Shown: positions 1-64,000 of the stretch, in pieces
Numbering within the stretch: position 1 is the first letter of the stretch
Layout of the letters: every line of letters starts with the position of its first letter
Source: Catajapyx aquilonaris
Lineage: Eukaryota
Direction: 5' to 3'
NCBI GenBank assembly: GCA_000934665.2
Contig: JYFJ02002012.1
Location: forward strand, 1 to 64,000
Length of the DNA stretch: 64,000 bases
The notes under the pieces: model-generated
What the model was told of the DNA's origin: nothing
Database searches by the model: none
Seen by the model: only the letters and a program-made list of their open reading frames with translations
Translations under genes and position numbers: made by a program

Positions 1-943
1 TGAAACCCCTGGGGCATATGTCGGGGCCTCCGTACGGATTTGCATAGCGAATAACAGGAGAGACAGACATACGTCTAGAAATATGTATTAGATGGAACGG
101 GTTCCGATATAGTACAGCACACAAATTGGCGAATGACCTAAAGCAAGTTTTTCTCTGAAGGATGAAAAACTCGATTTGCTTAAAGCGTAAACATCGTTAA
201 AAGTGTTGATTAGTCTCCGCAGTGATAAACACTCCTTGGGCGCATTAGACAGATTGGATCCAGAAGAGATACGATGTAAAATAAGGATAAATGGCCACCT
301 GAGAGAGCGATAGAGCCTCTTTCTTAGAAGCAATTCACTTATTTTCTCCAGCTTGCTCTTTATTCCTGCTCCATTGAAAAAAAACAGCAAACAAGAATGA
401 TGCTAGCGGCTGCTGGGATTGATAACGCTGCACTAATTAGGTTTACCAAAGACTGGCTTGTGCCTCAATATTTGCCAACATCTATTAACCACAGGCATAA
501 AAATTGGTCAAACAGCATTAAGTCAGACCATTTTTTTTGAATTCAAAGGGAATCACAAAGTAGCTTACATGGGGGGAAAATAGCGTGGAAAATAACATTT
601 ACTTTTGTACCGGGCAGAGTTTCAGGAAAGCTTTCAAACTAGCGAGAGTTATGTACAGTGTGAGAGTGGGGAGAAAAAAAATGCTAATGGAGGAGAGTAC
701 AAAACGTCAACTGATAATATGCATCCCATTTTGGGCTTTTTTCCACCCGGAGAGAAAATGCCAAAACGAGTTTGAATGGAAGTGGGAGGAATGGTCATGT
801 CATTTTTCCCATTGCAGCACTGCAGTGTTTGGGTCTGGTGCATGAAATAGACAAAGGGAGAGAGAAAAATGTGGTTGACAATGATGCACACATGCAGAGA
901 ATTTTTTAAATTTAAATATGAATAACTTTTTTTTCAATTTTAG

Positions 944-1232
944 GATGAGGAGGTGGATGGAGAGTTTCGACGTCCTCGAAACCGAGCATTGTCGGCGACG
1001 TCTCTTCGGCGACTGAGCGTCGCTTCTCATATGGGAACCAGCACTAGAGCAGTTGGTACACCTTCTTCTCCAGGATCAAGAAAGTCTTCCTCTTCTTCTT
1101 CCGCCACAGTCACTCCTGCGTCGCCACCTCGCCAACATCACTCGCACCATCATCATCAACAGCAGCAACCTCCATCATTGCTGTACCAGCCACAACAGCA
1201 ACAACAACCACAAACTGAATATCATCAGCAAG

Positions 1233-1286
<54 letters not shown>

Positions 1287-1354
1287 CACGCCCACATTCT
1301 AGACGAAAATCATGCCCTTCCACTTCCGTTCATCGGATTTCAACCACTATATAA
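944..1354 (+). CDS. Terminal coding exon of an upstream gene (Ser/His/Gln-rich low-complexity C-terminus); product not identified
   Basis: Polypyrimidine tract and acceptor tttag|GAT at 943/944. Open frame DEEVDGEFRRPRNRALSATSLRRLSVASH...RISTTI* ends at 1354 and contains basic-Ser motifs (RRLS, RRKS) and polyQ. Confidence 0.6.
1235..1285 (+). repeat. (CAA)17 microsatellite encoding polyglutamine
   Basis: Uninterrupted CAA run inside the 944-1354 exon. Confidence 0.95.
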
Positions 1355-3391
1355 CAATACCAACCACTCCATTCACAATATTCATGTTGTTGTCGAACAT
1401 GACGAGACTGATGTTCGGTAATTTGACGATATCGATATGGTTTTTCTTATCGATTGACATTTTATGTACATATAACTATGTGTGATTGTATACGAAAGAG
1501 TGCAGTATTTCAAAACCATCTTATATATAAATACATATACAATTTGACTGTTGATAATGTTACGGTTTTATCACGTATAGGCTACTAATTCGACAAGTTT
1601 CGTAACCTGAAAATGTCGCCTGTATGTAGAATGCGGCGCATTAATCCAGTACCTTTGCCGTAGTGACCAAAGTGTAATTGCGGTAAGTCCCTATAAATTG
1701 TCTAAGCAAAAAATGGAAAACATAAATTCATTACAGTTCCAATGACGTTTTACAAAACGACATCTTAATCTCTTGTATTAGCATTTCAAATTTTGGGCCA
1801 TCAAAACTTATTAGAGAGGAACTACTGCATTGCGTACAGAACAATAGCGTAAATCTTCCTGAATACCGTGTATAGTTTTCACTGAGCGTCTTGCAATCAT
1901 TCCGCACACCCTGAGACTGAATGTCATAAACCTATACACTTCTCTCAGACCCTGCATTTAGGGTATTAAACCTCATATCTATGCAACCACAAAGATCATT
2001 CTGTGCTGAATCTTCTCCCCTTCAGGGTCCAATTTTGGATAACTTACAAGTTAGTACATTCGCCCACCCTTCTTGGCACCTTGATAAAATATACTGAGCA
2101 AGTGAGACCATTGGAAGTCACAACAGCTGAGGTCATTACGTCAAATCGCTTGAATTTATTCAACTGTCTCTTTCCACGACCGTTTACTTCTGGTTGTGTT
2201 TCATTACGGTGCCGTAATTAGATTAAGGCTACTTCCGAAACTTCAGAAAACTGAGGGATTCATTTTTCAGACATTAAACAAGTATCAAACAGATGCCCTT
2301 ACCTTAAAGACTCAAGTCCAAATCAGAATTCATTCTTTAATATTTCTAATTTTTTTTATCAATGCCACAAAAAATTGCTTATGTTTCATACCCTACTCAA
2401 CTAAGGCACATCAAAACTAATTACATCACCAGTCACAAATCCATGGCAAAGACTGTCAAGTTATGTATCTTTGGCACTAAGCTAGTTGCAACAAAATTGC
2501 AGTAACACAAAGCATCATTTATCCCGGAAGATTACAGTCAACTATGATTGTTAGTAGATGTTCTTTTTTTAAAAGAAAAAAAGAGAATCATTATCCTTTT
2601 GTCGTGTGCTGGATAAACTTTCATCATTATGGTGTGGTGCTGTATTTCAATGGAAGTATCATGTTTCTTCTCATCAGCTGTTGTAAAAGTTCTGTCAGTG
2701 GTCGTTGGTAAGCAATGGCTAATAATAACTCGATAAGCGAGCGACAAGGTAACTTTCTGGTAAAATGGGACCACGATGGTATGAAGAATTATTTTGTACG
2801 ATTTCTCTATTTCTGACCTCTTGTCTTTTCGGATGGATGCATAGTGAATATCTCAATAGAAAACTACTGTAACGTTCATAGTGGAATTTTTTACAGCTAA
2901 TCTTTTGCCTCTGTTCTGTATCACGTTTGGTATATTCGGTAACATTCAACTGATAACATTTCTTAAATTGTTCCTGTGCATGTGTTACTATTCATGTTCT
3001 GAAAAGAATTTACATCTCGACATAATAACACCCTCTTCTCTCTTGGTGTCATTTTTAGGAAGTTTGAATATTCTTTTCTTCCGACGACTGAATGTAAATA
3101 TGTCAAATTTTCTGGTCTGTTTCCTTCATTAAGCAGGTGCACGGTCTTATCTTAGCCCATTGTTCCGTGATAATGATTAGTAGAAACGTTCTAGTTTCAT
3201 TCCCCCCAGAAGAGGTTTGTGTATAGTACCATGATAATGAGAAGCTTTCGGCATTGTCTTAAAATGCTGTAACTGAAATATTGATGTCAGAAACCTTGGA
3301 AGTTTCAGGTTTATAAAGCATCCATTAATGTCGACGTAGTTTTAACAACAGTCTTATGTTTCGTTAAAATTATAATGATATGGACGATATA

Positions 3392-3748
3392 CAGGGTAGT
3401 GGGAAAGGTACCATTTCGAATTCCTTAAGGCGAAATTACCCTCGTTGATTTTGTAGGTGTGGCTCTATTACTAAGATATTTGCAGGCTAAATTAATTAAA
3501 CCATTTTGGCCCTTTCAAATTGCACACATGCATAATAGGGTCACGTTTATCAGGCGACCCATGTAGCAAGACATGTCATGGGTTGGCATATAACCCACTG
3601 TATGACCTCCATTACATACACCTGTAACCTTAACATGAGATATTAGCATAATGAATTCAATATTGCCAAAGTCAAATAGGGTCATTTCGCATATCTCAAG
3701 TTACCTATAGGTCCGACAGAAGAGCCTATCACCTTATCCACCATCCTC
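3392..3748. mobile_element. Possible degenerate Tc1/mariner-type MITE
   Basis: TA-CAGGGTAGTGGGAAAGGT at the left and ACCTTATCCACCATCCTC-TA at the right form an imperfect inverted repeat flanked by TA. Confidence 0.35.
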
Positions 3749-6006
3749 TATACACGTTAAGTATCAGCATTGTAGTTGAAGGTTGAAGTTGTTTTTTTTG
3801 AGAACTGTAGCGGGGGAACGACCTACATGACAATTGCATGATTTAATTCAGTAAATCATTTCTGTTTGTGCAATTAGCAATGTACTGCTCCTCATTGGGA
3901 TGTTTTGCACCACATGACTAGTAGGAATGTAAATTGCTACGTTTCAAGAAAGAAAAAAAAACCTTCAGCTTTACTTTTATGTAGGTATTTGAATAAAACA
4001 ATAACATGCAGAACTGGGAAAAAGACACTGTGCAATTAAAGCACGTTATAGGCACATGAAACCGGTAGAATAGCAATGGGAAAAAGAACTAGGTATTTAT
4101 GAGAAAATTGCAATTTTTGTATAAAACAACATCATTTATGGGGTTTTTCGGAAAGGTCAGCATGTAATTATAGCAGGACATCTCATTAATTAATGCTGCA
4201 AAAATATAATACAGACAGGTAAACACTACAGTAATGTCAACGACCTCATTTTAAAAGCAGCAAGCTGTATGCAATAGTAACTATATATACATCACGGCAG
4301 TAATGTTACTGTTAATCCCAGCATTAAATTATAGAAGACCAGGCATGGCATTCAACACATCCTGTGGAGCAATAACTAACTCGAATGAAAGCTTAATTGG
4401 CATCGATAATACTATGAGACTTATTCCCTTGGGAGTTATGCCATTATTTGGGTACAGTCTTTAGTCTTGCGATGCATTTATTCGTGCTTTGTTTGAACAA
4501 ATGCATAGTCCTTCCACGTGAACGGATACCTGCCAATCACTGTAGGTAATGATACTAATGAGTAATGATGAACCTGTATTCTGCTTTCGACAGAATCATT
4601 GGTGCGAGAATTGAAGAGGGGTCAGAATTTTTAAAAATGTAAATCAAGCACAACTCCACGCTTCTATTTAAGGGATCATAATTTTCTGGTATAGAGTGTA
4701 TACCAACAAAACAGGGTCGTTATGTGGAAATTGTAACTTGCATATTGTACACTGGTACAGTACTTCTTATGGTTAATAATATATAATAAACGTCTTTTAA
4801 CTTTGACTATTTTATTTGCAATGATATAATAGCTATATAATTATTCTTTGCAGTTTTCATACATGATATGTTTCATTACTACATCCTGCATAACATAATT
4901 GTGTCATTGATGTACAGGAACAAATAGTTATATGTGCTCCTATATACAAAGGTGAGTAATAATAATTGACATTTACGACTAGTTCATACTAAGAGAGAAT
5001 GAACTTAATTCCTACTTCAACTCCGGAGTCATTAGTGGTAATCTAATATGGTACTGAATTTATTTGCACTATGGCGACTCATAGGACAAGAGAACGATAT
5101 TAGGACCTAAAATACTCCACATGTATTTATCACACCTACATCAATGCTTAAAGTATGATTCGCGCGTTATTTTTCTCTTGATTGTATACAGTGCACGGTA
5201 CAGTATAATACTAATTCTAAGCCCCTGAGTATAGTGGGCCATATCTGAGGCAAATGAAGAGCATGGGTTATCTGCCATCCAGCAAGGCAAAGGAACAACA
5301 ACGCGACGAGAGTCAACATCAGATGTGGATGTCACTTGTTGTAGAAAGTGCTGTCTATAAAAGCTGCAGCACAAGTTGAATATCTCTTCTCGGAAAAACT
5401 ATTTTGCTGTAGTCATATTACAAGGCAAGTTCAATAATTACGTTATCTGCAAGTAGTGACACATATCTGTGTATGAATATTGCACTGGAACCAAACATGA
5501 TTAAAGACACGAAATACTTATGAAATCGACCTGAAATAATCCGCGTAACCGGCTTGTCACTCTTACCATTCATTTTAATATTCGGCTAGTTTTATTCAAG
5601 TTTTAATACAAACTAAACGGAGACCACGATCAAATTCTTCAACCATCTGCCAAAAAGCATACTAAATTTTTATGGTATTTAAAAATATTCAAAATGATTG
5701 AGTTATTCTTTGTAGGCTACCAGTGTATCATTGCTCTTGCACACATTGAAATTCGGTTGCAACTGAACGACCAATTAAATCGCAATTCCAAGATAACCAC
5801 AGTCAGTTGGCATTTAGTCTCCATATTGCTTGTTATCATCCACCTGTGCAAGTTTATCGATTTCACCTGACCAAAACAATGCAGAAACGCAACAAATCAG
5901 AACGGCAATGAAGTGGCTCACTTATTAGGCTACACTATGCCCATGTACCTGTAGAATACAATTTTGGCGTTGCAAAATCTGTCGCTTTGTGGACGAATGG
6001 GGTAGT

Positions 6007-6061
6007 ACCACGAGTGCACAACCGACCTCGTGCAGGTGCAGGTCGGTCGTGCACTCGTGGT
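6007..6061. repeat. GC-rich hairpin (22-bp arms, 1 mismatch, 11-nt loop)
   Basis: ACCACGAGTGCACAACCGACCT ... AGGTCGGTCGTGCACTCGTGGT. Confidence 0.85.
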
Positions 6062-6358
6062 GCAGGGCCTACGTTTTTAACAACAAACTAAAAATCTGCG
6101 AAAATAAAGGAGAGTGACATAACTTACGCCGGCTATCAAGTGTCTCCGAAGATGGTCTGCAGGCCCGAGGTTCAGAGCAGAGGTCACGGACCTCTTACCG
6201 GATGAGAAGGTCAGCGACAGGCAATCTGAAGTTGTGAAGTGAACTTTGCCAGGTCCCCCTACATTTGAGCAGGCCGCGAAGGCATTGCCAACGTTACTGT
6301 GATCCTACCTGTTTACAGCGATGGGAGTGGGGCAGTTGCCATCCCTGCGGAGGAGAAG

Positions 6359-9300
6359 ATGGCGGAGGTGGAGGAAGAGCAGGGCTCACTACAACAACAC
6401 CCTAAAAAGCGGGCCAGGAACCCAACAGGCGAGTGGAGCTTGGTCGCCTCTTGCTCTCAGCTGCCATTCCCTCCTCCATTCGGCACCGAATGACGGTGCA
6501 ATGCCGGGCGCAAGGGTTATTGCTGCTATGAACCTGTTTCGCCTGTAGATTGTTGCCCTCATAGACCCAGTAGAAGACTAAATAAATTGTCCATGTATAG
6601 GCTTGAGGAATGTACCTGGCAATGTACAGTTAATCAAAAAATTGTTTGTCCGCAGAGCTCAGGTGTGACTGTATAGCGAATCTCATAAAAATTTTATGTT
6701 GGGTTGGATGTGCAATGCCGGATCATTAGAGGGTGGGTTGGTTTATGTACGTTTCAAAATATTCCACATGAACTTGATCCATGTCATTGATACCATGAAC
6801 AGCATCCAACTTGACATGGCATAGACCCATGATTCATTTACCGTGGGATTCCCCTGCCCTTTTGTGGGGGTCATCAAATTTTATTATTCTAGGAAATGTC
6901 CGATTATTGTAAAACTATTTTTTGTCATTCCAAAAATGATATAATTATTTTATGACCTAATTGAATATATTCGTGGTATATAATAATGCTTTCTTAAGAG
7001 CAGATGTTTGTTGCAAATACGAAGGTGGATCAAAAAGTAATTGACAACTTTTTTAATTTTGAAGCTACACAACAGAAACTGAAACTGAGATATACATATG
7101 AAAGGGCAAGTCATTCTCTAATTTATAGTCACCATGCACTTTGGTGCACTTGTCCAAGGGGTACACTAGCTTTTCCATGCCACTGCAGAAAAAAAAGTCA
7201 GGCTGGATGGGAAGCCAGCAGCGGATGGCCTCTCTCTCTTCCTCGATGTCGCTGAAGTGCTGACGGGCCAGGTGCTTCTTTCTTGGTCCAAATAGATGGT
7301 CTTAACCACCTTAGGACAGAAGCCCTGGCTTGTCAAAACCTCAGCAACATCGAGGAAATGTCTGGGGGGTCAGAGACGGAGGAGACCCTCTTGACCCAGG
7401 CAAAAGGGAGCTCCCGGGCGGGGATCGAACCCAGGACCTTTTGCTCAGCAAGCTGAGTCGTTACCTACTCAGCCACCATGCCTCCCCCATTTCGTACATA
7501 CAGTATATCTCAGTTTCAGGTTCTGTTGTGAAGCTTCGGAATTTAAAAAGTTGTCAATTACTTTTTAATTTGCCCTCGTAGTAGGAAGTAGAATTTGTAA
7601 CAAAAATTGAGATTTCTACAACAGTGTGGAATAAAAGGGGAACTTATTATTAACTTAATCACTTAACGCATTTCTTGAAGCAAGGAAAATGCTAACTGTA
7701 CTGTGCAGTACTCTTATTCTTTGATGGTGAATTATTATTGATATGATTAATTATAAATAATATTATGTTTTAGCAAAAGATATTCCTGCACCATTATAGC
7801 ATAGTCAGAAACTCCAGTTTCATAGACTTGCTCATATATCTGGAACAAATCTTTGGAGACAATAGGAGACTGAATTATCAAAGCAGACTGTGGCTGTACT
7901 GTGTACATATGGTATTGTAATTAATCTACCAGCAAGGCAAATTTATATAGTTAATTTTTCAATATCATGTATAGGTTATATATTTATAGGTGTGTGATTT
8001 AAAAGCCTGACATATTGTTTGTTCATTGCAGAATGGAAGAGAGAAAAGAGGAAAAGGCTGCGAATTGCAGGCCAGGAGTACATCAACAGCCGTGGAGATT
8101 TGGTGCAGGCAAGGAGCATTGGAGATGACTGCAAATGCCGACGAAAGTGCTACACCAAGGCAGGATTTTATTTCTATCACTGTAGTATTATAAGCATGGA
8201 TCTGACCCTTGCATGTGTGTATAAATGATGCATTTATGCCAGTTGATTTTTACTCAAAATTGTGGCTAAGTTATATACCACTTTCAGGTATCAGAGGAGA
8301 ATCGTCTTCAGCTCTTTGAAGGCTATTATGACCTGAATTCACATGATGAACAGAATGCCTATCTATATGGCCTCATCCGCAAGCATGACATTGCCAGAAA
8401 GCGAAGCAAGAACAGTGACAGACGCACCTGCACATACAAGTATTTCGTTCGCCTGAGAGGCAAGGAAATACAAGTGTGTCGCCTAGCATTTGCTCACATT
8501 CATGGAATTTCACCACACAAGATACGAATACTCTGCCAAAAGATGGACCAAAACATCATGTACCCAAGGGACAGGAGAGGGAAGCATGACAATAGGCCCA
8601 AGAAGATTGCAAAAGAAACAATACAGCACATCAAGGAACATATATATTCAGTTTTGAGGTCAGATAGAGTGAGAGACTTTGTGAAAGAAGAGAAGAATAA
8701 TGGACCCGACGTCAACATCACTAGGATGTGGAAAGATTACCTGTCTAAGTTAGTGATTATGCTGTTTCATGACATTCGATGGATTCCTTTTCCTGTCTCT
8801 CGCCTTATTGAAAGTTAAATGTATATCTGCCACATGTCATGAAAAATTTACATGCTTTTTATAATATGGAAAGGTTAAATTAGCTGATATGATTTTTTTT
8901 TTGCCCATTACGGCTTTAAAAAATTAAGCAATTTCTTGGCTTCATTTGTTACTCTCACTTATTCACACTGCCTTGTGTTCTTTCATTTTGCAGATACGAT
9001 CCACAGTTCCATCTCTACACCAGTCATGGTCGCAGTAAAAACCGACTGTGGGCAGAACCAGACACCATGGCCTCCGAGATGGACATTGTAAATGCTGCAA
9101 ACCCTTCGTCATCCACTGATACAGCTCTTGATATTGACCATTTAACAGACCGAGAGCCATTGTCTTCTGATTCTGAAATTGATTCAGATTCCAATTCTGA
9201 GTTGGAGTTACAGAGGCCTCAACTACAACACCAGCAGCAGCAACTCCCTCAATCTCCAGGCACAGCAGATTCAGCTTCAAAAGAAAGGGACACAAAAAAG

Positions 9301-9747
9301 AAGAAAAAGAATATTCTGGAACCAGCCGTTAAACACTGGCTGTACAGCAAAGTATTCCATGAGGAATTCAAGTTCCATGATTTTTTGCAGCTCAAACGAC
9401 GCTTGTGGGAGGTAAAGTCTGGCACCACACCTTCACCAAGTAAAACTGGGCAAGGGTCATCAGCTGCAGGGAAGTCAGAGAGGAAACAAAAAACTCCTAA
9501 AAAGATTCTGAGGGACAAGTTGGAGATGGATCAGGGTGAGGAGGTACAGCTGACAGCCGCAGATATAGATGAGCCTATGATTACCATAGGAAATCCAGTG
9601 GTCACCAATCCTGGTGCAGCAGACATGTTCATCTTGCCAATTGGGATCCCAGAGCTCAGTTTGCAGGGGTATCAGCCCGGGATAGTCAACCTTGGAGGAG
9701 TCAGTGTCAATGTCACAGAACCTGGTGGCACTTATTATTACCAGTGA
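6359..9747 (+). CDS. Spliced ~470-aa protein derived from the N-terminal Cys-containing region of a Sola1-like DNA transposase; no catalytic domain
   Basis: Exons 6359-6428, 8032-8159, 8288-8748 and 8994-9747 join in frame (1413 nt); the first two introns have GC donors. Protein reads KKRARNPTEWKREKRKRLRIAGQEY..CKCRRKC..EQNAYLYGLI..VCRLAFAHIHGIS..DRRGKHDNRP..ITRMWKDY..LYSKVFHEEF, a motif order I recall from Sola1/DUF7869-type transposases. An acceptor at 6318 means the true start may lie upstream. Confidence 0.7.
7018..7580. mobile_element. Non-autonomous mariner-derived element in intron 1, interrupted by a SINE
   Basis: Ends TACGAAGGTGGATCAAAAAGTAATTGACAAC ... GTTGTCAATTACTTTTTAATTTGCCCTCGTA. 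The left arm is homologous to 11071-11371. Confidence 0.8.
7411..7488 (-). mobile_element. tRNA-derived SINE head
   Basis: The minus strand has an A-box-like TGGCTGAGTAGG and a B-box GGTTCGATCCC at Pol III spacing, but no good cloverleaf. Confidence 0.6.
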
Positions 9748-11070
9748 TGATCAGGTGATTATTATTTTGATTTCCTTATTTCTTGTGATACTCGAAGATG
9801 CCTTTTTTCATTATTTGTTGATGTAATTTTACTTTCACAGGTCATCTGTTATATGGCTATAAGAATATTAAGAAATGGATGGAGAGCTTATAAAAAAAGC
9901 AATGGCTCTCGCGGTCTGTTTCCTACCATATGAAGACCTGCCTCATTTAGGAGACTTTACCAGCAGTCGGGCTACTGCTAGCATAGTTCTCACAGTCTTC
10001 GAAGCATGGAAGCACCACTGCCATAGCGATGAGAAGATGCCAGTGTGGAACCGGAGTGATGGTTGCATTATTTACTACCTCAACTGTCACCATCAGAAAG
10101 TGATTAATGGAGTATTTCTAACCCTCCATGTCCCACCGTAAGGAGTTTGTGCATGTGCAAAAATAGGAAATGAGTTTTTTTTGGGAGAACAGGGCTAACC
10201 TTTGGTAAAGAACTGAAGAATTTGCATTTTAATTATTGACATAGACTCATAGAGAAATAGAGGTTCTGTGACCTCCCACTAAATGGACTCAGACTACAAC
10301 AGAATGTGCCATTGGTGACACTTTTTATGACTTGCCAGTTCAAGGCCATCAAAATAAAAGAGAAGTGGTTGAAAATGCACTTTCCGATTCTACAGTACCT
10401 CCTTTTTTTGAGACATTACTGCAAGGCCAGTATTTTAAAGTGAAATTCAATTTAATTGCCATTAAAATAGTGATTTACCATGGCTCCCTATAACAGTTTA
10501 CTGCGAATAATTGCATAGGTAGCCTACTAGTTGTCATTATGAAAATAGGCATCTGCAGAGTTACCAAGCGAGGGATAATGAGGGTGAAGTAGTGTACAGA
10601 ATCAATCTAGCATTAGTAGGGCAATTGATCTCTCTAGAATGCAAATCCTCATTTAACACTATGAATGCAAAGCAGCGTGATCTGTCATTCCAAAGGCCCT
10701 CTAGTTCACTCTAATCAGGATGAAATTGGAAAACACTACTACAGTAGTACTGTAGAATAGAGCCTGTTTACAGTGTAGCATGGTGCCAGGCAAGTGCTAC
10801 ATCGTTTCCAGTCACCACCCTTGTATTAATTTATTGTGGGGTTAATATTTTACATTGCTTTGTGCAGCCTCAAATATGTGATGCATGACTACTTTCAAGT
10901 AACCAAAATGATTGCAAGTCAAATTTCTTGTGTGGTGACAACTGTGTGTGCCATGAAATTCCGATAAATCTTGAATAATGATTTATATTGCAAAATACGT
11001 AATAACATGTGTAATATTGAAAACGAGGTAACAATTAGAGAAATGAATGCTGTAAGCAATATATTACTAC

Positions 11071-11826
11071 TACGAGGGAGAGTCAAAAAGTAATTGCGTA
11101 ATTTTTTTATTCTGAGGTTTCACTAGAGAAACTGAAACTGAGATACAGTATACATATGAAAGTGCAAGTCTTTCTCTAATTTTAGACATAGTCGCCATAC
11201 AATTTGGTGCATTTGTCCCATCAGGACACGAGTTTTTCCATACCCCTGCAGAAAAAAGCATCAGAATGGGTGGGAAGCCAGTGGAGGATGGCCTCCTTCA
11301 CTTCCTCGATGTCTCTGAAGTTCTGACCTGCCAGGTGCTTCTTCATTGGTCCAAAGAGGTGGTAGACCATGGTTAAAACCGTCTTTTAGGACCAAAAAAG
11401 AAGCAGCTGGCAGGTCAGATCTTCAGCGTGGGTGGGAAGCCAGTGTGGGATGGCCTCTTTCACTTCCTCGATGTCACTGAGTTCTTGAGAAGCTAGTGCT
11501 TCTTTTTTGGTCCAAAGAGGTGGTTGTACTCATGGTCTACCATCTCTTTGGACCAATGAAGAAGCACCTGGCAGTTCAGAACTTCAGCGACATCAAGGAA
11601 GTGAAAGAGTCCATCCCCCACTGGCTTCCCACTCAGTCTGATGCTTTCTTTTGCAGGTGTATGGCAAACCTCATGTCCTGATGGTACAAATGCACCGAAT
11701 TGTATGGCGACTATGTCTAAAATTAGAGAAAGACTTGCACTTTCATATGTATATCTCAGTTTCAGTTTCTTTAGTGAAACCTCTGAATTAAAAAATTACT
11801 CAATTACTTTTTGATTCTCCCTCATA
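11071..11826. mobile_element. Fold-back mariner MITE: two inverted copies of the transposase 3' end plus TIR
   Basis: Arms 11071-11371 and 11531-11826 are inverted repeats with TA at both ends. The right arm encodes HLFGPMKKHLAVQNFSDIKEVKESIPHWL..FFCR, the mariner transposase C-terminus. Confidence 0.9.
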
Positions 11827-12436
11827 TGTACAAGATTGTACTGTCTAGCATTTGTGCGTTGAATTCTGGGACTAGTTTGTTGCACCGTGACTTGCCAGTG
11901 ACCGTGATTTCTGTACATTTTGTTCATCCTCTTTGTACATGTGCTTCATTGTAGTGAGACTAATTATATTGATCTCTTTTGTGATCATATTGTAATAATT
12001 ATGATTGTAATATGTAAATCATGAATATTGGTACCAGTCTGACTAAACCTTGCAAGTAGTGACCCATGCCTAAGAATATCAGACACATAGATATTGGCAT
12101 AGTCTAGCAGAACCTTTTAATGGCATCTGGCTTTTCGACATGTGACCAATCATTTCACATCATTTGTCATTGTCCCTCAACATACACATGCAAATTTTAA
12201 TTGTAGCCTAACGATGTTGCATACTTACCATGTTTGGTCTACTTGTACTTTTATGTCACTTTTCTTTTATCTAAGTTCATTAGCATATTGTAAAATGACA
12301 AACAGAGTCTCAATATATGTTAGATATATTTATTTGATTTTTATAAAATAAAGAGAACAGCATAATACATGTAACGTCTGTCTACTCTGCTACATTCGCC
12401 TATAGGTAAAATACTGAGACTAATCCAGTACAGGTA

Positions 12437-12648
12437 CACCCGCGAGCATAAAGATAGAGACGGAAAGCTCTCACCTTCGGCAGGCTGCTCTGCCAATCTC
12501 AGCTATTACGGTATCAAAATATACTTACATAAATACACGAACATACGCATGAAGCAGCTCACTCGGTCCAAAAAGAGTTCATTAATTTGAGTCGGATAAA
12601 GAAAGGTCAAAAAAGGGCCTGTCGTCTCCATCTTTATGCTCGCGGGGG
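12437..12648. mobile_element. MITE with TA target duplication
   Basis: TA-CACCCGCGAGCATAAAGATAGAGACG ... CGTCTCCATCTTTATGCTCGCGGGGG-TA. Confidence 0.75.
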
Positions 12649-13423
12649 TACATAGACCGTCAATAAATTAAGTAATATGCTAAACTTTTTTGATTTTAAT
12701 CCATTGGCCTAGTTATTTCCTTTGTGTCACGATGGATCAACACAGTGTTTATCCATCTTGCTTTGTGTACATGTAAACAGGACGAACTAAGAAGTGAACA
12801 AAAACAGGTTTGCTGCGTAACCCACTTATTATTCATGTTGCAGGACATGCAACTTGCAAGTCTTGCAGCAATTATCTTTCAAATGCGCTACCCTTTCTCT
12901 CTTTCACAGCCTTCGCATTGATGATAATTTTGGGTTGCATGACCTGCTGATCTTCAGCGCAATTGATCATAATCAGGTCAGGTTGAAAATTGCAATGTTT
13001 GTACAAGTAATGGCATAAGATATGCATGTCCAAGTGTGTGTTGCATAATAATATCGCGTCATATGTCCAACCACTTCCATGTTTGTGCCAGTGACCCTTG
13101 TTGACCCTGTAAATACCGTATCATACGTCTATCAATAGATCCACTATAAACTAATACGCCACCTCCATCTGCATGCCGCTAATGCAAAGTGCGCACTACA
13201 TAATGCGGCTATTTGCACATCCAAACCACCAGGAGCGCTGCGTAGTGGACTAGTCCTTATCACACAATCTCTGTTCCACTCGAGATACGGTATCTGGTTC
13301 GGCCATCTTGCCCTACTTTTTTTTTCTTCTTCATTTTTTTTATTTTACCTTTTTGCCGCGTTGGCTTTCGGTCGGGTTGGAACATAAAAGGCGAAATTCC
13401 CTTCGATCGGTGTGGTCAACAAG

Positions 13424-16400
13424 ATGAGGCTTGTGATCCTCGAGTCCACGGACAAGGTGGCAGAATGGGCGGCCAAGTATGTGATGAAGCGTATCAGGGA
13501 CTTCAAGCCTGGGCCGGACAGGTACTTCGTCCTCGGGCTGCCCACAGGTAATTAGGATTGTTAATTTGGGGGGTGTCATTCACATGGGAACGAGTCAAGT
13601 GAACCGGGTCCACTTATAATAGATGCAGTGTTGCCAATCCCCCAAAAAATGAGTGCACAGTAAGTAGGGGGAAAAAAATCATTGAAATTGACATATTGTG
13701 TGTCGCAGTGATGCTGTACTTAGCACTCAAAAAGTCTATGGAATGCTGAATATATGCCCTTTCATTGTGGATAGCCCCGTGGAAAGATAGTGCAGTTGCC
13801 ATGTGCTTTGTGGGGGTCGATGACACGGATGTATGCCGATGAAAGGGAATTATCATTTACCTCTGTATGATACCAAGAGCTGATACATAAACATTGCAGC
13901 ATTTACATATCAGATACCGGACCAACCTTGACATATCAATGTGGGGCATCATTACAGGAACCTATATGTCCTAGTATCGGACAGACCATCAGGTCGGTGA
14001 TGGGGATTAAGAGACTTTGATAAAGAATAAGTGCAGGTGATCAGAAATAAAGCCGTTCTGACACTTAATTGTCACTAGATGAGGAAACCTCTCACTCAAG
14101 GAAATTTGACATAGTTTTCAATTAGTCAGAAAGTAAATCAGTTTCGGAAGTCATAATGACTTATTCACAAGTCAGCAATGTTATTGTCACACTTTGAAGG
14201 TGCAGGAGTAACCTACTTGAACATTTCTAACTAAAGCATACATGTGTATGTGACCTCACGAGAAGTCACGTACCTGGCTAAGCATCATGTGCATAATGAT
14301 AGACAACTGTGGCCTATTTGTCGATGTAAAAATTGAATATGTATGTCCATCAATGAAATGAAGTATGAATAATGCATAATATTATTCTAAATACATGAAT
14401 TTCTTTTAAGTACATACATGTACATATTTTGCCAAGTATGTGAAAAGTCATCTCAGAAGAACTCCTAACTTGATATTTAAATAATATGATATGATTGACT
14501 CTCATGTATCAATATGTAAATTGCTAGGTACAAAATAAATGTAGGTTTTCAGCAGTGAGAAGTACTGGAGGTTTGCAAATATTGTAAAATAATCCACAAA
14601 AAATTAATATTGGGATAATAAAATGCATACCCTCAGACCTTATGGTAAATGCAACAGAATTTTCATAACATGTTTTTTTTTTCTGTTTTTGCAGGAAGCA
14701 CACCACTTGGGATGTACAAGAAGCTGATTGAATATCACGAGCAGGGAAAAATTTCCTTCAAGTTTGTTAAAACTTTCAACATGGATGAGTATGTTGGTAA
14801 GGATAAATAGCCAACAATCCCCTCGTAATCAGGTGTACATTATGGCAATGGCCAAACCTGTTTTACTTGAAATCTCAGTTGATCCTAAATATATTGCATC
14901 ACAATTACATTCAAAGCTTACTGAAGCAATCATTTTGTTCTGACATCTAAATAGTTGTTATTTCTTGATCTAGGCCTCCCACGCAACCATCCAGAGAGCT
15001 ACCACTATTACATGTGGAATAATTTCTTCAAGCATATAGACATTAATCCTGAGAATGCGCACGTCTTGGATGGAAATGCAGAAGACTTGGATGCAGAGTG
15101 CAATGAGTATGAACGCAAGATCACTGAAGCTGGAGGAATTGAGCTCTTCGTCGGGGGAATAGGGCCTGATGGGCACATTGCGTTCAATGAACCAGGGTCA
15201 TCCCTTGTGTCCAGGACGAGGCTCAAGACTTTAGCCCAGGACACAATTGAGGCCAACGCAAGGTTTTTTGACAATGACTACTCAAAAGTTCCCAAGCAAG
15301 CCTTAACAGTTGGAGTTGGAACTGTCATGGACGCAAGAGAGGTTAGAGTAGTGTAGTAACCTCTGTCACAAATGTCATAGCCATAGGTCATGCTAAGGTA
15401 ATCCCCATCTGTCACAGCAGGCTCGTAGGGCCAATCTAGTTACAGTACAGAGAGGAAGAATAGTTTTTCCAGACACAAAAACCTAATTGCCTAAGCTGGC
15501 AAATTCTCACATTTCACTGGTTTTGTGTGATCACAGCAAAAAAATACTGCATTAAAATTGTCATCCCCCTGTCACAATTATGATGGATATTTGGTTACTA
15601 GGATTTCAACAACGGTGAACTTTGTATTTGCCTGAGGGTGCGATACGGAGAAATAATGTGTAAGCGATAACATGCATAGTTTTGCGTTTTAGTGTGAGCA
15701 ACATCAATGACCTTCAAATTGGATGCATGTTGGACTCTGGCACAATAACTGCTGTTGATGCACTTTATTGCGCTCAAGTCCCCCTAAAGGCCTAACACGC
15801 TATGAGGTAAAATTTTTAAAAAATAAAAAGTTGCACTCAAGTTAATGAGAAAAAGTCAAGCCACAATTGGTAATGAGTCAGAATTATTGCAACATTCGGT
15901 CGGATGGTGATGTGGGCACTCTTTCTGACAACATGGATAATATAGCACATTTGAGGTTAACCATTGAGAACGTCTTCGTTTGATTCCTTCTGTGAATTTT
16001 TCTGTAAATTTTTTTAGCAAATAGCATGATCAGGAAAAATTAATTATGCACCAATGCGTCAGTTGGGGGCCAAGACTGCTTCCAAGAATGATTCACATCC
16101 TGGTTTCTTGAGGGGGACCTGAGCTTATCAGTTGTAGCTTGGTTGTAGTGATTCATGAACACGCAGAAATGTAAAGCTATTCTAAAGTGAAGCCAGCCTT
16201 CCTGCGACATTAAAAAAAAAAAGGAAAACAACCCGTGACTTGATCTGATTGGAGGCTCCTGAAAGGAAACCAGTCAAGCCTCGGTCACATTTTGGCCCCA
16301 ACTATGGACCGGTGCATAATTAATTTTTTTCTGATCATACTATTTGCTCAAAAAATGTGAACTAAATGTCATTTATCACAGAAGGAATCAAACCAAGATT

Positions 16401-17560
16401 TCATCGAGGGTGAAGCCAAAATGTGTTACATTCCCTGTGTTATGACAAAAATGTGACCAAGTCACAAAAAATGCCCACCAGAGGGCAAATGTGTTGCACT
16501 TCACCGTCACATGGTTAATTATTCATAAAGTGGACTAGCATAAAACCAATATTTTCTGTACTTTTATTTGATGACTTCCAGAAAATTTCTGAATAATATG
16601 TACTATTCTTTAAAAATTTCTGCAGTATTAATATTAATGAAATCTCATTCAAAATTGTTACGCACTTGATTAGGCAGGACCAATGAGGAGTAGTTATATT
16701 GAGTACATTTTAATGACTATTTGGCAATGCTACTATTGGTTATTAAACATTGACATAAGAGGCATAAGTAGTTCCTTATCTGTATGATGGAGATAGAGCA
16801 TAATCGAATGTTCGATGTTACATCACTAATGTCGTACAGTTGGTGGGAATTAACCGTTATCTGTATTTGTTTTATAACACTGTTGATATGAGCAAAAAGA
16901 TTATTGATCGACTAGATTGAACCCACATCTGCACATCTATAATGAAGTAATTCCCTAATATTTTGAACATTTTTATTTCAGGTGCTGGTGCTCATAACTG
17001 GTGCCCACAAAGCATTTGCATTGTACAAGGCAATTGAAGAAGGTGTGAATCACATGTGGACAGTTTCTGCATTCCAGCAGCACAGACGAACCATAATGAT
17101 ATGCGATGAAGATGCCACACTAGAACTGCGGGTCAAGACGGTCAAATACTTCAAGGTAGTGGGGATCATACGAGCAACACGGTGTTGGTGTTGTGGATAT
17201 CATTTTGAGCATGATCTGTGATTTATTTCATCCATTTATTCTCTCTCTCTCTCTCCCTTTCTCTCTCTCACCCTGTGATTTGATGTTGTAGGAATTGTAC
17301 GAGGTCCATAAGCGACTCATAGACGAGGACACTCCATAGTGATATGGGTGAGGGAAACTAACATGCAGGTCTTTGATTTCTGGGACACTTTCTTTATGGC
17401 CTTTTATTTTCTCCTTGCTTGTCGAATATCGAAAGTGCTTTGGGCTATTCACATCTCATAATCTCAAGTGTTTAACACTATTTATTTCCCTTTATTTTTG
17501 CAGAATTTGTGGGACGTCCACCGCAAGTTGATAGACGATATCAAGATTGGTGATTCCTAG
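13424..17560 (+). CDS. GNPDA: Glucosamine-6-phosphate deaminase/isomerase (oscillin)
   Basis: Exons 13424-13547, 14695-14796, 14974-15341 and 16982-17155, then either 17292-17339 or 17504-17560. Hallmark motifs [44 protein letters not shown] and [22 protein letters not shown] at 17659. Confidence 0.97.
15945..16430. mobile_element. Degenerate MITE / long inverted repeat in GNPDA intron 3
   Basis: TTTGATTCCTTCTGTGA..TAGCAAATAGCATGATCAGGAAAAATTAATTATGCACC..GTTGGGGGCCAA is mirrored by TTGGCCCCAAC..GGTGCATAATTAATTTTTTTCTGATCATACTATTTGCT..CACAGAAGGAATCAAA. Ends are approximate. Confidence 0.7.
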
Positions 17561-18809
17561 GTCTACAGACTGATTATTCCTGGATTCCATTTTTTTGATC
17601 TTTATATTAATCTTTGTAATCACATACGGTCCGTTGGTAATGTGCCATATATATGTGGAATAAAAACCACCTGATATTTTTGGTCACAACTGTTGTTTAT
17701 CTCCGACCTTCAGTCACCCAGATAAGCCAGGGTCTAAGTCCAGATGAAACACTGGTGGGAGGCGCAATTTAGTTGGCACTTTGCCTATGCCATTGTCCAT
17801 GCTGCATGAAAATACAGTGAGCCAGCTAAATCAGTGGAGCACTGTACAATCAAATCATGACATGAATATATGTCAACTGGTGGAACAGCAAGTTAATGCA
17901 ATTGCATATGAGCAGTGTATTGCAGGAAGTGATCGCTAAATTATTGCAAGTGAACCAGGAAATTTCAAGACCAGATTATCTGCATTGAATGATCCACATT
18001 GAATGGTAACACATTTGTCACATTTCCTAAATATTTTTCATTGTTCATGAAATCTTCCTATTGCGAATCAGAAATGCTAAATTTTCAGGTTACATCTACC
18101 ATTGCCATGACCTTTTCCAGTAAACACGCAATACATAGTTACACCACATTGCGCAATGCATACTCCAGTTACACCATTTGGCACGTGATGGGAGGCAACA
18201 CATCACAGACCAGTTGGTATCAGGTGATAGACCTCATCATGAGGCACGTCAGCAACACATCTGGGAAGCAGTTTTAAAAAAAACTATGGCTGCCAGTGTT
18301 TCAGCCAAGTCATGGCATGCTTACGACATCATTGGTTGGGAAGTGACTTTTCCTCATACCACAAGGACAAAGCAGGATGTTGGCCAAAGTAGGTCTTGGC
18401 CATCTCGCAGCTATACCTTTGTGCATTTCTCCCCGTTTTTTACTGCAAAATTCACTTTCAACTGGTACCGGTTTTGTAGGACTGCTTACCACGGTTGCAA
18501 GGCAATCAAGGTTTTCCTTAGTAGAATATTCAACACAAAGGAGGATTGTTGCAAACAATTCTTTATTCAAGTAAAATCACACCAGGAATATTACTTCCTG
18601 AGAGGGGGGAACAAAAAAATCAACAGAAAATAATACATATTTCTCTTTGACTTAGGTCTGAAAATTTGAGTTACATGTGTTTCCATTTCTATGAAAATTA
18701 GTGCAAAAATCAACAAGCATGATTAAAACATGGATCATAGTATAAGTCTACAGTGACTTTCTCTGACGTCAGGAATGCGACAGATCCTGCTGGTAATTAT
18801 TGCATGTAA

Positions 18810-20278
18810 TTAGGATCCAAGCTCCTTGTCGAACATGTAGACTCCCAATCCTTCGCCGACACGCTTCAGGTTGGTGATGTGATCAGCCAGCTCCTTGATT
18901 GCCTTGGTCTGCTCGTCCAAATACTCAGTCTCCAGGAAATCGCACAGGTTCGCATCGTGGTGACCATCCGCGACCTTGTGCAAGTCCAGCAGCATCTGCA
19001 AGGGAGAATTATTCCGGGGTCATGATGAAAACATGGCTTCGTATTACCAAGTCATATGAGTGCACGTTGTACGTGGCATGTTAATAAGGAATAATTTGTC
19101 ATGTTGCCAGGGAGCATATAAGTTATATCCTGATTCAAAAATATAATCGGACACAGGTACAACATGCAGATAAGGCTACCTTTTTTTATCGTTGACACAG
19201 AAGCTACTAGACATTTTGCGCAATAGTGTGACTTCAAGGATCAAGCAATTGACGCAGTACCTGATTGACAGTCTTTTCCAGCTCCAATGCGGCCTCCATG
19301 GCTTCCTGTGCGGTACCCCACTGGTCCATGGAAGGCTTGGCAATGGGCTGCAGGACGATGCGCCCGCCACGACGGTTCTGATACTTCATGAGTTTCTCAG
19401 CATGCTCACGTTCCTCGTCAGATGCCTTCTTGAAGTACTTGTAGTGTCCCATCAGGGCGATATCATCACGTTCGAAATAGTATGCCTGCAATGAGACAGC
19501 ACATTATAATTAACACTTCTAAAACTTGTTGACACGCAGCTTCCATGACCTCATCCAGGTGCACAAGGTCAACGCAAACTACGCAAATATTTAATCATAT
19601 TTTGCACGCTGAAATGTTTCTGAAGACCACCTATTTGGAAATACACATTGACAACAGGTGAAATTTTTGTGCCACTGCTCGCTACTGCTAACTTGTCAGT
19701 ACCCATGTTGGAAATGGTACCGATAAGTTAGCAGTACCTAGCAGTGGGTCGAACATGCTTGTTAGTTCCATCCGCTTTTTCATCGTTCACATTCTTCGCA
19801 CCTACACTACATCAGCTTATTAAATCCGTCCGATATTATCAAAAAGCCTTCTTGGCACCAACATCAAAAACTGTGAACCATTAATTCATACACTACACAA
19901 ATTAAAATTGAGCTACAAGTACCATGAACATGTACTATGATATATGTACTTATTAATGGCCAGCTAGTGTCCGTACCATTTCCGTGCTCATAGTACAATC
20001 TGGAAAAGTACTGCAATGAGCAAATATTATCCGTGACAATGTCAAGCATGATCTGTCTATTCTACGACCCCCCTTTGCTATGCGGCACTTAACACAGTTC
20101 ATGAACATGAGAGATTAAGCGTCAAGCAATCTCGGCTGTATTTTTTGTCTGAATAAGTCGTTCAACTCACCATGGACAAGTAGACATAGCTGGCATACAG
20201 CTCCATGTTAATCTGCTTGTTGACATTGGCCTCGCAGTCCTCATGGTAGTTCTGCCTGCAAATGCTGACGTTGGCCAT
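18810..20278 (-). CDS. Cytosolic ferritin, heavy-chain type (172 aa)
   Basis: Exons 20278-20171, 19485-19261 and 18995-18810. Reads [80 protein letters not shown], with ferroxidase-type residues present and no signal peptide. Confidence 0.97.
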
Positions 20279-20423
20279 CTCTGCTTCTTACTTTTCTGCG
20301 TTGAACTCAAACGAATCTAGCAGTCTTGAACTGAGAGATCAGATTGTATGTCTTATGTCTGTGTGTATGTAGATTGACGTGAGTATCAAGAGAGAAGTGG
20401 AAAGAAAGTGTTGTTGGTGCTGC

Positions 20424-20453
20424 TGTCCGTTCACTCACTGGTGACCCAAAACA
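20424..20453 (-). promoter_or_regulatory. Iron-responsive element (atypical, G in place of the C bulge) in the ferritin 5' UTR
   Basis: Minus strand TGTTTTGGGTCAC-CAGTGA-GTGAACGGACA: a CAGUGN loop on a TCAC/GTGA stem with a lower stem, about 30 nt downstream of a TATA box. Confidence 0.88.
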
Positions 20454-20484
20454 AGCAGTAAAGACGCACTGCCCAGGCCAGACC

Positions 20485-20491
20485 TTATATA
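20485..20491 (-). promoter_or_regulatory. TATA box of the ferritin gene
   Basis: TATATAA on the minus strand just upstream of the IRE, which would make the IRE cap-proximal. Confidence 0.65.
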
Positions 20492-20960
20492 CTGCCACTG
20501 GGATCCAGGCTCTTCCTTTCTGCGGAGTCACGCCCTCTCTGCTCTCTCTATATATAAAAAAAGGCACGAGTCGCAGAAGGCGTGACGTGTGTTTATACAA
20601 GTGGAGGAGGAGAGATAGGGCCAAAACGGACAGTCTACGACACGCACTCACAGTATGGCAGACTGTGCGACCTTTTTATCTCATGAGAGAGGATGATTCG
20701 GCCTTTTTTTTTCTTCTTTTTTCCTGATCTAATTAGAAATCGGGGGCCATTTTGGGGATAGAATAGCGGCTATCTGAAAGTAGCAGTGATAGCAGCCGGA
20801 ACGTAGCGGCGATTTTAAAATCGCGCTTAATGTAATTGGTAGCGATAGTATCGGTCGCTACCGAAAGTGCTATTGGGAATTTCGTTCGGCACAATCGGCA
20901 CATGGTCAACTTTGCTTTGGCTGGTTTTGGCCTAATTTTGGCTAGACCTAGCAGGTTCCG

Positions 20961-23784
20961 ATGGAAGGACCAGATGCTCAACGTGCGAGGTATGGTTGCC
21001 TTGTTAGCACTGATAAGGGAGCCTAGGCAACTGATGCCATTTCTGCCGTCCCAAGGAGAAACACCCTAACTTCAAAACTACTTAAGGATGAAAGTCGTGT
21101 GCGTTACCTGCACTAATCCCCACCTGAGGCAGGGGAGGATCGGTGCAGGGTAGGCACGCGACTTTCACCCTTACTAGTTTTGATGTTAGGGTGTTTCTTC
21201 TTGGGACGGCAGATTTGGGTTAGGACTTGTGAACTGATCTAATGGGAATTATTTTACATTTCAGGAGCAGTGTGTCTTTTGCGCACTGGCTGGATGATGA
21301 GCAAGTGGCCGAGGTGCAGCAGAAACATGGAAAACAGTTTGAGGTTATCGGTGTGACTAGGAATGGAAAGATTTATCTTAATCCGGAGGAAGCACTCTTC
21401 ATGCTCGAAAAGGTGAGTTGGTCCCTACGTTCATCTCCCTGTATTTCCATTAGAACAAATGTGTGAAATATGCAACATGTACACTCAGTTGTGGTAAGTA
21501 AATTCTGAGAGCATATGATTTACGTTGTTCATCTGTAGTCACAAAAATTATTTTAATTTTAATCTTGGATCCTGGCTTCAACATCATGTATCTCAAGAAA
21601 TGGCAGAAAGATTATAGTAGCCATACACTGTGATTTTTACTAGCACCTTCAACGTTCTAAATTAAATATTATGGTACTATTTCTATTCTTTCCATGTGCA
21701 GCGCTTTCTGGAACTTCAGTACAATTCTATGCCATTAAGTGTTCAGCAAGCATATGCCCTGCTGTTGCGTGGACCAAGTTGTTCACCCAAGGAGTACATG
21801 GTATATTCCCACTATCGTCAACTGGAATGGAGACTCGTACGCCATAAGCCACCCTCTTCGATTCCCAAACCTGAAGCGAGTGTGGATGTCAAAAGTGAGA
21901 CTGTATCAGACTTGAAATCATTACCACCTGCAGTTCAACCAACCGAACCACCAGTTCAACTTGCATGTGCAAGACAACATAGGATAAGAAATTCTGATGA
22001 GCCCTCATTTGATGATCTCCTGTACTTGACGCCAAATGACTACAGACAGGGTGTTAAAATGCGTCCCCCTCCCTGTGAACTCTTACCAGAAGGAATAGTG
22101 CCTTGCAAACAATTTTACACAATTAAAATGAACACAGCAGATGAACCCTTTCGGATGCACCAACACTACAGGCCCCGTCCTTATGGACGAGGATCAGCAG
22201 GTCCAAGAAGAGGATGGAAAAAACATTCCTTCAGGGATAGATGGAAAGGGCAAGCCAGACTTGAAGAGGAAGAGCCAGTGACACTGCCAACACACTCACA
22301 TGATGTGGTTGCTCAGAATTGGACTGAAGTAAAGAGACAGAAGAGTGTGTCTGCCCAGCTGTGGACTCAGAAGCCTGTCCCTCTTATCAGTCCCGAGGAT
22401 GCCACCTCCTATGGTAAGAAAGCTAATGGAGAGTCATCACAATACTATCCAGTCGAGTACCCATTATCCAGGCTAATAGGATTGAAAAATGTTGGGATCA
22501 TTTTAAAATACAGGTAATGCAGGAGTGGAAAAAACTGGCTTGTTATTGAACATGAATGTGTCATAAATATAAACACAGGTTCATTGATCTATACAGTTCT
22601 TATTACATCCATATAGTGCTTGTCTGCATGGCCTACTGACAAAGCACTTGTGGAAGTGATGGGGGCGATAACTCAGCAAGGTCACATCTGCAGCACAACT
22701 CAGCAGTAAATAGCTTCATGACACAACTATAGAGGCTGGATAATTGCGACTACTGCATGAAGTTCATATATTTAAATCCTGCAGCGTGAATAGTACTCCC
22801 ATTTTGTTAAAGAACAAAGAGTAATATTATTGTATGGCCTTAATTCTGATAAAGTGGATATGCCATAAGCTGATGCGGAAGTGAAAAATATCTGCTAGAT
22901 AAACTAGAGTGTTGGTTACATGTAGTTTTTCTGTAATTAGACAAGCAATATGTAATAATGAGGTCTAAAAATTATGCCAGAGAGTCCCAGCATATTTTCT
23001 CCCTCATGAAAAGTAAATCCTATTGACCTTGAGATTTCAGCCAAATATCAGTTTGTACTCACAAATTTACTTGACAAGACTATTCTCAATGGCAGACGTC
23101 ACCTAATTGTCACTAACTGCAACATTATGGGGAACACCACTTACATTGACTTGGTTGATTGTAGGGAGAATACATTTCAGTAACTATGTCCACACAAGGT
23201 AAAAAAAAAGGTTATGATTTGGATCTTATCTGGTAATTTCAATTGCTTTGCATTTTCAGAGGATGTGCGTAAGAAATTGTCCACTCTGATTCAAGTTGAG
23301 AGTGCTGATCAACTTAAGCAAAGCAGCTTGAAAGTGACATTTGATGTGTACAAGCCAACATCGCCATTCAGAAAAACTTCACTTGGACTTCCTGATGCAA
23401 GGCTTGTCATAGTTGAGTAAGTTTATCAATGTGCAGGTAAAGGATGAGATTATTCAAGAATTTTGTCCCAGATAGTGCTGCATAATGAAAATCTGTAGAA
23501 ATAAAATGATTATACGTAGTTATCAGGAGAAAACATGCTGATTTTACTGCATGAACTGTGCGCATAAGAAAACAATTTGGTGAATACTCTCTGGAGTTGT
23601 TTACAAGTGCGGTGTTTTAATTAATTATTTTGCACTATCTCTTTGCAGTTTCTATGACCCAGTCGATATGGATGAGCTGCTATCATTGGGTGCTGCTTAT
23701 TCACAAGACACAGTTCCTTTCCTTGTTGTTCAATGTTCATCATCCACTACATGTATGTCACAACTCGTCATAAAAAGAAAGTAG
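20961..23784 (+). CDS. TSEN54: tRNA-splicing endonuclease subunit Sen54-like (~393 aa)
   Basis: Exons 20961-20989, 21265-21412, 21702-22413, 23260-23416 and 23649-23784 join in frame. Shows the Sen54 N-domain pattern W..VAEV..GK..G..IYLNPEEALFMLE..PLSVQQAYALLL..YMVYSH and C-terminal FDVYKP.SPFRKT..PD. Confidence 0.8.
21042..21213. mobile_element. Small palindromic MITE in TSEN54 intron 1
   Basis: TCTGCCGTCCCAAGGAGAAACACCCTAAC...GTTAGGGTGTTTCTTCTTGGGACGGCAGA; almost the whole element is an inverted repeat. Confidence 0.8.
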
Positions 23785-24000
23785 CCAAGACTTGATGTGG
23801 AGTATTGATTTACAAGTTTGCACTGGCATTGTACCTTCTAGTCCTGACTAGTCCATGTGTGTCCAGTTAACCAGTACTTTGGCGCATGGCCTTTATGGTC
23901 AGGTCTGACACAGTTAACCAGTACTCACCAACAAACAGGAGGATTCAGTGTTGGCAATGGAAGACCAGGCATGAGATCACCTAGAGCGGCTGCCAGTGTA

Positions 24001-24383
24001 CAGTGCTGGACATATTAGCCGTCGCTGAATGTTTTTTTACCTGGCAACCCCGTCCGGCGGGCCAATTCAAACATCAGCCCATGGAGAGCGCTTCCATTGT
24101 TGCCACTGTTTACAAATCGAGTGAGTGACCCCAAAATGACTTATTGCTTCTAACATCATTATTTTCCAGTTTTCTCCTGCGTATCCCTGCAGATACTGTG
24201 TAAGCAGGCAGAAGAGACCCGTCGCTGGGTCGTCCGCGTCACTCACTCCTTTGTAAACAGTGGCAACCATGGAAGCTCTCTCCATCTGCTGATGTTTGAA
24301 CTGGCCCGCCGGACGGGGTTGCCAGGTTATGCCGTCGCCGCCGAAAAAAAAACATTCAGCGACGGCTAATTTGTCCAGCACTG
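24001..24383. mobile_element. Tc1-like MITE (TA target duplication, CAGTG termini) with long internal inverted repeats
   Basis: TA-CAGTGCTGGACATATTAGCCGTCGCTGAATGTTTTTTT ... AAAAAAACATTCAGCGACGGCTAATTTGTCCAGCACTG-TA. An inner pair reads ACCTGGCAACCCCGTCCGGCGGGCCA / TGGCCCGCCGGACGGGGTTGCCAGGT. Confidence 0.88.
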
Positions 24384-24796
24384 TACAAGTATATCATATG
24401 AATATAGTATATTTTGGTGGGAATAACCATTGTGAATTATGAATCAATCCACAATTGACACAAAGGTGGTTCATATTCAAGTGGCACGTATTTACTCATT
24501 TAATTCGAGGGGCACCACAGTGATGTAAGTGGTTTCATCCTAGCATCCACCTGTGAGACCCCAAGTTTGAGCCCAAAGTTGAGCAGATGTTGATATGCAA
24601 AAATTACTACTTGGAGAAGTTATCTCCATGATCTTTTGTGTTTTTCTCTCTCCTCCAATTCTCGGAGACCATCATCATGGAAGTGTGAATTAATAGTCTT
24701 GAACATATTTAAAGAGACCACTTGCCTATCATGAATGATATGTTATTTCAGATTCAGAAGGTTGGAAAGACTCAACCACTTAGATTCCTTATTCGT

Positions 24797-25345
24797 TGTC
24801 ACGATGTGCATTGGTTTTGAAATTATATAGTTGACATTATGCCTTCATCCCTCATATGAATTTGTGGTGTGTATAAGCCCTCTCATTGGTCCGCCCCATA
24901 TTGTTGTTACCACCATGTTCCGATTGGCCCCCGCCCATTGTTACCTGGACGTATTGTTACCATGACGCCTCCGATTGGCCCCCGTTCAGAGTATGCGCAA
25001 TAGGTGGAAGAACGTCACAGTCGCTTGCTGGACATCAACGAGGTCACATCTTCTCTCCCGTGAAGACCCCTCCACTCTTCTACCATCCTTCCACCCACAT
25101 CTTCATGGTGACCTCACAGCAGGAGAGGGGGAGAGGAAAGGCGAAGGAGGAATGGCCGAATTGGAACGTCGTAGACAAAACGAATACAGGCTAGGTTGGG
25201 ATGTTGTTTATCAGTGGTGCCAACTCCATGGACACTGAACCCGGGGATAGGTCGATAACGTCGAAAGAAAGTGTCGGGAAGAATGAAACCAGTGTTTTGA
25301 TCATCTAATAAAAACACTGCCAAGTTCCATGGACGTTTATAATAG
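24797..25345 (+). mobile_element. Possible solo LTR
   Basis: Starts TGTCACG, carries three tandem ATTGG(CCAAT)+GC-box units at 24885-24985 and an AATAAA near 25307. The 3' end is not defined. Confidence 0.3.
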
Positions 25346-25397
25346 GGGGGAGTTATGAGCAGTTAGAAAAATGCGGTCGGAAAGTGTACATATAATA

Positions 25398-26129
25398 CAG
25401 GGTGTCCCACTACTTCCCGAACCGGCAAAATGGCGCATAACTGGTAAACCACTTCATGTAGGGTGATGAAATTTTACGGGGACATAGCTTGATCCATGAG
25501 AAAAACTGGCTGCAGGTGTGTGCTGAGCGGAATAAGGCGCAAGCATGTACCGCTACACTCTGGAAGAGCGCGTGTTTCTGGTGCGCACGTACTGGAGAAC
25601 CCAGTCATTCAAGCAGTGTCAAGTGGAATTCGTGAAGAAGTTTGGTGGCCGGAAGCCTCCAGTCCAATCGTCTCTCCATGATTTGGCTACTTTCAGCAGG
25701 ACGGAGCAACATGCCACACATCGAGGGTCAGCATGGCCGTCATGAATTCCTTCTTCCCAGGCCGAGTCATTTCCAAGGGGATTTGGCCACCACGACCACC
25801 CAATTTAACTCCACCGGATTATTTCCTGTGGGGTTACCTAAAAGGACAGGTCTACAAAAAGAAACCAAGAACTATCCCAGCACTGCAGGAAAATATCCGT
25901 TCCGCAATTGAGGGGATAACTCCCGAGATGCTGGCCTGCACTTTCGCGAACATGGAGCGTCGTGTTCAGACCTGCTTGGACACAAACGGGGGCCACTTTC
26001 AGCATCTTCTATGACAATATGTTACTGTCACAGACCAAGGTATGTACCCGTAAAATTTCATCGCCCTACAGCAAGTGGTTTACCAGTTGTGCGCCATTTT
26101 CCCGGTTCGGGAGGTAGTGGGACACCCTG
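25398..26129 (+). mobile_element. Internally deleted Tc1/mariner-superfamily transposon (maT/rosa-like)
   Basis: TA target duplication and ~85-bp TIRs (CAGGGTGTCCCACTACTTCCCGAACCGG... / ...CCGGTTCGGGAGGTAGTGGGACACCCTG). The N-terminal piece MYRYTLEERVFLVRTYW is joined out of frame to FQQDGATCH..WPPRPPNLTPPDYFLWGYLK..GGHFQHLL. Confidence 0.93.
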
Positions 26130-26586
26130 TATTTAGACGTGTGTGAGTGCATGCGAGTAGAAACGGTAGAGGTTGTGACTTTCTGCGCATACAATAATAT
26201 TGGGGGTTTTAAAAATTCAAAAGGTATTGGTATGTTGAGGTGGGCAAATGCATATTTCCCAGCCAATGCAAAGCAAAGGTGGGATTGCAGATGGATCCCA
26301 GGGTACGGAATCACAGATATGTGAATGCACGGAGGAACGGGTGTGTGCATATGATTTGGGGATGGGCATCATCATTGGCTATAAATCCGAAGCGATTAAA
26401 AATATGGTAGGCACTGCACGCCATAGTTTTGTGTACATGAGTTTTATTTTAAAAGAAACTACTTTATGCTTCTTGTTATGCTTTAATTTAATTGTTAAAA
26501 ATATTTGTGACACAATGAGTGGTACCTGGGAGTTCAACTGAAATGACACCCGAAAGCAGGACACAGGGAAAAGTACATCTGCTATG

Positions 26587-28246
26587 CTACTGGAAGTGAT
26601 CCTTGATGATTTGTTGTTGGATTACTTCTCCCTTACACCGCAATGTTTCTGCTTCTTCATCTTCACAATATGGTCCAAGCTCTGGGGGTGGAGGTTGGGT
26701 TGGTACAGGAATTTCCCCTTCTTCACAAGGGTCTGGAACACCATGTGCAATGCATATGTTGTGGAGAGCAGCACAAGCGTTGATAATGTTTCCCACTTTT
26801 TCTGGGCTCAGATGTATTGTGAAATGCCGCAGAAGGCACCGGAACCTGGATTGCAGCAAGTCAAAGCATTCCTCAACGCATCTGCAAGCCTTGGAGTGTG
26901 CAGCATTAAACCTTGCTTCTGGAGAGTCCAAGACAGTTGGTGGATCCTCGACGGGAACTATCAGCCATGGTTCCAATGGAAAATCTTGGTCACCTGCACC
27001 AAATACCAGTAATCAGCATAACTCATCAAAGAAAATGGCATACCAATAAGATCACCAAGGTGTTTAGGGTAGAATCATTATTTTGGAGGTTAATCTATGT
27101 TAAAATGCCAATGATGACAGAAATGTTCTGAATTCTGTTGGATTCAAGGTGTTGGCCACTTGGGCAATAAGATATACCTTTCTCACGTTATCACACAAAA
27201 TTATCGGTTATGGATCATGATCCTTATGGAAAATGATTGTGCAATCATGAGTAATTGTTATCAAAGAGGAGTGACCATCTCCTCAACATTGTATAGATTG
27301 GCATTGTACAAGTAGTAAGCACTGCATATGTTGTGTAAAAACTGCTGTCAGATTCTGAATTAACTTAAAAGCAAACTTACCTATCAACCATTCATCTTTT
27401 CCGAGGCTCCCCTTGGCAAGGTGGTCTCGCAACAAACTAAACTGCCATATCATGCCATCACAGACTGACCCAGGATGCCGAGCTGAAATCCAATTGATCC
27501 TTTTGTTGACATCACATACCTGCAGCATTTAAGTGTATCATTAATTTCTCTTTAATGCAACCATTCATTTGAAACTGGCTGGAATGCCTACCACCAATGC
27601 ATTTATGGAGTCACTGCCGTGATCACACTCCTGCGCAGGCTGCTCCTTTGACCCTCGTAACGTTGGTACAAGGTTTGCCAGGCGTCTTCCATCAACCACA
27701 CCCACCACACCAGGGAATCCAATCCTGCTAAATCCCTCCTTAACCCTAAGCATATTCTCATGCGTTGTAGGAAACTTTATCCATTGCGGACAAATAACCT
27801 TGCCAATAGCTTGAGTGACAGCATTAACTGCCCTGCTGACCGTTGGTTGCGGTACTCCATGGAAGATGTTGCACCCAACGTCAGCCTGGTATGACCCCGC
27901 AGCATAAAACCGCAGAGCAATCAGAACCTGCCGGGTGTATACAAGAAGCTTTATTACCAGTGAAGTTCATGTGTGGGCATATACCGACCTTGGTCTCAGT
28001 GCTGAGAGTGACCCTTGTGGGCCTTGCAGGCTCCAGCTCTGACCTAAGCTGGTCACACACATACTGCACCAGTGGCTTCGGCAAGCGGTACTCCCTCCTG
28101 AAGGCCTGGTCCGTCAGCTGTCGGAAAGGGTCAGCCCTCTCTGAGAACCTCCTGGTCTTGCTGGTGAGGTGGGAGAACAGCCCCACTGCCAGCTGCAGGT
28201 CCTCGTCATCCCTCGCATACCTGGTGTCCCACACACTCCAGGACAT
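26587..28246 (-). CDS. Harbinger/PIF transposase-derived nuclease, HARBI1-like (~379 aa, 4 exons)
   Basis: Exons 28246-27989, 27927-27592, 27519-27381 and 26993-26587 are all GT-AG and in frame. Motifs F..EYRL, VLIALRFYAAGSYQ, QPTVSR, FPGVVGVVDG, ARHPGSVCD, LIGDQDFPLEPWL, FNAAHSKACRCVEECFDLLQSRFRCL and IINACAALHNICI. Confidence 0.88.
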
Positions 28247-28313
28247 TCTCTGGACAAGATCACAGCTGGACCATCCAACATGGCAACCTCTGCGATTCTC
28301 ATACGTGTATCGT

Positions 28314-28321
28314 TATCGATA
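28314..28321. promoter_or_regulatory. DRE-like element TATCGATA upstream of the HARBI1-like gene
   Basis: Exact palindrome about 70 bp upstream of the ATG at 28246. A second copy lies at 1430-1437. Confidence 0.4.
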
Positions 28322-30053
28322 TTTTTCAAACTGTAACCCCGCCGACTTGGCCTCTAGCTACAAAATGATGCAAATGCAACGGAATGTCAAAGATAAACTT
28401 GCGGGAAATAATACTGTAATGGTGATGTGTTAATTGGTTTGTGACTGGTCTCACGTGTGAAGTTGGGATCGTGGTTTTTGACATATTTAGATTATCTGTC
28501 CACTATACATATATAGGGAGAAGGGGATTGGCATTGCATTTGTGTGCGAGTCTCAGAAGGTTTTATAGAAATTGTGTGTGTTAAGTCTGGTATGGTTGTG
28601 TCTGGTGCCATTGGAAGAGACATTTCTGTCAACGTAAGATTATATGCATGTGAAATCATTTTTCTAAATAATGTTCATATTTCTCTAAAATACACAAGCT
28701 GGCTTGTATATACTGTGCCAGAGGTATATGAAATTATTCACTTGCATATCAATACGTACTCTTAAACATAAGGAACTAATAGCCTTTGCACGTTAATGTT
28801 CGTGGACATATTTCGGTAACAATCGTTTTCAGTGACATATTTTTCCCATAGAATCTGGAAGACGTACACCAAATTTTTAATATTTTGATCTCATAAGTTA
28901 GGGATAGTTAGGTAAAAAAAAAATACAGTGATAGGCTAATAACTGGAGAGTGCGCCTTCCTATCATAATTATGCACAGCACGCTGAAAAGCAATTGGTAT
29001 CCACCAATATAATTATTTAAGTTCTAATACATTTATGGAATCAAAATCTCAGCAAATCTGCTTGGCCAGTTTTATTCCAAATATTTGTTTCACACGTGCA
29101 AAGGGAAAGTCAAACCTGGAAAAATCATCTCCCAAAGGCCTATAAAGTAAGGAAAGGAATTAGAAAGTATCCAATATGGAACCAACTTTCCAGACAGAAT
29201 CCGGCTAAAATATACAGACTGTACTGAGTTGGCCATTATGTAATGAAGTCATCGAAAGAGTTTATTTTATGGTTAACACTGCTGCTAGAGAAATTACAAC
29301 GCACCAGAGAAATGTTTGAAAGTTATATGATTCATATCTGGGAAACTTCAAGTTGTTATAGGCTGACAATAATGTTTTCATAAATATCAATATCAGGAAA
29401 GTTCGCATTGTCACGCTCAAATAATCCATCACCTTAGGAAAATCCTAGTCAATCAAATCAACTATGACTTTAATTATCATATGCATTAACCTTGAAATAT
29501 GGAGACGTAATGAGTCAATGGAAGGACAATAACATCACGCATTTACTTGTTTTCTACACCGCAATAGTTGGGGAAGGTCGAGGCCTAAAAAGGCTTGTTT
29601 ATCGCATAAATCCGACTCTTTATGCCACTAATCAACATCCTATCGTATTACGCAACATTCGAGCCTTTACATCCTGCAAGTGCAGGTAATACAAGTATGC
29701 AAACTCTATAGTACAGGTGTATCAGGTGCGGAAGAGGAAGACAATTGACCCTAAAAGTTTCCGCCAAGCTCTGCATGTCCCACTTTCACTAACGGGTACA
29801 AGCATTTAATGGTCCAACAGAAAAATACCATAAATACATCGTACACAATATTTTAATGTCAATTTTCAACACCCCCATATTGATTAATCAATCACTAAGA
29901 ACATGTCTAACCCTTTGGCAATTGCTATGCGGTTGCGGAAAAAAGTACTGGTGCAAGTGGTATGTCTGCTGGTTCACCTTGAAGGTAGTGTACGGCAGGG
30001 AGGCGGAGGAAAAGGTTCAGTAGGTCCGTACCAGTCACCGGGTGCAGTTCATC

Positions 30054-33000
30054 ATGCAAGGGGCCAAACTGGAGGACCTGTTGCAGCTGTCAGGAAGATT
30101 CGGGAGGTACCAGTGGGCTGTGCTGATGGGGGTGGCCTTGCCTGGGGTCATCTTCCTCTGGCACAACTTCGGGATGGTCTTCGGGGCAGCGGTACCGGAC
30201 CATTGGTGCAGGCTGCCGGAAGAGTTCATGGAGACCAACTGGACCACGGAACAGATCAAGCGAGTTGCGATTCCAAGGTGCTTTTAAAAATATTTTATTA
30301 CCAAGTGTTTCAAAAATGAGCTCAATATGCTTGGCATGATGTGAACAAACATACCGGACAGGTCATTAGGTTATGGGTGTATTGTGCAACTCAAAGCAAC
30401 AATCTATTGAAGATGAGCCTTGCATACCTTGGATGCCGACCTGTATGATAGTTGACACCAATTTCATAGCATGCTTGGTATGTCTGGGAGATGATAACCT
30501 CTTGAGACAATAGTATTTTGTGTAACTGATGGTGAAACTTTTGCTTCGCAATTGTTTAGTAATCGATTCTTTGTGCATCTCCAGTCGCAATGATTTATGA
30601 GCGACAAAACTTTTTTTTAGCAAGGCACACTGGCTTCAGTGGGTTGTGTGGTGCTTGAAACGCTTCCTTCTTGGTATGAAGCCATTTTTCTTCAATAGTT
30701 GCAATGCACACCTTACCAAACATTTTTAAGGAAATGCCCATATTCTCATTTTTTGCTTCACGTTTACAAATACTAATAATAACTGAAGCTGTAGTGATTG
30801 AGCTATTGTGAATTACCTGCTCGTGTATGGATAGGTAATGTAATCATGTATTAACCGAGTTTTTAAAATCTGAATGGCGATCAAAATTAATGTCGATTAG
30901 ATTATGGTTGAGTAGTCAATGACACGCAGTAATATTAACAGATAATGCAACCTAATTGTGAGTAGAAAATACCGAATGAACTACAGTATAACACTCTCTA
31001 GAAGTCTAGATGCTGCGTTTATTCTGAACGTATCTTATTTTTTCAGTTTCTTAAAGATTGCATTTAGAATTTGTAGTGTTTATCGCTTATACGCTCGAAA
31101 TGTAGTCAAGTCACCGTCTTACAGTGCATAAATTACAGCATTACATGTTCCTGTCCTCGAAGTAATTATAGTCTACTGTTTTTCCCCCCTAAGTAGGCTA
31201 TTCTAGATATCCCTTTCTTGACCTTCAAAATACGCATTTCCCATAAGAGATGTACATGTGTATTTGGAGCAAAAATGGTACATCAAATAGGTGAAGGCTA
31301 CATTTAAAGTTTAGTCGGTTGGTAATGTACTTTTACACTGGATAAAACACAAAGGGTAACTTAACCCTTAACTACGTAGGTGGGTGAAACACCTTTAACT
31401 ACGTAGGTGGAGCCTGAGAGGCTCCAACGGTATATTTAAATTTCTGCTTATCAACTAAATTGTTATATTGGACTTTTCACATACAGAAAGTGCAGTTCAG
31501 ATCATTGGGCTTCCGAAAACGTAAAAATCACACGCTGAGTCAGCATATTCCGACAGAAAAAAAATCGTAACGCGGAACAGGTGCCACCTTGGAGCCGCTC
31601 AGGCTCCACCTACGTAGTTAAGGGTGTTGTTTTTTTCCCCCCCTATCGCGACGAAAATTCGGCCGATATACCGGTACAAACTCAAGCAGTCCTCGCGTTT
31701 GTACCGGTATATCGGGCGAATTTTCGTCCGGCGAATTTGTTTCGGGAGAAGTGTGACGAAACCAATTCAGACGCTCTCCACGGAGATAGGGAAAAATACG
31801 ACATCCTTAACTACGTAGGTGGAGCCTGAGCGGCTCCAGTAGGGACATGTTCTTCGTTACGAATTTTTTTCAGCCAAAGAATGGTGACTAAAATTCTTTT
31901 CTTCTTCTTTTCATGCTCAGGAAGATTTTTGTGACAAAGTCACGGAAGGACAGGGGGAAAAATCATTTAATTAAAAAGTTACATGCGTTTGAATAGTGGT
32001 TGGAGCCTCTCAGGCTCCACCTACGTAGTTAAGGGTTAACATTGCTTCTCTCAATGCAACGCTTTTGTTCTCATATTATTTGATCTGGCCTTCAGCAGAT
32101 AAGATTATTATTCCCTTCTGAAGAATCTGAACCTGATAATAGCATGTATTGTTAATGCAAATCCTGTCTGTGCCAAAATCGCCAAAACACATACAGTTCT
32201 GAGAAGCCTAATAATAGGCAGAGAAAATCCGTACAAAAAGTTATGAATCAATGTATATAATTATTGCTGTACGGCCTATAATGTGAATAGGAAAATAATA
32301 GTTGAGAGAGTATAATTAGTAAACCCTTCGCCTATTGCGTCTCTTATTAGGAGCCATCACTCAAGCGGCGATGCCTTTGACCACTGCCGAATGTTCCAGA
32401 GGAACTATTCTGCACTGGCTTCTTCTGGCTATCACGAAGAACTGGACAGGACAGAAGGGTTACCTGTCACCAAATGCCAAAATTGGGAGTTTGACACTAC
32501 CATGCAAACTTCAACAGTGGCAACTGAGGTCAGTCCAAATTCCGTAAAGACATTGCCCTCAACTTAATTTTTTGTTGCCTCCTACATTTTGCTGTTTTTT
32601 CTTCCTTATCACCAAGGTCATACCTGTTCAGACTTCTTACCCTTTGAGTACAGTTCGCCTGCGTCTCTATTCATTGTTTTACATCTGCAACTTTTTTCAA
32701 TCGGCATATTCGAGTATGTAAATTGTGAGGTAATAACTTGTAAACATGCAGTTTACGTGCCACTTGACTGCCTGGAAAGGAAAAGTAAGGACAGAAGTAT
32801 GTCAAGGGTTTTTACTGTTTATTTTGTACTCTCCTTTCACGCAAGTAGGCCCATCACATACTTTCCTTCTCAATATCGCATTTCCCCGTCAATTAAAATA
32901 TTTTAAAATGATTTTCAGTGGGAATTGGTGTGCGGACGCCTTCCGATGGTTCCTGTCCTGCAGACAATCTACATGGGAGGCGTCTTGGTAGGCTCCTTAT

Positions 33001-34663
33001 TTTTTGGCCCATTCTCTGATAGATTTGGGCGAAGACAGGCCATCCTTGTGGCCACGACATGCACTGTCCTTAGTTCGATGACCAGTGCATTCGCGCCCAA
33101 CTACGCGTCCTTGGCTGTCCTTAGGTTCCTGGTCGGATTAGGAATTGTCGGAATGTACGCCTGTGCCTTTGTCTTAGGTAAGAAATGCTCCACATAATTT
33201 TGATGTATGTTGGAAAAAATAATTCACAACTTTTATACTGGCCATTTTCAGTTGAATGTTACACTCTGTAATGTAAAGAGATTAATAGCGTTGTCTCTTC
33301 TGTTCAGTTGCTGAGATGTCACCAGACCATAAGCGGACAACGTGTGCCTTTGTCTTCGACATATTCACAGCCTTGGGAAGAGCCACAGTGGGCGTGATTG
33401 CCTACTTCTTCCGCGACTGGAGGCAGCTCCTGATGGCCTTTGCTCTACCCAGCCTTTGTTTCCTCACCTTCTTCTGGTTCGTCACGGTTTACGACGCAAT
33501 CTATAGGAACGTGCTATGAAACAGTAATTATTTGTGCATCCTATTTTCTACAGGGTGTTACCAGACTCAGTCAGATGGCTGCTATTGAAAGGTCGGTTTA
33601 AAGAGGCTGAGAGAATTCTGAGAACTGCGGGTAAGATCAACGGGAAAGAGCTGCCTAGTTCGCATGAAATCAGAAGCATGATGGAATCTCTTCGTCAGAA
33701 TGTATGTGCCGTACTGTTTCAAAACGTGTATACCGATTTTGTCAGCTTCCACTTTGCAGGAGCTAGGTGACGATACTGAAGAAGTTGAAGACACCAGGTC
33801 CAAAAACTGCGGGCTTCAAATATGGGTGTTTGTCAAAAGCCCGGAGATGAGACGACGTAGTCTGCCCATGCTTTTCTCCTGGTTCACCCTGTGCTTCGTC
33901 ACCCAAGGGCTGGCCTTCCATTTCGCTCGACTGCCCTTCAGCCCCAATCTTGCCCATGTCATTAACGGAACAGCGTTGGTTATGGCAAGAATTGTCATAG
34001 TCTTCTGGCCTCTTCCGGACATTCTGGGTAGGAGGATGTCATACTCCGGATGCTTCCTTCTTGGAGGTCTTGCAGGGGTACTTATCCCGGCTGTTCCTGC
34101 AGGTAATGAGTAGCCTGTCAATCATAGTGTAGCAACATCATCATCTCGCATTCTTCACCTTGTCAGACTGGGGGTGGTTAACAGTGACCTTGACGCTGTC
34201 TAGTAGCATCCTGGTGACCCTGGCATTTACACTGGCGTTTTTGTACACTGCTGAACTCTTTCCGACCGAGGTCAGAAATGCGGCCATTGGACTTGGGTCA
34301 CTCAGCGCCAGGATTGGGGGAATGGCAGCCCCTTTTGTTGTTGACCTCGGGGTAATATGTAATATCCGGTACAGTATAATCAACAAATTGCATTAGAGAT
34401 TATCGCCTGTACTTACCCATGTAGTCAGCCGGATAATCGCGTGATGCAATTAGCGGATTATACTTAATATTAATGAAAAGGTCCAACACATTCGCTAATT
34501 CTGATCATTTTTGCAGGGTATGTACCATGCGGCGGTGCCCAGTGTTGTGTTTGGTGCATTTGCTGCTGCTGCAGGCTTCCTTTGCTTGTTGTTGCCAGAG
34601 ACGAAAGGGAAAAGGTTACAAGAGACTGTGACGCAAGTGCAGGATGATGACTGTTGTCGGTGA
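30054..34663 (+). CDS. SLC22/Orct-like organic cation transporter, copy A
   Basis: Exons 30054-30277, 32351-32528, 32919-33177, 33308-33476, 33554-33701, 33760-34102, 34167-34351 and 34517-34663. Motifs G.FGRYQ, PDHWC, TEWELVC, SDRFGRR, PDSVRWL, AELFPTEVRN and LPETKG. Confidence 0.93.
31365..32035. mobile_element. piggyBac-type non-autonomous composite element in SLC22-A intron 1
   Basis: TTAA duplication at 31361-64 and 32036-39, termini CCCTTAACTACGTAGGTGG ... CCACCTACGTAGTTAAGGG, and additional internal TIR copies. Confidence 0.85.
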
Positions 34664-35160
34664 CCTAAGGGTCGGAACCAAGTGTCTCATATTAATATTG
34701 TGTGGCAGGTTCCTTTTATCTGTCTATGACAGTTGCCTGTTACATGTTAAAATATTGTAAATAGCTTCTTGCACAACCAGTGGTAATGAAGTGTTCCTGT
34801 CAGTTGCAAAATTAATAAAATCATAGTCACACTCCATCTATTATATTGCAAACGCATCCATGAGTCAAGGTCAGCCAAGGCAATGCATAACTACTATATC
34901 TTCAGGAGGTTAAAGCTTTCTAATTTGATCTGCGAAAATAATTGATCCCTGATTATAGTTTCCCAATAGACATGAATTGTTATTGATTTTCCGCCATTCA
35001 TTCGATTAGTTTAATTAAAATATTGATTTGCAGAAATATGTCGACCATTGCCCTGAGTATTAGTTCATGTGTTCAGACGATGACCTGCAGTAGTAGATAA
35101 TTATCTGCACTGAACCCACTGAAAATATACAACTGGAAATTGCTATCTGGATGTTCCACG

Positions 35161-35880
35161 TCGGGGAAGTACCAGTGGGCAATGCTGATGGGGGTGGCCT
35201 TCCCTGGGATCATCTTCATCTAGACAACTTCGGGATGGTCTTCGGGACAGCGGTACCGGACCTTTGGCTGCCAGAAGGGTTCAGAGAGACCAACTGGACC
35301 ACGGAGAAGATCAAACGAGATGCGATTCTAAGGTGAATATTTGCTTTTTTTAAAAAAGAGTGTTTCATAATTTATTGAGCTTACTTTCGATGGCGCGGAT
35401 GTTTGCACATGATGTGAACTCACATATACCAGAAAGGTAGTTAAGTTATGTGGTATAATAGTGTAACTCACCGCCACAATTTGAAGATGAGGCATAATAG
35501 AGCGTTGCATGCCTTGGATGCTGACCTGTATGCTATGTGATACCTATTTCTATTTCATAACATGCTTGGTATGTCTTGAAGATGATAACATCTTCCTGGG
35601 ACACTTTGTGTAACTGATGGTGAAACAGTCTTGTGGCTCTCAATTGTTTAGCAATAGAGTCTTTGCACAGCGTCTTGTTCATCTCCAGTCGCAATGATTT
35701 ATGAGCGCCAAGAAGTTTCTTGAGCATGGCAGACTATACAGTATACCGTCTTGTGCGTGGTGTGATGTTTGAAGTGCTTCCTTTTTTGTGTGGAACCATT
35801 TTTCTTCAATCATCGCAACGTACATCTTACCAAACGTTATATTAACGAAATGTCCGTATTAAGCGTTTTGCTTCATTTTT
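35161..35880 (+). pseudogene. Truncated, frameshifted duplicate of SLC22-A exon 1 and adjacent intron
   Basis: 35161-35331 matches 30101-30277 (CAGTGGGC..CTGATGGGGGTGGCC..ACCAACTGGACCACGGA) with indels and an in-frame TAG. The following ~550 bp match intron 30278-30760. Confidence 0.85.
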
Positions 35881-36324
35881 AAAGGTGTTGCGTTTACTCT
35901 GAACATACCCTTATTAATGGGGATAAAATTTTATAATTCATGTGTCATTCGCACTTTGAAGCTGCGGCATTGCATTGACAAGATACGCAGCATTTATGTA
36001 CTGATGGGTGGTGCACTGGTGGACTAGCCAAGTTTTAATATCCATATTTTAAAATGTATCCCGATTACCGTGACCGTATGAAATGACCACTGCATCAACC
36101 ATGCAAATACACACACAAAAGTCCAAGGGTATATTACGTTTCGGATCAATCTACCCAGACTAGATCAAGGCAACGGCCATCAACACGCAAGTGATTGCAC
36201 GAGCATAAAATGTGTCACTGTACTAAAGCGTCCTGTAAGTAAATAACAAAAAGGTCGTGATCTACAGACACTTCTATAGGTCAACATAGCATGCGGGGTG
36301 GTCAGTGATAAGATTGGCTGTGCA

Positions 36325-38846
36325 ATGGAAGACGCAAGCTTCGAAGCTCTTCTATCCAAAGCCGGAGATTTTGGGAAGTGGCAAATTACAATCCTTTTTT
36401 TCGGTGCCCTTTCCGGACTGTTCCTCAAGTTCCACCACCTTGGATATGTGTTTCATTCTGCCATACCTGGCCATTGGTGTGCTTCAGAAGAGCTGCTTAG
36501 CTCAAACTGGACCTCTGACCAAAAACGACAAATCAGCGTTCCTCGAGACGAAAACGGCCAATGGAGCCAGTGCCAGATTAAAGACAGAGATTACTCTTCC
36601 ATCTCCAATCTCACCTTTCAAGAAGCACTTCTTCATGAACGAAAGGAAAATCAATCAACCTACTGCTCCACCTGGGAGTTTGACCAAAGTGAGTTTGTCT
36701 CCACTACAGTATCAGAGGTGAGTAACAGCAATCATGCTAGTAAAATTAATTGTTCAATATGGTATGAGCATGTCATAATTATCAACGCTGCACTTTTCTT
36801 TTTTTTTGTAAAAGACCATGATAATTTTAGTTCCACCCAAACTTTACCGTTGTGTTTTAGTGGGACTTGGTGTGCTCCAATGCGGCGTTGCGCCCCACGA
36901 TACAAGGGGTGTACATGATAGGAGTGTTGTGTTCGTCCCTAGTGTTTTCTCCTATGGCTGACCAAATAGGGAAAAGACGTACTCTAGTACCGGCTTTGTT
37001 GTTGTCGGTGTCGTCGACATTGGCGTCCAGTTTCATGCCATCTTACTACGGGTTTTTGATTTTGAGATTTCTTACGGGAATGGGAGCCATGGGTGTGTAC
37101 TGCTGCGTCGTTGTTGTTGGTGAGTTATGTACGAAACGTAATTTGTCAATGGTGTTTCTCTCAACGTATTGATGATTTCAGTTCTGGAATGTGTCGGAGT
37201 TCATCGTAGGGGAGCTACCATGATGTTCTTCGATGTGGGTCCTCCAGTAGGTACCCTCTTGTGGACTCTTCTGGCTTACTACGTCAGAGAATGGCGACAG
37301 CTATACCTCACTGTCGGTTTAGCAGGAACCATCTTCATATCGTACTACTGGTATTTATATAGCCCACCTCCCACCATATATACATTCTTGAGTCATAATT
37401 AGAGTGTCACTAATTGAAAACAGGCTTATTACAGAGTCCCCTCGTTGGTTGGTGTTGAGAGGAAGATACCCAGAAGCCATCTGTATTCTCCAGAAAATTG
37501 CCAGGTGGAACAAGAAGCAACTTCCTAGCAATGAGGAGCTGACAGCTGCTATGGAACTCATTCGCAAAAAAGTTAGTTTCCAATACAGTGTTGCACAAAA
37601 AAAAATTGCTGTCAGTTGTACTGTGAGTTTCTTACTTTCATTTCAGGATATCCAGTGTGTGGTCCAATTGAGTATTTTGGAGAGGTTGAAAAAACCGTTG
37701 GTGTTTTGGAGAACACCCGAGATGAGACGTCGAAGTTTCTGTGTGTTCTGGTGCTTCTTTGTCGTGTCCGTAGCTGGGTTTGGAGTGACTTTTTTGGCTG
37801 TCATGCTGCCTCTCAGCATTCACCTGGTGATGTTGGTCGACGGACTGCAAAGTTCCATAGTTAGAGTCGCGATCATACCAGTGTTGGAAAGATATGGAAG
37901 GAGACGTGTCTTTTCCACTTCATTCTTTTTCCTAGCCCTTTTTCTCCTGGTTTTTCTGATCATCCCAGAGGATGGACATGCTTGGGCAAGCTGGATCGTA
38001 CTGGAGTTTTCAGTCACCTGCATATCAATAAACTTTACCGTAGAATACCTCATGGCAGCTGAACTTTTCCCAACATCTCTGCGAAACACAGCTATTGGCA
38101 TAGCGTCGGTTCACTCTCGGTTTGGTGCGATTATTGCTCCGTTCATCGTTGATTTTCTGGTAAGATTCTATTGGTTACTCATGATATCTGATGATAGTAA
38201 GATGTGTTTCTCTTTTGCACGTTGTTTATTAATTTATCCCGAGGCAGATGTCTCAAATAAAAATTAAATCATGTTAGATCGCCTTCAGACTATGCAGACA
38301 TGAAATGCAGAAGGATGAGTGTCATATTTTGGTCTATATTGAGTTACGTAGACATAGTGTAATATTTGCATGTAAGTCTTGACGCTTACTTGCTAATATC
38401 AAAGTCAGTTACTCGTAGAGAAGTTGTTGAAAATAAAATATCCCATAAATATAATTATGTAATCTTCAAACTTCAAACTCTCACATCTCGAAATCATGAC
38501 TCTGATCAGGCTGTTTCAGATACATGATTCAAAATAATGCAGATGTTTACATACTCTTCATACTGCTGTAAATTATTGTAATGGATGTATTTCAACAAAA
38601 TGTAGTTATTTTTTACAGTATCGTATTAATGTGTATGATTCTGTCATTTTACAGGCACCAATACATCGTGCAATACCAGCTGCCATCTTCTCTGCTGCTG
38701 CTATCATCGCTGGAGCAGTTACTTTACTTATGCCTGAAATGACAGGGCAGCGTCTTCCTGAAACTGCAGCAGATGTTGAGGACTACAAGAGAAAGAAGTC
38801 GACAAATAGTGTTCTGGTCCAACTTCAAGATTTAGGGACCTGTTAA
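36325..38846 (+). CDS. SLC22/Orct-like transporter, copy B
   Basis: Exons 36325-36717, 36861-37119, 37182-37350, 37424-37571, 37647-38159 and 38655-38846. Motifs GDFGKWQ, PGHWC, SEWDLVC, ESPRWL, AELFPTSLRN and MPEMTG. Confidence 0.93.
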
Positions 38847-39929
38847 TTTTAACATCTCTCAGTGTAGTTCAAATTCTGAATGTCATAAATTAAAATGTTA
38901 TTAAGTTATAGGTTTTCCATGCAAATGCATGATCTATACTTTACGGGTAGCCTATAAATTTATGTATTTGGAAATTATGATCGTCATATTATCTTGAACA
39001 AAAGCAATTTAGTCTATTACAACATACCCATCTGTGCTTTGCGAATTAAAATACTTCTTGATAATGCCAATTTATCAAGGATTAAGGATCAAGATTCAAG
39101 CGATTAGTATTGACTCACATTTGTCATTATTTTATGGAACGAGACGGGAAGTTAAAGTTAAAAAGCAATAAGAGCTTACTAAACTATTTAATGCGGCAAT
39201 GTCCTTTTTAAGAACAACACACAAACATATAATTATGCTAAATATTTGCCTTTCATGCGCCCTTCTAGTGTCATTCACCCTTAAAACAATTTCATTAACC
39301 TTTGGGCGAATATTCCCCAGTTTAAGAGGCATTGAGTTAAAACACTGAATAATAATACTACGATATTCGCATACAATGCATGCCACTCTCCGAGTTATGC
39401 AATGTATTGTTCATACATGCACAATCACATGCAAATAAATGTAACTGATCGGCGTGAAGAAGAATGCAATCAACATTTACACGCCTTAACTATATTGTAC
39501 TGTTTTGGCCAGTACGTAGCAATTGCGTTTTACTCTGTGTCTGTGACAACCAATCGTTTAATCCCCATTAATTTGTCTGGGTCTAGTTAGACTATGGTGT
39601 TACCTTGATCATTTTCAAATTTACTTGCACATGTGCACGTGTCGTCTGGATATTTCAGAATCCTGTAATGATTACAAATATATATATTTACGAGTGATAT
39701 TGGTTGATTACAACAGTTGCAGCTCATCGAAGCAGAGAGGAAAAGATCTACGATGCTGACTGCGCTTAAGGGCACCTGATTGCACCCAATTGAATGACGG
39801 TTGATGGAAAGATGTTGGAAGTCGTATCCTCTTACTGAACATTGCATAAGGATCGGAGTCTGTAACTTTCCGAGCCGTCAAATTGATTTGGAGAGAGATC
39901 ATCTTTGGGCAGAAGAGGATTGGGCCGCA

Positions 39930-42213
39930 ATGGGGCTGCACTTCAACGAACTGATGGACTCTGTCGGAGACTTTGGGCCATGGCAATGGCGAGTGATGAT
40001 AGCCTCGTATCCAGCAGGTATACTTCTTCTGTACCATCACCTGTACCTTGTCTTCGGCGGGGCTATTCCGGACCACTGGTGCTCGGTGCCGGAGTTTCAG
40101 GGGACAAACTGGACCCTGGATGATGTCAAAAGGGTGTCAATTCCCAGGTAATTTCTGTGACATCCAAGGTGCGAATATGAAGTCATACTCTTTCAACCTT
40201 CAGGGAGACTTACGGAAGCGGTAACAAGTACAGCAAATGTCAAGTGTTTGTCAGAAATTACTCCGCTCTTGCTTCCATGGACACCGAAGATGTGGAAGAT
40301 CCAGGGGATGTCCCGATTGTCAACTGCCACTCATGGCAGTACGACAAGTCGGTCTACGGCAACACAATAGTGTCAGAGGTATGTGATCCATTCTACAGTA
40401 ATTTTTGAGGCAATAAAATATGAGCTTGGTTTTTACAGTGGGACCTGGTATGTGATCGACTACCATTGCTCTCCAGTGTAAATATGTGGTACATGATCGG
40501 AGTTTTATTCGGATCACTTATATTCGGAGATCTTGCAGACAGGTAAGCGACGACATGTATGAGCATTCAGCAGAAATTTATAGAGTAAGTTTTATTTGTG
40601 ACCGGACACGTTTTTCATCTTATACTACGCACTTGTATGATTAATAATATGATCAGTCTGAAGCATTCTCCAAATATTTATGTTCCAACACGTATACAGG
40701 TATGGAAGACGCACAGCATGCCTCGTTGCAACTGTGATGACCATAGTCAGTTGTGCAGCCTCCATCTTTTCTGTCAACCTTACCATGTTGAATATTACAC
40801 GATTTTTCGCTGGAATGGGTATACACGCTCTTGCCACAGTCGTCTTTCTTCTTCGTAAGTTTACCAATGAAAAAATGACACTGATTTGCCTGCAATTTAT
40901 TATGACATTCTTGTTGTCTTCAGTGCTCGAGATGATATCAGACCGTAAAAGGACAATGGTAACTTTTATACAAGACACGTCCACTGCAGTAGGAAGAGGC
41001 ACATTAGGGCTGGTAGCATACATGTTTCCTGACTGGAGGCACTTTCTCATTGCAATTTCCATACCCGTTCTCTACTCGATAACGTTTTATTGGTGAGTAT
41101 TTATTGTAGCCGTATTAATGTATCATTTATTATAAATTAACTGTAAATAGGATAATACCAGAATCACCACGATGGTTGTTGATCAATGGTCGGCATGAGG
41201 AAGCTCAAAAGTTATTTGAATATGCTGCTCGAGTCAACAAAGGCAAAGCACCTGATCCGGATCAGTTGGTCTCATTTGCTAAAGAAGCAGAGGAACAACA
41301 GGTAATTTGCAGCTTTAGGAAAGGCCTATACACGTCTATGATAATCCTGTTCATCCACAGAAATCTGGCAAAGATCTTGACGAGAAGAAAGGTGGCATAT
41401 TTTCAGCGGTTACAAGACAAGCACTTTTATTCGTGAAGACACCAGAGATGCGCAGTAGAGCAACTAAAAATTTCTTCCTATGGTTTGCAATCGGAATCGT
41501 AACCTACGGGACCATATTTGCTTTCAACGACCTTCCCATGGACCCGTACATGATCCATGTTCTGAATGGTTCAATCATTCTGGTGGCCAGAATATGCATC
41601 ATATTCTGGCCTCTCCCTGACATCATAGGTCGTCGAATGTGCTTTGCTGCCTGCTTCCTCATTGGAGGAATAGCTGAACTACTCATGATCGCAGTTCCTG
41701 AAGGTACAGCATGTACAGGGTGTCTCATAATGATTCAAACAGCCACCAAGATTTTTTTAAACTTTGACAGTGCACTATACCCTGTAGCCGTGCATTGTTG
41801 TCGTTTCAGATTGGCCTTCGTTGGCAGTCACTCTGGCTTTGGCCTGCAGCATTTTTGTATCAATGCTCTTCACTCTCATCTACCAGTACACCTCAGAGCT
41901 GTTTCCTACAGAGGCCAGACAGACTGCTGTTGGTCTGGGTTCGACCGTTTGTCGGATTGGAGCAATTTTAGCACCTTTTGTTGTCCATCTTTTGGTCAGT
42001 CAATTGCATATTGCTGCCCATTATGAGAATAACAATTTTTGGTGTTTGCAGGGCGGCCAAAGCGGAGACGTCCCTTGTGCAATTTTTGGCAGTGTGGCCA
42101 TTGCTGCAGGAATAGTGTGCCTCTTTTTGCCAGAAACTCGCAACCAGTCCTTGCCTCAGACGGTTCGAGAACTGGAAGAAGCCAGAATTAAGCGCAATAG
42201 CAAGCCAGTGTGA
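39930..42213 (+). CDS. SLC22/Orct-like transporter, copy C
   Basis: Exons 39930-40147, 40204-40378, 40439-40542, 40700-40854, 40924-41092, 41151-41301, 41361-41703, 41810-41994 and 42052-42213. Motifs GDFGPWQ, PDHWC, ADRYGRR, PESPRWL, SELFPTEARQ and LPETRN. Confidence 0.93.
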
Positions 42214-43877
42214 AAACTATTTCATGTGAAGAACTTGAAGTTGATATGCTGCATGATTAGCGCCCTCGAGTTGCGCGGCCTTCGGTTACGTAAAGTGCTT
42301 TCCATCAATGTCGGCCAGTGTAAAGCGTATGGAAAATAAAGCACTAAAATCTCATTCGCAAGTTGGCCATTGATGACAACGCGTGTTTTTGTTACCATAA
42401 CCTTGTAGCCTGCTGGGTGATACGCCGTTTCGTGTTGTTTTCAGTGACGGTGTGTAAATTACTTCCTGGCTTTTCTCAGCCATCCAGGGTTGAAGTTTGT
42501 GGAATGGAGAACATAAATGGAAATGTAACAATATTTTTTTATATAATATATAATGGAAATTCCAAGCTGGCTAGACAATTTTTTTGTAATGTGAAAAGGT
42601 GTGGCATGACACTGAAACAGTTAAAGACATGAAATTCATTGTGCGAGTTACGATTGGTGCGTGATGCAGTCCTTGACGCGTACTTTCTAATAGTCAGATC
42701 CGATCAGTAGTCTCATTGCAGAACTAGAAACATGCTTGCAGAAATATTCGTAAGCTTAAATTCAGACTTGAAAATTCACACATAATGCGACAGTGATCAC
42801 CTATCATTTAAAATATCCTCTTCTTAATTAATGTATTCTTGATTTCTACAACAATAATATCAAATTTACGTAATTACCCTTTTATTATTTTTCTATGAGG
42901 TTCATGGCTGTAGGCCTACTCCCAAAAACCCAAACGGGTATAACGAAATGTAAATATTAAAATAAAATAACAATTCTGTTGCCACTGATTTATTAAAACA
43001 TGTAAACTTCCTCAAGGCCAACTTCCATGCAGCCTTCGTTTCTTGGTGGTCATGAATTAGTCTATTCATTCCTCTCATAGCAGGAAATCTGTCCTCAGCA
43101 CTAATAGAACTCTGAAGGATATACCCTCATATTAGCTGAAAGTGTAGAAAGTTTGAGTGCTGTGAAGAATCTGAGTGGTGTTTCCCCGTATCTGACCCGA
43201 ATATTTCAATCCTGTCATCTCCGTCTCACGACCTGCGTTACTGACGCATGGGCTCAGTGTGTGTGGCATATGACGTATGCGAAGAAAACCGGTACGGCTG
43301 CGTATACAGAGAAGCGACTATTTCCTAGAAAACAGGATCCGTTATTTTATTTCCTGTTTAAAAATAAGGTTCCGGTTTTATCCTGGCAATGACGCAGATT
43401 AGTATGTATTGTCGTGCAATATTTTGAACTCAGAAGTCCTGGGGCAATGTCTTATATGTAACACCGGACGTTTTGCTGATAACCAAACAGGACACTGCAT
43501 GCGTCCGATTTTCAAGGTAAATTCCCCGAAAGCCATTGCTTTTAAGAAATTTTTACTTTAAAATAGATCAACTAATCCAACTGTGTATAAAATACACTAG
43601 CTGCTTCTGAGGGACTTTAGTTCGTTGCGCGCGCAATTCCAAGACACTTCAAATAGGCGCATGCGTTGTTTTTTTTGTTGTTGTTGTATTATTTTGCATT
43701 GACATTAACGAATGGAAATGAGAGGAATTGTGTGGCTCGTATGAGTGGCAGACTCTTTTCATATCGGGGTCTCAGACCAGACTATAGGGTACAGCCATAT
43801 CCGGAATTCAGTGATATTATTTGGAGTGAATATTACTGTACGATACATATTGGAATCTTGACTATAAGAAGAGCCAA

Positions 43878-46800
43878 ATGCTAGCTGCTGCAGAGGATAA
43901 ACCAGAATCTCCTCAGGCGAGAAGGTAAGTCGTACAACGAGTTCCTGATTATGCAATATTAGATAATTTTATGGACTGGTCTAGAAGCATGGCTAAATAA
44001 TTTGCATTGATGACACTAACCCAATCATCAGGCAATGAAATGCTGGACTTCAAGCTCCTCTGGGGATATTCATTGATCATTACAACAATATTGGAGTACC
44101 GGTACCAGACAAGTTACTAACTAGAAATATTGCTATATTATTATGATTGTGTTGCATAGCGTGAAGGATGTTGATATGGAGTGAAAGACCTTGGTTCAAG
44201 GTTGTCTTTTGTCTGTTCTTCATTCTTCCCTTATGCCATTGAAACACTTATTTATACTTTTTATTTTTATAATTTCGACGTTACCTGCTCAGTTTGAGAA
44301 TTACAAATGGACATTATCTTGTTGCGTTGATACATGACAGATATACCTGTATTTGCAAGGCAAAATGCATGTTGGCATAAGTGCGACATTTCCAAAAACA
44401 TCTTAGTCACGGTCGCGAAATTTCCAAAGGTACCTTGAAGATGATTGCAGCTCTCAATTTAGGCTAGCATGTAAAAAAAACTCGGCAATTACCACTAACA
44501 TTCACACAATAGAGAACGTGCTGTAATCAAGGCCTCTGAGTATGTACAATTCTGCGTAGTCTTGCATAATACTGGATCCGTATCGCTCACTGATTGCAGT
44601 TGTGTTAAATTATGCCGGAAGGTTATCAATGGGGGTCTAATAAAATGCCTTCTATAAAATGTGTCAACAGAATGAATGATGATGGCTCTTTTGAGGGCCT
44701 CCTAGCGACCACAGTGGGTGAATTTGGCCGCTATCAGAAATGTTTGCTGGTGGCCTGCTTAGCTGTGACGATGCTCCTGGGAATCAACCACGATGGATAT
44801 GTGGTGCATTCAGCCTCGCCCAAACATTGGTGCAAAGTGGAAGAGCTCAGCCGCACCAACTGGACCAGAGATGAGATCATGCAAATGAGCATCCCCAAGG
44901 AGGAGGATGAAAAATGGAGCAGCTGTTCTTTCTACGACCGAAACTACACCCATTTAAGTGATCTCGGCTATTACGAAGCTTCGTCACTTGTGGCTAACGA
45001 CACATCGACTGTTCCATGCTCTTCCTGGAATTACGACAAGTCTCTGTTCATGTCCACAACTGCAACTGAGGTAAATTACACCTTGCAGTTTGGAAATGTT
45101 GGAATTACAGTAATTGTTGTGAATTTCAGTGGAATTTGGTGTGCTCCAGTGCTGCGCTGCGACCTACCATCCAAGGGGTGTATATGGCAGGAGTACTCAG
45201 CGGAAATTTTATTATGGCTCCGATATCTGACAGGTAATGCTTCATTGTGGGTTTAGCATCTCACTTTTTATTGAACACCATGAATTTTCAGCAACGCTGG
45301 TTCACTCAGTTTCAAAAACGTGCATCTGAGGACAGAAACATGATTGTACGTAATGTGTATCACCTGTCGTAATGAATGATGCGTGACTCACTTACCAGAA
45401 ACCGACCATGAGCATCAGTCATAGTATGTAGGGTTTTGACCAGTGTGAGGGTGGTCTTCACAGCGTCTAGAGTTTCTTTTACAAGCGCTTTCCTGACGTA
45501 GTTGGCTCTTTCCCAGTGCCAATTTCGCAGCTCCTTGTAATGCATCCAAAACATTTCGTGCAATTTGGAGGTATCTGCTGACTCCACCAATTTCAAATCG
45601 TCAGGTCGAGAGCAGTAGGCTATGCTGTAGTCTTCCTTTAGCATGCTCTCCGAAGCTCGCATCAGCATGTACCCAAGGTTTCTGCAGCGTTTCAAGTCGC
45701 TCTCAAAGCGCTAATTAATAATAATAATATATATTACATTTAACAAAAATTAATACGATGTCACAACTCATCAGGAACTATTGAACACAAGATGCTGATG
45801 ATTTAAAAACATTTATATCACCTCATCGTAGTCGTTTGGGTTCCTTCGACTGATTGTCATTGCGAGGTACCCTATTACTGAGGCCAGTTCGGCGACAAAT
45901 GCCTTTTGGATTTTGTGAACTTGTTCTTCAATTACCACATCTCGAACAATGTGGCAGGTTTTCATTCCAAATGTGTGCTTCAATTCCTGTGAAAAGGATA
46001 GCGTGTTTTATTGCCCCAGGCTCGCACACCAATTTGCATATTTGGATAAGAGTCACGATGCTTTACCGAAAGGTAGTTGTCGGAGTCTCTCTGAACCTTG
46101 CGGTTATTGAGCTTCTCTGTCTTGGTATGTCCTAATATGTTCGTCAGATCCAGGGCCAGCGAGTCAGTGAATTTAACGTAGCTTTCAACTTTCTAAATGA
46201 TCATTAAAATGCACGTTATAAGAATTTAAATGGAGATTAAGAAAATTTTTGGGATATTCAAGTGCTGGGAATTTAATGCCATTTCTCCTCACAATTACTA
46301 AGTAATCAGTGAGAGAAAACTTAACTTGATCGATTTTAAATATTTGCTATTCATTGTTACAAATATTGTTACCATACTGAAACCGATGTTCTGGATATAC
46401 TACGGCATGACAATTTTTCTTCACGACTGAATTATTCCGCATGTTCAAGGGCCTATTAGTTCATACCTCTGCCGACAGTGCCTTGGGTTTCTTTGCAAGG
46501 CTCTTCAACTGGAAATTCACGCACACTTCCAATCGTATCAAAATATCAGAATGATTGGTGAGGATTGACTGCACCTGGAGGTCTTCTCGAATGTCATCAA
46601 AAGGAGCCACTTCTTTGTTTTCCTTTATTAACTCATTCAACAACTCCTGAAGTGAAAAAAGCAGCACATTTTGAACATTGCATGTATACAGTGTATACAT
46701 GTCGGCCTATCGTAATATTACTGAGGTCTTACCGTCATCTCTGGCAAAAGGTCGCTGGCACTCTTGAGCAGAGTCCAACAATCGATTGAGTCCTCATCCA

Positions 46801-48651
46801 TCTTGAACTTGAAAAAACTGTTTTACTTATCTGGGTGTAAAATCAGAACCCGAATTCTGACCAACTATACTGATATAGCCGACAATAATAGAGGAATGAC
46901 ACTCAATAGTGTAACCCTAGAGTTGCTAATAAATAAGCAAGTGTAGCCAAAATTTCTGAGGCTGATGTACTAAATAAATTCCTGGCAACTTATGGATGTA
47001 ATTGGCGGTATGTTTCTAAATGTGAGAGTTTATAATTCAGAAGCCATTTTCATTTTTTCAGGCTAGGTCGTCGAGTAGCTGTGATGATTTCGTTGGTGCT
47101 TCTGATATTTGCCAGCTTTGCTTCAGCCCTGGTGCCTTCATATGCAGCTTTCGTGGCCATGCGTTTCTTTGCTGGTGTCGGAGTCATGGGTTCTTATGCA
47201 AACACCTACATTATTTGTGAGTAAAGTGCTGATAAATGGAATCTCCTCAAGTTACATATTATTGAGATTCGAACTTATATTCCGTATACAGTATTGGAGA
47301 TGGTTGGATTACCTCAGCGAGTTAAGATCGTCTTCTTCTACGATGTTGGAGTGGCATTTGGAATAATGGTGCTCTCGGGGTTGTCGTATCTTCTGCGGGA
47401 CTGGAGGACATTGATGCTTACCATTGCTTCTGGGTGCTCTCCCCTCCTCCTATACTACTGGTACGTAACAGCATGTGTGCATCTGAGGTCCCAAACTTAA
47501 CCGAATTTTATTCAGGGTCATACCAGAGTCTCCTCGTTGGCTGCTGCTTCATAATCGACAAAAAGACGCGGAGAAAATCCTCAGAAAAGCCATCAAATGG
47601 AATAAGATGGACGTGACTGACGAGGAGCTTTCCTCCAAGATATCTTCTCTATCACTTGATAAAGTAATAACACCTGCTGATGCATGACTTTGTGGTATTA
47701 CAATGTGCATTTCTTAACTTCAGGCCGGATCTTCAGTGTGTTGCAACGGGCTTTTGGGAGTGGTGTCGCTTTGGCGTACCCCTGAAATGAGAAGTCGAAG
47801 TTTCAAGATACATATGGCTTGGTTGGGAATAGGAGCAGCAGCTTTTGGATCAACTTACCTGGTCACTGGACTGCCCATCAGCCCTCACTTAGCAATGTTT
47901 GCATACAGCTTTGAAGCTATGATTGTTCGCATCCTTTTCTTCAAGCCTGTCTCTAAATTGCCAAGAAGGAAGGTGTTTGCAGCAACTTTTATTGGACTGT
48001 CTCTGTCACTTGTTAGCTCATTGTTTGTACCTTCAGGTAACATCTTGTACATTACACTTACGTGAGCTGGCCACTAATGTAGAATAATATTCATTTCAAC
48101 AGATTTGCCTTGGTTGGGATTTGCAGTACTTCTGCTATCCAAGATGTTCATAGCTGTCATTTTCAGCACAATTTACCTGTACACTGGAGAGCTATTTCCG
48201 ACTTCTATAAGAAGCTCAGCCATTGGCGTTGGATCAGTGTTTGCTCGCATAGGTGCCATTCTTGCGCCATATATTGTGGCTCTCCTGGTAGGTTTGTGTA
48301 ATTTATAGGCAAAAAAAAGTATTGCTTACTATAAGGGCAATTTCATTTCAGTCGCCGTATCATAGCGCAATTCCAGGAGGGATATTTGCAGCTTTGACTA
48401 CATGTGCAGTTATCATGGCCCTTCTCCTTCCTGAGACAAGAGAAGAGAATCTTCCAGACACGATTGCAGATGTTGAGAATTGGCGTCAGCGTAAGAGAGG
48501 GTTAGTTGAACAAATGCCTTGGTTATCAATGTGTAGCTAATTATGCGTTGATAACGTTGCATAAATTCATATAAGATTACGAGAAAGCTAATGTAATTGC
48601 ATGATCCTTTGCAGGATAGCCGGTGCTGGAAGTGGAGACGATGCTTTGTAA
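43878..48651 (+). CDS. SLC22/Orct-like transporter, copy D (host of a nested antisense gene)
   Basis: Exons 43878-43924, 44671-45070, 45130-45233, 47062-47216, 47292-47460, 47516-47663, 47724-48036, 48103-48287, 48352-48500 and 48615-48651 (or read-through to a stop at 48540). Motifs GEFGRYQ, SDRLGRR, PESPRWL and GELFPTSIRS. Confidence 0.9.
45302..46801 (-). CDS. Nested antisense gene, ~292-aa protein of unrecognised family
   Basis: Six exons 46801-46733, 46646-46467, 46192-46067, 45986-45822, 45710-45396 and 45325-45302. All introns are GT-AG and phase 0, with no internal stop. Minus-strand AATAAA at 45272-45267. Confidence 0.78.
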
Positions 48652-50428
48652 ATCTCAGGGATGATTGCTGCCTACAAGAGGAACCAGTACAAGAAGATAT
48701 TTTTGTGGCCATACATTATAATTTTTTAATTTGACAATGATGTTATTACGCTTATGAGCCTTCAAAGGCAATCATGAATATTTCTAAGACATTTTATAAA
48801 CGAGGACAACTATTTTTATTTTGTTGCATGATGTTGTACAAGTATGTAGTACACATGTACACGTAAAATGCTGCATTTTTGATATATTTTTATTGGTTAC
48901 AATCGTAATATGACCTTTTAAACGTTAAGAGCATGTTCTCATTACTACTTTTTATAGCAAGTTACTACAGTGAAACACGACTAAATAAAATACCCGGGAT
49001 GCAATCGAAAATGATTAGTTATGGTATACATTTGCATAACCCAATCGCTTGTGTATTTCTTCCATATAAAGCTGAAGCCTGTTCATGTGGAAAATTTTTG
49101 TGAACAGGACCTTATCCTTTTAGAACAAAAAATAAATAAATCTACACAATATGATCAGTCATCTGATAATGAACAAGATATTGGAATACGGTATACTCTG
49201 CATATTATTTTTCTGGAAGCTGGCAGTAATTTGCCTCGTTTCAAAATGTAGTAAATATATCGTATAGAACTACAAATATACGATATCTTACATTTTTCAT
49301 AGGACCTTAGTTAACTTTAACCTTAAGCTTAAACTTATGTTAAGTTGGAGTAACCTAATAGCTTCAAATTGTTTTCGGAAGAACCTTTGACGTCATGCTC
49401 ATGTATGAAGTAATTGAAGAAATCATAAACGTATACAGTATGGGACATGCAATCATTCAATTGATTCGGTGCTCCGAATCTGCTGGTTTAACTGGCGATG
49501 CCGTAAGTCATCCAGCACAGTAGATCACCAGTGCAGGGAGGTAATATGGCTATCACTAGCACTAGTGATCCAGATGATCCTCCGGAGTCAAAAAGGTAAG
49601 AAAATACTCGTCTGATACAGGTTATCAGTATCAATATGAAAATGTAAAGTAGTATACTTGTCTGTAGGATATTACACAAATGTGTAATACTCGTGCGAAT
49701 TTGAACGATAATCAAGATGAGAAACAAGTCTGAAAAAATATCTGAAAGAAAGTGTAGCACTTGTTATGTCTGCGGTTTCATGGTGACGCATTATAATTAC
49801 CTGTCCATGTCAATCATTTTGCTCGTAATTGGTATATTTCTGATGGTCTTCATGGAGAACATTTTATGACCAGTAAAAGTAGGCTTACTAATATGGCTCA
49901 CTTAGCACTTATATCACATGTTGGTCTTCACTATTAAGACGCTGGTGATAAGAATGTCAATATTATCCAGACATCAAAATCCCAAATGTTATCTCGAGAC
50001 CATAGACCTCCAATATCACTTGTTTTCAGGCTATCGTGGCCCAAGTGAGGGGTATAGTGTTTTGACTTAAGGCTGGTTGTACCAAAGCAGGTAATACTGG
50101 GAATGATTGATGTTTTACTGATTACTGTTTGGCACATAATAATTACTACATACTAGGCATATTTAACAAGAGAGGGGTTCGAATATTTCAGAGTATGGTG
50201 CAACCTGGAATACCAAAGTGATTTACTGTAAGAAATCATCATCAAACATTACTCCGTATTATAAATATTTCAGACGAAACGCTTTTCTCGAAGTCACGTT
50301 TCATTGATTACATAACTGAATTAGAAAGGGTAAATTGGTAAATGTAACCAATCAATTCATTTGTGGACATATTGGCCCAGAAATCCTTGCGTTCAACACC
50401 TCTAGCAGATTCGTAAAGAATATATCAA

Positions 50429-53230
50429 ATGTCTGCAAGAATAATCCGGGACGGATCACGTCCTTATTCAGAAAGGTAAGGTAATAAGTATATGAATATA
50501 AAATGACACATAAATCTGCAATTATAAAATGAGATAAAACTCACTATGTATGTTTATGGAGTCCCAAAATGTTGCTTTTTATTTAAGCCCAGGTGATGGT
50601 TGCTCTTTTGAAGAAGTCCTGTCATCGACTGTGGGCGAATTTGGTCTGTATCAGAAAGTGCTTCTTGCGGCATCATGGGCTGTGACAATTACTCTGGGAA
50701 TCAACCACTACGGATATGTGGTGCACTCTGCCTTGCCCAATCACTGGTGTCAAGTGGATGAGCTCAGAGACACCAGCTGGACGCAAGATCAGATCATGGA
50801 AATCAGCATCCCAAAAGAAGGAGACAAATGGAGCCGGTGCTTTTTCTACCAGAGAAACTACACCCATCTGAAGCAGTTCAGTTTCCTCGAAGCTGTGACA
50901 ATGGTCGAAAATGTCACAGCCCCAACTACCTCTTGCTCTTCTTGGCACTATGATAATACATTCTACTCCTCTACTACCACAACTGAAGTAAGGGACCTAT
51001 ATTGTACACCATACCGGTACATTAATTAGTCAGTAATTATTAATAATAAACATCATTAGAAAAATCATAAAAACACATTGATACAACATATAAAGAGAAC
51101 TTCTATTTGAATTGTCACATTGAAAATTTATTCCATCGTGACTCTGGTTATTCTGAAATAAGTCAAGATCTTATTTAATTTTGACATCAAACACATACCT
51201 TTTTTGATAGCTTTTATTGAATAACGTTACGTATTCATTCCAATATTTCAGTGGAATTTGGTTTGCTCCCATGAGGCGTTACGGCCTACAATTCAAGCAG
51301 TGTACTTATCCGGCGTACTCGTGGGAAATTTAATAATGGCTCCTATTTCTGACAGGTTTGTAATAATTTTTAATTTAACTTTAAAAAGGTATCATGTCAC
51401 TTCATTTCACTCGAATTAAAAATAGCAGCATTTTATTCTCACTCCGCTGTAAATAGGCCTGCACATTATATTTCTTGAAGGTTGGGACGTCGTGTAGCAG
51501 TATTGTTGTCATTGTTCCTGATAATAATAGGCAGCTTTGCCTCAGCATTGATTCCATCCTATGGATTATTTTTACCTCTTCGTTTCCTGGCTGGCATTGG
51601 TGTTATGGGATCGTACGCAAACACTTACATTCTATGTACGTATGTCTTTGTTAGTTGTTATTATTTCCAGTTGTGTCTAATGTCCCATGTGCCTGGTTTG
51701 GTTTTAGTGTTGGAGTTTGTGGGGTTCTCTCAGAGGATAGCAGTTACCTGCTTTTATGATATGGGAGTATCAGCAGGAGTCATCATGCTCGCTGGAGCAT
51801 CATATCTTATGACAGACTGGAGGACGTTGTTGTTGGCCACAGCCATTGGGACCCTTCCACTGATTCTGTATTATTGGTAGGTCACAAACACAACACGTCT
51901 CCAGCAATTGCAGTGCATTCAATATTGCAGGATTATACCAGAATCTCCACGTTGGTTGCTTCTGAAGAGAAGGCAAAAAGAAGCAGAGGTCATCCTGCAG
52001 AAAGCCATCAAATGGAACAAACGCGACGTGTCAGACGCACAGTTGTCTTCTGTGCTGACAATCCCCGTCGAAAATGTAAGCATTTGTCGCCAATCAACTT
52101 CTTCATGACGCAAGTGGGTGATGTAACCACTGCGTTATCTCAGCTTCCTACAACATCGCTAGATGGCAAACACTAGTCAGATTCATGCCTAAATGCAGTG
52201 CTAATGTGATTGAATGGACCTGTGACCCTTGACCAGTTTGAATTTTTGGCACAGACAAAGAAGCCCAGATGTGGGATGGGACTTTTTACCTTATGGCTCA
52301 CACCTGAGATGAGAAGTCGTAGCCTAAAGGTGCACGTAACATGGTTGGCCATAGGAGCAGCCTCCTTCGGGTCAACATACTTGATCGTCGGATTGCCCAT
52401 CAGCCCTCATTTTACCATGTTGCTCTACAGTGTTCAAGCGATCATCATACGGCTGCTTCTTTACAGACCTATTTCCAAGCTGTCAAGGAGGAAGGTGTTT
52501 GCAGCGTCATTCATTGGATTGTCGCTCTCACTTGCCTGCTCATTATTCATACCTGAAGGTCAGCACCATTGCTTTGATTGCTGTTCTGGGTTTACCATCT
52601 CAATGTATCCTCAGAGTTACCATGGGTTGGGCTGGCAACTCTGATGGTGTCCAAGATGAACATATCTATCAATTTCACCGTGATTTACCTCTTCACCGGC
52701 GAACTGTTCCCGACCTCAGTGAGAAGTGGGGCTATTGGAATAGGATCTGTGCATGCACGTATTGGCGGTATCTTTGCACCGTACATTGTGGCGCTTCTGG
52801 TATGTCTTACATTCCATACCAACTGCTCATGATGATGGGAAACATTTATAAGCCTGTCATGATGCTGGGGTGTATTTCTTCAGGTGCCGTATCATCGCGC
52901 AATTCCAGCAGCCATATTTTCTGCACTTAGTGCTTGTGCAGCTGTTATGGCTCTCCTTTTGCCAGAAACCAGAAGTGAGAATCTTCCGGATACGGTTGCA
53001 GATATCGAAATGTGGCGTCAACGTAAGCATAAGTAAGAGAGGAATTCAGAGTTATTATGATTGGTTCTATTAGTTATTTAGGTCAGTAATATATAACTAC
53101 CATAATTTCCTATTAATGTCACTACCCTCTAAAATATGCCAATTATTTTTATATACTGTATTATGCTTGTTTTATTTCCAGAGCAGAAAAAGAAGAGCCA
53201 GAAGAGTTGGCACTTTCTCCTCAAAAATAG
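50429..53230 (+). CDS. SLC22/Orct-like transporter, copy E (closest paralogue of D)
   Basis: Exons 50429-50475 (or 49546-49595), 50588-50987, 51252-51355, 51481-51635, 51708-51876, 51931-52075, 52255-52558, 52615-52799, 52884-53032 and 53182-53230. AATAAA at 53241. Confidence 0.9.
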
Positions 53231-54441
53231 ATGGTCATGCAATAAAAACCTGTTTAGTTTAAACTTTTGCCCAAGAGAAAGCACAAGAAAGATGTGCCAC
53301 CAAATTTTATCAAACAACACTGTGTGATGTATTAGATGGCACATTAATTGAAAATAAATAAAACGCAAGTGGTTCGCAAAATGAAGATATTATCAATTTA
53401 TATGCATATAAAGATTCTCTGCACCATAAACTTTTCAGGTGAGCTAGAAACATTGCTAGGAACAATTTCCTTTTACGTGTTTAAGTAACACTTTGTAAAC
53501 ATCGAAGCAGTTTATGAAAGGTGCATTGTGCTCACTAATGAATGAAATGGCCACCGAATTGCTGAGAAAATCAGGTTATTATGAATCATCGCGCTACGTA
53601 AGACATTTTCCTGTTCATGATAAGTCTGCATGAAATGTCTAGAAAGCGTCATTTATTTTAGGTGTCCCTTGCTACAAATCGCCCGCTTATCGAATATTTG
53701 CTGAGTGATAACCTCGAATTCTTTCCTTGAGATAACCATGCAGGTAAGTTTGATTGTGAGCTTCAACAGGCTACGTATGAGTGTATTAAGAACTGTTTTA
53801 TGACTAATCAGGACTCCAACACTACACTATTCAGTTGCAAAGAACTGATTGTAATTCAGACTTTCAAATGGCCCATACTTTATCCATAGATATCAGTGAT
53901 AGTTCCGGAATGAGTCAGTCGGAAAAACTACTCCACAGGTGTGACTAGTCCAGTTGGCATGAATGCGGAGGAGTCTAAAATGTATGTGATAAGTTATCAA
54001 CCGTGGAGTCACCTTCTTATCTACCTATTCGAGGCTACATGAGCAACAGACAGGAACTGAAACTATTGTCAACGCAATATTCTTCCCAATAAAAATCGTT
54101 TCACAACTTGTCGCAAGATCAGTTTCATGCTAAAAGCATGCTTTAGTCATGATTAATTGATATAACCCTGTAGTTCTGAGCAGATTTTTGCCTAAGAAAT
54201 ACCAAAGATAAGATGAATATTTTGTCTACAATACAGCTCTTTTTCACATAATATATCTCTACATTAATATTGTCAAAAATTGACGCTGAAAAATGTAATC
54301 TGCGGATGGTCATCTGTAAACTGTAATACTAATTGCTGATGCTATACTAAACTGCACAAAATGTTAATGGTTGTATTAGTGGTCCAGCTTACAAGTTAGT
54401 GTAGACTACTAGCCATAAATATATAACGACAAACTTGTGTC

Positions 54442-54529
54442 ATGTAGTCGCCTTAGAACAGATGGATGGATGGATGTGACAATATTGTGCATCCGCAATA
54501 TTCATGCATCCGTTCCAAGGCGACTACAT
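54442..54529. mobile_element. Very short MITE-like inverted repeat
   Basis: ATGTAGTCGCCTTAGAAC ... GTTCCAAGGCGACTACAT. Confidence 0.55.
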
Positions 54530-54910
54530 AACACTATGTACTCATACTAGTGCGGAAATAACCAAGTGGCACTACATAAATAGTATCAAACACGCCAGAA
54601 GCATAACGTATCTCATAGTATCAGGATAACATCAAGGTAAGCTTATCAAAAGCGACGTTGCCAGCCATTGGCACCGACGCCCACCTGTATCACGTGACTG
54701 TGGACTATGCACCTTCTGAAGAGGTTGGTTCAGCCCCAGCTATAGCCAGAAGGCCACAAACCTCGGTGAGATTGAAGCAGTAGGATTTCCACTCTCGGTG
54801 CAGCTTTACAAAGTATCTGCAGGCAAGAAAGCAACTCATACCCGAAAGTGAATAGTGGTTTGTCAAAGACTGTATAGGTGGACCGACAAGTGTCGGCAGC
54901 ATCCACCATC

Positions 54911-57900
54911 ATGAAGCTGTTGTGCCTAGGACTGCTCTTTTGGGCGGGTCTGCACTCGGCCATCGCCAAGACAGGCAAGTGTTTCCATTGCATGTTTTTC
55001 GCAAACGTATACTATTTCAACTTTACCATCGAAACTTAGAACTTATGCTATACAATGAAGCTTGATTGATACTGAAAGAAATTATGACAAGCATTTTAAT
55101 GAGTACAAGTAGGTGCTGGTATTTGAAAACCCAATTAATTATCCTGCTAAATACACACAGAAATTTGTATCTTTATTTGCACTTTGTCTTAGTGTCTTAA
55201 TATTGTATAGTTATGGTTGGGGGATTGAATTTTAATTTTCAAATTTGGTCATCTTTTTTGGGCGGACAAAAGCAGATTTTCAAGTTGGGTAATGGAGTGC
55301 AAATACGGATCCAGTGGTGCCTTATTGGTGTACCTGAATGTGGCAACAATTTAACGAACTATCCGCTATCGGCGCCTAAAAAAGCGTTTGTCAAACACTG
55401 ACTCACTGATAGTGACTTGGCAACTGTAATCACCAAGATTGTGCGTCTGTTTGCATTCGCTTTCTACGAGGAGACAAAAAACGGTTACAAGCCCAAAATA
55501 CAACATTGGTGTCCCTCAACTTATTTGTTATGGAATGTATTACTTTATGAACATAACTGTATCAATACGTATGATATGCGCATGTATGCAAACATTATTG
55601 CAATGTACCAGTTTGTGCAAAAAGATTCAGACAAGTGGTTCGAGGTTTTACTGTTTCATCCTTCATTGGATGAGTAATATTTTCCAAACCATTTTCGTGA
55701 ACCTAGCCAGCTCTAAATCGAAAAGTCAACCTATCATTATTTATCTGCCTTTGTGCGATTATTCGTGAACTTCTTACAGATAAACCAAAAGTCAATTATC
55801 ACTTACCTTGAGTAAAATTCTGGTCTGGCTATTCAACTGTGAATCTGACTAATACTGAATTCTCCATCAGACTATATGTCGGCAGCAGCCAGAGATGACA
55901 CCCCCTATGTTCTGACCCCTCAAGAACTGGCCAGAATTAGGGCCGAATTCATGTACCCCTTCTCGGACCAAGGTCCTCCAGAAGGTCACGGAGACTGGAT
56001 GAACAACATAAAAGACACAAACCCACAGATCAACCAACAACTCAATTTCCTCTTCCCATTCTACGGATTTGGATACAACTACACCTGGGTACGGAAAAGT
56101 ACTCCAACTTTATAGTACATGAACATAATCCTGTGGTTGTCTATTGGCAGGTGTCTCTCAATGGATTCTTAGCATTCAGTGACTCTCCAGACATATTCAC
56201 GTACCCTCTTAACTTTCCGATGAAAGATTGGCCTTCAGTGAACGACCCATCCTTCATAGGACCGTGGTTCAGCAGGTGTAGCATTGGAAAACAAAAAGGT
56301 GTTGAGGCAGACAGACGACGACCTGGAGTGTACTTCCGGTAAGTAATGAGGGTAATGAGACACACACCACAAATATTTTTAACATATATATTTTCGCAGT
56401 TTGGAGCGTGATTTGCCTAAACGAGTGGACAAGTTTGGTGTCCAGCTTAGGGAACGTCTTAAGTGGGACTTGAGAGAATCGATGATCGGAACTGAGGCTT
56501 TTGAACCTCGACATTCCTTCATTACCACCTGGAAAAATGTCACGTTTGCTGGAGGTTACCGATCTCAAGAGGTGGTAAGTATCGTCTTAGCACTGCTGTT
56601 GCGGTATGACTCTTGAGTGTTTTTGTCGTTTTTCAGACCAACACCTTTCAGTCCGTACTCACTACGGATGAGATCCGTACTTATGTCATTTTCAACTATC
56701 AGTTCATTGAATGGACAACTGCCACTGAAGCTGGAGGAGATATCAACAAGGGTTTGGGAGGCACCCCCGCTTTCGTGAGTGTCTAGTATTTTTCAACTCA
56801 TTTTAACACAAAAAATAGTACCAACAAAATACTCGTTTATTTTTGTGGCACAGATCGGATTTAATGCTGGAAATGGAACTAGATCCTACGAATACAAACC
56901 ATTTTCACAAACGGCCAAGATCATGGACGTACTCACCACTGGAAATGCGAACGGATTCCCTGGTCGACATGTGTTCAGAATTGACGAAAACATCTTATCT
57001 GGAGTTTGCCGTCCTGACTACTGTAAGTGACACGTAATATTTTTTGACTATGAGTGTCATTCAGCTGTCCATGAATTTTTCCCATTATTTTCATTATTTG
57101 GTTGATTGCTTCATACTACTTTCTGTCACAGATCTTACGAATCTGCCCTTGACCTTCGCCCCAGAGAATGGCAACATGCTGGGTGGAACATTGGTCAACA
57201 TATCTGGGCCTTGCTTCAAGCCAAACATGAGGGTCAATTGCAGGTAGGTAACACTTTGTATGACATACCCTCTACTTCAACTAACATGCAACATCCTCTC
57301 AGGTTCTACACGACGGAGGTGACTGGATGGGTTTTTGATCAGAACAGAGCTGCATGCATCATGCCACGAGTCTACACTAATGGGTACATCGACTTCGCTG
57401 TTGCTATCGACGGAGGCCCATACTACTGGAAAGGACGTTTTCTAGTTGGTAAGTCCCGATTAATAACAGTACAAAGATCCAGATTCATGCTGTTTATGTT
57501 TGTGCAGAAACTCCACTGACAACCCATGACATGATATGGTTCCAAACTGACGACGTACAGTTAAAAAATCCGACATCATTTCAAATCAACTGGGACATTG
57601 GGAACTTGACGCAGAATACAAACGCGCGGGTGCAAATATCGCTATGGGGCTATCGAGAAAAGACGATCAGACCAGAAATCGTCTATATTGACACCCTAGT
57701 ACCTGGTACTGCCAATATTGGTAAATATACCTTGACAATGTCAGACTACGACACCAAGTACAACACGGACCTGCTGGACCTCGATTTCGGTTTCATCCAG
57801 ATCAACATCACAAATCCTCAGTCAGAGTTGAAAACATCCATATCTCCGTGAGTATACCGGTACATCTCTCGATTGGAATCATGCATGATGGGTTCGATGT

Positions 57901-60900
57901 TCCGCAGGCAAATCTGGAGCAAGCCCATACCACTGGCCTGGTATTTCCGAAGACAGTGGGAGAGGCAGCTGGGGTACGACTGGGTGGTGACCAAGTGTTT
58001 CAACTGGATCTACAGGGATCGTAGCTACCGAAACTTCGCAGGTGCACTGCCAATGTGTCCATGTCTTTTGCGTCAGGCTGTGGCTGACAAAGGACGGTAT
58101 GCACCTGACTTCTCCTGTGACAAGGACGGGAACAGCAATTGCTACTACCATCAAGGAGCCAGACATTGCGTCAGGACAGGGCTGCCAAAGTACGTTGATA
58201 ACAATAAATAACTATAAGCACTACTACAACTAAGTGACCATTTTCAGCACTGACGGTGCCGGACAGCAATGTTGCTACGACAAAGACAATTACCTGATGA
58301 TGACTTCGGACAATATGTGGGGAGGTAACCCTCAGAGAGTGCATAATATCGGTATCCTCCCATGGAATGAAGTCGGAAAGGTGCCTTCTCTGTCATACTG
58401 GTACCAAGATATGATTGCCTTCTACATGTGCTGCATGTGGCAGTCGGAGCAGTCTGACTCTTGCATCAGGTACCGGTTCGAGCGACGTGCATCTCAGGAC
58501 TGCAGAGGGTACCAACCACCCGCTGTCGGTAAGGCATTGTTAAACCCCAACGACAACGATGTCCGTGTGTACACAGCTTTAACACAGTCAATGTCTTTCA
58601 AGCCGCTGTCTTCGGAGATCCCCACTTCTACACCTTCGACAACCTGCAGTACACGTTCAACGGCAAAGGAGAATTCGTACTGACTCGTGTCAACACTGCC
58701 TCGATGCGTTTGGATGTGCAGGCAAGATTCGAACAAGTGCCACGAAATTTCTACGGGCCTGTGGGTGGTACGACTCTCACAGCCGTTGTCGGTACGTGCC
58801 ATCATATATCCGTACTGTTCACTGTACTAATCAAATTTTTTTAAAAAAATTGAACAGCTAAGGACAACTCTTCGACCCAAGTGGAGGTTCGACTTCGACC
58901 TCTGGTAGCTCGCTGGAGGTACAATCTTGATGTTATTGTCGATGGACAGCGCACGTACTTTGACCGACCACCGCAGAAGATCCAGTACTTCAGAGGTTTG
59001 TGATCTGATATTTTTTTTCGAATTTGAGACATAAGATGTTGTTTTTGGGTCTCAGGAGTGACTGTGTACACTCCAAGCAACATCCTGAACCAGAGTCAAG
59101 TGGTCATTATGTTCCCGACTGGAGCAGGAGTTGAAGTAGTCGAGAACATGGGACATATGACAGCCCGTGTGTACTTGCCAATGGAATTTGTGGTGAGTTG
59201 AACTCTAAAGTTAGGTTCACACGGACATTGTTGTCATTATTTGAGTCGTTTTGTGTAAATTAACATTGAGTCTGTTCGTTTCAGAACAAAACGTTAGGAT
59301 TGCTCGGAAATTGGAGTTATGACGTTACAGACGACTTTACGTTACCGGATGGGACAAGAGCATCGACTAGCAATCCGCAGGATAGTTTACAGACTGTCCA
59401 TGACAACTTTGGAATGAAATGTAAGTCGACTCATGAGCTGAATATACTCGTACTCTAAAAGAAAAGGGTGAAGAATTTAAAAAAATTGTACATGGTACAT
59501 ATTATTGTTTTTTCATTGCATACATTTTTCAGGGGTACTGGACGATAAGGAGGATCCGCAGAAAGGAAAGTCTCTATTCTACCACGACGCAAATCGTCCA
59601 TCCACATTCTATTACGACAAGGACTTCAGGCCAGAGTTTAGAACACGACCTGAAGATATTCTACCTAAGAATGTGTACGTATTATAATTCTATGCTTATA
59701 CCCAGTTGGACACACCAATATAATAATTTTGCTCAAAATACTCAGAACCGTGACTGCATCTGACGTCCGAGATTTTTGCGGAGATTCGTACCAGTGCCAG
59801 TACGACTTCTCGGTCACTTTGGACAAAGATCGTGCCTTCTACTGCAAGTACTACCAGGACAATTACGTCAACATCAGGTTCCTCAACTTGGCTTATGGTA
59901 TTAAAATTGATAAAAAGATTTTCTAAAAAATATAGAGCGGGATTTTTTAAAACAATAAACCTAAATGGTGTCTGGTGTATTGATGACCTTTTTCCTGCAG
60001 TGGTGTCGTGCGGGTCACTGACGACCCCCAAGCATGGTCGAAAGAGTACCTACGCCTTCATCCCCAACACCATGGTGAAGTTTGATTGCGACCCCGGATA
60101 TCTTCTGGTTGGAGACAGACGACGCTGGTGCTACGCCACTGGAGAGTGGAACATACCCGATAACGGTCCAGCTCGATGCATCTGTAAGTATTTTCGTAGC
60201 AATGTAAAGTTCTGTACATTTTCGTGGTGTCATCAATGTTTGACTTCCCTCATGACATCCTATCCAACCCCAACCTCCATTAGCCTCGGCCGACTACCAG
60301 GCCCAACAAGCAGGTATCGCCACCGGAATAGTGATGGCCGTGTTGATCCCAGTGATCCTCCTGGGTCTGGCCATCTACATAGTGTTACAACGTCGTCGAT
60401 CCGAGGACACATTCATCAATCCTTCCCGACAGACCCCTCGAACCTCAACCCCTCGTCCTGCATACCCCATGAAGGAAGTAGACAGCAGCACAGCCAGCGT
60501 TGACCCATCCCGGTCACTCAACACCAGCAGGACCAGCCTCGATTCCAATTGCTCAGGAAAAAAGAAACGCAACTACGATCGTGTCTACTACACACACGAA
60601 CCTCTGCCTGGAAAGGACAATACAGACGGGTTCGAAGGCAAGGACTGGGATATCGGAGAGGAAACTACGGCTTAATAGCTGGAAATATATACACATTTTT
60701 ATTCTTGATAACACAATATAAATTACATTGTATGGATAGCTTGTAACTGCCTAGGTCGACATGACCCATTCATTTAGATTGGCTGCTGTAGGACGGAAGA
60801 GCAATACCTGTTCGTTAAGGATGATTTGAAACGGAGAGGTATTACGCACCTGACCAGTGACTAGTTTTGTGACTGTTTTTTTTTTAAAAAAACTGATTGT

Positions 60901-61783
60901 GTACAGACCTCCAGGAATTAATAAAAAGGAGGAAATCAAAAGAAAGGTTTCCGTTCCACAGCGGCGTTAAAAGGGTCAGTTTTAAATATTTATAGTCCTT
61001 CCCAGGCAAGGTACCTTACACATATTGCGTTTATAACGAACCAAAAATAGGCGATTGGAAATAGAGGCTTGTCTTGCCGGTGTGGAATAGAAATCTTTCC
61101 ACGATTGTTCCTTCCAATGAAAACTATATGGAAAGCTTTCATTTCGAGTCATCACTTCCTCTTTCCCGCACTCATGACATCAATCCAGCAGTGGCCTCGT
61201 GGCTTGCATTGACTTCAGAATATGATAGGATAATGCTCTAATATTCCTACACAGCGAGTGCTGACTATGCGGCTCAACAGGCTGGAATATCTACTGGAAT
61301 AGTGATGGCCGTGGTAATCCCAGTGATTATTATCGGCGTTTTGGTGTACATCAGGTGCCGCCAAATACAACTTGAGCGATCCGGTAGCCACTACATAGAA
61401 AACCCAAGGTGAGCAATACATTTTGCCTTATAAAAATTAATGTAAAGCGAATAACCAAGTTCAAGCTGAAGAACGTCAAATTATATCCAGTTGTAATGAC
61501 ACAAATCAGGATAAATATCCGATTAATTTGTCAAGCAATATTTACACAAAATTAACTTATGTTATTTTTTTTTTGCCTTGCGTTTACACATCTGTCAATT
61601 AGAACAGGCTGGGTTTCTATTGAAAATAATTACAATATGTCACATATTTAACGTGTTTTGTACGACAGATACCGTCCACCACCTGTGCAAGAGATTAGCA
61701 AGACAGGCATCGAATTGGAGCCAACCGTCGAGAAGAAGAGCTCTCCCAAGGAGATGAACATTAGGAAAGAAACGGAAGCGTAA
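54911..61783 (+). CDS. mesh: Protein mesh (SUSD2/MUC4-like NIDO-IPT-AMOP-vWD-Sushi type I membrane protein, smooth septate junction)
   Basis: Signal-peptide exon 54911-54974 (GC donor), then exons 55871-56088, 56151-56338, 56400-56574, 56637-56774, 56854-57022, 57132-57243, 57303-57448, 57508-57847, 57908-58189, 58248-58528, 58603-58791, 58858-58995, 59056-59192, 59285-59420, 59533-59674, 59746-59897 and 60001-60183. It ends with 60284-60675 or 61255-61408+61669-61783. Motifs [57 protein letters not shown] and CDPGYLLVG. Confidence 0.92.
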
Positions 61784-63386
61784 AAAGTGTTTAGCAACAC
61801 TCAATTTTTTTAGAGACATGCAAGTGCGTCATAAATTCACCTCTTTAGTGAAGCAGTGATTAACTGCCCGGTGAATGCTCACATCATTCAGTTACGTATT
61901 TTTAGCAACAATAGATATCATTTAGGTAGAGTCTGAATTTTTGACCGCAATGTATAACTTTCACTACGATTTTCTGTTGTTACATTATTACTCCCTTTTT
62001 TAAGCTACAGTGATTACATGAATAAGTTCAAAGGTACCCGTTGGTAAAAGTTGTCATTATGTATTGTATTGGAATTGAATATAAATAAATGATTTGTGAA
62101 TGAGTGTTTTATGTAAACAAAATTACAGGATGGGTACGAAATGATTACAGACATTGGATTGGCAAGAATAATACTGTATTTAAATACAGTACCGTCTGAA
62201 TCCTTGACGCCTGTAAGGTATGCCACCCGTGATACAAGTGTGCTGTTGCATATCATTCAGGATGAGAAACAGATTTGCTTCCGCTGCCATTAGCGTTGAC
62301 TTTTCGAGAACAAATCGACACTTCAAGTAAGCATACCTCAAGCCAAGACGAACGAAGTTGTTTATAGGTACGTATATTTAGTTTTGATTTTCCCCCTGGA
62401 TCCTTTTTTTTTTGTTTTTGTTTTTTGTTTTTTAAATACTAGTATGATTTGTTGCATGGAACTTACAATTAGTTTAATGCATGTGTGATGAGGCCCAAAG
62501 TAATGCCTTACAACCTACTCATTAGAATACCGGTACTATAAAAGGACGCCATTTAATTGTAAGAGTTGTGAAGAAAAGGTATTTAATTACACTTGATACT
62601 CTGACACACCATTGCATTGTGTTTATCCTAGTCTTGATCTTTGCAACAAATCACTTAACATTCCAAATGGCATGTGACTACAGAGAATGTAGCAGAATGT
62701 ACCGTAGTTTGCTTTCCAGAAGTCATTTCAACTGTGTGTGTCAGTTGAATAAAAATAGTGATAATTTATGTTTGGAGCATGCCAAACAAAGGTTTCATAA
62801 AAATTATCACTTTTAATCATTAATTCAGGGAAAATGTTATGCATTTGAATATCAAACATTCAGGATGACATTTCCAGATTTCTTCCTGCTTGGCTTCCAT
62901 AGTGGACTCACTTTGTTTGGGGCAAGATGACTGACATTTGGCTCTTTACTGATGCTATTTTAACTCGAAGGTCAAACCTCTTTTGATAAGAGCTACTGTA
63001 CATTATATAAATCACCACGATATCTGGATGTCCACATTATCAAAGAACCTTGGCTTTGTAGACTCAACCATGCCATTTTATTTGCATGAACACTACACCT
63101 GCATCATAAGTAGAGGGTGGATAGTTATGTTTTTACACATATTTTTCCTCTGTATGCACGAGGGCGTGATTTGTACGAAAATCCTAATCATGACATCTGG
63201 AGTCCAAAAAAGTGGGTTTTATTTTGCATATAAAAGAATATTTCAAGCTTAACGAGATATTTTGGCTCTAGCAACATATTTGGAATATTTCACACTTTTT
63301 CCTTCATTAATCTTGTTATCTACGTATTTCTATTCAAATTATGTCAGGTCCTGCAAAAAAATCATGGCTGGAATATCGTAAACAAT

Positions 63387-63620
63387 ATGGCTGAGATCCT
63401 GCGCAGGCACTCTGCAACTGCGGTGCCTGAGATATACACTCACCAGCATGTCTCCATGGTTAAGTTCGCACCAATAACCACATGCGATGTGGAGAGGTCA
63501 TTTTCCACTCTCAAGGCCACTCTCAGTGAGAGAAGGCAGCAATTGACTGCATCAGATTTGGAACAAATAATTGTCTCGCATTGCCAATTCAATGAAAGTA
63601 GTGAAATTGAAGACTATTGA
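63387..63620 (+). mobile_element. hAT-type transposase C-terminal (dimerisation-region) remnant
   Basis: KFAPITTCDVERSFSTLKATLSERRQQLTASDLEQIIVSHC resembles the hAT C-terminal 'P.TS..VERSFS' motif. No upstream coding continuity is visible. Confidence 0.7.
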
Positions 63621-64000
63621 TGAAGTTGTGATTAAGTTGTGATGTTACTACTGTAAGAAATAAACCTCTTGTGTGAGATAAAGTCTAAAGTCCATGGCAC
63701 ATAATTTGTATGTATTTATTTTTCAGGGTAATGCAAGAATAAATCGCGAATTGTACACTGGTTTTAGAGAATATTTGAGAGAATATTGTGCCCTCTAATC
63801 ATAAGCAAGGTTCTGCTGACAAGATTTATGGAGATGGATGGATATACAAGGCAGAGCTATAGCAAGAATCTTGTGGTATCACACATACACATGGATTTTG
63901 CCGCAAGCTCATTTTTTCCCCATTGTCACCACTATTAGTCCAGGTCTCATACATACATCCATTAATTGTACCAAAGATTATGCACTAATTTCACATATAC

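Follow-up and report, generated by a model that had tools for sequence, protein, structure and literature searches.

The locus at 6359–9747 on the forward strand of a 64-kb window (the whole stretch of DNA analysed here, positions 1–64,000 of contig JYFJ02002012.1 of Catajapyx aquilonaris; all coordinates refer to it) raises the question of whether an interrupted reading frame resembling the front part of a DNA transposase is a gene of the host or a piece of a mobile element, and what its product may do. The original prediction had read it as a domesticated Sola1-like transposase that had kept its N-terminal module and exchanged its catalytic core, and proposed, by inference, a role in DNA or chromatin binding or in transposon repression. 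The results described below indicate that the locus is very probably a bona fide host gene, apparently undescribed, derived from the N-terminal, probably DNA-binding module of a Sola1-type transposase.

Results

Gene structure and transcript

The joined frame on the + strand consists of 1413 nt (470 codons and one terminal stop), running from the ATG at 6359 to the TGA at 9745–9747; thus, the intact frame that had been predicted exists with its four coding exons, to which a fifth, non-coding exon in the 3′UTR, overlooked at first, has to be added. All seven motifs quoted in the prediction are found in the 470-residue protein. Coding exon 1 (6359–6428; residues 1–23 and the first base of codon 24) encodes an acidic start followed by a KKRARNPT basic stretch and aligns with the N-termini of the orthologues. 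It is separated by intron 1 (6429–8031; 1603 nt, GC..AG), which contains a MITE-like insertion at 7011–7587, from coding exon 2 (8032–8159; residues 24–66; module profile match at 8028–8159, E = 7.5e-16). The motif RNPTEWKREKRKRLRIAGQEY occupies residues 20–40, and exon 2 carries a WKREKRKRLR basic arm, a hairpin-like stretch, and the Cys cluster CKCRRKC (8130–8150; residues 57–63). Intron 2 (8160–8287; 128 nt, GC..AG) is followed by coding exon 3 (8288–8748; residues 67–219 and two bases), the core of the module (profile match at 8285–8749, E = 1.3e-62), which encodes in order EQNAYLYGLI (residues 87–96), a beta sheet, the helix-turn-helix (HTH)-like VCRLAFAHIHGIS (8474–8512; residues 129–141), the basic linker DRRGKHDNRP (8570–8599; residues 161–170), and a second helical subdomain with ITRMWKDY (residues 210–217) at its end. 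Beyond intron 3 (8749–8993; 245 nt, phase 2, GT..AG with donor GTTAGT and acceptor ..GCAG), exon 4 (8994–9754) encodes residues 220–470, the stop codon, and 7 nt of the 3′UTR; it is composed of a lineage-specific acidic/Ser/Gln insert (9019–9309), the conserved helical piece NILEPAVKHWLYSKVFHEEFKFHDFLQLKRR (9310–9402), and a mostly disordered tail (9403–9744) with ERKQKTPKKI, DMFILP, and a terminal YYQ. The 3′UTR intron (9755–9840; 86 nt, GT..AG) begins 7 nt past the stop codon, and the non-coding last exon (9841–10300) follows, the transcript reaching at least 10300. An 88-codon ORF at 9875–10138, which gave no Pfam match and no Atlas match, was treated as 3′UTR.

Expression of the gene, originally suggested as a check, is seen in X1, one public run whose library type is unrecorded; its spliced contigs match the exons exactly, and from these exon–exon contigs and the zero depth over introns outside the MITE-like copy we infer that X1 is of RNA origin. 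Transcript evidence starts at 6330 with a 576-nt contig that joins 6330–6425, 8029–8157, and 8286–8636 at 0 mismatches, crossing introns 1 and 2 with joints that slide by up to 3 bases. The joint at intron 1 (6425 to 8029) skips 1603 nt and has an AG acceptor and a GC donor at the +3 placement only, and that at intron 2 (8157 to 8286), which can slide by 3 bases, skips 128 nt and reads GC..AG at the +2 placement. Both introns were placed as GC..AG, not GT..AG, because no other placement yields an AG acceptor. The region 8994–9751 of exon 4 is covered by three contigs at 0 mismatches, and one contig joins 9687–9751 to 9838–10300 (cut at +3) across the 3′UTR intron. Whereas the X1 contigs bridge introns 1 and 2 and the 3′UTR intron, none among those listed bridges intron 3. 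Its support comes from a contig that starts, with two loose letters, at 8994 and from the orthologues, which align without a break over the junction of DYLSK and YDPQF.

Homology of the N-terminal module to DUF7869 transposases

Window residues 1–228, together with the helical piece at residues 326–356, share homology with the N-termini of a large protein family, as phmmer with exon 3 gave 1408 cluster representatives at E ≤ 1e-3. Among 18 long non-host matches, DUF7869 (PF25273) scored above the Pfam cutoff in 14, below it in one, and not at all in three, and it was found in none of five host-type proteins. In the alignment, homology runs from RNPxxWKR through VKxWLYxKVFHEEF in host and transposase proteins, past which the transposases alone continue with DTCxxC, FDxQQNxPxP, SDNCxxQNKN, and GHSxLPCDR; D377, D454, and D496 are invariant across 51 sequences. 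The proposed kinship of the module with the N-termini of DUF7869-type transposases is borne out by phmmer, Pfam, and the alignment alike. Moreover, a DUF7869-rich Atlas cluster (80% of members) aligns structurally to residues 12–220 of an orthologue (TM 0.64 by query), and tblastn (E ≤ 1e-5) with the window protein matched 58 of 80 DUF7869-type loci, L019, L023, L028, and L061 among them, never past query residue 272. All ten transposase-type proteins compared with the window match it in exon 3, and solely within 8016–8776.

The core that follows the module in these relatives was modelled for the protein P0047 with a mean pLDDT of 83 and has the form of an RNase H-like DDE transposase/integrase core. 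Foldseek with this model returned nine PDB matches at E ≤ 1e-3, all of TnsB transposases or the foamy-virus integrase, the next ones being the RSV and MMTV integrases, Mu, IstA, and Mos1.

Mobile elements carrying the module and the Sola1 label

In metagenome contigs, the DUF7869-type ORFs lie between terminal inverted repeats (TIRs) of 29–37 nt. A first automatic TIR scan gave mostly noise. A scan for TIRs with target-site duplications (TSDs) in 80 metagenome loci gave 22 matches, 11 of which were discarded, being either 4-mers that are palindromes or positions inside a longer inverted repeat (L032 TGCA, L049 TGCG, three in L061, and six in L064). Five loci (L007, L021, L030, L039, and L080) were dropped because just 17–21 of 45 terminal bases pair, and the copy pairs L013/L016 and L021/L024 had no clear termini. 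Six of the seven long-TIR elements have a 4-bp AWWT target duplication (AATT in L019, L023, L028, and L049, AAAT in L032, and ATTT in L061), against a background of AWWT amounting to 3.2% of the 4-mers in these element loci; the seventh, L073 (36 of 45 nt paired), is flanked by TGAC. In the five scored elements, 31–37 of the first 45 nt pair, the termini of L049 being read by motif. Each of the six AWWT-flanked elements encodes the module and the core, and the module profile matches all of them (E = 1e-25 to 1e-64). L032 is 2855 bp long with a 625-residue ORF, and L019 is 2889 bp long.

Sola1 DNA transposons are reportedly the subject of Bao et al. 2009. According to PMC3845634, AWWT is ‘a hallmark of the Sola1 transposons’, which have a 4-bp AWWT duplication, TIRs, a length of ~2.3–2.8 kb, and one ~630-residue ORF; in PMC5751038, Sola1 is cited as class E.10 of Majorek et al. 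2014. The L019 TIR scored 11 against the published Sola1_NA TIR, compared with 2.8 ± 1.5 for shuffled sequences (maximum 8 among 500). The Sola1 label in the original prediction agrees with this resemblance and with the AWWT duplications in six of the seven elements, and for the relatives it is supported by the TSD and TIR hallmarks given in one paper, PMC3845634. The TIRs themselves vary widely between families (GAGTGGC..., GAATACGCC..., and CGTCACC...). The structural models and the element anatomy support a predicted identity of DUF7869 as the DD(D/E) transposase core of TIR elements that duplicate AWWT.

Absence of a catalytic core and of element ends in the window

As predicted, the catalytic core is missing from the gene, and it is missing likewise from all six frames of the 64-kb window, introns and flanks included: the best match of the core profile had an i-E of 1.7, the module control giving 1.3e-62. 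DUF7869 (gathering score, 26 bits) matched none of the four exon translations and none of the orthologues P0003, P0010, and P0014, the core profile gave 0 matches in 63 host-list proteins, and Pfam on the four exon translations gave only sub-threshold chance rows (RGS, SPOB_a, and UBL_ZFAND1). No TIRs flank 6359–9747, in line with the prediction, nor does a target duplication. Long inverted repeats in the vicinity are confined to an unrelated MITE-like element present in two copies, at 7011–7587 (85-nt inverted arms, 7011–7095 and 7503–7587) and 11064–11833; these were rejected as TIRs of the gene, each copy having its own inverted ends. One copy of the gene was found in the window, with no second one. 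Farther along the window, an exon of GNPDA (PF01182), the neighbour that the prediction had proposed for a synteny check, lies at 14955–15356.

Orthologues and constraint

Orthologues of ~500 residues were found in the polyneopterans Blattella, Zootermopsis, Anabrus, Gryllus, Schistocerca, and Timema, with 73–80% identity on exon 3, and in decapods, with 57–62%; the nearest ones are thus in insects, not in other crustaceans, where they had initially been expected. Further orthologues occur in about 35 Lepidoptera, in the louse Menopon, the barnacle Pollicipes, the ostracod Notodromas, and the amphipod Hyalella. All named host-type proteins found are pancrustacean, and the orthologue records are uncharacterised in every database source naming them. 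Conservation, measured at the protein level, is concentrated in the module, where identity is 92% between Blattella and Zootermopsis, 94% between Penaeus and Scylla, and 55% between the window protein and Penaeus, whereas the insert shows 10–25% (window–Anabrus A, 11%) against 55–94% for the module.

In the module tree, a branch with an SH-aLRT of 98 splits 36 rows from 82. On the 36-row side, the window protein is joined by 23 further host-type rows and by 12 that are short or unnamed, and the 82-row side includes all 11 rows with two or more catalytic motifs. The orthologues share one architecture across distant taxa and form a single slow-evolving group; the host-type branches are short (decapod end branches, 0–0.044) and largely follow taxonomy. 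Since the tree is unrooted, an origin of the host clade within the transposases does not follow from it alone.

Folded module and disordered C-terminal half

The module is net basic (54 Lys + Arg versus 31 Asp + Glu), and that of the orthologue P0003 is confidently folded, with pLDDT above 90 over about residues 20–230. C55, C57, and C61 (P0003 numbering) are at least 90% conserved across 59 host and transposase sequences, and the CxCx3C...C/H cluster is probably a zinc site. The acidic/Ser/Gln insert said to follow ITRMWKDY is real, comprising residues 236–318 with 17 Asp + Glu, 5 Lys + Arg, 18 Ser + Thr, and 8 Gln. The claim of an unrelated low-complexity tail in place of the core holds for the absence of the core but not for LYSKVFHEEF (residues 336–345), as the alignment pairs the piece containing it with V[TS]xxxYxxxFxxxF, a segment lying ahead of the core in transposases. 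In the orthologue model, residues 320–350 are helical (pLDDT 70–94), and the rest of the exon-4 part is below 50; the tail motifs ERKQKTPKKI, DM[FY]ILP, and a terminal YQ are nevertheless kept in insect orthologues.

The Pfam, Foldseek, and PDB-sequence searches assigned the module to no Pfam family and gave no significant match to a solved structure: Foldseek with the host-orthologue model gave 0 matches at E ≤ 1e-3, and the module profile gave just one Q-rich TBP row (E = 0.19) against PDB sequences. The wide VIA search gave cullin WHB, ArgR, TnsB, and P-element domains with a best Z of 5.5, below the noise level of the tool (~7–8), its matches covering residues 163–352 and barely sampling residues 20–160. 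In a second VIA search, residues 80–349 best matched the end-binding N-terminal domains of TnsB (TnsB residues 35–175) at Z 4.8–5.3, also under the noise level.

Discussion

Collectively, the locus is likely a domesticated Sola1 module that probably serves as a nuclear DNA-binding regulator of the host, the function being judged from its parts. The gene would descend from the N-terminal part with which a Sola1-type DD(D/E) transposase binds transposon ends, and of this it appears to have kept the basic N-terminal arm, the CxCx3C...C/H cluster, two HTH-like subdomains with the conserved basic linker (P.D.RGKH.NRP) between them, and the helical segment preceding the transposase core. The CxxC motif and all three catalytic-acid motifs would have been lost, their place being taken by a disordered sequence rich in acidic residues, Ser, and Gln, in which a few short motifs are conserved. 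In such a protein, the basic stretches may direct nuclear entry, the former transposase module may bind specific DNA, and the disordered acidic and Gln-rich parts may recruit partners, which would make it a regulator of transcription or chromatin. As to its targets, we lean modestly toward sequence-specific regulation of host genes.

An unlikely alternative is that the product of the domesticated gene, instead of regulating host genes, still binds Sola1 ends and, being catalytically dead, competes with or represses Sola1 transposition, in analogy to truncated P-element repressors. The retained part normally binds element ends in DDE transposases, its best, if weak, structural matches are the TnsB end-binding domains mentioned above, and DUF7869/Sola1-type elements occur in the same insect orders as the orthologues (for example, Periplaneta and Diatraea). 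However, a module so constant within orders, and still 55% identical between the window protein and a decapod, is ill-suited to tracking fast-evolving TIRs, which differ widely between families. On another, quite improbable reading, a Sola1 domestication before the pancrustacean radiation would have given rise to a family of two paralogues that bind DNA sequence-specifically and still read Sola1-like terminal repeats scattered over the genome, using them either as a permanent guard, itself catalytically dead, against Sola1 transposition or as a ready-made cis-regulatory network. If true, no host gene family would have been traced to the Sola superfamily before, and the DNA-binding fold, in which a Cys cluster accompanies a bipartite HTH, would be new, lacking a Pfam family and a solved relative.

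The reverse direction, in which the host gene is ancestral and a Sola1-type transposon captured its DNA-binding domain, is very improbable. The unrooted module tree, with host and transposase rows on either side of one branch, fits both directions, but the module and the core occur together in 110 of 116 transposase-type proteins, including that of a brittle star (the echinoderm protein P0294), whereas the host-type proteins are confined to Pancrustacea as far as named. Moreover, the host protein keeps the helical segment, which the transposases have immediately next to their CxxC motif and first catalytic Asp; such a pattern is what truncation of a transposase, not capture of a host domain, should leave behind. 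That the locus is a decaying or non-autonomous Sola1 copy, for which it speaks that the sole detectable homologues beyond the orthologue set are transposases, is scarcely credible in view of the coding introns and UTR intron spliced in X1 (intron 3 unbridged by the listed contigs), the intact 470-codon frame, the lack of TIRs and of a core remnant in the window, and the same-architecture orthologues in distant orders with short branches largely following taxonomy.

The preferred reading of a host gene made from a Sola1 module is best placed by comparison. Window residues 1–228 and 326–356 match the N-terminal third of proteins of the Sola1 type (L032 and L019), but unlike Sola1 transposons the gene is devoid of core, TIRs, and target duplication and has introns and orthologues across Pancrustacea. 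It shares with DUF7869 proteins the module upstream of that domain, whereas the window protein and its orthologues lack a DUF7869 match. Two HTH-like subdomains with a conserved basic linker, followed in the relatives by an RNase H-like core, recall the N-terminal domains of the TnsB/MuA type, although this similarity is below noise (Z under 8) and the Cys cluster and the beta sheet at 94–127 have no counterpart there. A comparable layout is found in Tc1/mariner transposases, which have bipartite (paired-like) HTH DNA-binding domains.

Animals have repeatedly built transcription and chromatin factors from the DNA-binding domains of transposases. The superfamilies known to have supplied them are Tc1/mariner-pogo, hAT, P/THAP, PIF, and piggyBac, and the resulting host genes include CENP-B, the pogo-derived, THAP, and ZBED genes, and host–transposase fusion transcription factors. 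Like CENP-B and the pogo, THAP, and ZBED genes, the present gene has kept an end-binding HTH or zinc module and lost catalysis, and is conserved and intron-bearing, but it differs from them in its source superfamily, Sola1. Our search of the literature on domestication, exaptation, and co-option of Sola and Sola1 found no Sola-derived host gene, and that on DUF7869 found no paper. DUF7869 gains a concrete reading as a putative DD(D/E) transposase core, and the unannotated N-terminal module of ~230 residues is defined as a separate, probably DNA-binding unit. Because orthologues are present in cockroach, cricket, and moth species, the function should be testable. The finding would add Sola1, a little-studied superfamily, to the sources of host DNA-binding genes, in the form of a gene that insects and crustaceans must have retained over hundreds of millions of years.

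Gene structure and transcript evidence

As originally predicted, the gene carries an intact frame in four coding exons (6359-6428, 8032-8159, 8288-8748, and 8994-9747, + strand), which runs from an ATG at 6359 to a TGA at 9745-9747 over 1413 nt (470 codons) with a single, terminal stop, and all seven motifs quoted in that prediction are present (residues 20-40, 57-63, 87-96, 129-141, 161-170, 210-217, and 336-345). A Pfam scan of the exons revealed no family in any of them. A near-palindrome at 6007-6061, with 22-nt arms of 95% complementarity (ACCACGAGTGCACAACCGACCT / AGGTCGGTCGTGCACTCGTGGT), is located some 300 bp 5' of the ATG and just ahead of the first transcribed bases seen (6330).

Contigs from one public sequencing run (X1; 32 M letters), which contains part of the window, matched it with no mismatches and skipped the introns. 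A 576-nt contig joins 6330-6425, 8029-8157, and 8286-8636; a second starts exactly at 8994; and a third joins 9687-9751 to 9838-10300. X1 depth is zero across the introns of the gene, except at a repeat at 7008-7583, and we take the contigs over the gene as spliced mRNA. The joints slide by 3 bases, and introns 1 (6429-8031) and 2 (8160-8287) were placed as GC..AG because this placement is the only one yielding an AG acceptor; GC donors are thus found in two of the three coding introns (CAG/GCGAGT and AAG/GCAGGA), both confirmed by the spliced contigs. Intron 3, bridged by none of the X1 contigs listed, was accepted from the contig start at 8994, the reading frame, and the orthologues. Moreover, an 86-nt GT..AG intron (9755-9840), located 7 nt past the stop codon, is spliced in X1, so that the gene has a fifth, non-coding exon, which contains an 88-codon ORF (9875-10138) with no match in Pfam or Atlas.

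Homology to DUF7869 proteins and loss of the catalytic core

Exon 3 was compared by phmmer with 1.84 billion cluster representatives, of which 1408 matched at E<=1e-3, 174 at E<=1e-10, and 16 at E<=1e-30. When 23 long matches were scanned against Pfam, the five host-type proteins (P0003, P0010, P0014, P0027, and P0028) showed no family, and DUF7869 (PF25273) scored above the cutoff in 14 of the 18 others, always C-terminal to the shared module; P0035 carried it below the cutoff, and three lacked it. The aligned homology proceeds through RNPxxWKR, the Cys cluster, QNxYLxGLI, VCxxAFxxIHGIS, RGKHxNRP, and V(K/T)xxxYxxxFxxEF, the last segment being VKHWLYSKVFHEEF in the window protein, and beyond it the DUF7869 proteins alone go on with FGxPxxDTCxxC, FDxQQNLPLP, SDNCxxQNKN, and GHSxLPCDRxF. 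Because the homology extends through this segment, LYSKVFHEEF does not belong to a foreign tail; it aligns with the pre-core segment of DUF7869 proteins and is, judged from this alignment, the last transposase piece kept, set off from the module by a lineage-specific insert.

The predicted loss of the catalytic core held up, since a six-frame scan of the 64 kb with a core profile gave no match (best i-E 1.7; module control 1.3e-62). Ten of ten transposase-type proteins matched the window at 8016-8776 only, and the core profile matched 0 of 63 host-list proteins. Module and core occur together in 110 of 116 relatives of the transposase-type protein P0047, among the matches listed. Eight proteins (P0042, P0053, P0064, P0054, P0034, P0035, P0068, and P0143) contain 2-9 tandem module copies, and most of them lack a core; either gene predictions that run on across tandem elements or additional multi-module domestications may explain them.

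Probable assignment of the relatives to Sola1

The P0047 model (51 aligned relatives; mean pLDDT 83) has a core of beta-beta-beta-alpha-beta-alpha-beta-alpha topology around invariant D377, D454, and D496. In a Foldseek search against the PDB, all nine matches at E<=1e-3 were TnsB transposases or foamy-virus integrase, followed by RSV and MMTV integrases, Mu, IstA, and Mos1. The modeled fold and these matches identify DUF7869 as an RNase H-like DD(D/E) recombinase core. At E<=1e-10, 256 relatives of P0047 were recovered, and PF25273 is present in 114 of the 120 matches listed. Such proteins are found in beetles, aphids, a mirid bug, Periplaneta, Lepidoptera, and a brittle star, and a single species often has several divergent copies.

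Eighty metagenome loci with DUF7869-type ORFs were analyzed by copy comparison and scanned for TIRs with identical 4-bp flanks, yielding seven long-TIR elements, six of which show an AWWT duplication (3.2% of 4-mers in these loci): L019 (980-3868, AATT), L023 (3002-7609, AATT), L028 (3502-8756, AATT), L032 (2409-5263, AAAT), L049 (599-3445, AATT), and L061 (90-4643, ATTT). All six encode module and core. The AWWT target duplication is described as a Sola1 hallmark, and autonomous Sola1 copies as 2.3-2.8 kb with a 630-aa ORF (PMC3845634); L032 (2855 bp, 625-aa ORF) fits this size, and the L019 TIR resembles that of Sola1_NA from the same paper (score 11, versus 2.8±1.5 for shuffles, maximum 8 in 500). 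By these hallmarks, rather than by comparison with curated Sola1 proteins, the Sola1 label given in the original prediction is supported for the relatives of the window protein. The seventh element, L073 (104-3219), is a GC-rich, distant DUF7869-type element with TGAC flanks, not AWWT, TIRs matching at 36 of 45 bases, and a second, crossing inverted-repeat pair; it and L074-L077, a group at 26-27% identity, may form a separate sub-lineage that prefers another target. Locus L064 has two diverged element copies (839-2026 and 3417-4926) on one contig, where a perfect inverted duplication of 113 nt (2351/4873) also encroaches on the ORF; either nested insertion or misassembly could account for this arrangement.

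Orthologues and direction of descent

A search with exon 3 (153 aa) yielded 107 candidates, 20 of which passed E<=1e-3; these proteins are about 500 aa long and show identities of 73-80% in Blattella, Zootermopsis, Anabrus, Gryllus, Schistocerca, and Timema and 57-62% in the decapods Penaeus, Macrobrachium, Scylla, Homarus, and Chionoecetes. The nearest relatives are insects, so the earlier reference to "other crustaceans" was misplaced. With a full-length orthologue as the query, 69 proteins were obtained at E<=1e-5 among 3772 candidates, adding about 35 Lepidoptera (~450 aa), Menopon (louse), Pollicipes (barnacle), Notodromas (ostracod), and Hyalella (amphipod); none of the 69 came from Diptera, Coleoptera, Hymenoptera, or Hemiptera, which argues weakly for absence, given the word-limited search. 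Anabrus, Gryllus, Timema, and Menopon have two paralogues each, and no orthologue bears a name beyond "uncharacterized".

Conservation of the host protein is strongly regional. Identity between Blattella and Zootermopsis is 92% in the module, 96% in the helical piece 326-356, 58% in the insert, and 77% in the tail; the respective values are 94%, 100%, 87% (7/8 aligned), and 77% for Penaeus and Scylla. The window protein shares 74% (module), 70% (helical piece), and 11% (insert) with Anabrus A, and 55%, 58%, and 25% (2/8 aligned) with Penaeus. The insert is lineage-specific, being absent from decapods and "B" paralogues.

An unrooted module tree (IQ-TREE quick, LG+G4) was built on 118 rows from 212 sequences, after 32 Lepidoptera were thinned by choice and 62 sequences were omitted because their coverage fell below 165 of 215 profile positions. 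One branch (SH-aLRT 98) splits it into 36 rows, comprising the window protein, 23 other host-type proteins, and 12 short or unnamed rows, and 82 rows, which include all 11 carrying at least two catalytic motifs. Short branches characterize the host proteins (decapod ends 0-0.044), and the ends of transposase rows typically measure 0.3-1.0; the window protein adjoins polyneopteran "A" paralogues (support 94). Descent from transposase to host is preferred, because module and core occur together outside arthropods (brittle-star P0294), every named host-type protein found is pancrustacean, and the host proteins retain the segment adjoining the core of transposases.

Other features of the window

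A foldback/MITE-like element (~580-770 bp, TIRs 75-85 nt) is present in two copies of opposite orientation, at 7011-7587 in intron 1 and at 11064-11833. The element attracts many X1 contigs (depth 31 at 7440-7583), whose ends are loose, indicating a dispersed repeat, and its own termini (..GGTGGATCAAAAAGTAATTGACAAC..), read by eye, presumably resemble mariner-type TIRs. Further transposon remnants are a PIF/Harbinger DDE_Tnp_4 fragment at 26587-27012 (- strand; E 1.2e-15), an ORF at 25682-26014 (+) resembling a mariner transposase C-terminus by eye, with no Pfam match at 1e-3, and a borderline hAT dimerisation-domain fragment at 63234-63620 (+; 21.0 bits, cutoff 21.4). A GNPDA exon lies at 14955-15356. 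An ORF run at ~33600-52900 (+) has repeated MFS/sugar-transporter-like exons (PF07690 and PF00083 at 37392-38267); the recurrence of similar N-terminal exons at ~36.3, 39.8, 44.6, and 50.5 kb points to transporter paralogues arrayed in tandem. At the left edge, a long CAG/CAA coding-like repeat occupies 944-1421 (+; poly-Gln / poly-Asn in another frame).

Predicted structure and function

The model of the host orthologue P0003 (59 aligned sequences) has pLDDT above 90 over residues ~20-230, which form a basic arm, a hairpin, the Cys cluster, a helical pair, a three-stranded sheet, the helix bearing VCxxAFxxIHGIS, the RGKHxNRP loop, and four more helices; pLDDT is 70-94 for helices 324-356 and below 50 for the insert and tail. 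Residues at least 90% conserved across host and transposase proteins are C55, C57, C61, C128, Q86, L90, R101, Y116, F132, D159, R161, G162, H182, and I183 (P0003 numbering), with counterparts in the window protein including C57, C59, C63, C130, F134, D161, R163, G164, and H184; this pattern suggests a putative zinc site together with DNA-contact or linker residues. Basic residues outnumber acidic ones in the module (K+R 54, D+E 31). Structure and profile searches gave no significant module relatives, with residues 20-160 barely covered; the best, weak structure matches were winged-helix domains and TnsB end-binding N-terminal domains (Z 4.8-5.5). A structural link in Atlas connects the module to a cluster with DUF7869 in 80% of its members (TM 0.64 by query).

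Recruitment of a transposase DNA-binding module into a host gene is a well-known kind of event. Literature searches found no mention of DUF7869 and nothing relevant on domestication, exaptation, or co-option of Sola/Sola1, and a Repbase review lists Sola among superfamilies and not among the domesticated genes discussed. Sola1 as the source superfamily, and this gene family itself, appear to be undescribed. The main alternative for the role of the protein is a dead-transposase repressor of Sola1 elements. In our reading, the protein is predicted to bind specific DNA sequences in the nucleus and would recruit partners through its disordered acidic/Ser/Gln parts.

Follow-up and report, generated by a model that had tools for sequence, protein, structure and literature searches.

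The sequence studied is a window of 64,000 nt from Catajapyx aquilonaris (assembly GCA_000934665.2, contig JYFJ02002012.1, positions 1-64,000 of the forward strand), and it carries five tandem paralogues (genes A-E) that match Pfam Sugar_tr/MFS_1 and each other. The family label SLC22 is used here provisionally; what was tested is membership of the MFS. Gene D, on the plus strand, has an intact spliced model that is open for 549 codons; its protein is 64.7% identical to that of gene E, and the introns of the two genes do not align. Intron 2 of gene D is the sole long intron of genes D and E. In E the homologous intron (51356-51480) measures 125 nt and in C (40543-40699) 157 nt, in agreement with the roughly 125-160 bp given by the first-pass annotation, and paralogues A and B have no intron at this position. 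On the opposite strand of this long intron lies a candidate gene of six exons, whose features are collected in Table 1 together with those of the host that enclose it.

Table 1. Features of the candidate nested gene and of the flanking parts of host gene D (positions in the 64,000-nt window; splice-site strengths in bits).
Feature	Position	Strand	Remarks
Host gene D, exon 2	45130..45233	+	borders the 3' end of the nested gene
Host gene D, intron 2	45234-47061	+	1828 nt, GT..AG, phase 2; encloses the nested gene
Host gene D, exon 3	47062..47216	+	borders the 5' end of the nested gene
Upstream region (putative promoter-proximal region and 5' UTR)	46802..47046	-	243-245 nt without ATG before the start codon
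TATAAA	47034-47029	-	not significant alone; about 0.2 expected by chance per 260 nt (estimate)
Exon 1, coding part	46801-46733	-	23 codons; donor 4.8
Exon 2	46646-46467	-	60 codons; acceptor 10.7, donor 7.2
Exon 3	46192-46067	-	42 codons; acceptor 3.0, donor 2.0; coding-like codon score
Exon 4	45986-45822	-	55 codons; acceptor 6.9, donor 3.8
Exon 5 (largest)	45710-45396	-	105 codons; acceptor 2.2, donor 11.3
Exon 6	45325-45302	-	7 codons and TGA stop (45304-45302); acceptor 7.1
AATAAA polyadenylation signal	45272-45267	-	29 nt after the stop, 33 nt from host exon 2

Splicing and translation of the minus strand from the ATG at 46801 to the stop at 45302 give a coding sequence of 879 nt and a product of 292 aa, with no internal stop in 292 codons. 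The five introns, each GT..AG, measure 86, 274, 80, 111 and 70 nt, and the four of 70-111 nt resemble the introns of the host (54-264 nt); since the length of each of the six exons is a multiple of three, all five are in phase 0. The coordinates, peptides, six exons, five phase-0 GT-AG introns and product of about 292 aa put forward in the first-pass annotation are thus all found in the sequence, and the AATAAA that it placed about 30 nt after the stop and about 35 nt from the host 5' splice site is within 2 nt of both distances. The sequence around the start codon is AAGATGG, the frame is closed by a stop 8 codons upstream, and the leader before the start codon contains no ATG over a length that is rare here: gaps of at least 243 nt make up 0.5% of the 1448 ATG-free gaps in the noncoding DNA of the window. 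The longest stop-free piece of the nested gene is 116 codons, and retention of intron 5 would end the frame 11 codons past exon 5. The uniform phase of the five introns is unusual; the seven host introns have phases 0, 2, 1, 2, 0, 1 and 0.

Splice sites were scored with a weight matrix trained on 14 host introns from genes D and E, the host sites themselves being scored leave-one-out. The donors and acceptors of the nested gene (Table 1) are comparable in strength to those of the host, which range from 1.2 to 8.8 bits for donors and from 1.4 to 10.1 bits for acceptors; the noncoding medians are 0.8 bits for 3708 GT sites and 0.9 bits for 3530 AG sites, and the donor of exon 5 falls at the 99.97th percentile of noncoding GT sites. 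A gene-model optimiser, which adds 0.03 bit for every coding nt to the splice bits and whose splice model comes from host introns alone, recovered exactly the same six exons when confined to intron 2, with a score of 85.4; this recovery argues against a construct of chance. The same optimiser scored 58.8-81.8 in 28 real noncoding windows and 84-112 on the coding strand of gene-bearing windows. A score of at least 85.4 was reached in 5 of 800 Markov windows, giving a per-window p of about 0.006, so that chance alone should supply about 0.4 such windows across both strands of the 64 kb (from Gumbel fits of the null distribution p came out at about 0.03-0.04, but the tail was poorly fitted, and the empirical fraction is used instead). 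The splice-plus-length score by itself is not decisive proof of a gene.

When the optimiser was run over 44300-48200 in eight settings, it favoured models that lack exons 3 and 6 and enter the antisense of host exons. The donor at 46467, the acceptor at 45986 and the donor at 45396 were retained in all eight settings, and exons 3 and 6 appeared in none; because both exons are dropped, the inclusion of exon 3 and the 3' end are uncertain, the 3' end being the least certain part of the model. Exon 3 has the weakest splice sites of the nested gene, and the frame survives its skipping. As modelled, the coding sequence and the AATAAA fall wholly inside the host intron, on the strand opposite to an intact host; containment of the 3' end within the intron is graded as probable, since, given freedom to leave the intron, the optimiser places 3' exons in the antisense of host exons.

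The first-pass annotation had held this to be a real coding gene, arguing from an unbroken frame joined by GT-AG introns; intrinsic statistics bear out the conclusion, but the argument itself fails. Of 600 Markov windows, each 1828 nt long, 35% yield a frame of at least 879 nt by dynamic programming with a free choice of up to five GT-AG introns, and in 70 real tiles of the window the best spliced frame has a median length of 939 nt. Because about one in three random windows passes, the frame and its splice dinucleotides are worthless as an argument on their own, and these figures are what speaks for taking the structure as stop-free pieces chained via GT and AG, which could be built in any intron; reading in whole codons would likewise favour phase-0 joins. 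Against this, only 2 of the 600 windows reach 879 nt once a purine at +3, a pyrimidine at -3 and phase 0 are all required.

The features that do separate the nested gene from chance were measured against null models, namely the best optimiser models from 28 real noncoding and 500 Markov windows. The synonymous-codon log-odds is 0.087 (real noncoding -0.049±0.047), the exon-minus-intron GC content is 0.123 (real noncoding 0.021±0.034), and Asp plus Glu make up 16.4% of residues (real noncoding 6.6±2.4%; also set against a null of 6.3%); for each of these three, none of the 28 real and none of the 500 Markov nulls is as high. The helical hydrophobic moment of 0.90 (against 0.645±0.096) is equalled by none of the real and 7 of the 500 Markov nulls. 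Taken jointly, five features with almost no correlation among themselves in the null place the nested gene at a squared Mahalanobis distance of 67.8, while the maximum among the 500 nulls is 25.7, a gap that tells strongly against chance. The GC contrast matches that of the host genes (0.126 in D, 0.111 in E). In windows with known genes the synonymous score runs from -0.02 to 0.09, from a codon model whose training set was small (about 3500 codons, largely from membrane proteins); GC contrast there is 0.01-0.105 and Asp plus Glu 9-14%, so that on all three measures the nested gene lies within or above the range of the known genes of the window. In exon composition and codon use it matches genuine genes of the same genome. 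That it stands beyond chance comes only from splice strength, codon use, GC contrast, acidic residues and the ATG-free leader.

The predicted product has a mass of 34 kDa, a pI of 5.9, a GRAVY of -0.43 and 1.7% each of Gly and Pro, and its hydrophobicity recurs most strongly with periods of 3.7 and 7.3 residues. For exon 5, AlphaFold2 predicts helices at residues 2-27, 36-43 and 47-104, with a mean pLDDT of 67.6. We found no signal peptide, membrane segment or recognisable catalytic motif in the product, and BLASTP found no internal duplication between its halves. The low Gly and Pro content, the periodicity peaks and the helices of exon 5 are why we judge the product to be helical; it is predicted to be a mildly acidic, soluble, all-alpha protein of the cytosol or nucleus, and the soluble helical product proposed in the first-pass annotation agrees with composition, GRAVY, periodicity and the exon 5 model. 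Judging by composition, it might be a non-enzymatic helical-bundle or coiled-coil subunit that binds other proteins, although we would give this somewhat less than an even chance. AlphaFold2 confidence was dropped as a test of reality, an ORF of the same length from presumed noncoding DNA having a pLDDT of 62.6 against 67.6 for exon 5.

Pfam, PDB, Atlas, homology and structure searches were carried out exon by exon, and the deep homology search covered exon 5 (105 of 292 aa). Pfam gave no family at E ≤0.001 for exons 1-5 and the 116-aa ORF, the best values being 0.054 and 0.18 to unrelated families; exon 6, with 7 codons, is under the minimum length of the scan. A weak family spread across several exons could escape an exon-wise Pfam scan. 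Neither the PDB sequence search nor the ESM Atlas gave an exon-wise match, and Foldseek found no match in the PDB at E ≤10 for the exon 5 model. In the Atlas, recognition stood at 1828 for exon 5 and at 1578 for exon 2, low values given that 91% of known-family proteins reach 2300. A likeness to small helical families, among them that of cyclin-D1-binding protein (GCIP), was considered and dropped, as the exon-wise Pfam scan gave it no support.

Against 1.84 billion representatives, exon 5 gave a single hit at E ≤0.001, a bacterial repeat protein of 1836 aa in which one 32-residue stretch is matched 12 times; we judge it to be spurious. A word-index homology search with exon 5 found none among longer proteins, a blank that carries little weight because a host exon used as a control (47754-48041) was blank as well. 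Exon 5 had 446 pattern matches in JGI metagenome contigs, none of which was confirmed, and Rfam gave no match in the whole window. The protein database holds many animal proteomes and lacks that of this species, the conserved GNPDA control having best identities of 81-89%. In line with the first-pass annotation, which did not recognise the family, exon-wise searches gave no recognisable family for the product. Its term 'orphan' fits insofar as these searches gave no true homologue, but it is overstated: the deep search was that of exon 5, and the label is thus weakly tested.

We suggest that an independent protein-coding gene is, in all probability, nested antisense in intron 2 of the functional SLC22-like transporter gene D. 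Its transcription would begin inside the host intron, from a promoter of its own in the approximately 260 nt between the nested ATG and host exon 3; the major spliceosome would remove its introns, and polyadenylation some 15-35 nt before host exon 2 is reached would yield an mRNA of about 1.1 kb. The nested gene would also explain why intron 2 of D exceeds its counterparts in the paralogues by about 1.7 kb. It may have entered after the D/E duplication or may have been lost from E, as the first-pass annotation proposed. Because transcription of the two genes would converge on the same DNA, their expression is, by analogy with other nested genes, most likely separated in cell type or in time, or else each would interfere with transcription of the other.

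The alternative that survives best, though we hold it to be unlikely, is that the coding origin is real and the gene does not function at this locus, being either cargo carried or a remnant left by a mobile element, or a degenerating copy of a gene located elsewhere in the genome. The 1.7 kb are an insertion relative to the paralogues, the window contains fragments of other transposons, namely a DDE_Tnp_4 (26590-27012) and a hAT dimerisation region (63234-63617), and the exon 5 search gave no homologue that would anchor a conserved cellular gene, all of which is in line with such an origin. A mobile element would nonetheless be one without terminal inverted, long terminal or flanking direct repeats (the repeats found in 45100-47200 are one direct pair of 17 nt and one inverted pair of 15 nt, neither of them at the ends of the insert), and Pfam found no transposase, reverse-transcriptase or integrase domain in exons 1-5. 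Decay is likewise hard to reconcile with a frame, start, stop and ten splice dinucleotides that are all intact over 879 nt, and a retrocopy would not be expected to have introns of host-like size. There is no further copy of the nested gene within the 64-kb window, and its codon use and GC contrast equal those of resident genes.

Very improbable, in our view, is a spliced antisense non-coding RNA, or the lack of any transcript, with an open frame that goes untranslated and coding statistics that are a leftover or a coincidence of composition. The low Atlas values and the blank of the exon 5 homologue search would fit such a reading, as does the fact that the nested gene is known here from sequence alone. 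Synonymous bias and acidic content beyond all 500 Markov nulls, together with a periodicity of about 3.6 residues, are on the other hand marks of translated sequence rather than of a spliced non-coding RNA, and the ATG-free leader and good start context point the same way. A chance chain of stop-free pieces can hardly be credited at all in view of the null comparisons above, and it would also have to coincide with the only long intron of D and E.

Returning to the nested gene as a functional coding gene, we speculate that it represents the first member of a lineage-restricted, so far undescribed family of acidic all-alpha proteins, and that it entered intron 2 of D after the D/E duplication, being a fairly young gene with five introns, all of phase 0, already in place; this is a tentative proposal that we consider doubtful as it stands. 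If it were true, the locus would be a dated example of a multi-exon gene arising in, or relocating to, an intron. Like taxonomically restricted genes, the nested gene has no significant similarity in exon-wise searches, but its six exons and a codon use resembling that of resident genes speak against its being a young de novo gene. It lies on the strand opposite to its SLC22-like MFS host, with which it shares no similarity.

For annotation, the locus holds a probable gene for a 292-aa protein that pipelines based on ORFs or homology would miss, because its longest open piece is 116 codons and no homologues were found. For method, setting splice strength, codon use, GC contrast and acidic content against optimised nulls can settle such cases without RNA data. 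The gain for biology is modest: another host-nested pair in which a possible coupling of a transporter to an unrelated gene by convergent transcription can be probed, and another candidate for a lineage-restricted protein family.

Intronic genes are put at about 6% of D. melanogaster genes, about 85% of them protein-coding (PMC3786989), and about 63% of human nested genes are given as lying on the opposite strand (PMC3192792). As far as these figures go, antisense genes nested in introns are common in animals and the arrangement found here is an ordinary one, so that only the protein itself may be new. The Drosophila gene 2mit, in intron 11 of timeless2, is likewise a complete protein-coding gene in a single host intron and in the opposite orientation. 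It encodes a recognisable leucine-rich-repeat receptor with orthologues in many insects and shown expression, whereas the nested gene of C. aquilonaris, known here from its DNA, belongs to no recognisable family. Unlike in the 2mit case, it also fills nearly the whole of its intron, in a locus where the other introns are 54-264 nt long.

The minus strand of the second intron of gene D, one of five MFS/SLC22-like transporter genes in tandem (A-E; 30024-53033, plus strand), carries a six-exon model that we consider likely to be a real antisense nested protein-coding gene. The first-pass annotation had pointed to the unusual size of this host intron, and the contrast is indeed large: the intron spans 1828 nt in D, its counterparts in E and C take up 125 and 157 nt respectively, and the remaining introns of D and E measure 54-264 nt. 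Genes A and B are uninterrupted at this position, which divides the array into A/B and C/D/E. The spliced model of D is open over 549 codons, and its protein is 64.7% identical to that of E; the counterparts of intron 2 do not align, and the nested gene may have arrived after the D/E duplication or may have disappeared from E. Between A and B, the stretch 35097-35595 (plus strand) is a degenerate partial duplicate of the first exon of gene A and an intronic element (35225-35350 matches 30033-30284, and 35500-35595 matches 30415-30504), probably a pseudo-exon remaining from the tandem duplication.

Coordinates of the transporter array, the nested gene and other features of the window
Feature	Position	Strand	Remarks
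Gene A	~30.0-34.6 kb	+	MFS/SLC22-like
Gene B	36.3-38.8 kb	+	MFS/SLC22-like
Gene C	39.8-42.2 kb	+	MFS/SLC22-like
Gene D (host)	44.6-48.5 kb	+	MFS/SLC22-like
Gene E	50.5-53.0 kb	+	MFS/SLC22-like
Gene D intron 2	45234-47061	+	1828 nt, phase 2
Nested exon 1, coding part	46801-46733	-	69 nt
Nested exon 2	46646-46467	-	180 nt
Nested exon 3	46192-46067	-	126 nt
Nested exon 4	45986-45822	-	165 nt
Nested exon 5	45710-45396	-	315 nt
Nested exon 6	45325-45302	-	24 nt
Nested AATAAA	45272-45267	-	29 nt after the stop; 33 nt to host exon 2
GNPDA exons	13388-17218	+	glucosamine-6-phosphate isomerase (Pfam Glucosamine_iso, 7e-09)
Ferritin exon	19237-19503	-	Pfam Ferritin, 2.5e-18
Transposon fragment	26590-27012	-	Harbinger-type DDE_Tnp_4 domain
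Long ORFs	27568-28430	both	no Pfam match
Transposon fragment	63234-63617	+	hAT C-terminal dimerisation region

We inspected the minus strand of 45100-47200 and joined the exons by coordinates in a script. The coordinates, exon joins, AATAAA and every peptide originally proposed match the sequence throughout; all six exon lengths are divisible by three, each of the five introns begins with GT and ends with AG, and the joined exons translate into 292 residues without a stop. Retaining an intron brings in an in-frame stop within 2-12 codons or a length that is not a multiple of three, intron 3 (80 nt) being the sole one without an in-frame stop. All five introns are in phase 0, compared to phases 0, 2, 1, 2, 0, 1 and 0 for the seven of the host; this is unusual and we have no explanation for it, and a search for exon duplication inside the gene found none. 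The start codon (context AAGATGG) is preceded by an in-frame stop 8 codons upstream and by 243 nt free of ATG (46802-47046), and ATG-to-ATG gaps of that length make up 0.5% of 1448 gaps in noncoding DNA. A TATAAA at 47034 predicts a transcription start at ~47005, a motif that by our own estimate is not significant alone.

That the nested gene is the cargo of a mobile element, or a decaying copy, seems unlikely. Intron 2 of D lacks repeats of the terminal, inverted or flanking direct type, and the 64-kb window contains no second copy of its DNA or of the nested protein; a retrocopy is ruled out by the presence of introns. The family had been described as unrecognised, and exon-wise scans of Pfam, PDB sequences and the ESM Atlas agree, the first giving no match and the others nothing usable; the deeper search covered exon 5 (105 aa), and orphan status is not thereby proven. 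For this exon, a word-index search, JGI metagenome contigs and Foldseek with its model likewise gave nothing usable, and HMMER against 1.84 billion representatives returned one match: a single 32-residue stretch of the query aligned to 12 repeats of a bacterial protein of 1836 aa, which we judge to be a summed chance match. As controls, a host transporter exon was also blank in the word-index search, and a conserved GNPDA exon retrieved 7999 proteins from many animals, of which the best 120 listed showed 81-89% identity and included no exact match; GNPDAs of insects, bivalves, rotifers, tunicates and vertebrates all fall in this range. The database thus spans animals, without this species or a close relative. 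We therefore read the blank as exon 5 having no detectable similarity to proteins of distant animals, which falls short of proof of an orphan.

An open frame joined by GT-AG introns, initially taken as evidence against chance, does not serve as such. When the longest ATG-to-stop frame with up to five GT-AG introns of 45-600 nt was sought by dynamic programming, 35% of 600 random sequences (1828 nt each, generated by a third-order Markov model of noncoding DNA in the window) attained 879 nt; tiling the window at 35 positions on both strands (70 tiles) gave a median of 939 nt, and the other strand of intron 2 gave 945 nt. Once a purine at +3, a pyrimidine at -3 and phase 0 for every intron were also required, only 2 of 600 Markov sequences attained 879 nt and the maximum in 28 real noncoding windows was 807 nt, a test of limited weight because phase 0 was chosen post hoc.

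Splice sites were scored with weight matrices from 14 host introns, fixed by D/E exon alignments. The nested donors (4.8, 7.2, 2.0, 3.8 and 11.3 bits) and acceptors (10.7, 3.0, 6.9, 2.2 and 7.1 bits) span the same range as leave-one-out host sites; the medians in noncoding DNA are 0.8 bits (3708 GT) and 0.9 bits (3530 AG). A gene-model optimiser, scoring splice bits plus 0.03 bit per coding nucleotide and confined to intron 2, recovered the six proposed exons exactly with a score of 85.4, compared to 58.8-81.8 for 28 noncoding windows and 84-112 for the coding strand of known-gene windows. This score was attained by 5 of 800 Markov windows (per-window p ~0.006), which over ~70 strand-windows in 64 kb amounts to ~0.4 chance finds, so that by itself it is suggestive and short of decisive. 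On 44300-48200, the exon 2 donor, exon 4 acceptor and exon 5 donor were kept in all 8 settings and exons 3 and 6 in none, introns going to antisense pieces of host exons. The antisense of coding exons abounds in open frames, and since the score has no coding term we regard this loss as a limit of a crude optimiser. Exon 3 has the weakest splice sites of the gene and leaves the frame unchanged if skipped; it and the seven-codon exon 6 rest mainly on coding-like composition, the very strong exon 5 donor and the AATAAA.

We then compared the nested model with the optimiser's best noncoding models, nulls in which open frames and good splice sites had likewise been selected for, using a codon score trained on ~3500 codons from other genes in the window.

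Coding features of the nested model and of the null models
Feature	Nested	28 real noncoding	Real noncoding as high	Markov as high
Synonymous-codon log-odds (bit/codon)	0.087	-0.049±0.047	0/28	0/500
Exon minus intron GC	0.123	0.021±0.034	0/28	0/500
Asp+Glu	16.4%	6.6±2.4%	0/28	0/500
Mean helical hydrophobic moment	0.90	0.645±0.096	0/28	7/500
Length	292 aa	maximum 248		1/500

In the nulls these features are nearly uncorrelated (at most 0.41, codon score vs GC contrast), and the nested model lies at a joint squared Mahalanobis distance of 67.8, where no null goes beyond 25.7. The host GC contrast is 0.126 (D) and 0.111 (E), and optimiser models in known-gene windows (GNPDA, ferritin, the AMOP/VWD gene, transposon ORFs) have codon scores of -0.02 to 0.09, GC contrasts of 0.01-0.105 and Asp+Glu of 9-14%. 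The nested model thus groups with real genes, and off the noncoding null, on every axis. Splice scores, codon use, GC contrast and acidic content together support the proposal of a real gene; an untranslated RNA is quite improbable given the codon use, and a chance construct is very unlikely. Rfam gave no match across the whole window.

The predicted protein (34 kDa, pI 5.9, GRAVY -0.43) is rich in Leu (12.7%), Glu (8.9%) and Lys (8.6%). The suggestion that it is soluble and helical is borne out, as a prediction, by low Gly and Pro (1.7% each), by hydrophobic periodicities strongest at 7.3 and 3.7 residues, and by the lack of a hydrophobic N-terminus or membrane segment; we conclude that the product is soluble and all-alpha and, as a guess from composition, most likely acts as a binding or scaffold subunit. 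AlphaFold2 gives three helices for exon 5 alone, with a mean pLDDT of 67.6, a confidence value to which we attach zero weight because a presumed noncoding control ORF of 104 aa (2541-2852, minus strand) reached 62.6. This control (pTM 0.52, beta-rich with one helix, no Pfam match) may itself be a real coding remnant, perhaps transposon-derived.

Nesting of genes within introns is common in animals, for the most part in antisense orientation. One account places ~6% of D. melanogaster genes within introns, ~85% of them protein-coding, and describes 2mit in intron 11 of timeless2 in opposite orientation (PMC3786989); for human nested genes, another gives an opposite-strand share of ~63% and treats correlation with host expression as debated (PMC3192792). 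The arrangement is therefore already known, and novelty, if any, may be confined to the protein.

Elsewhere in the window, a large gene at 55849-60672 (plus strand, introns ~60 nt) has AMOP, VWD, mucin-4-like C8-3 and Sushi domains, a set that marks it as SUSD2/mucin-4-like. Long open frames with Asn, Gln, His and Ser runs at 944-1418 (plus strand) are either low-complexity coding sequence or a simple repeat. A 283-aa open frame at 21666-22514 (plus strand) matches no Pfam family, yet the optimiser window that contains it has a splice-plus-length score as high as 93.9; it is probably a further gene of unrecognised family.
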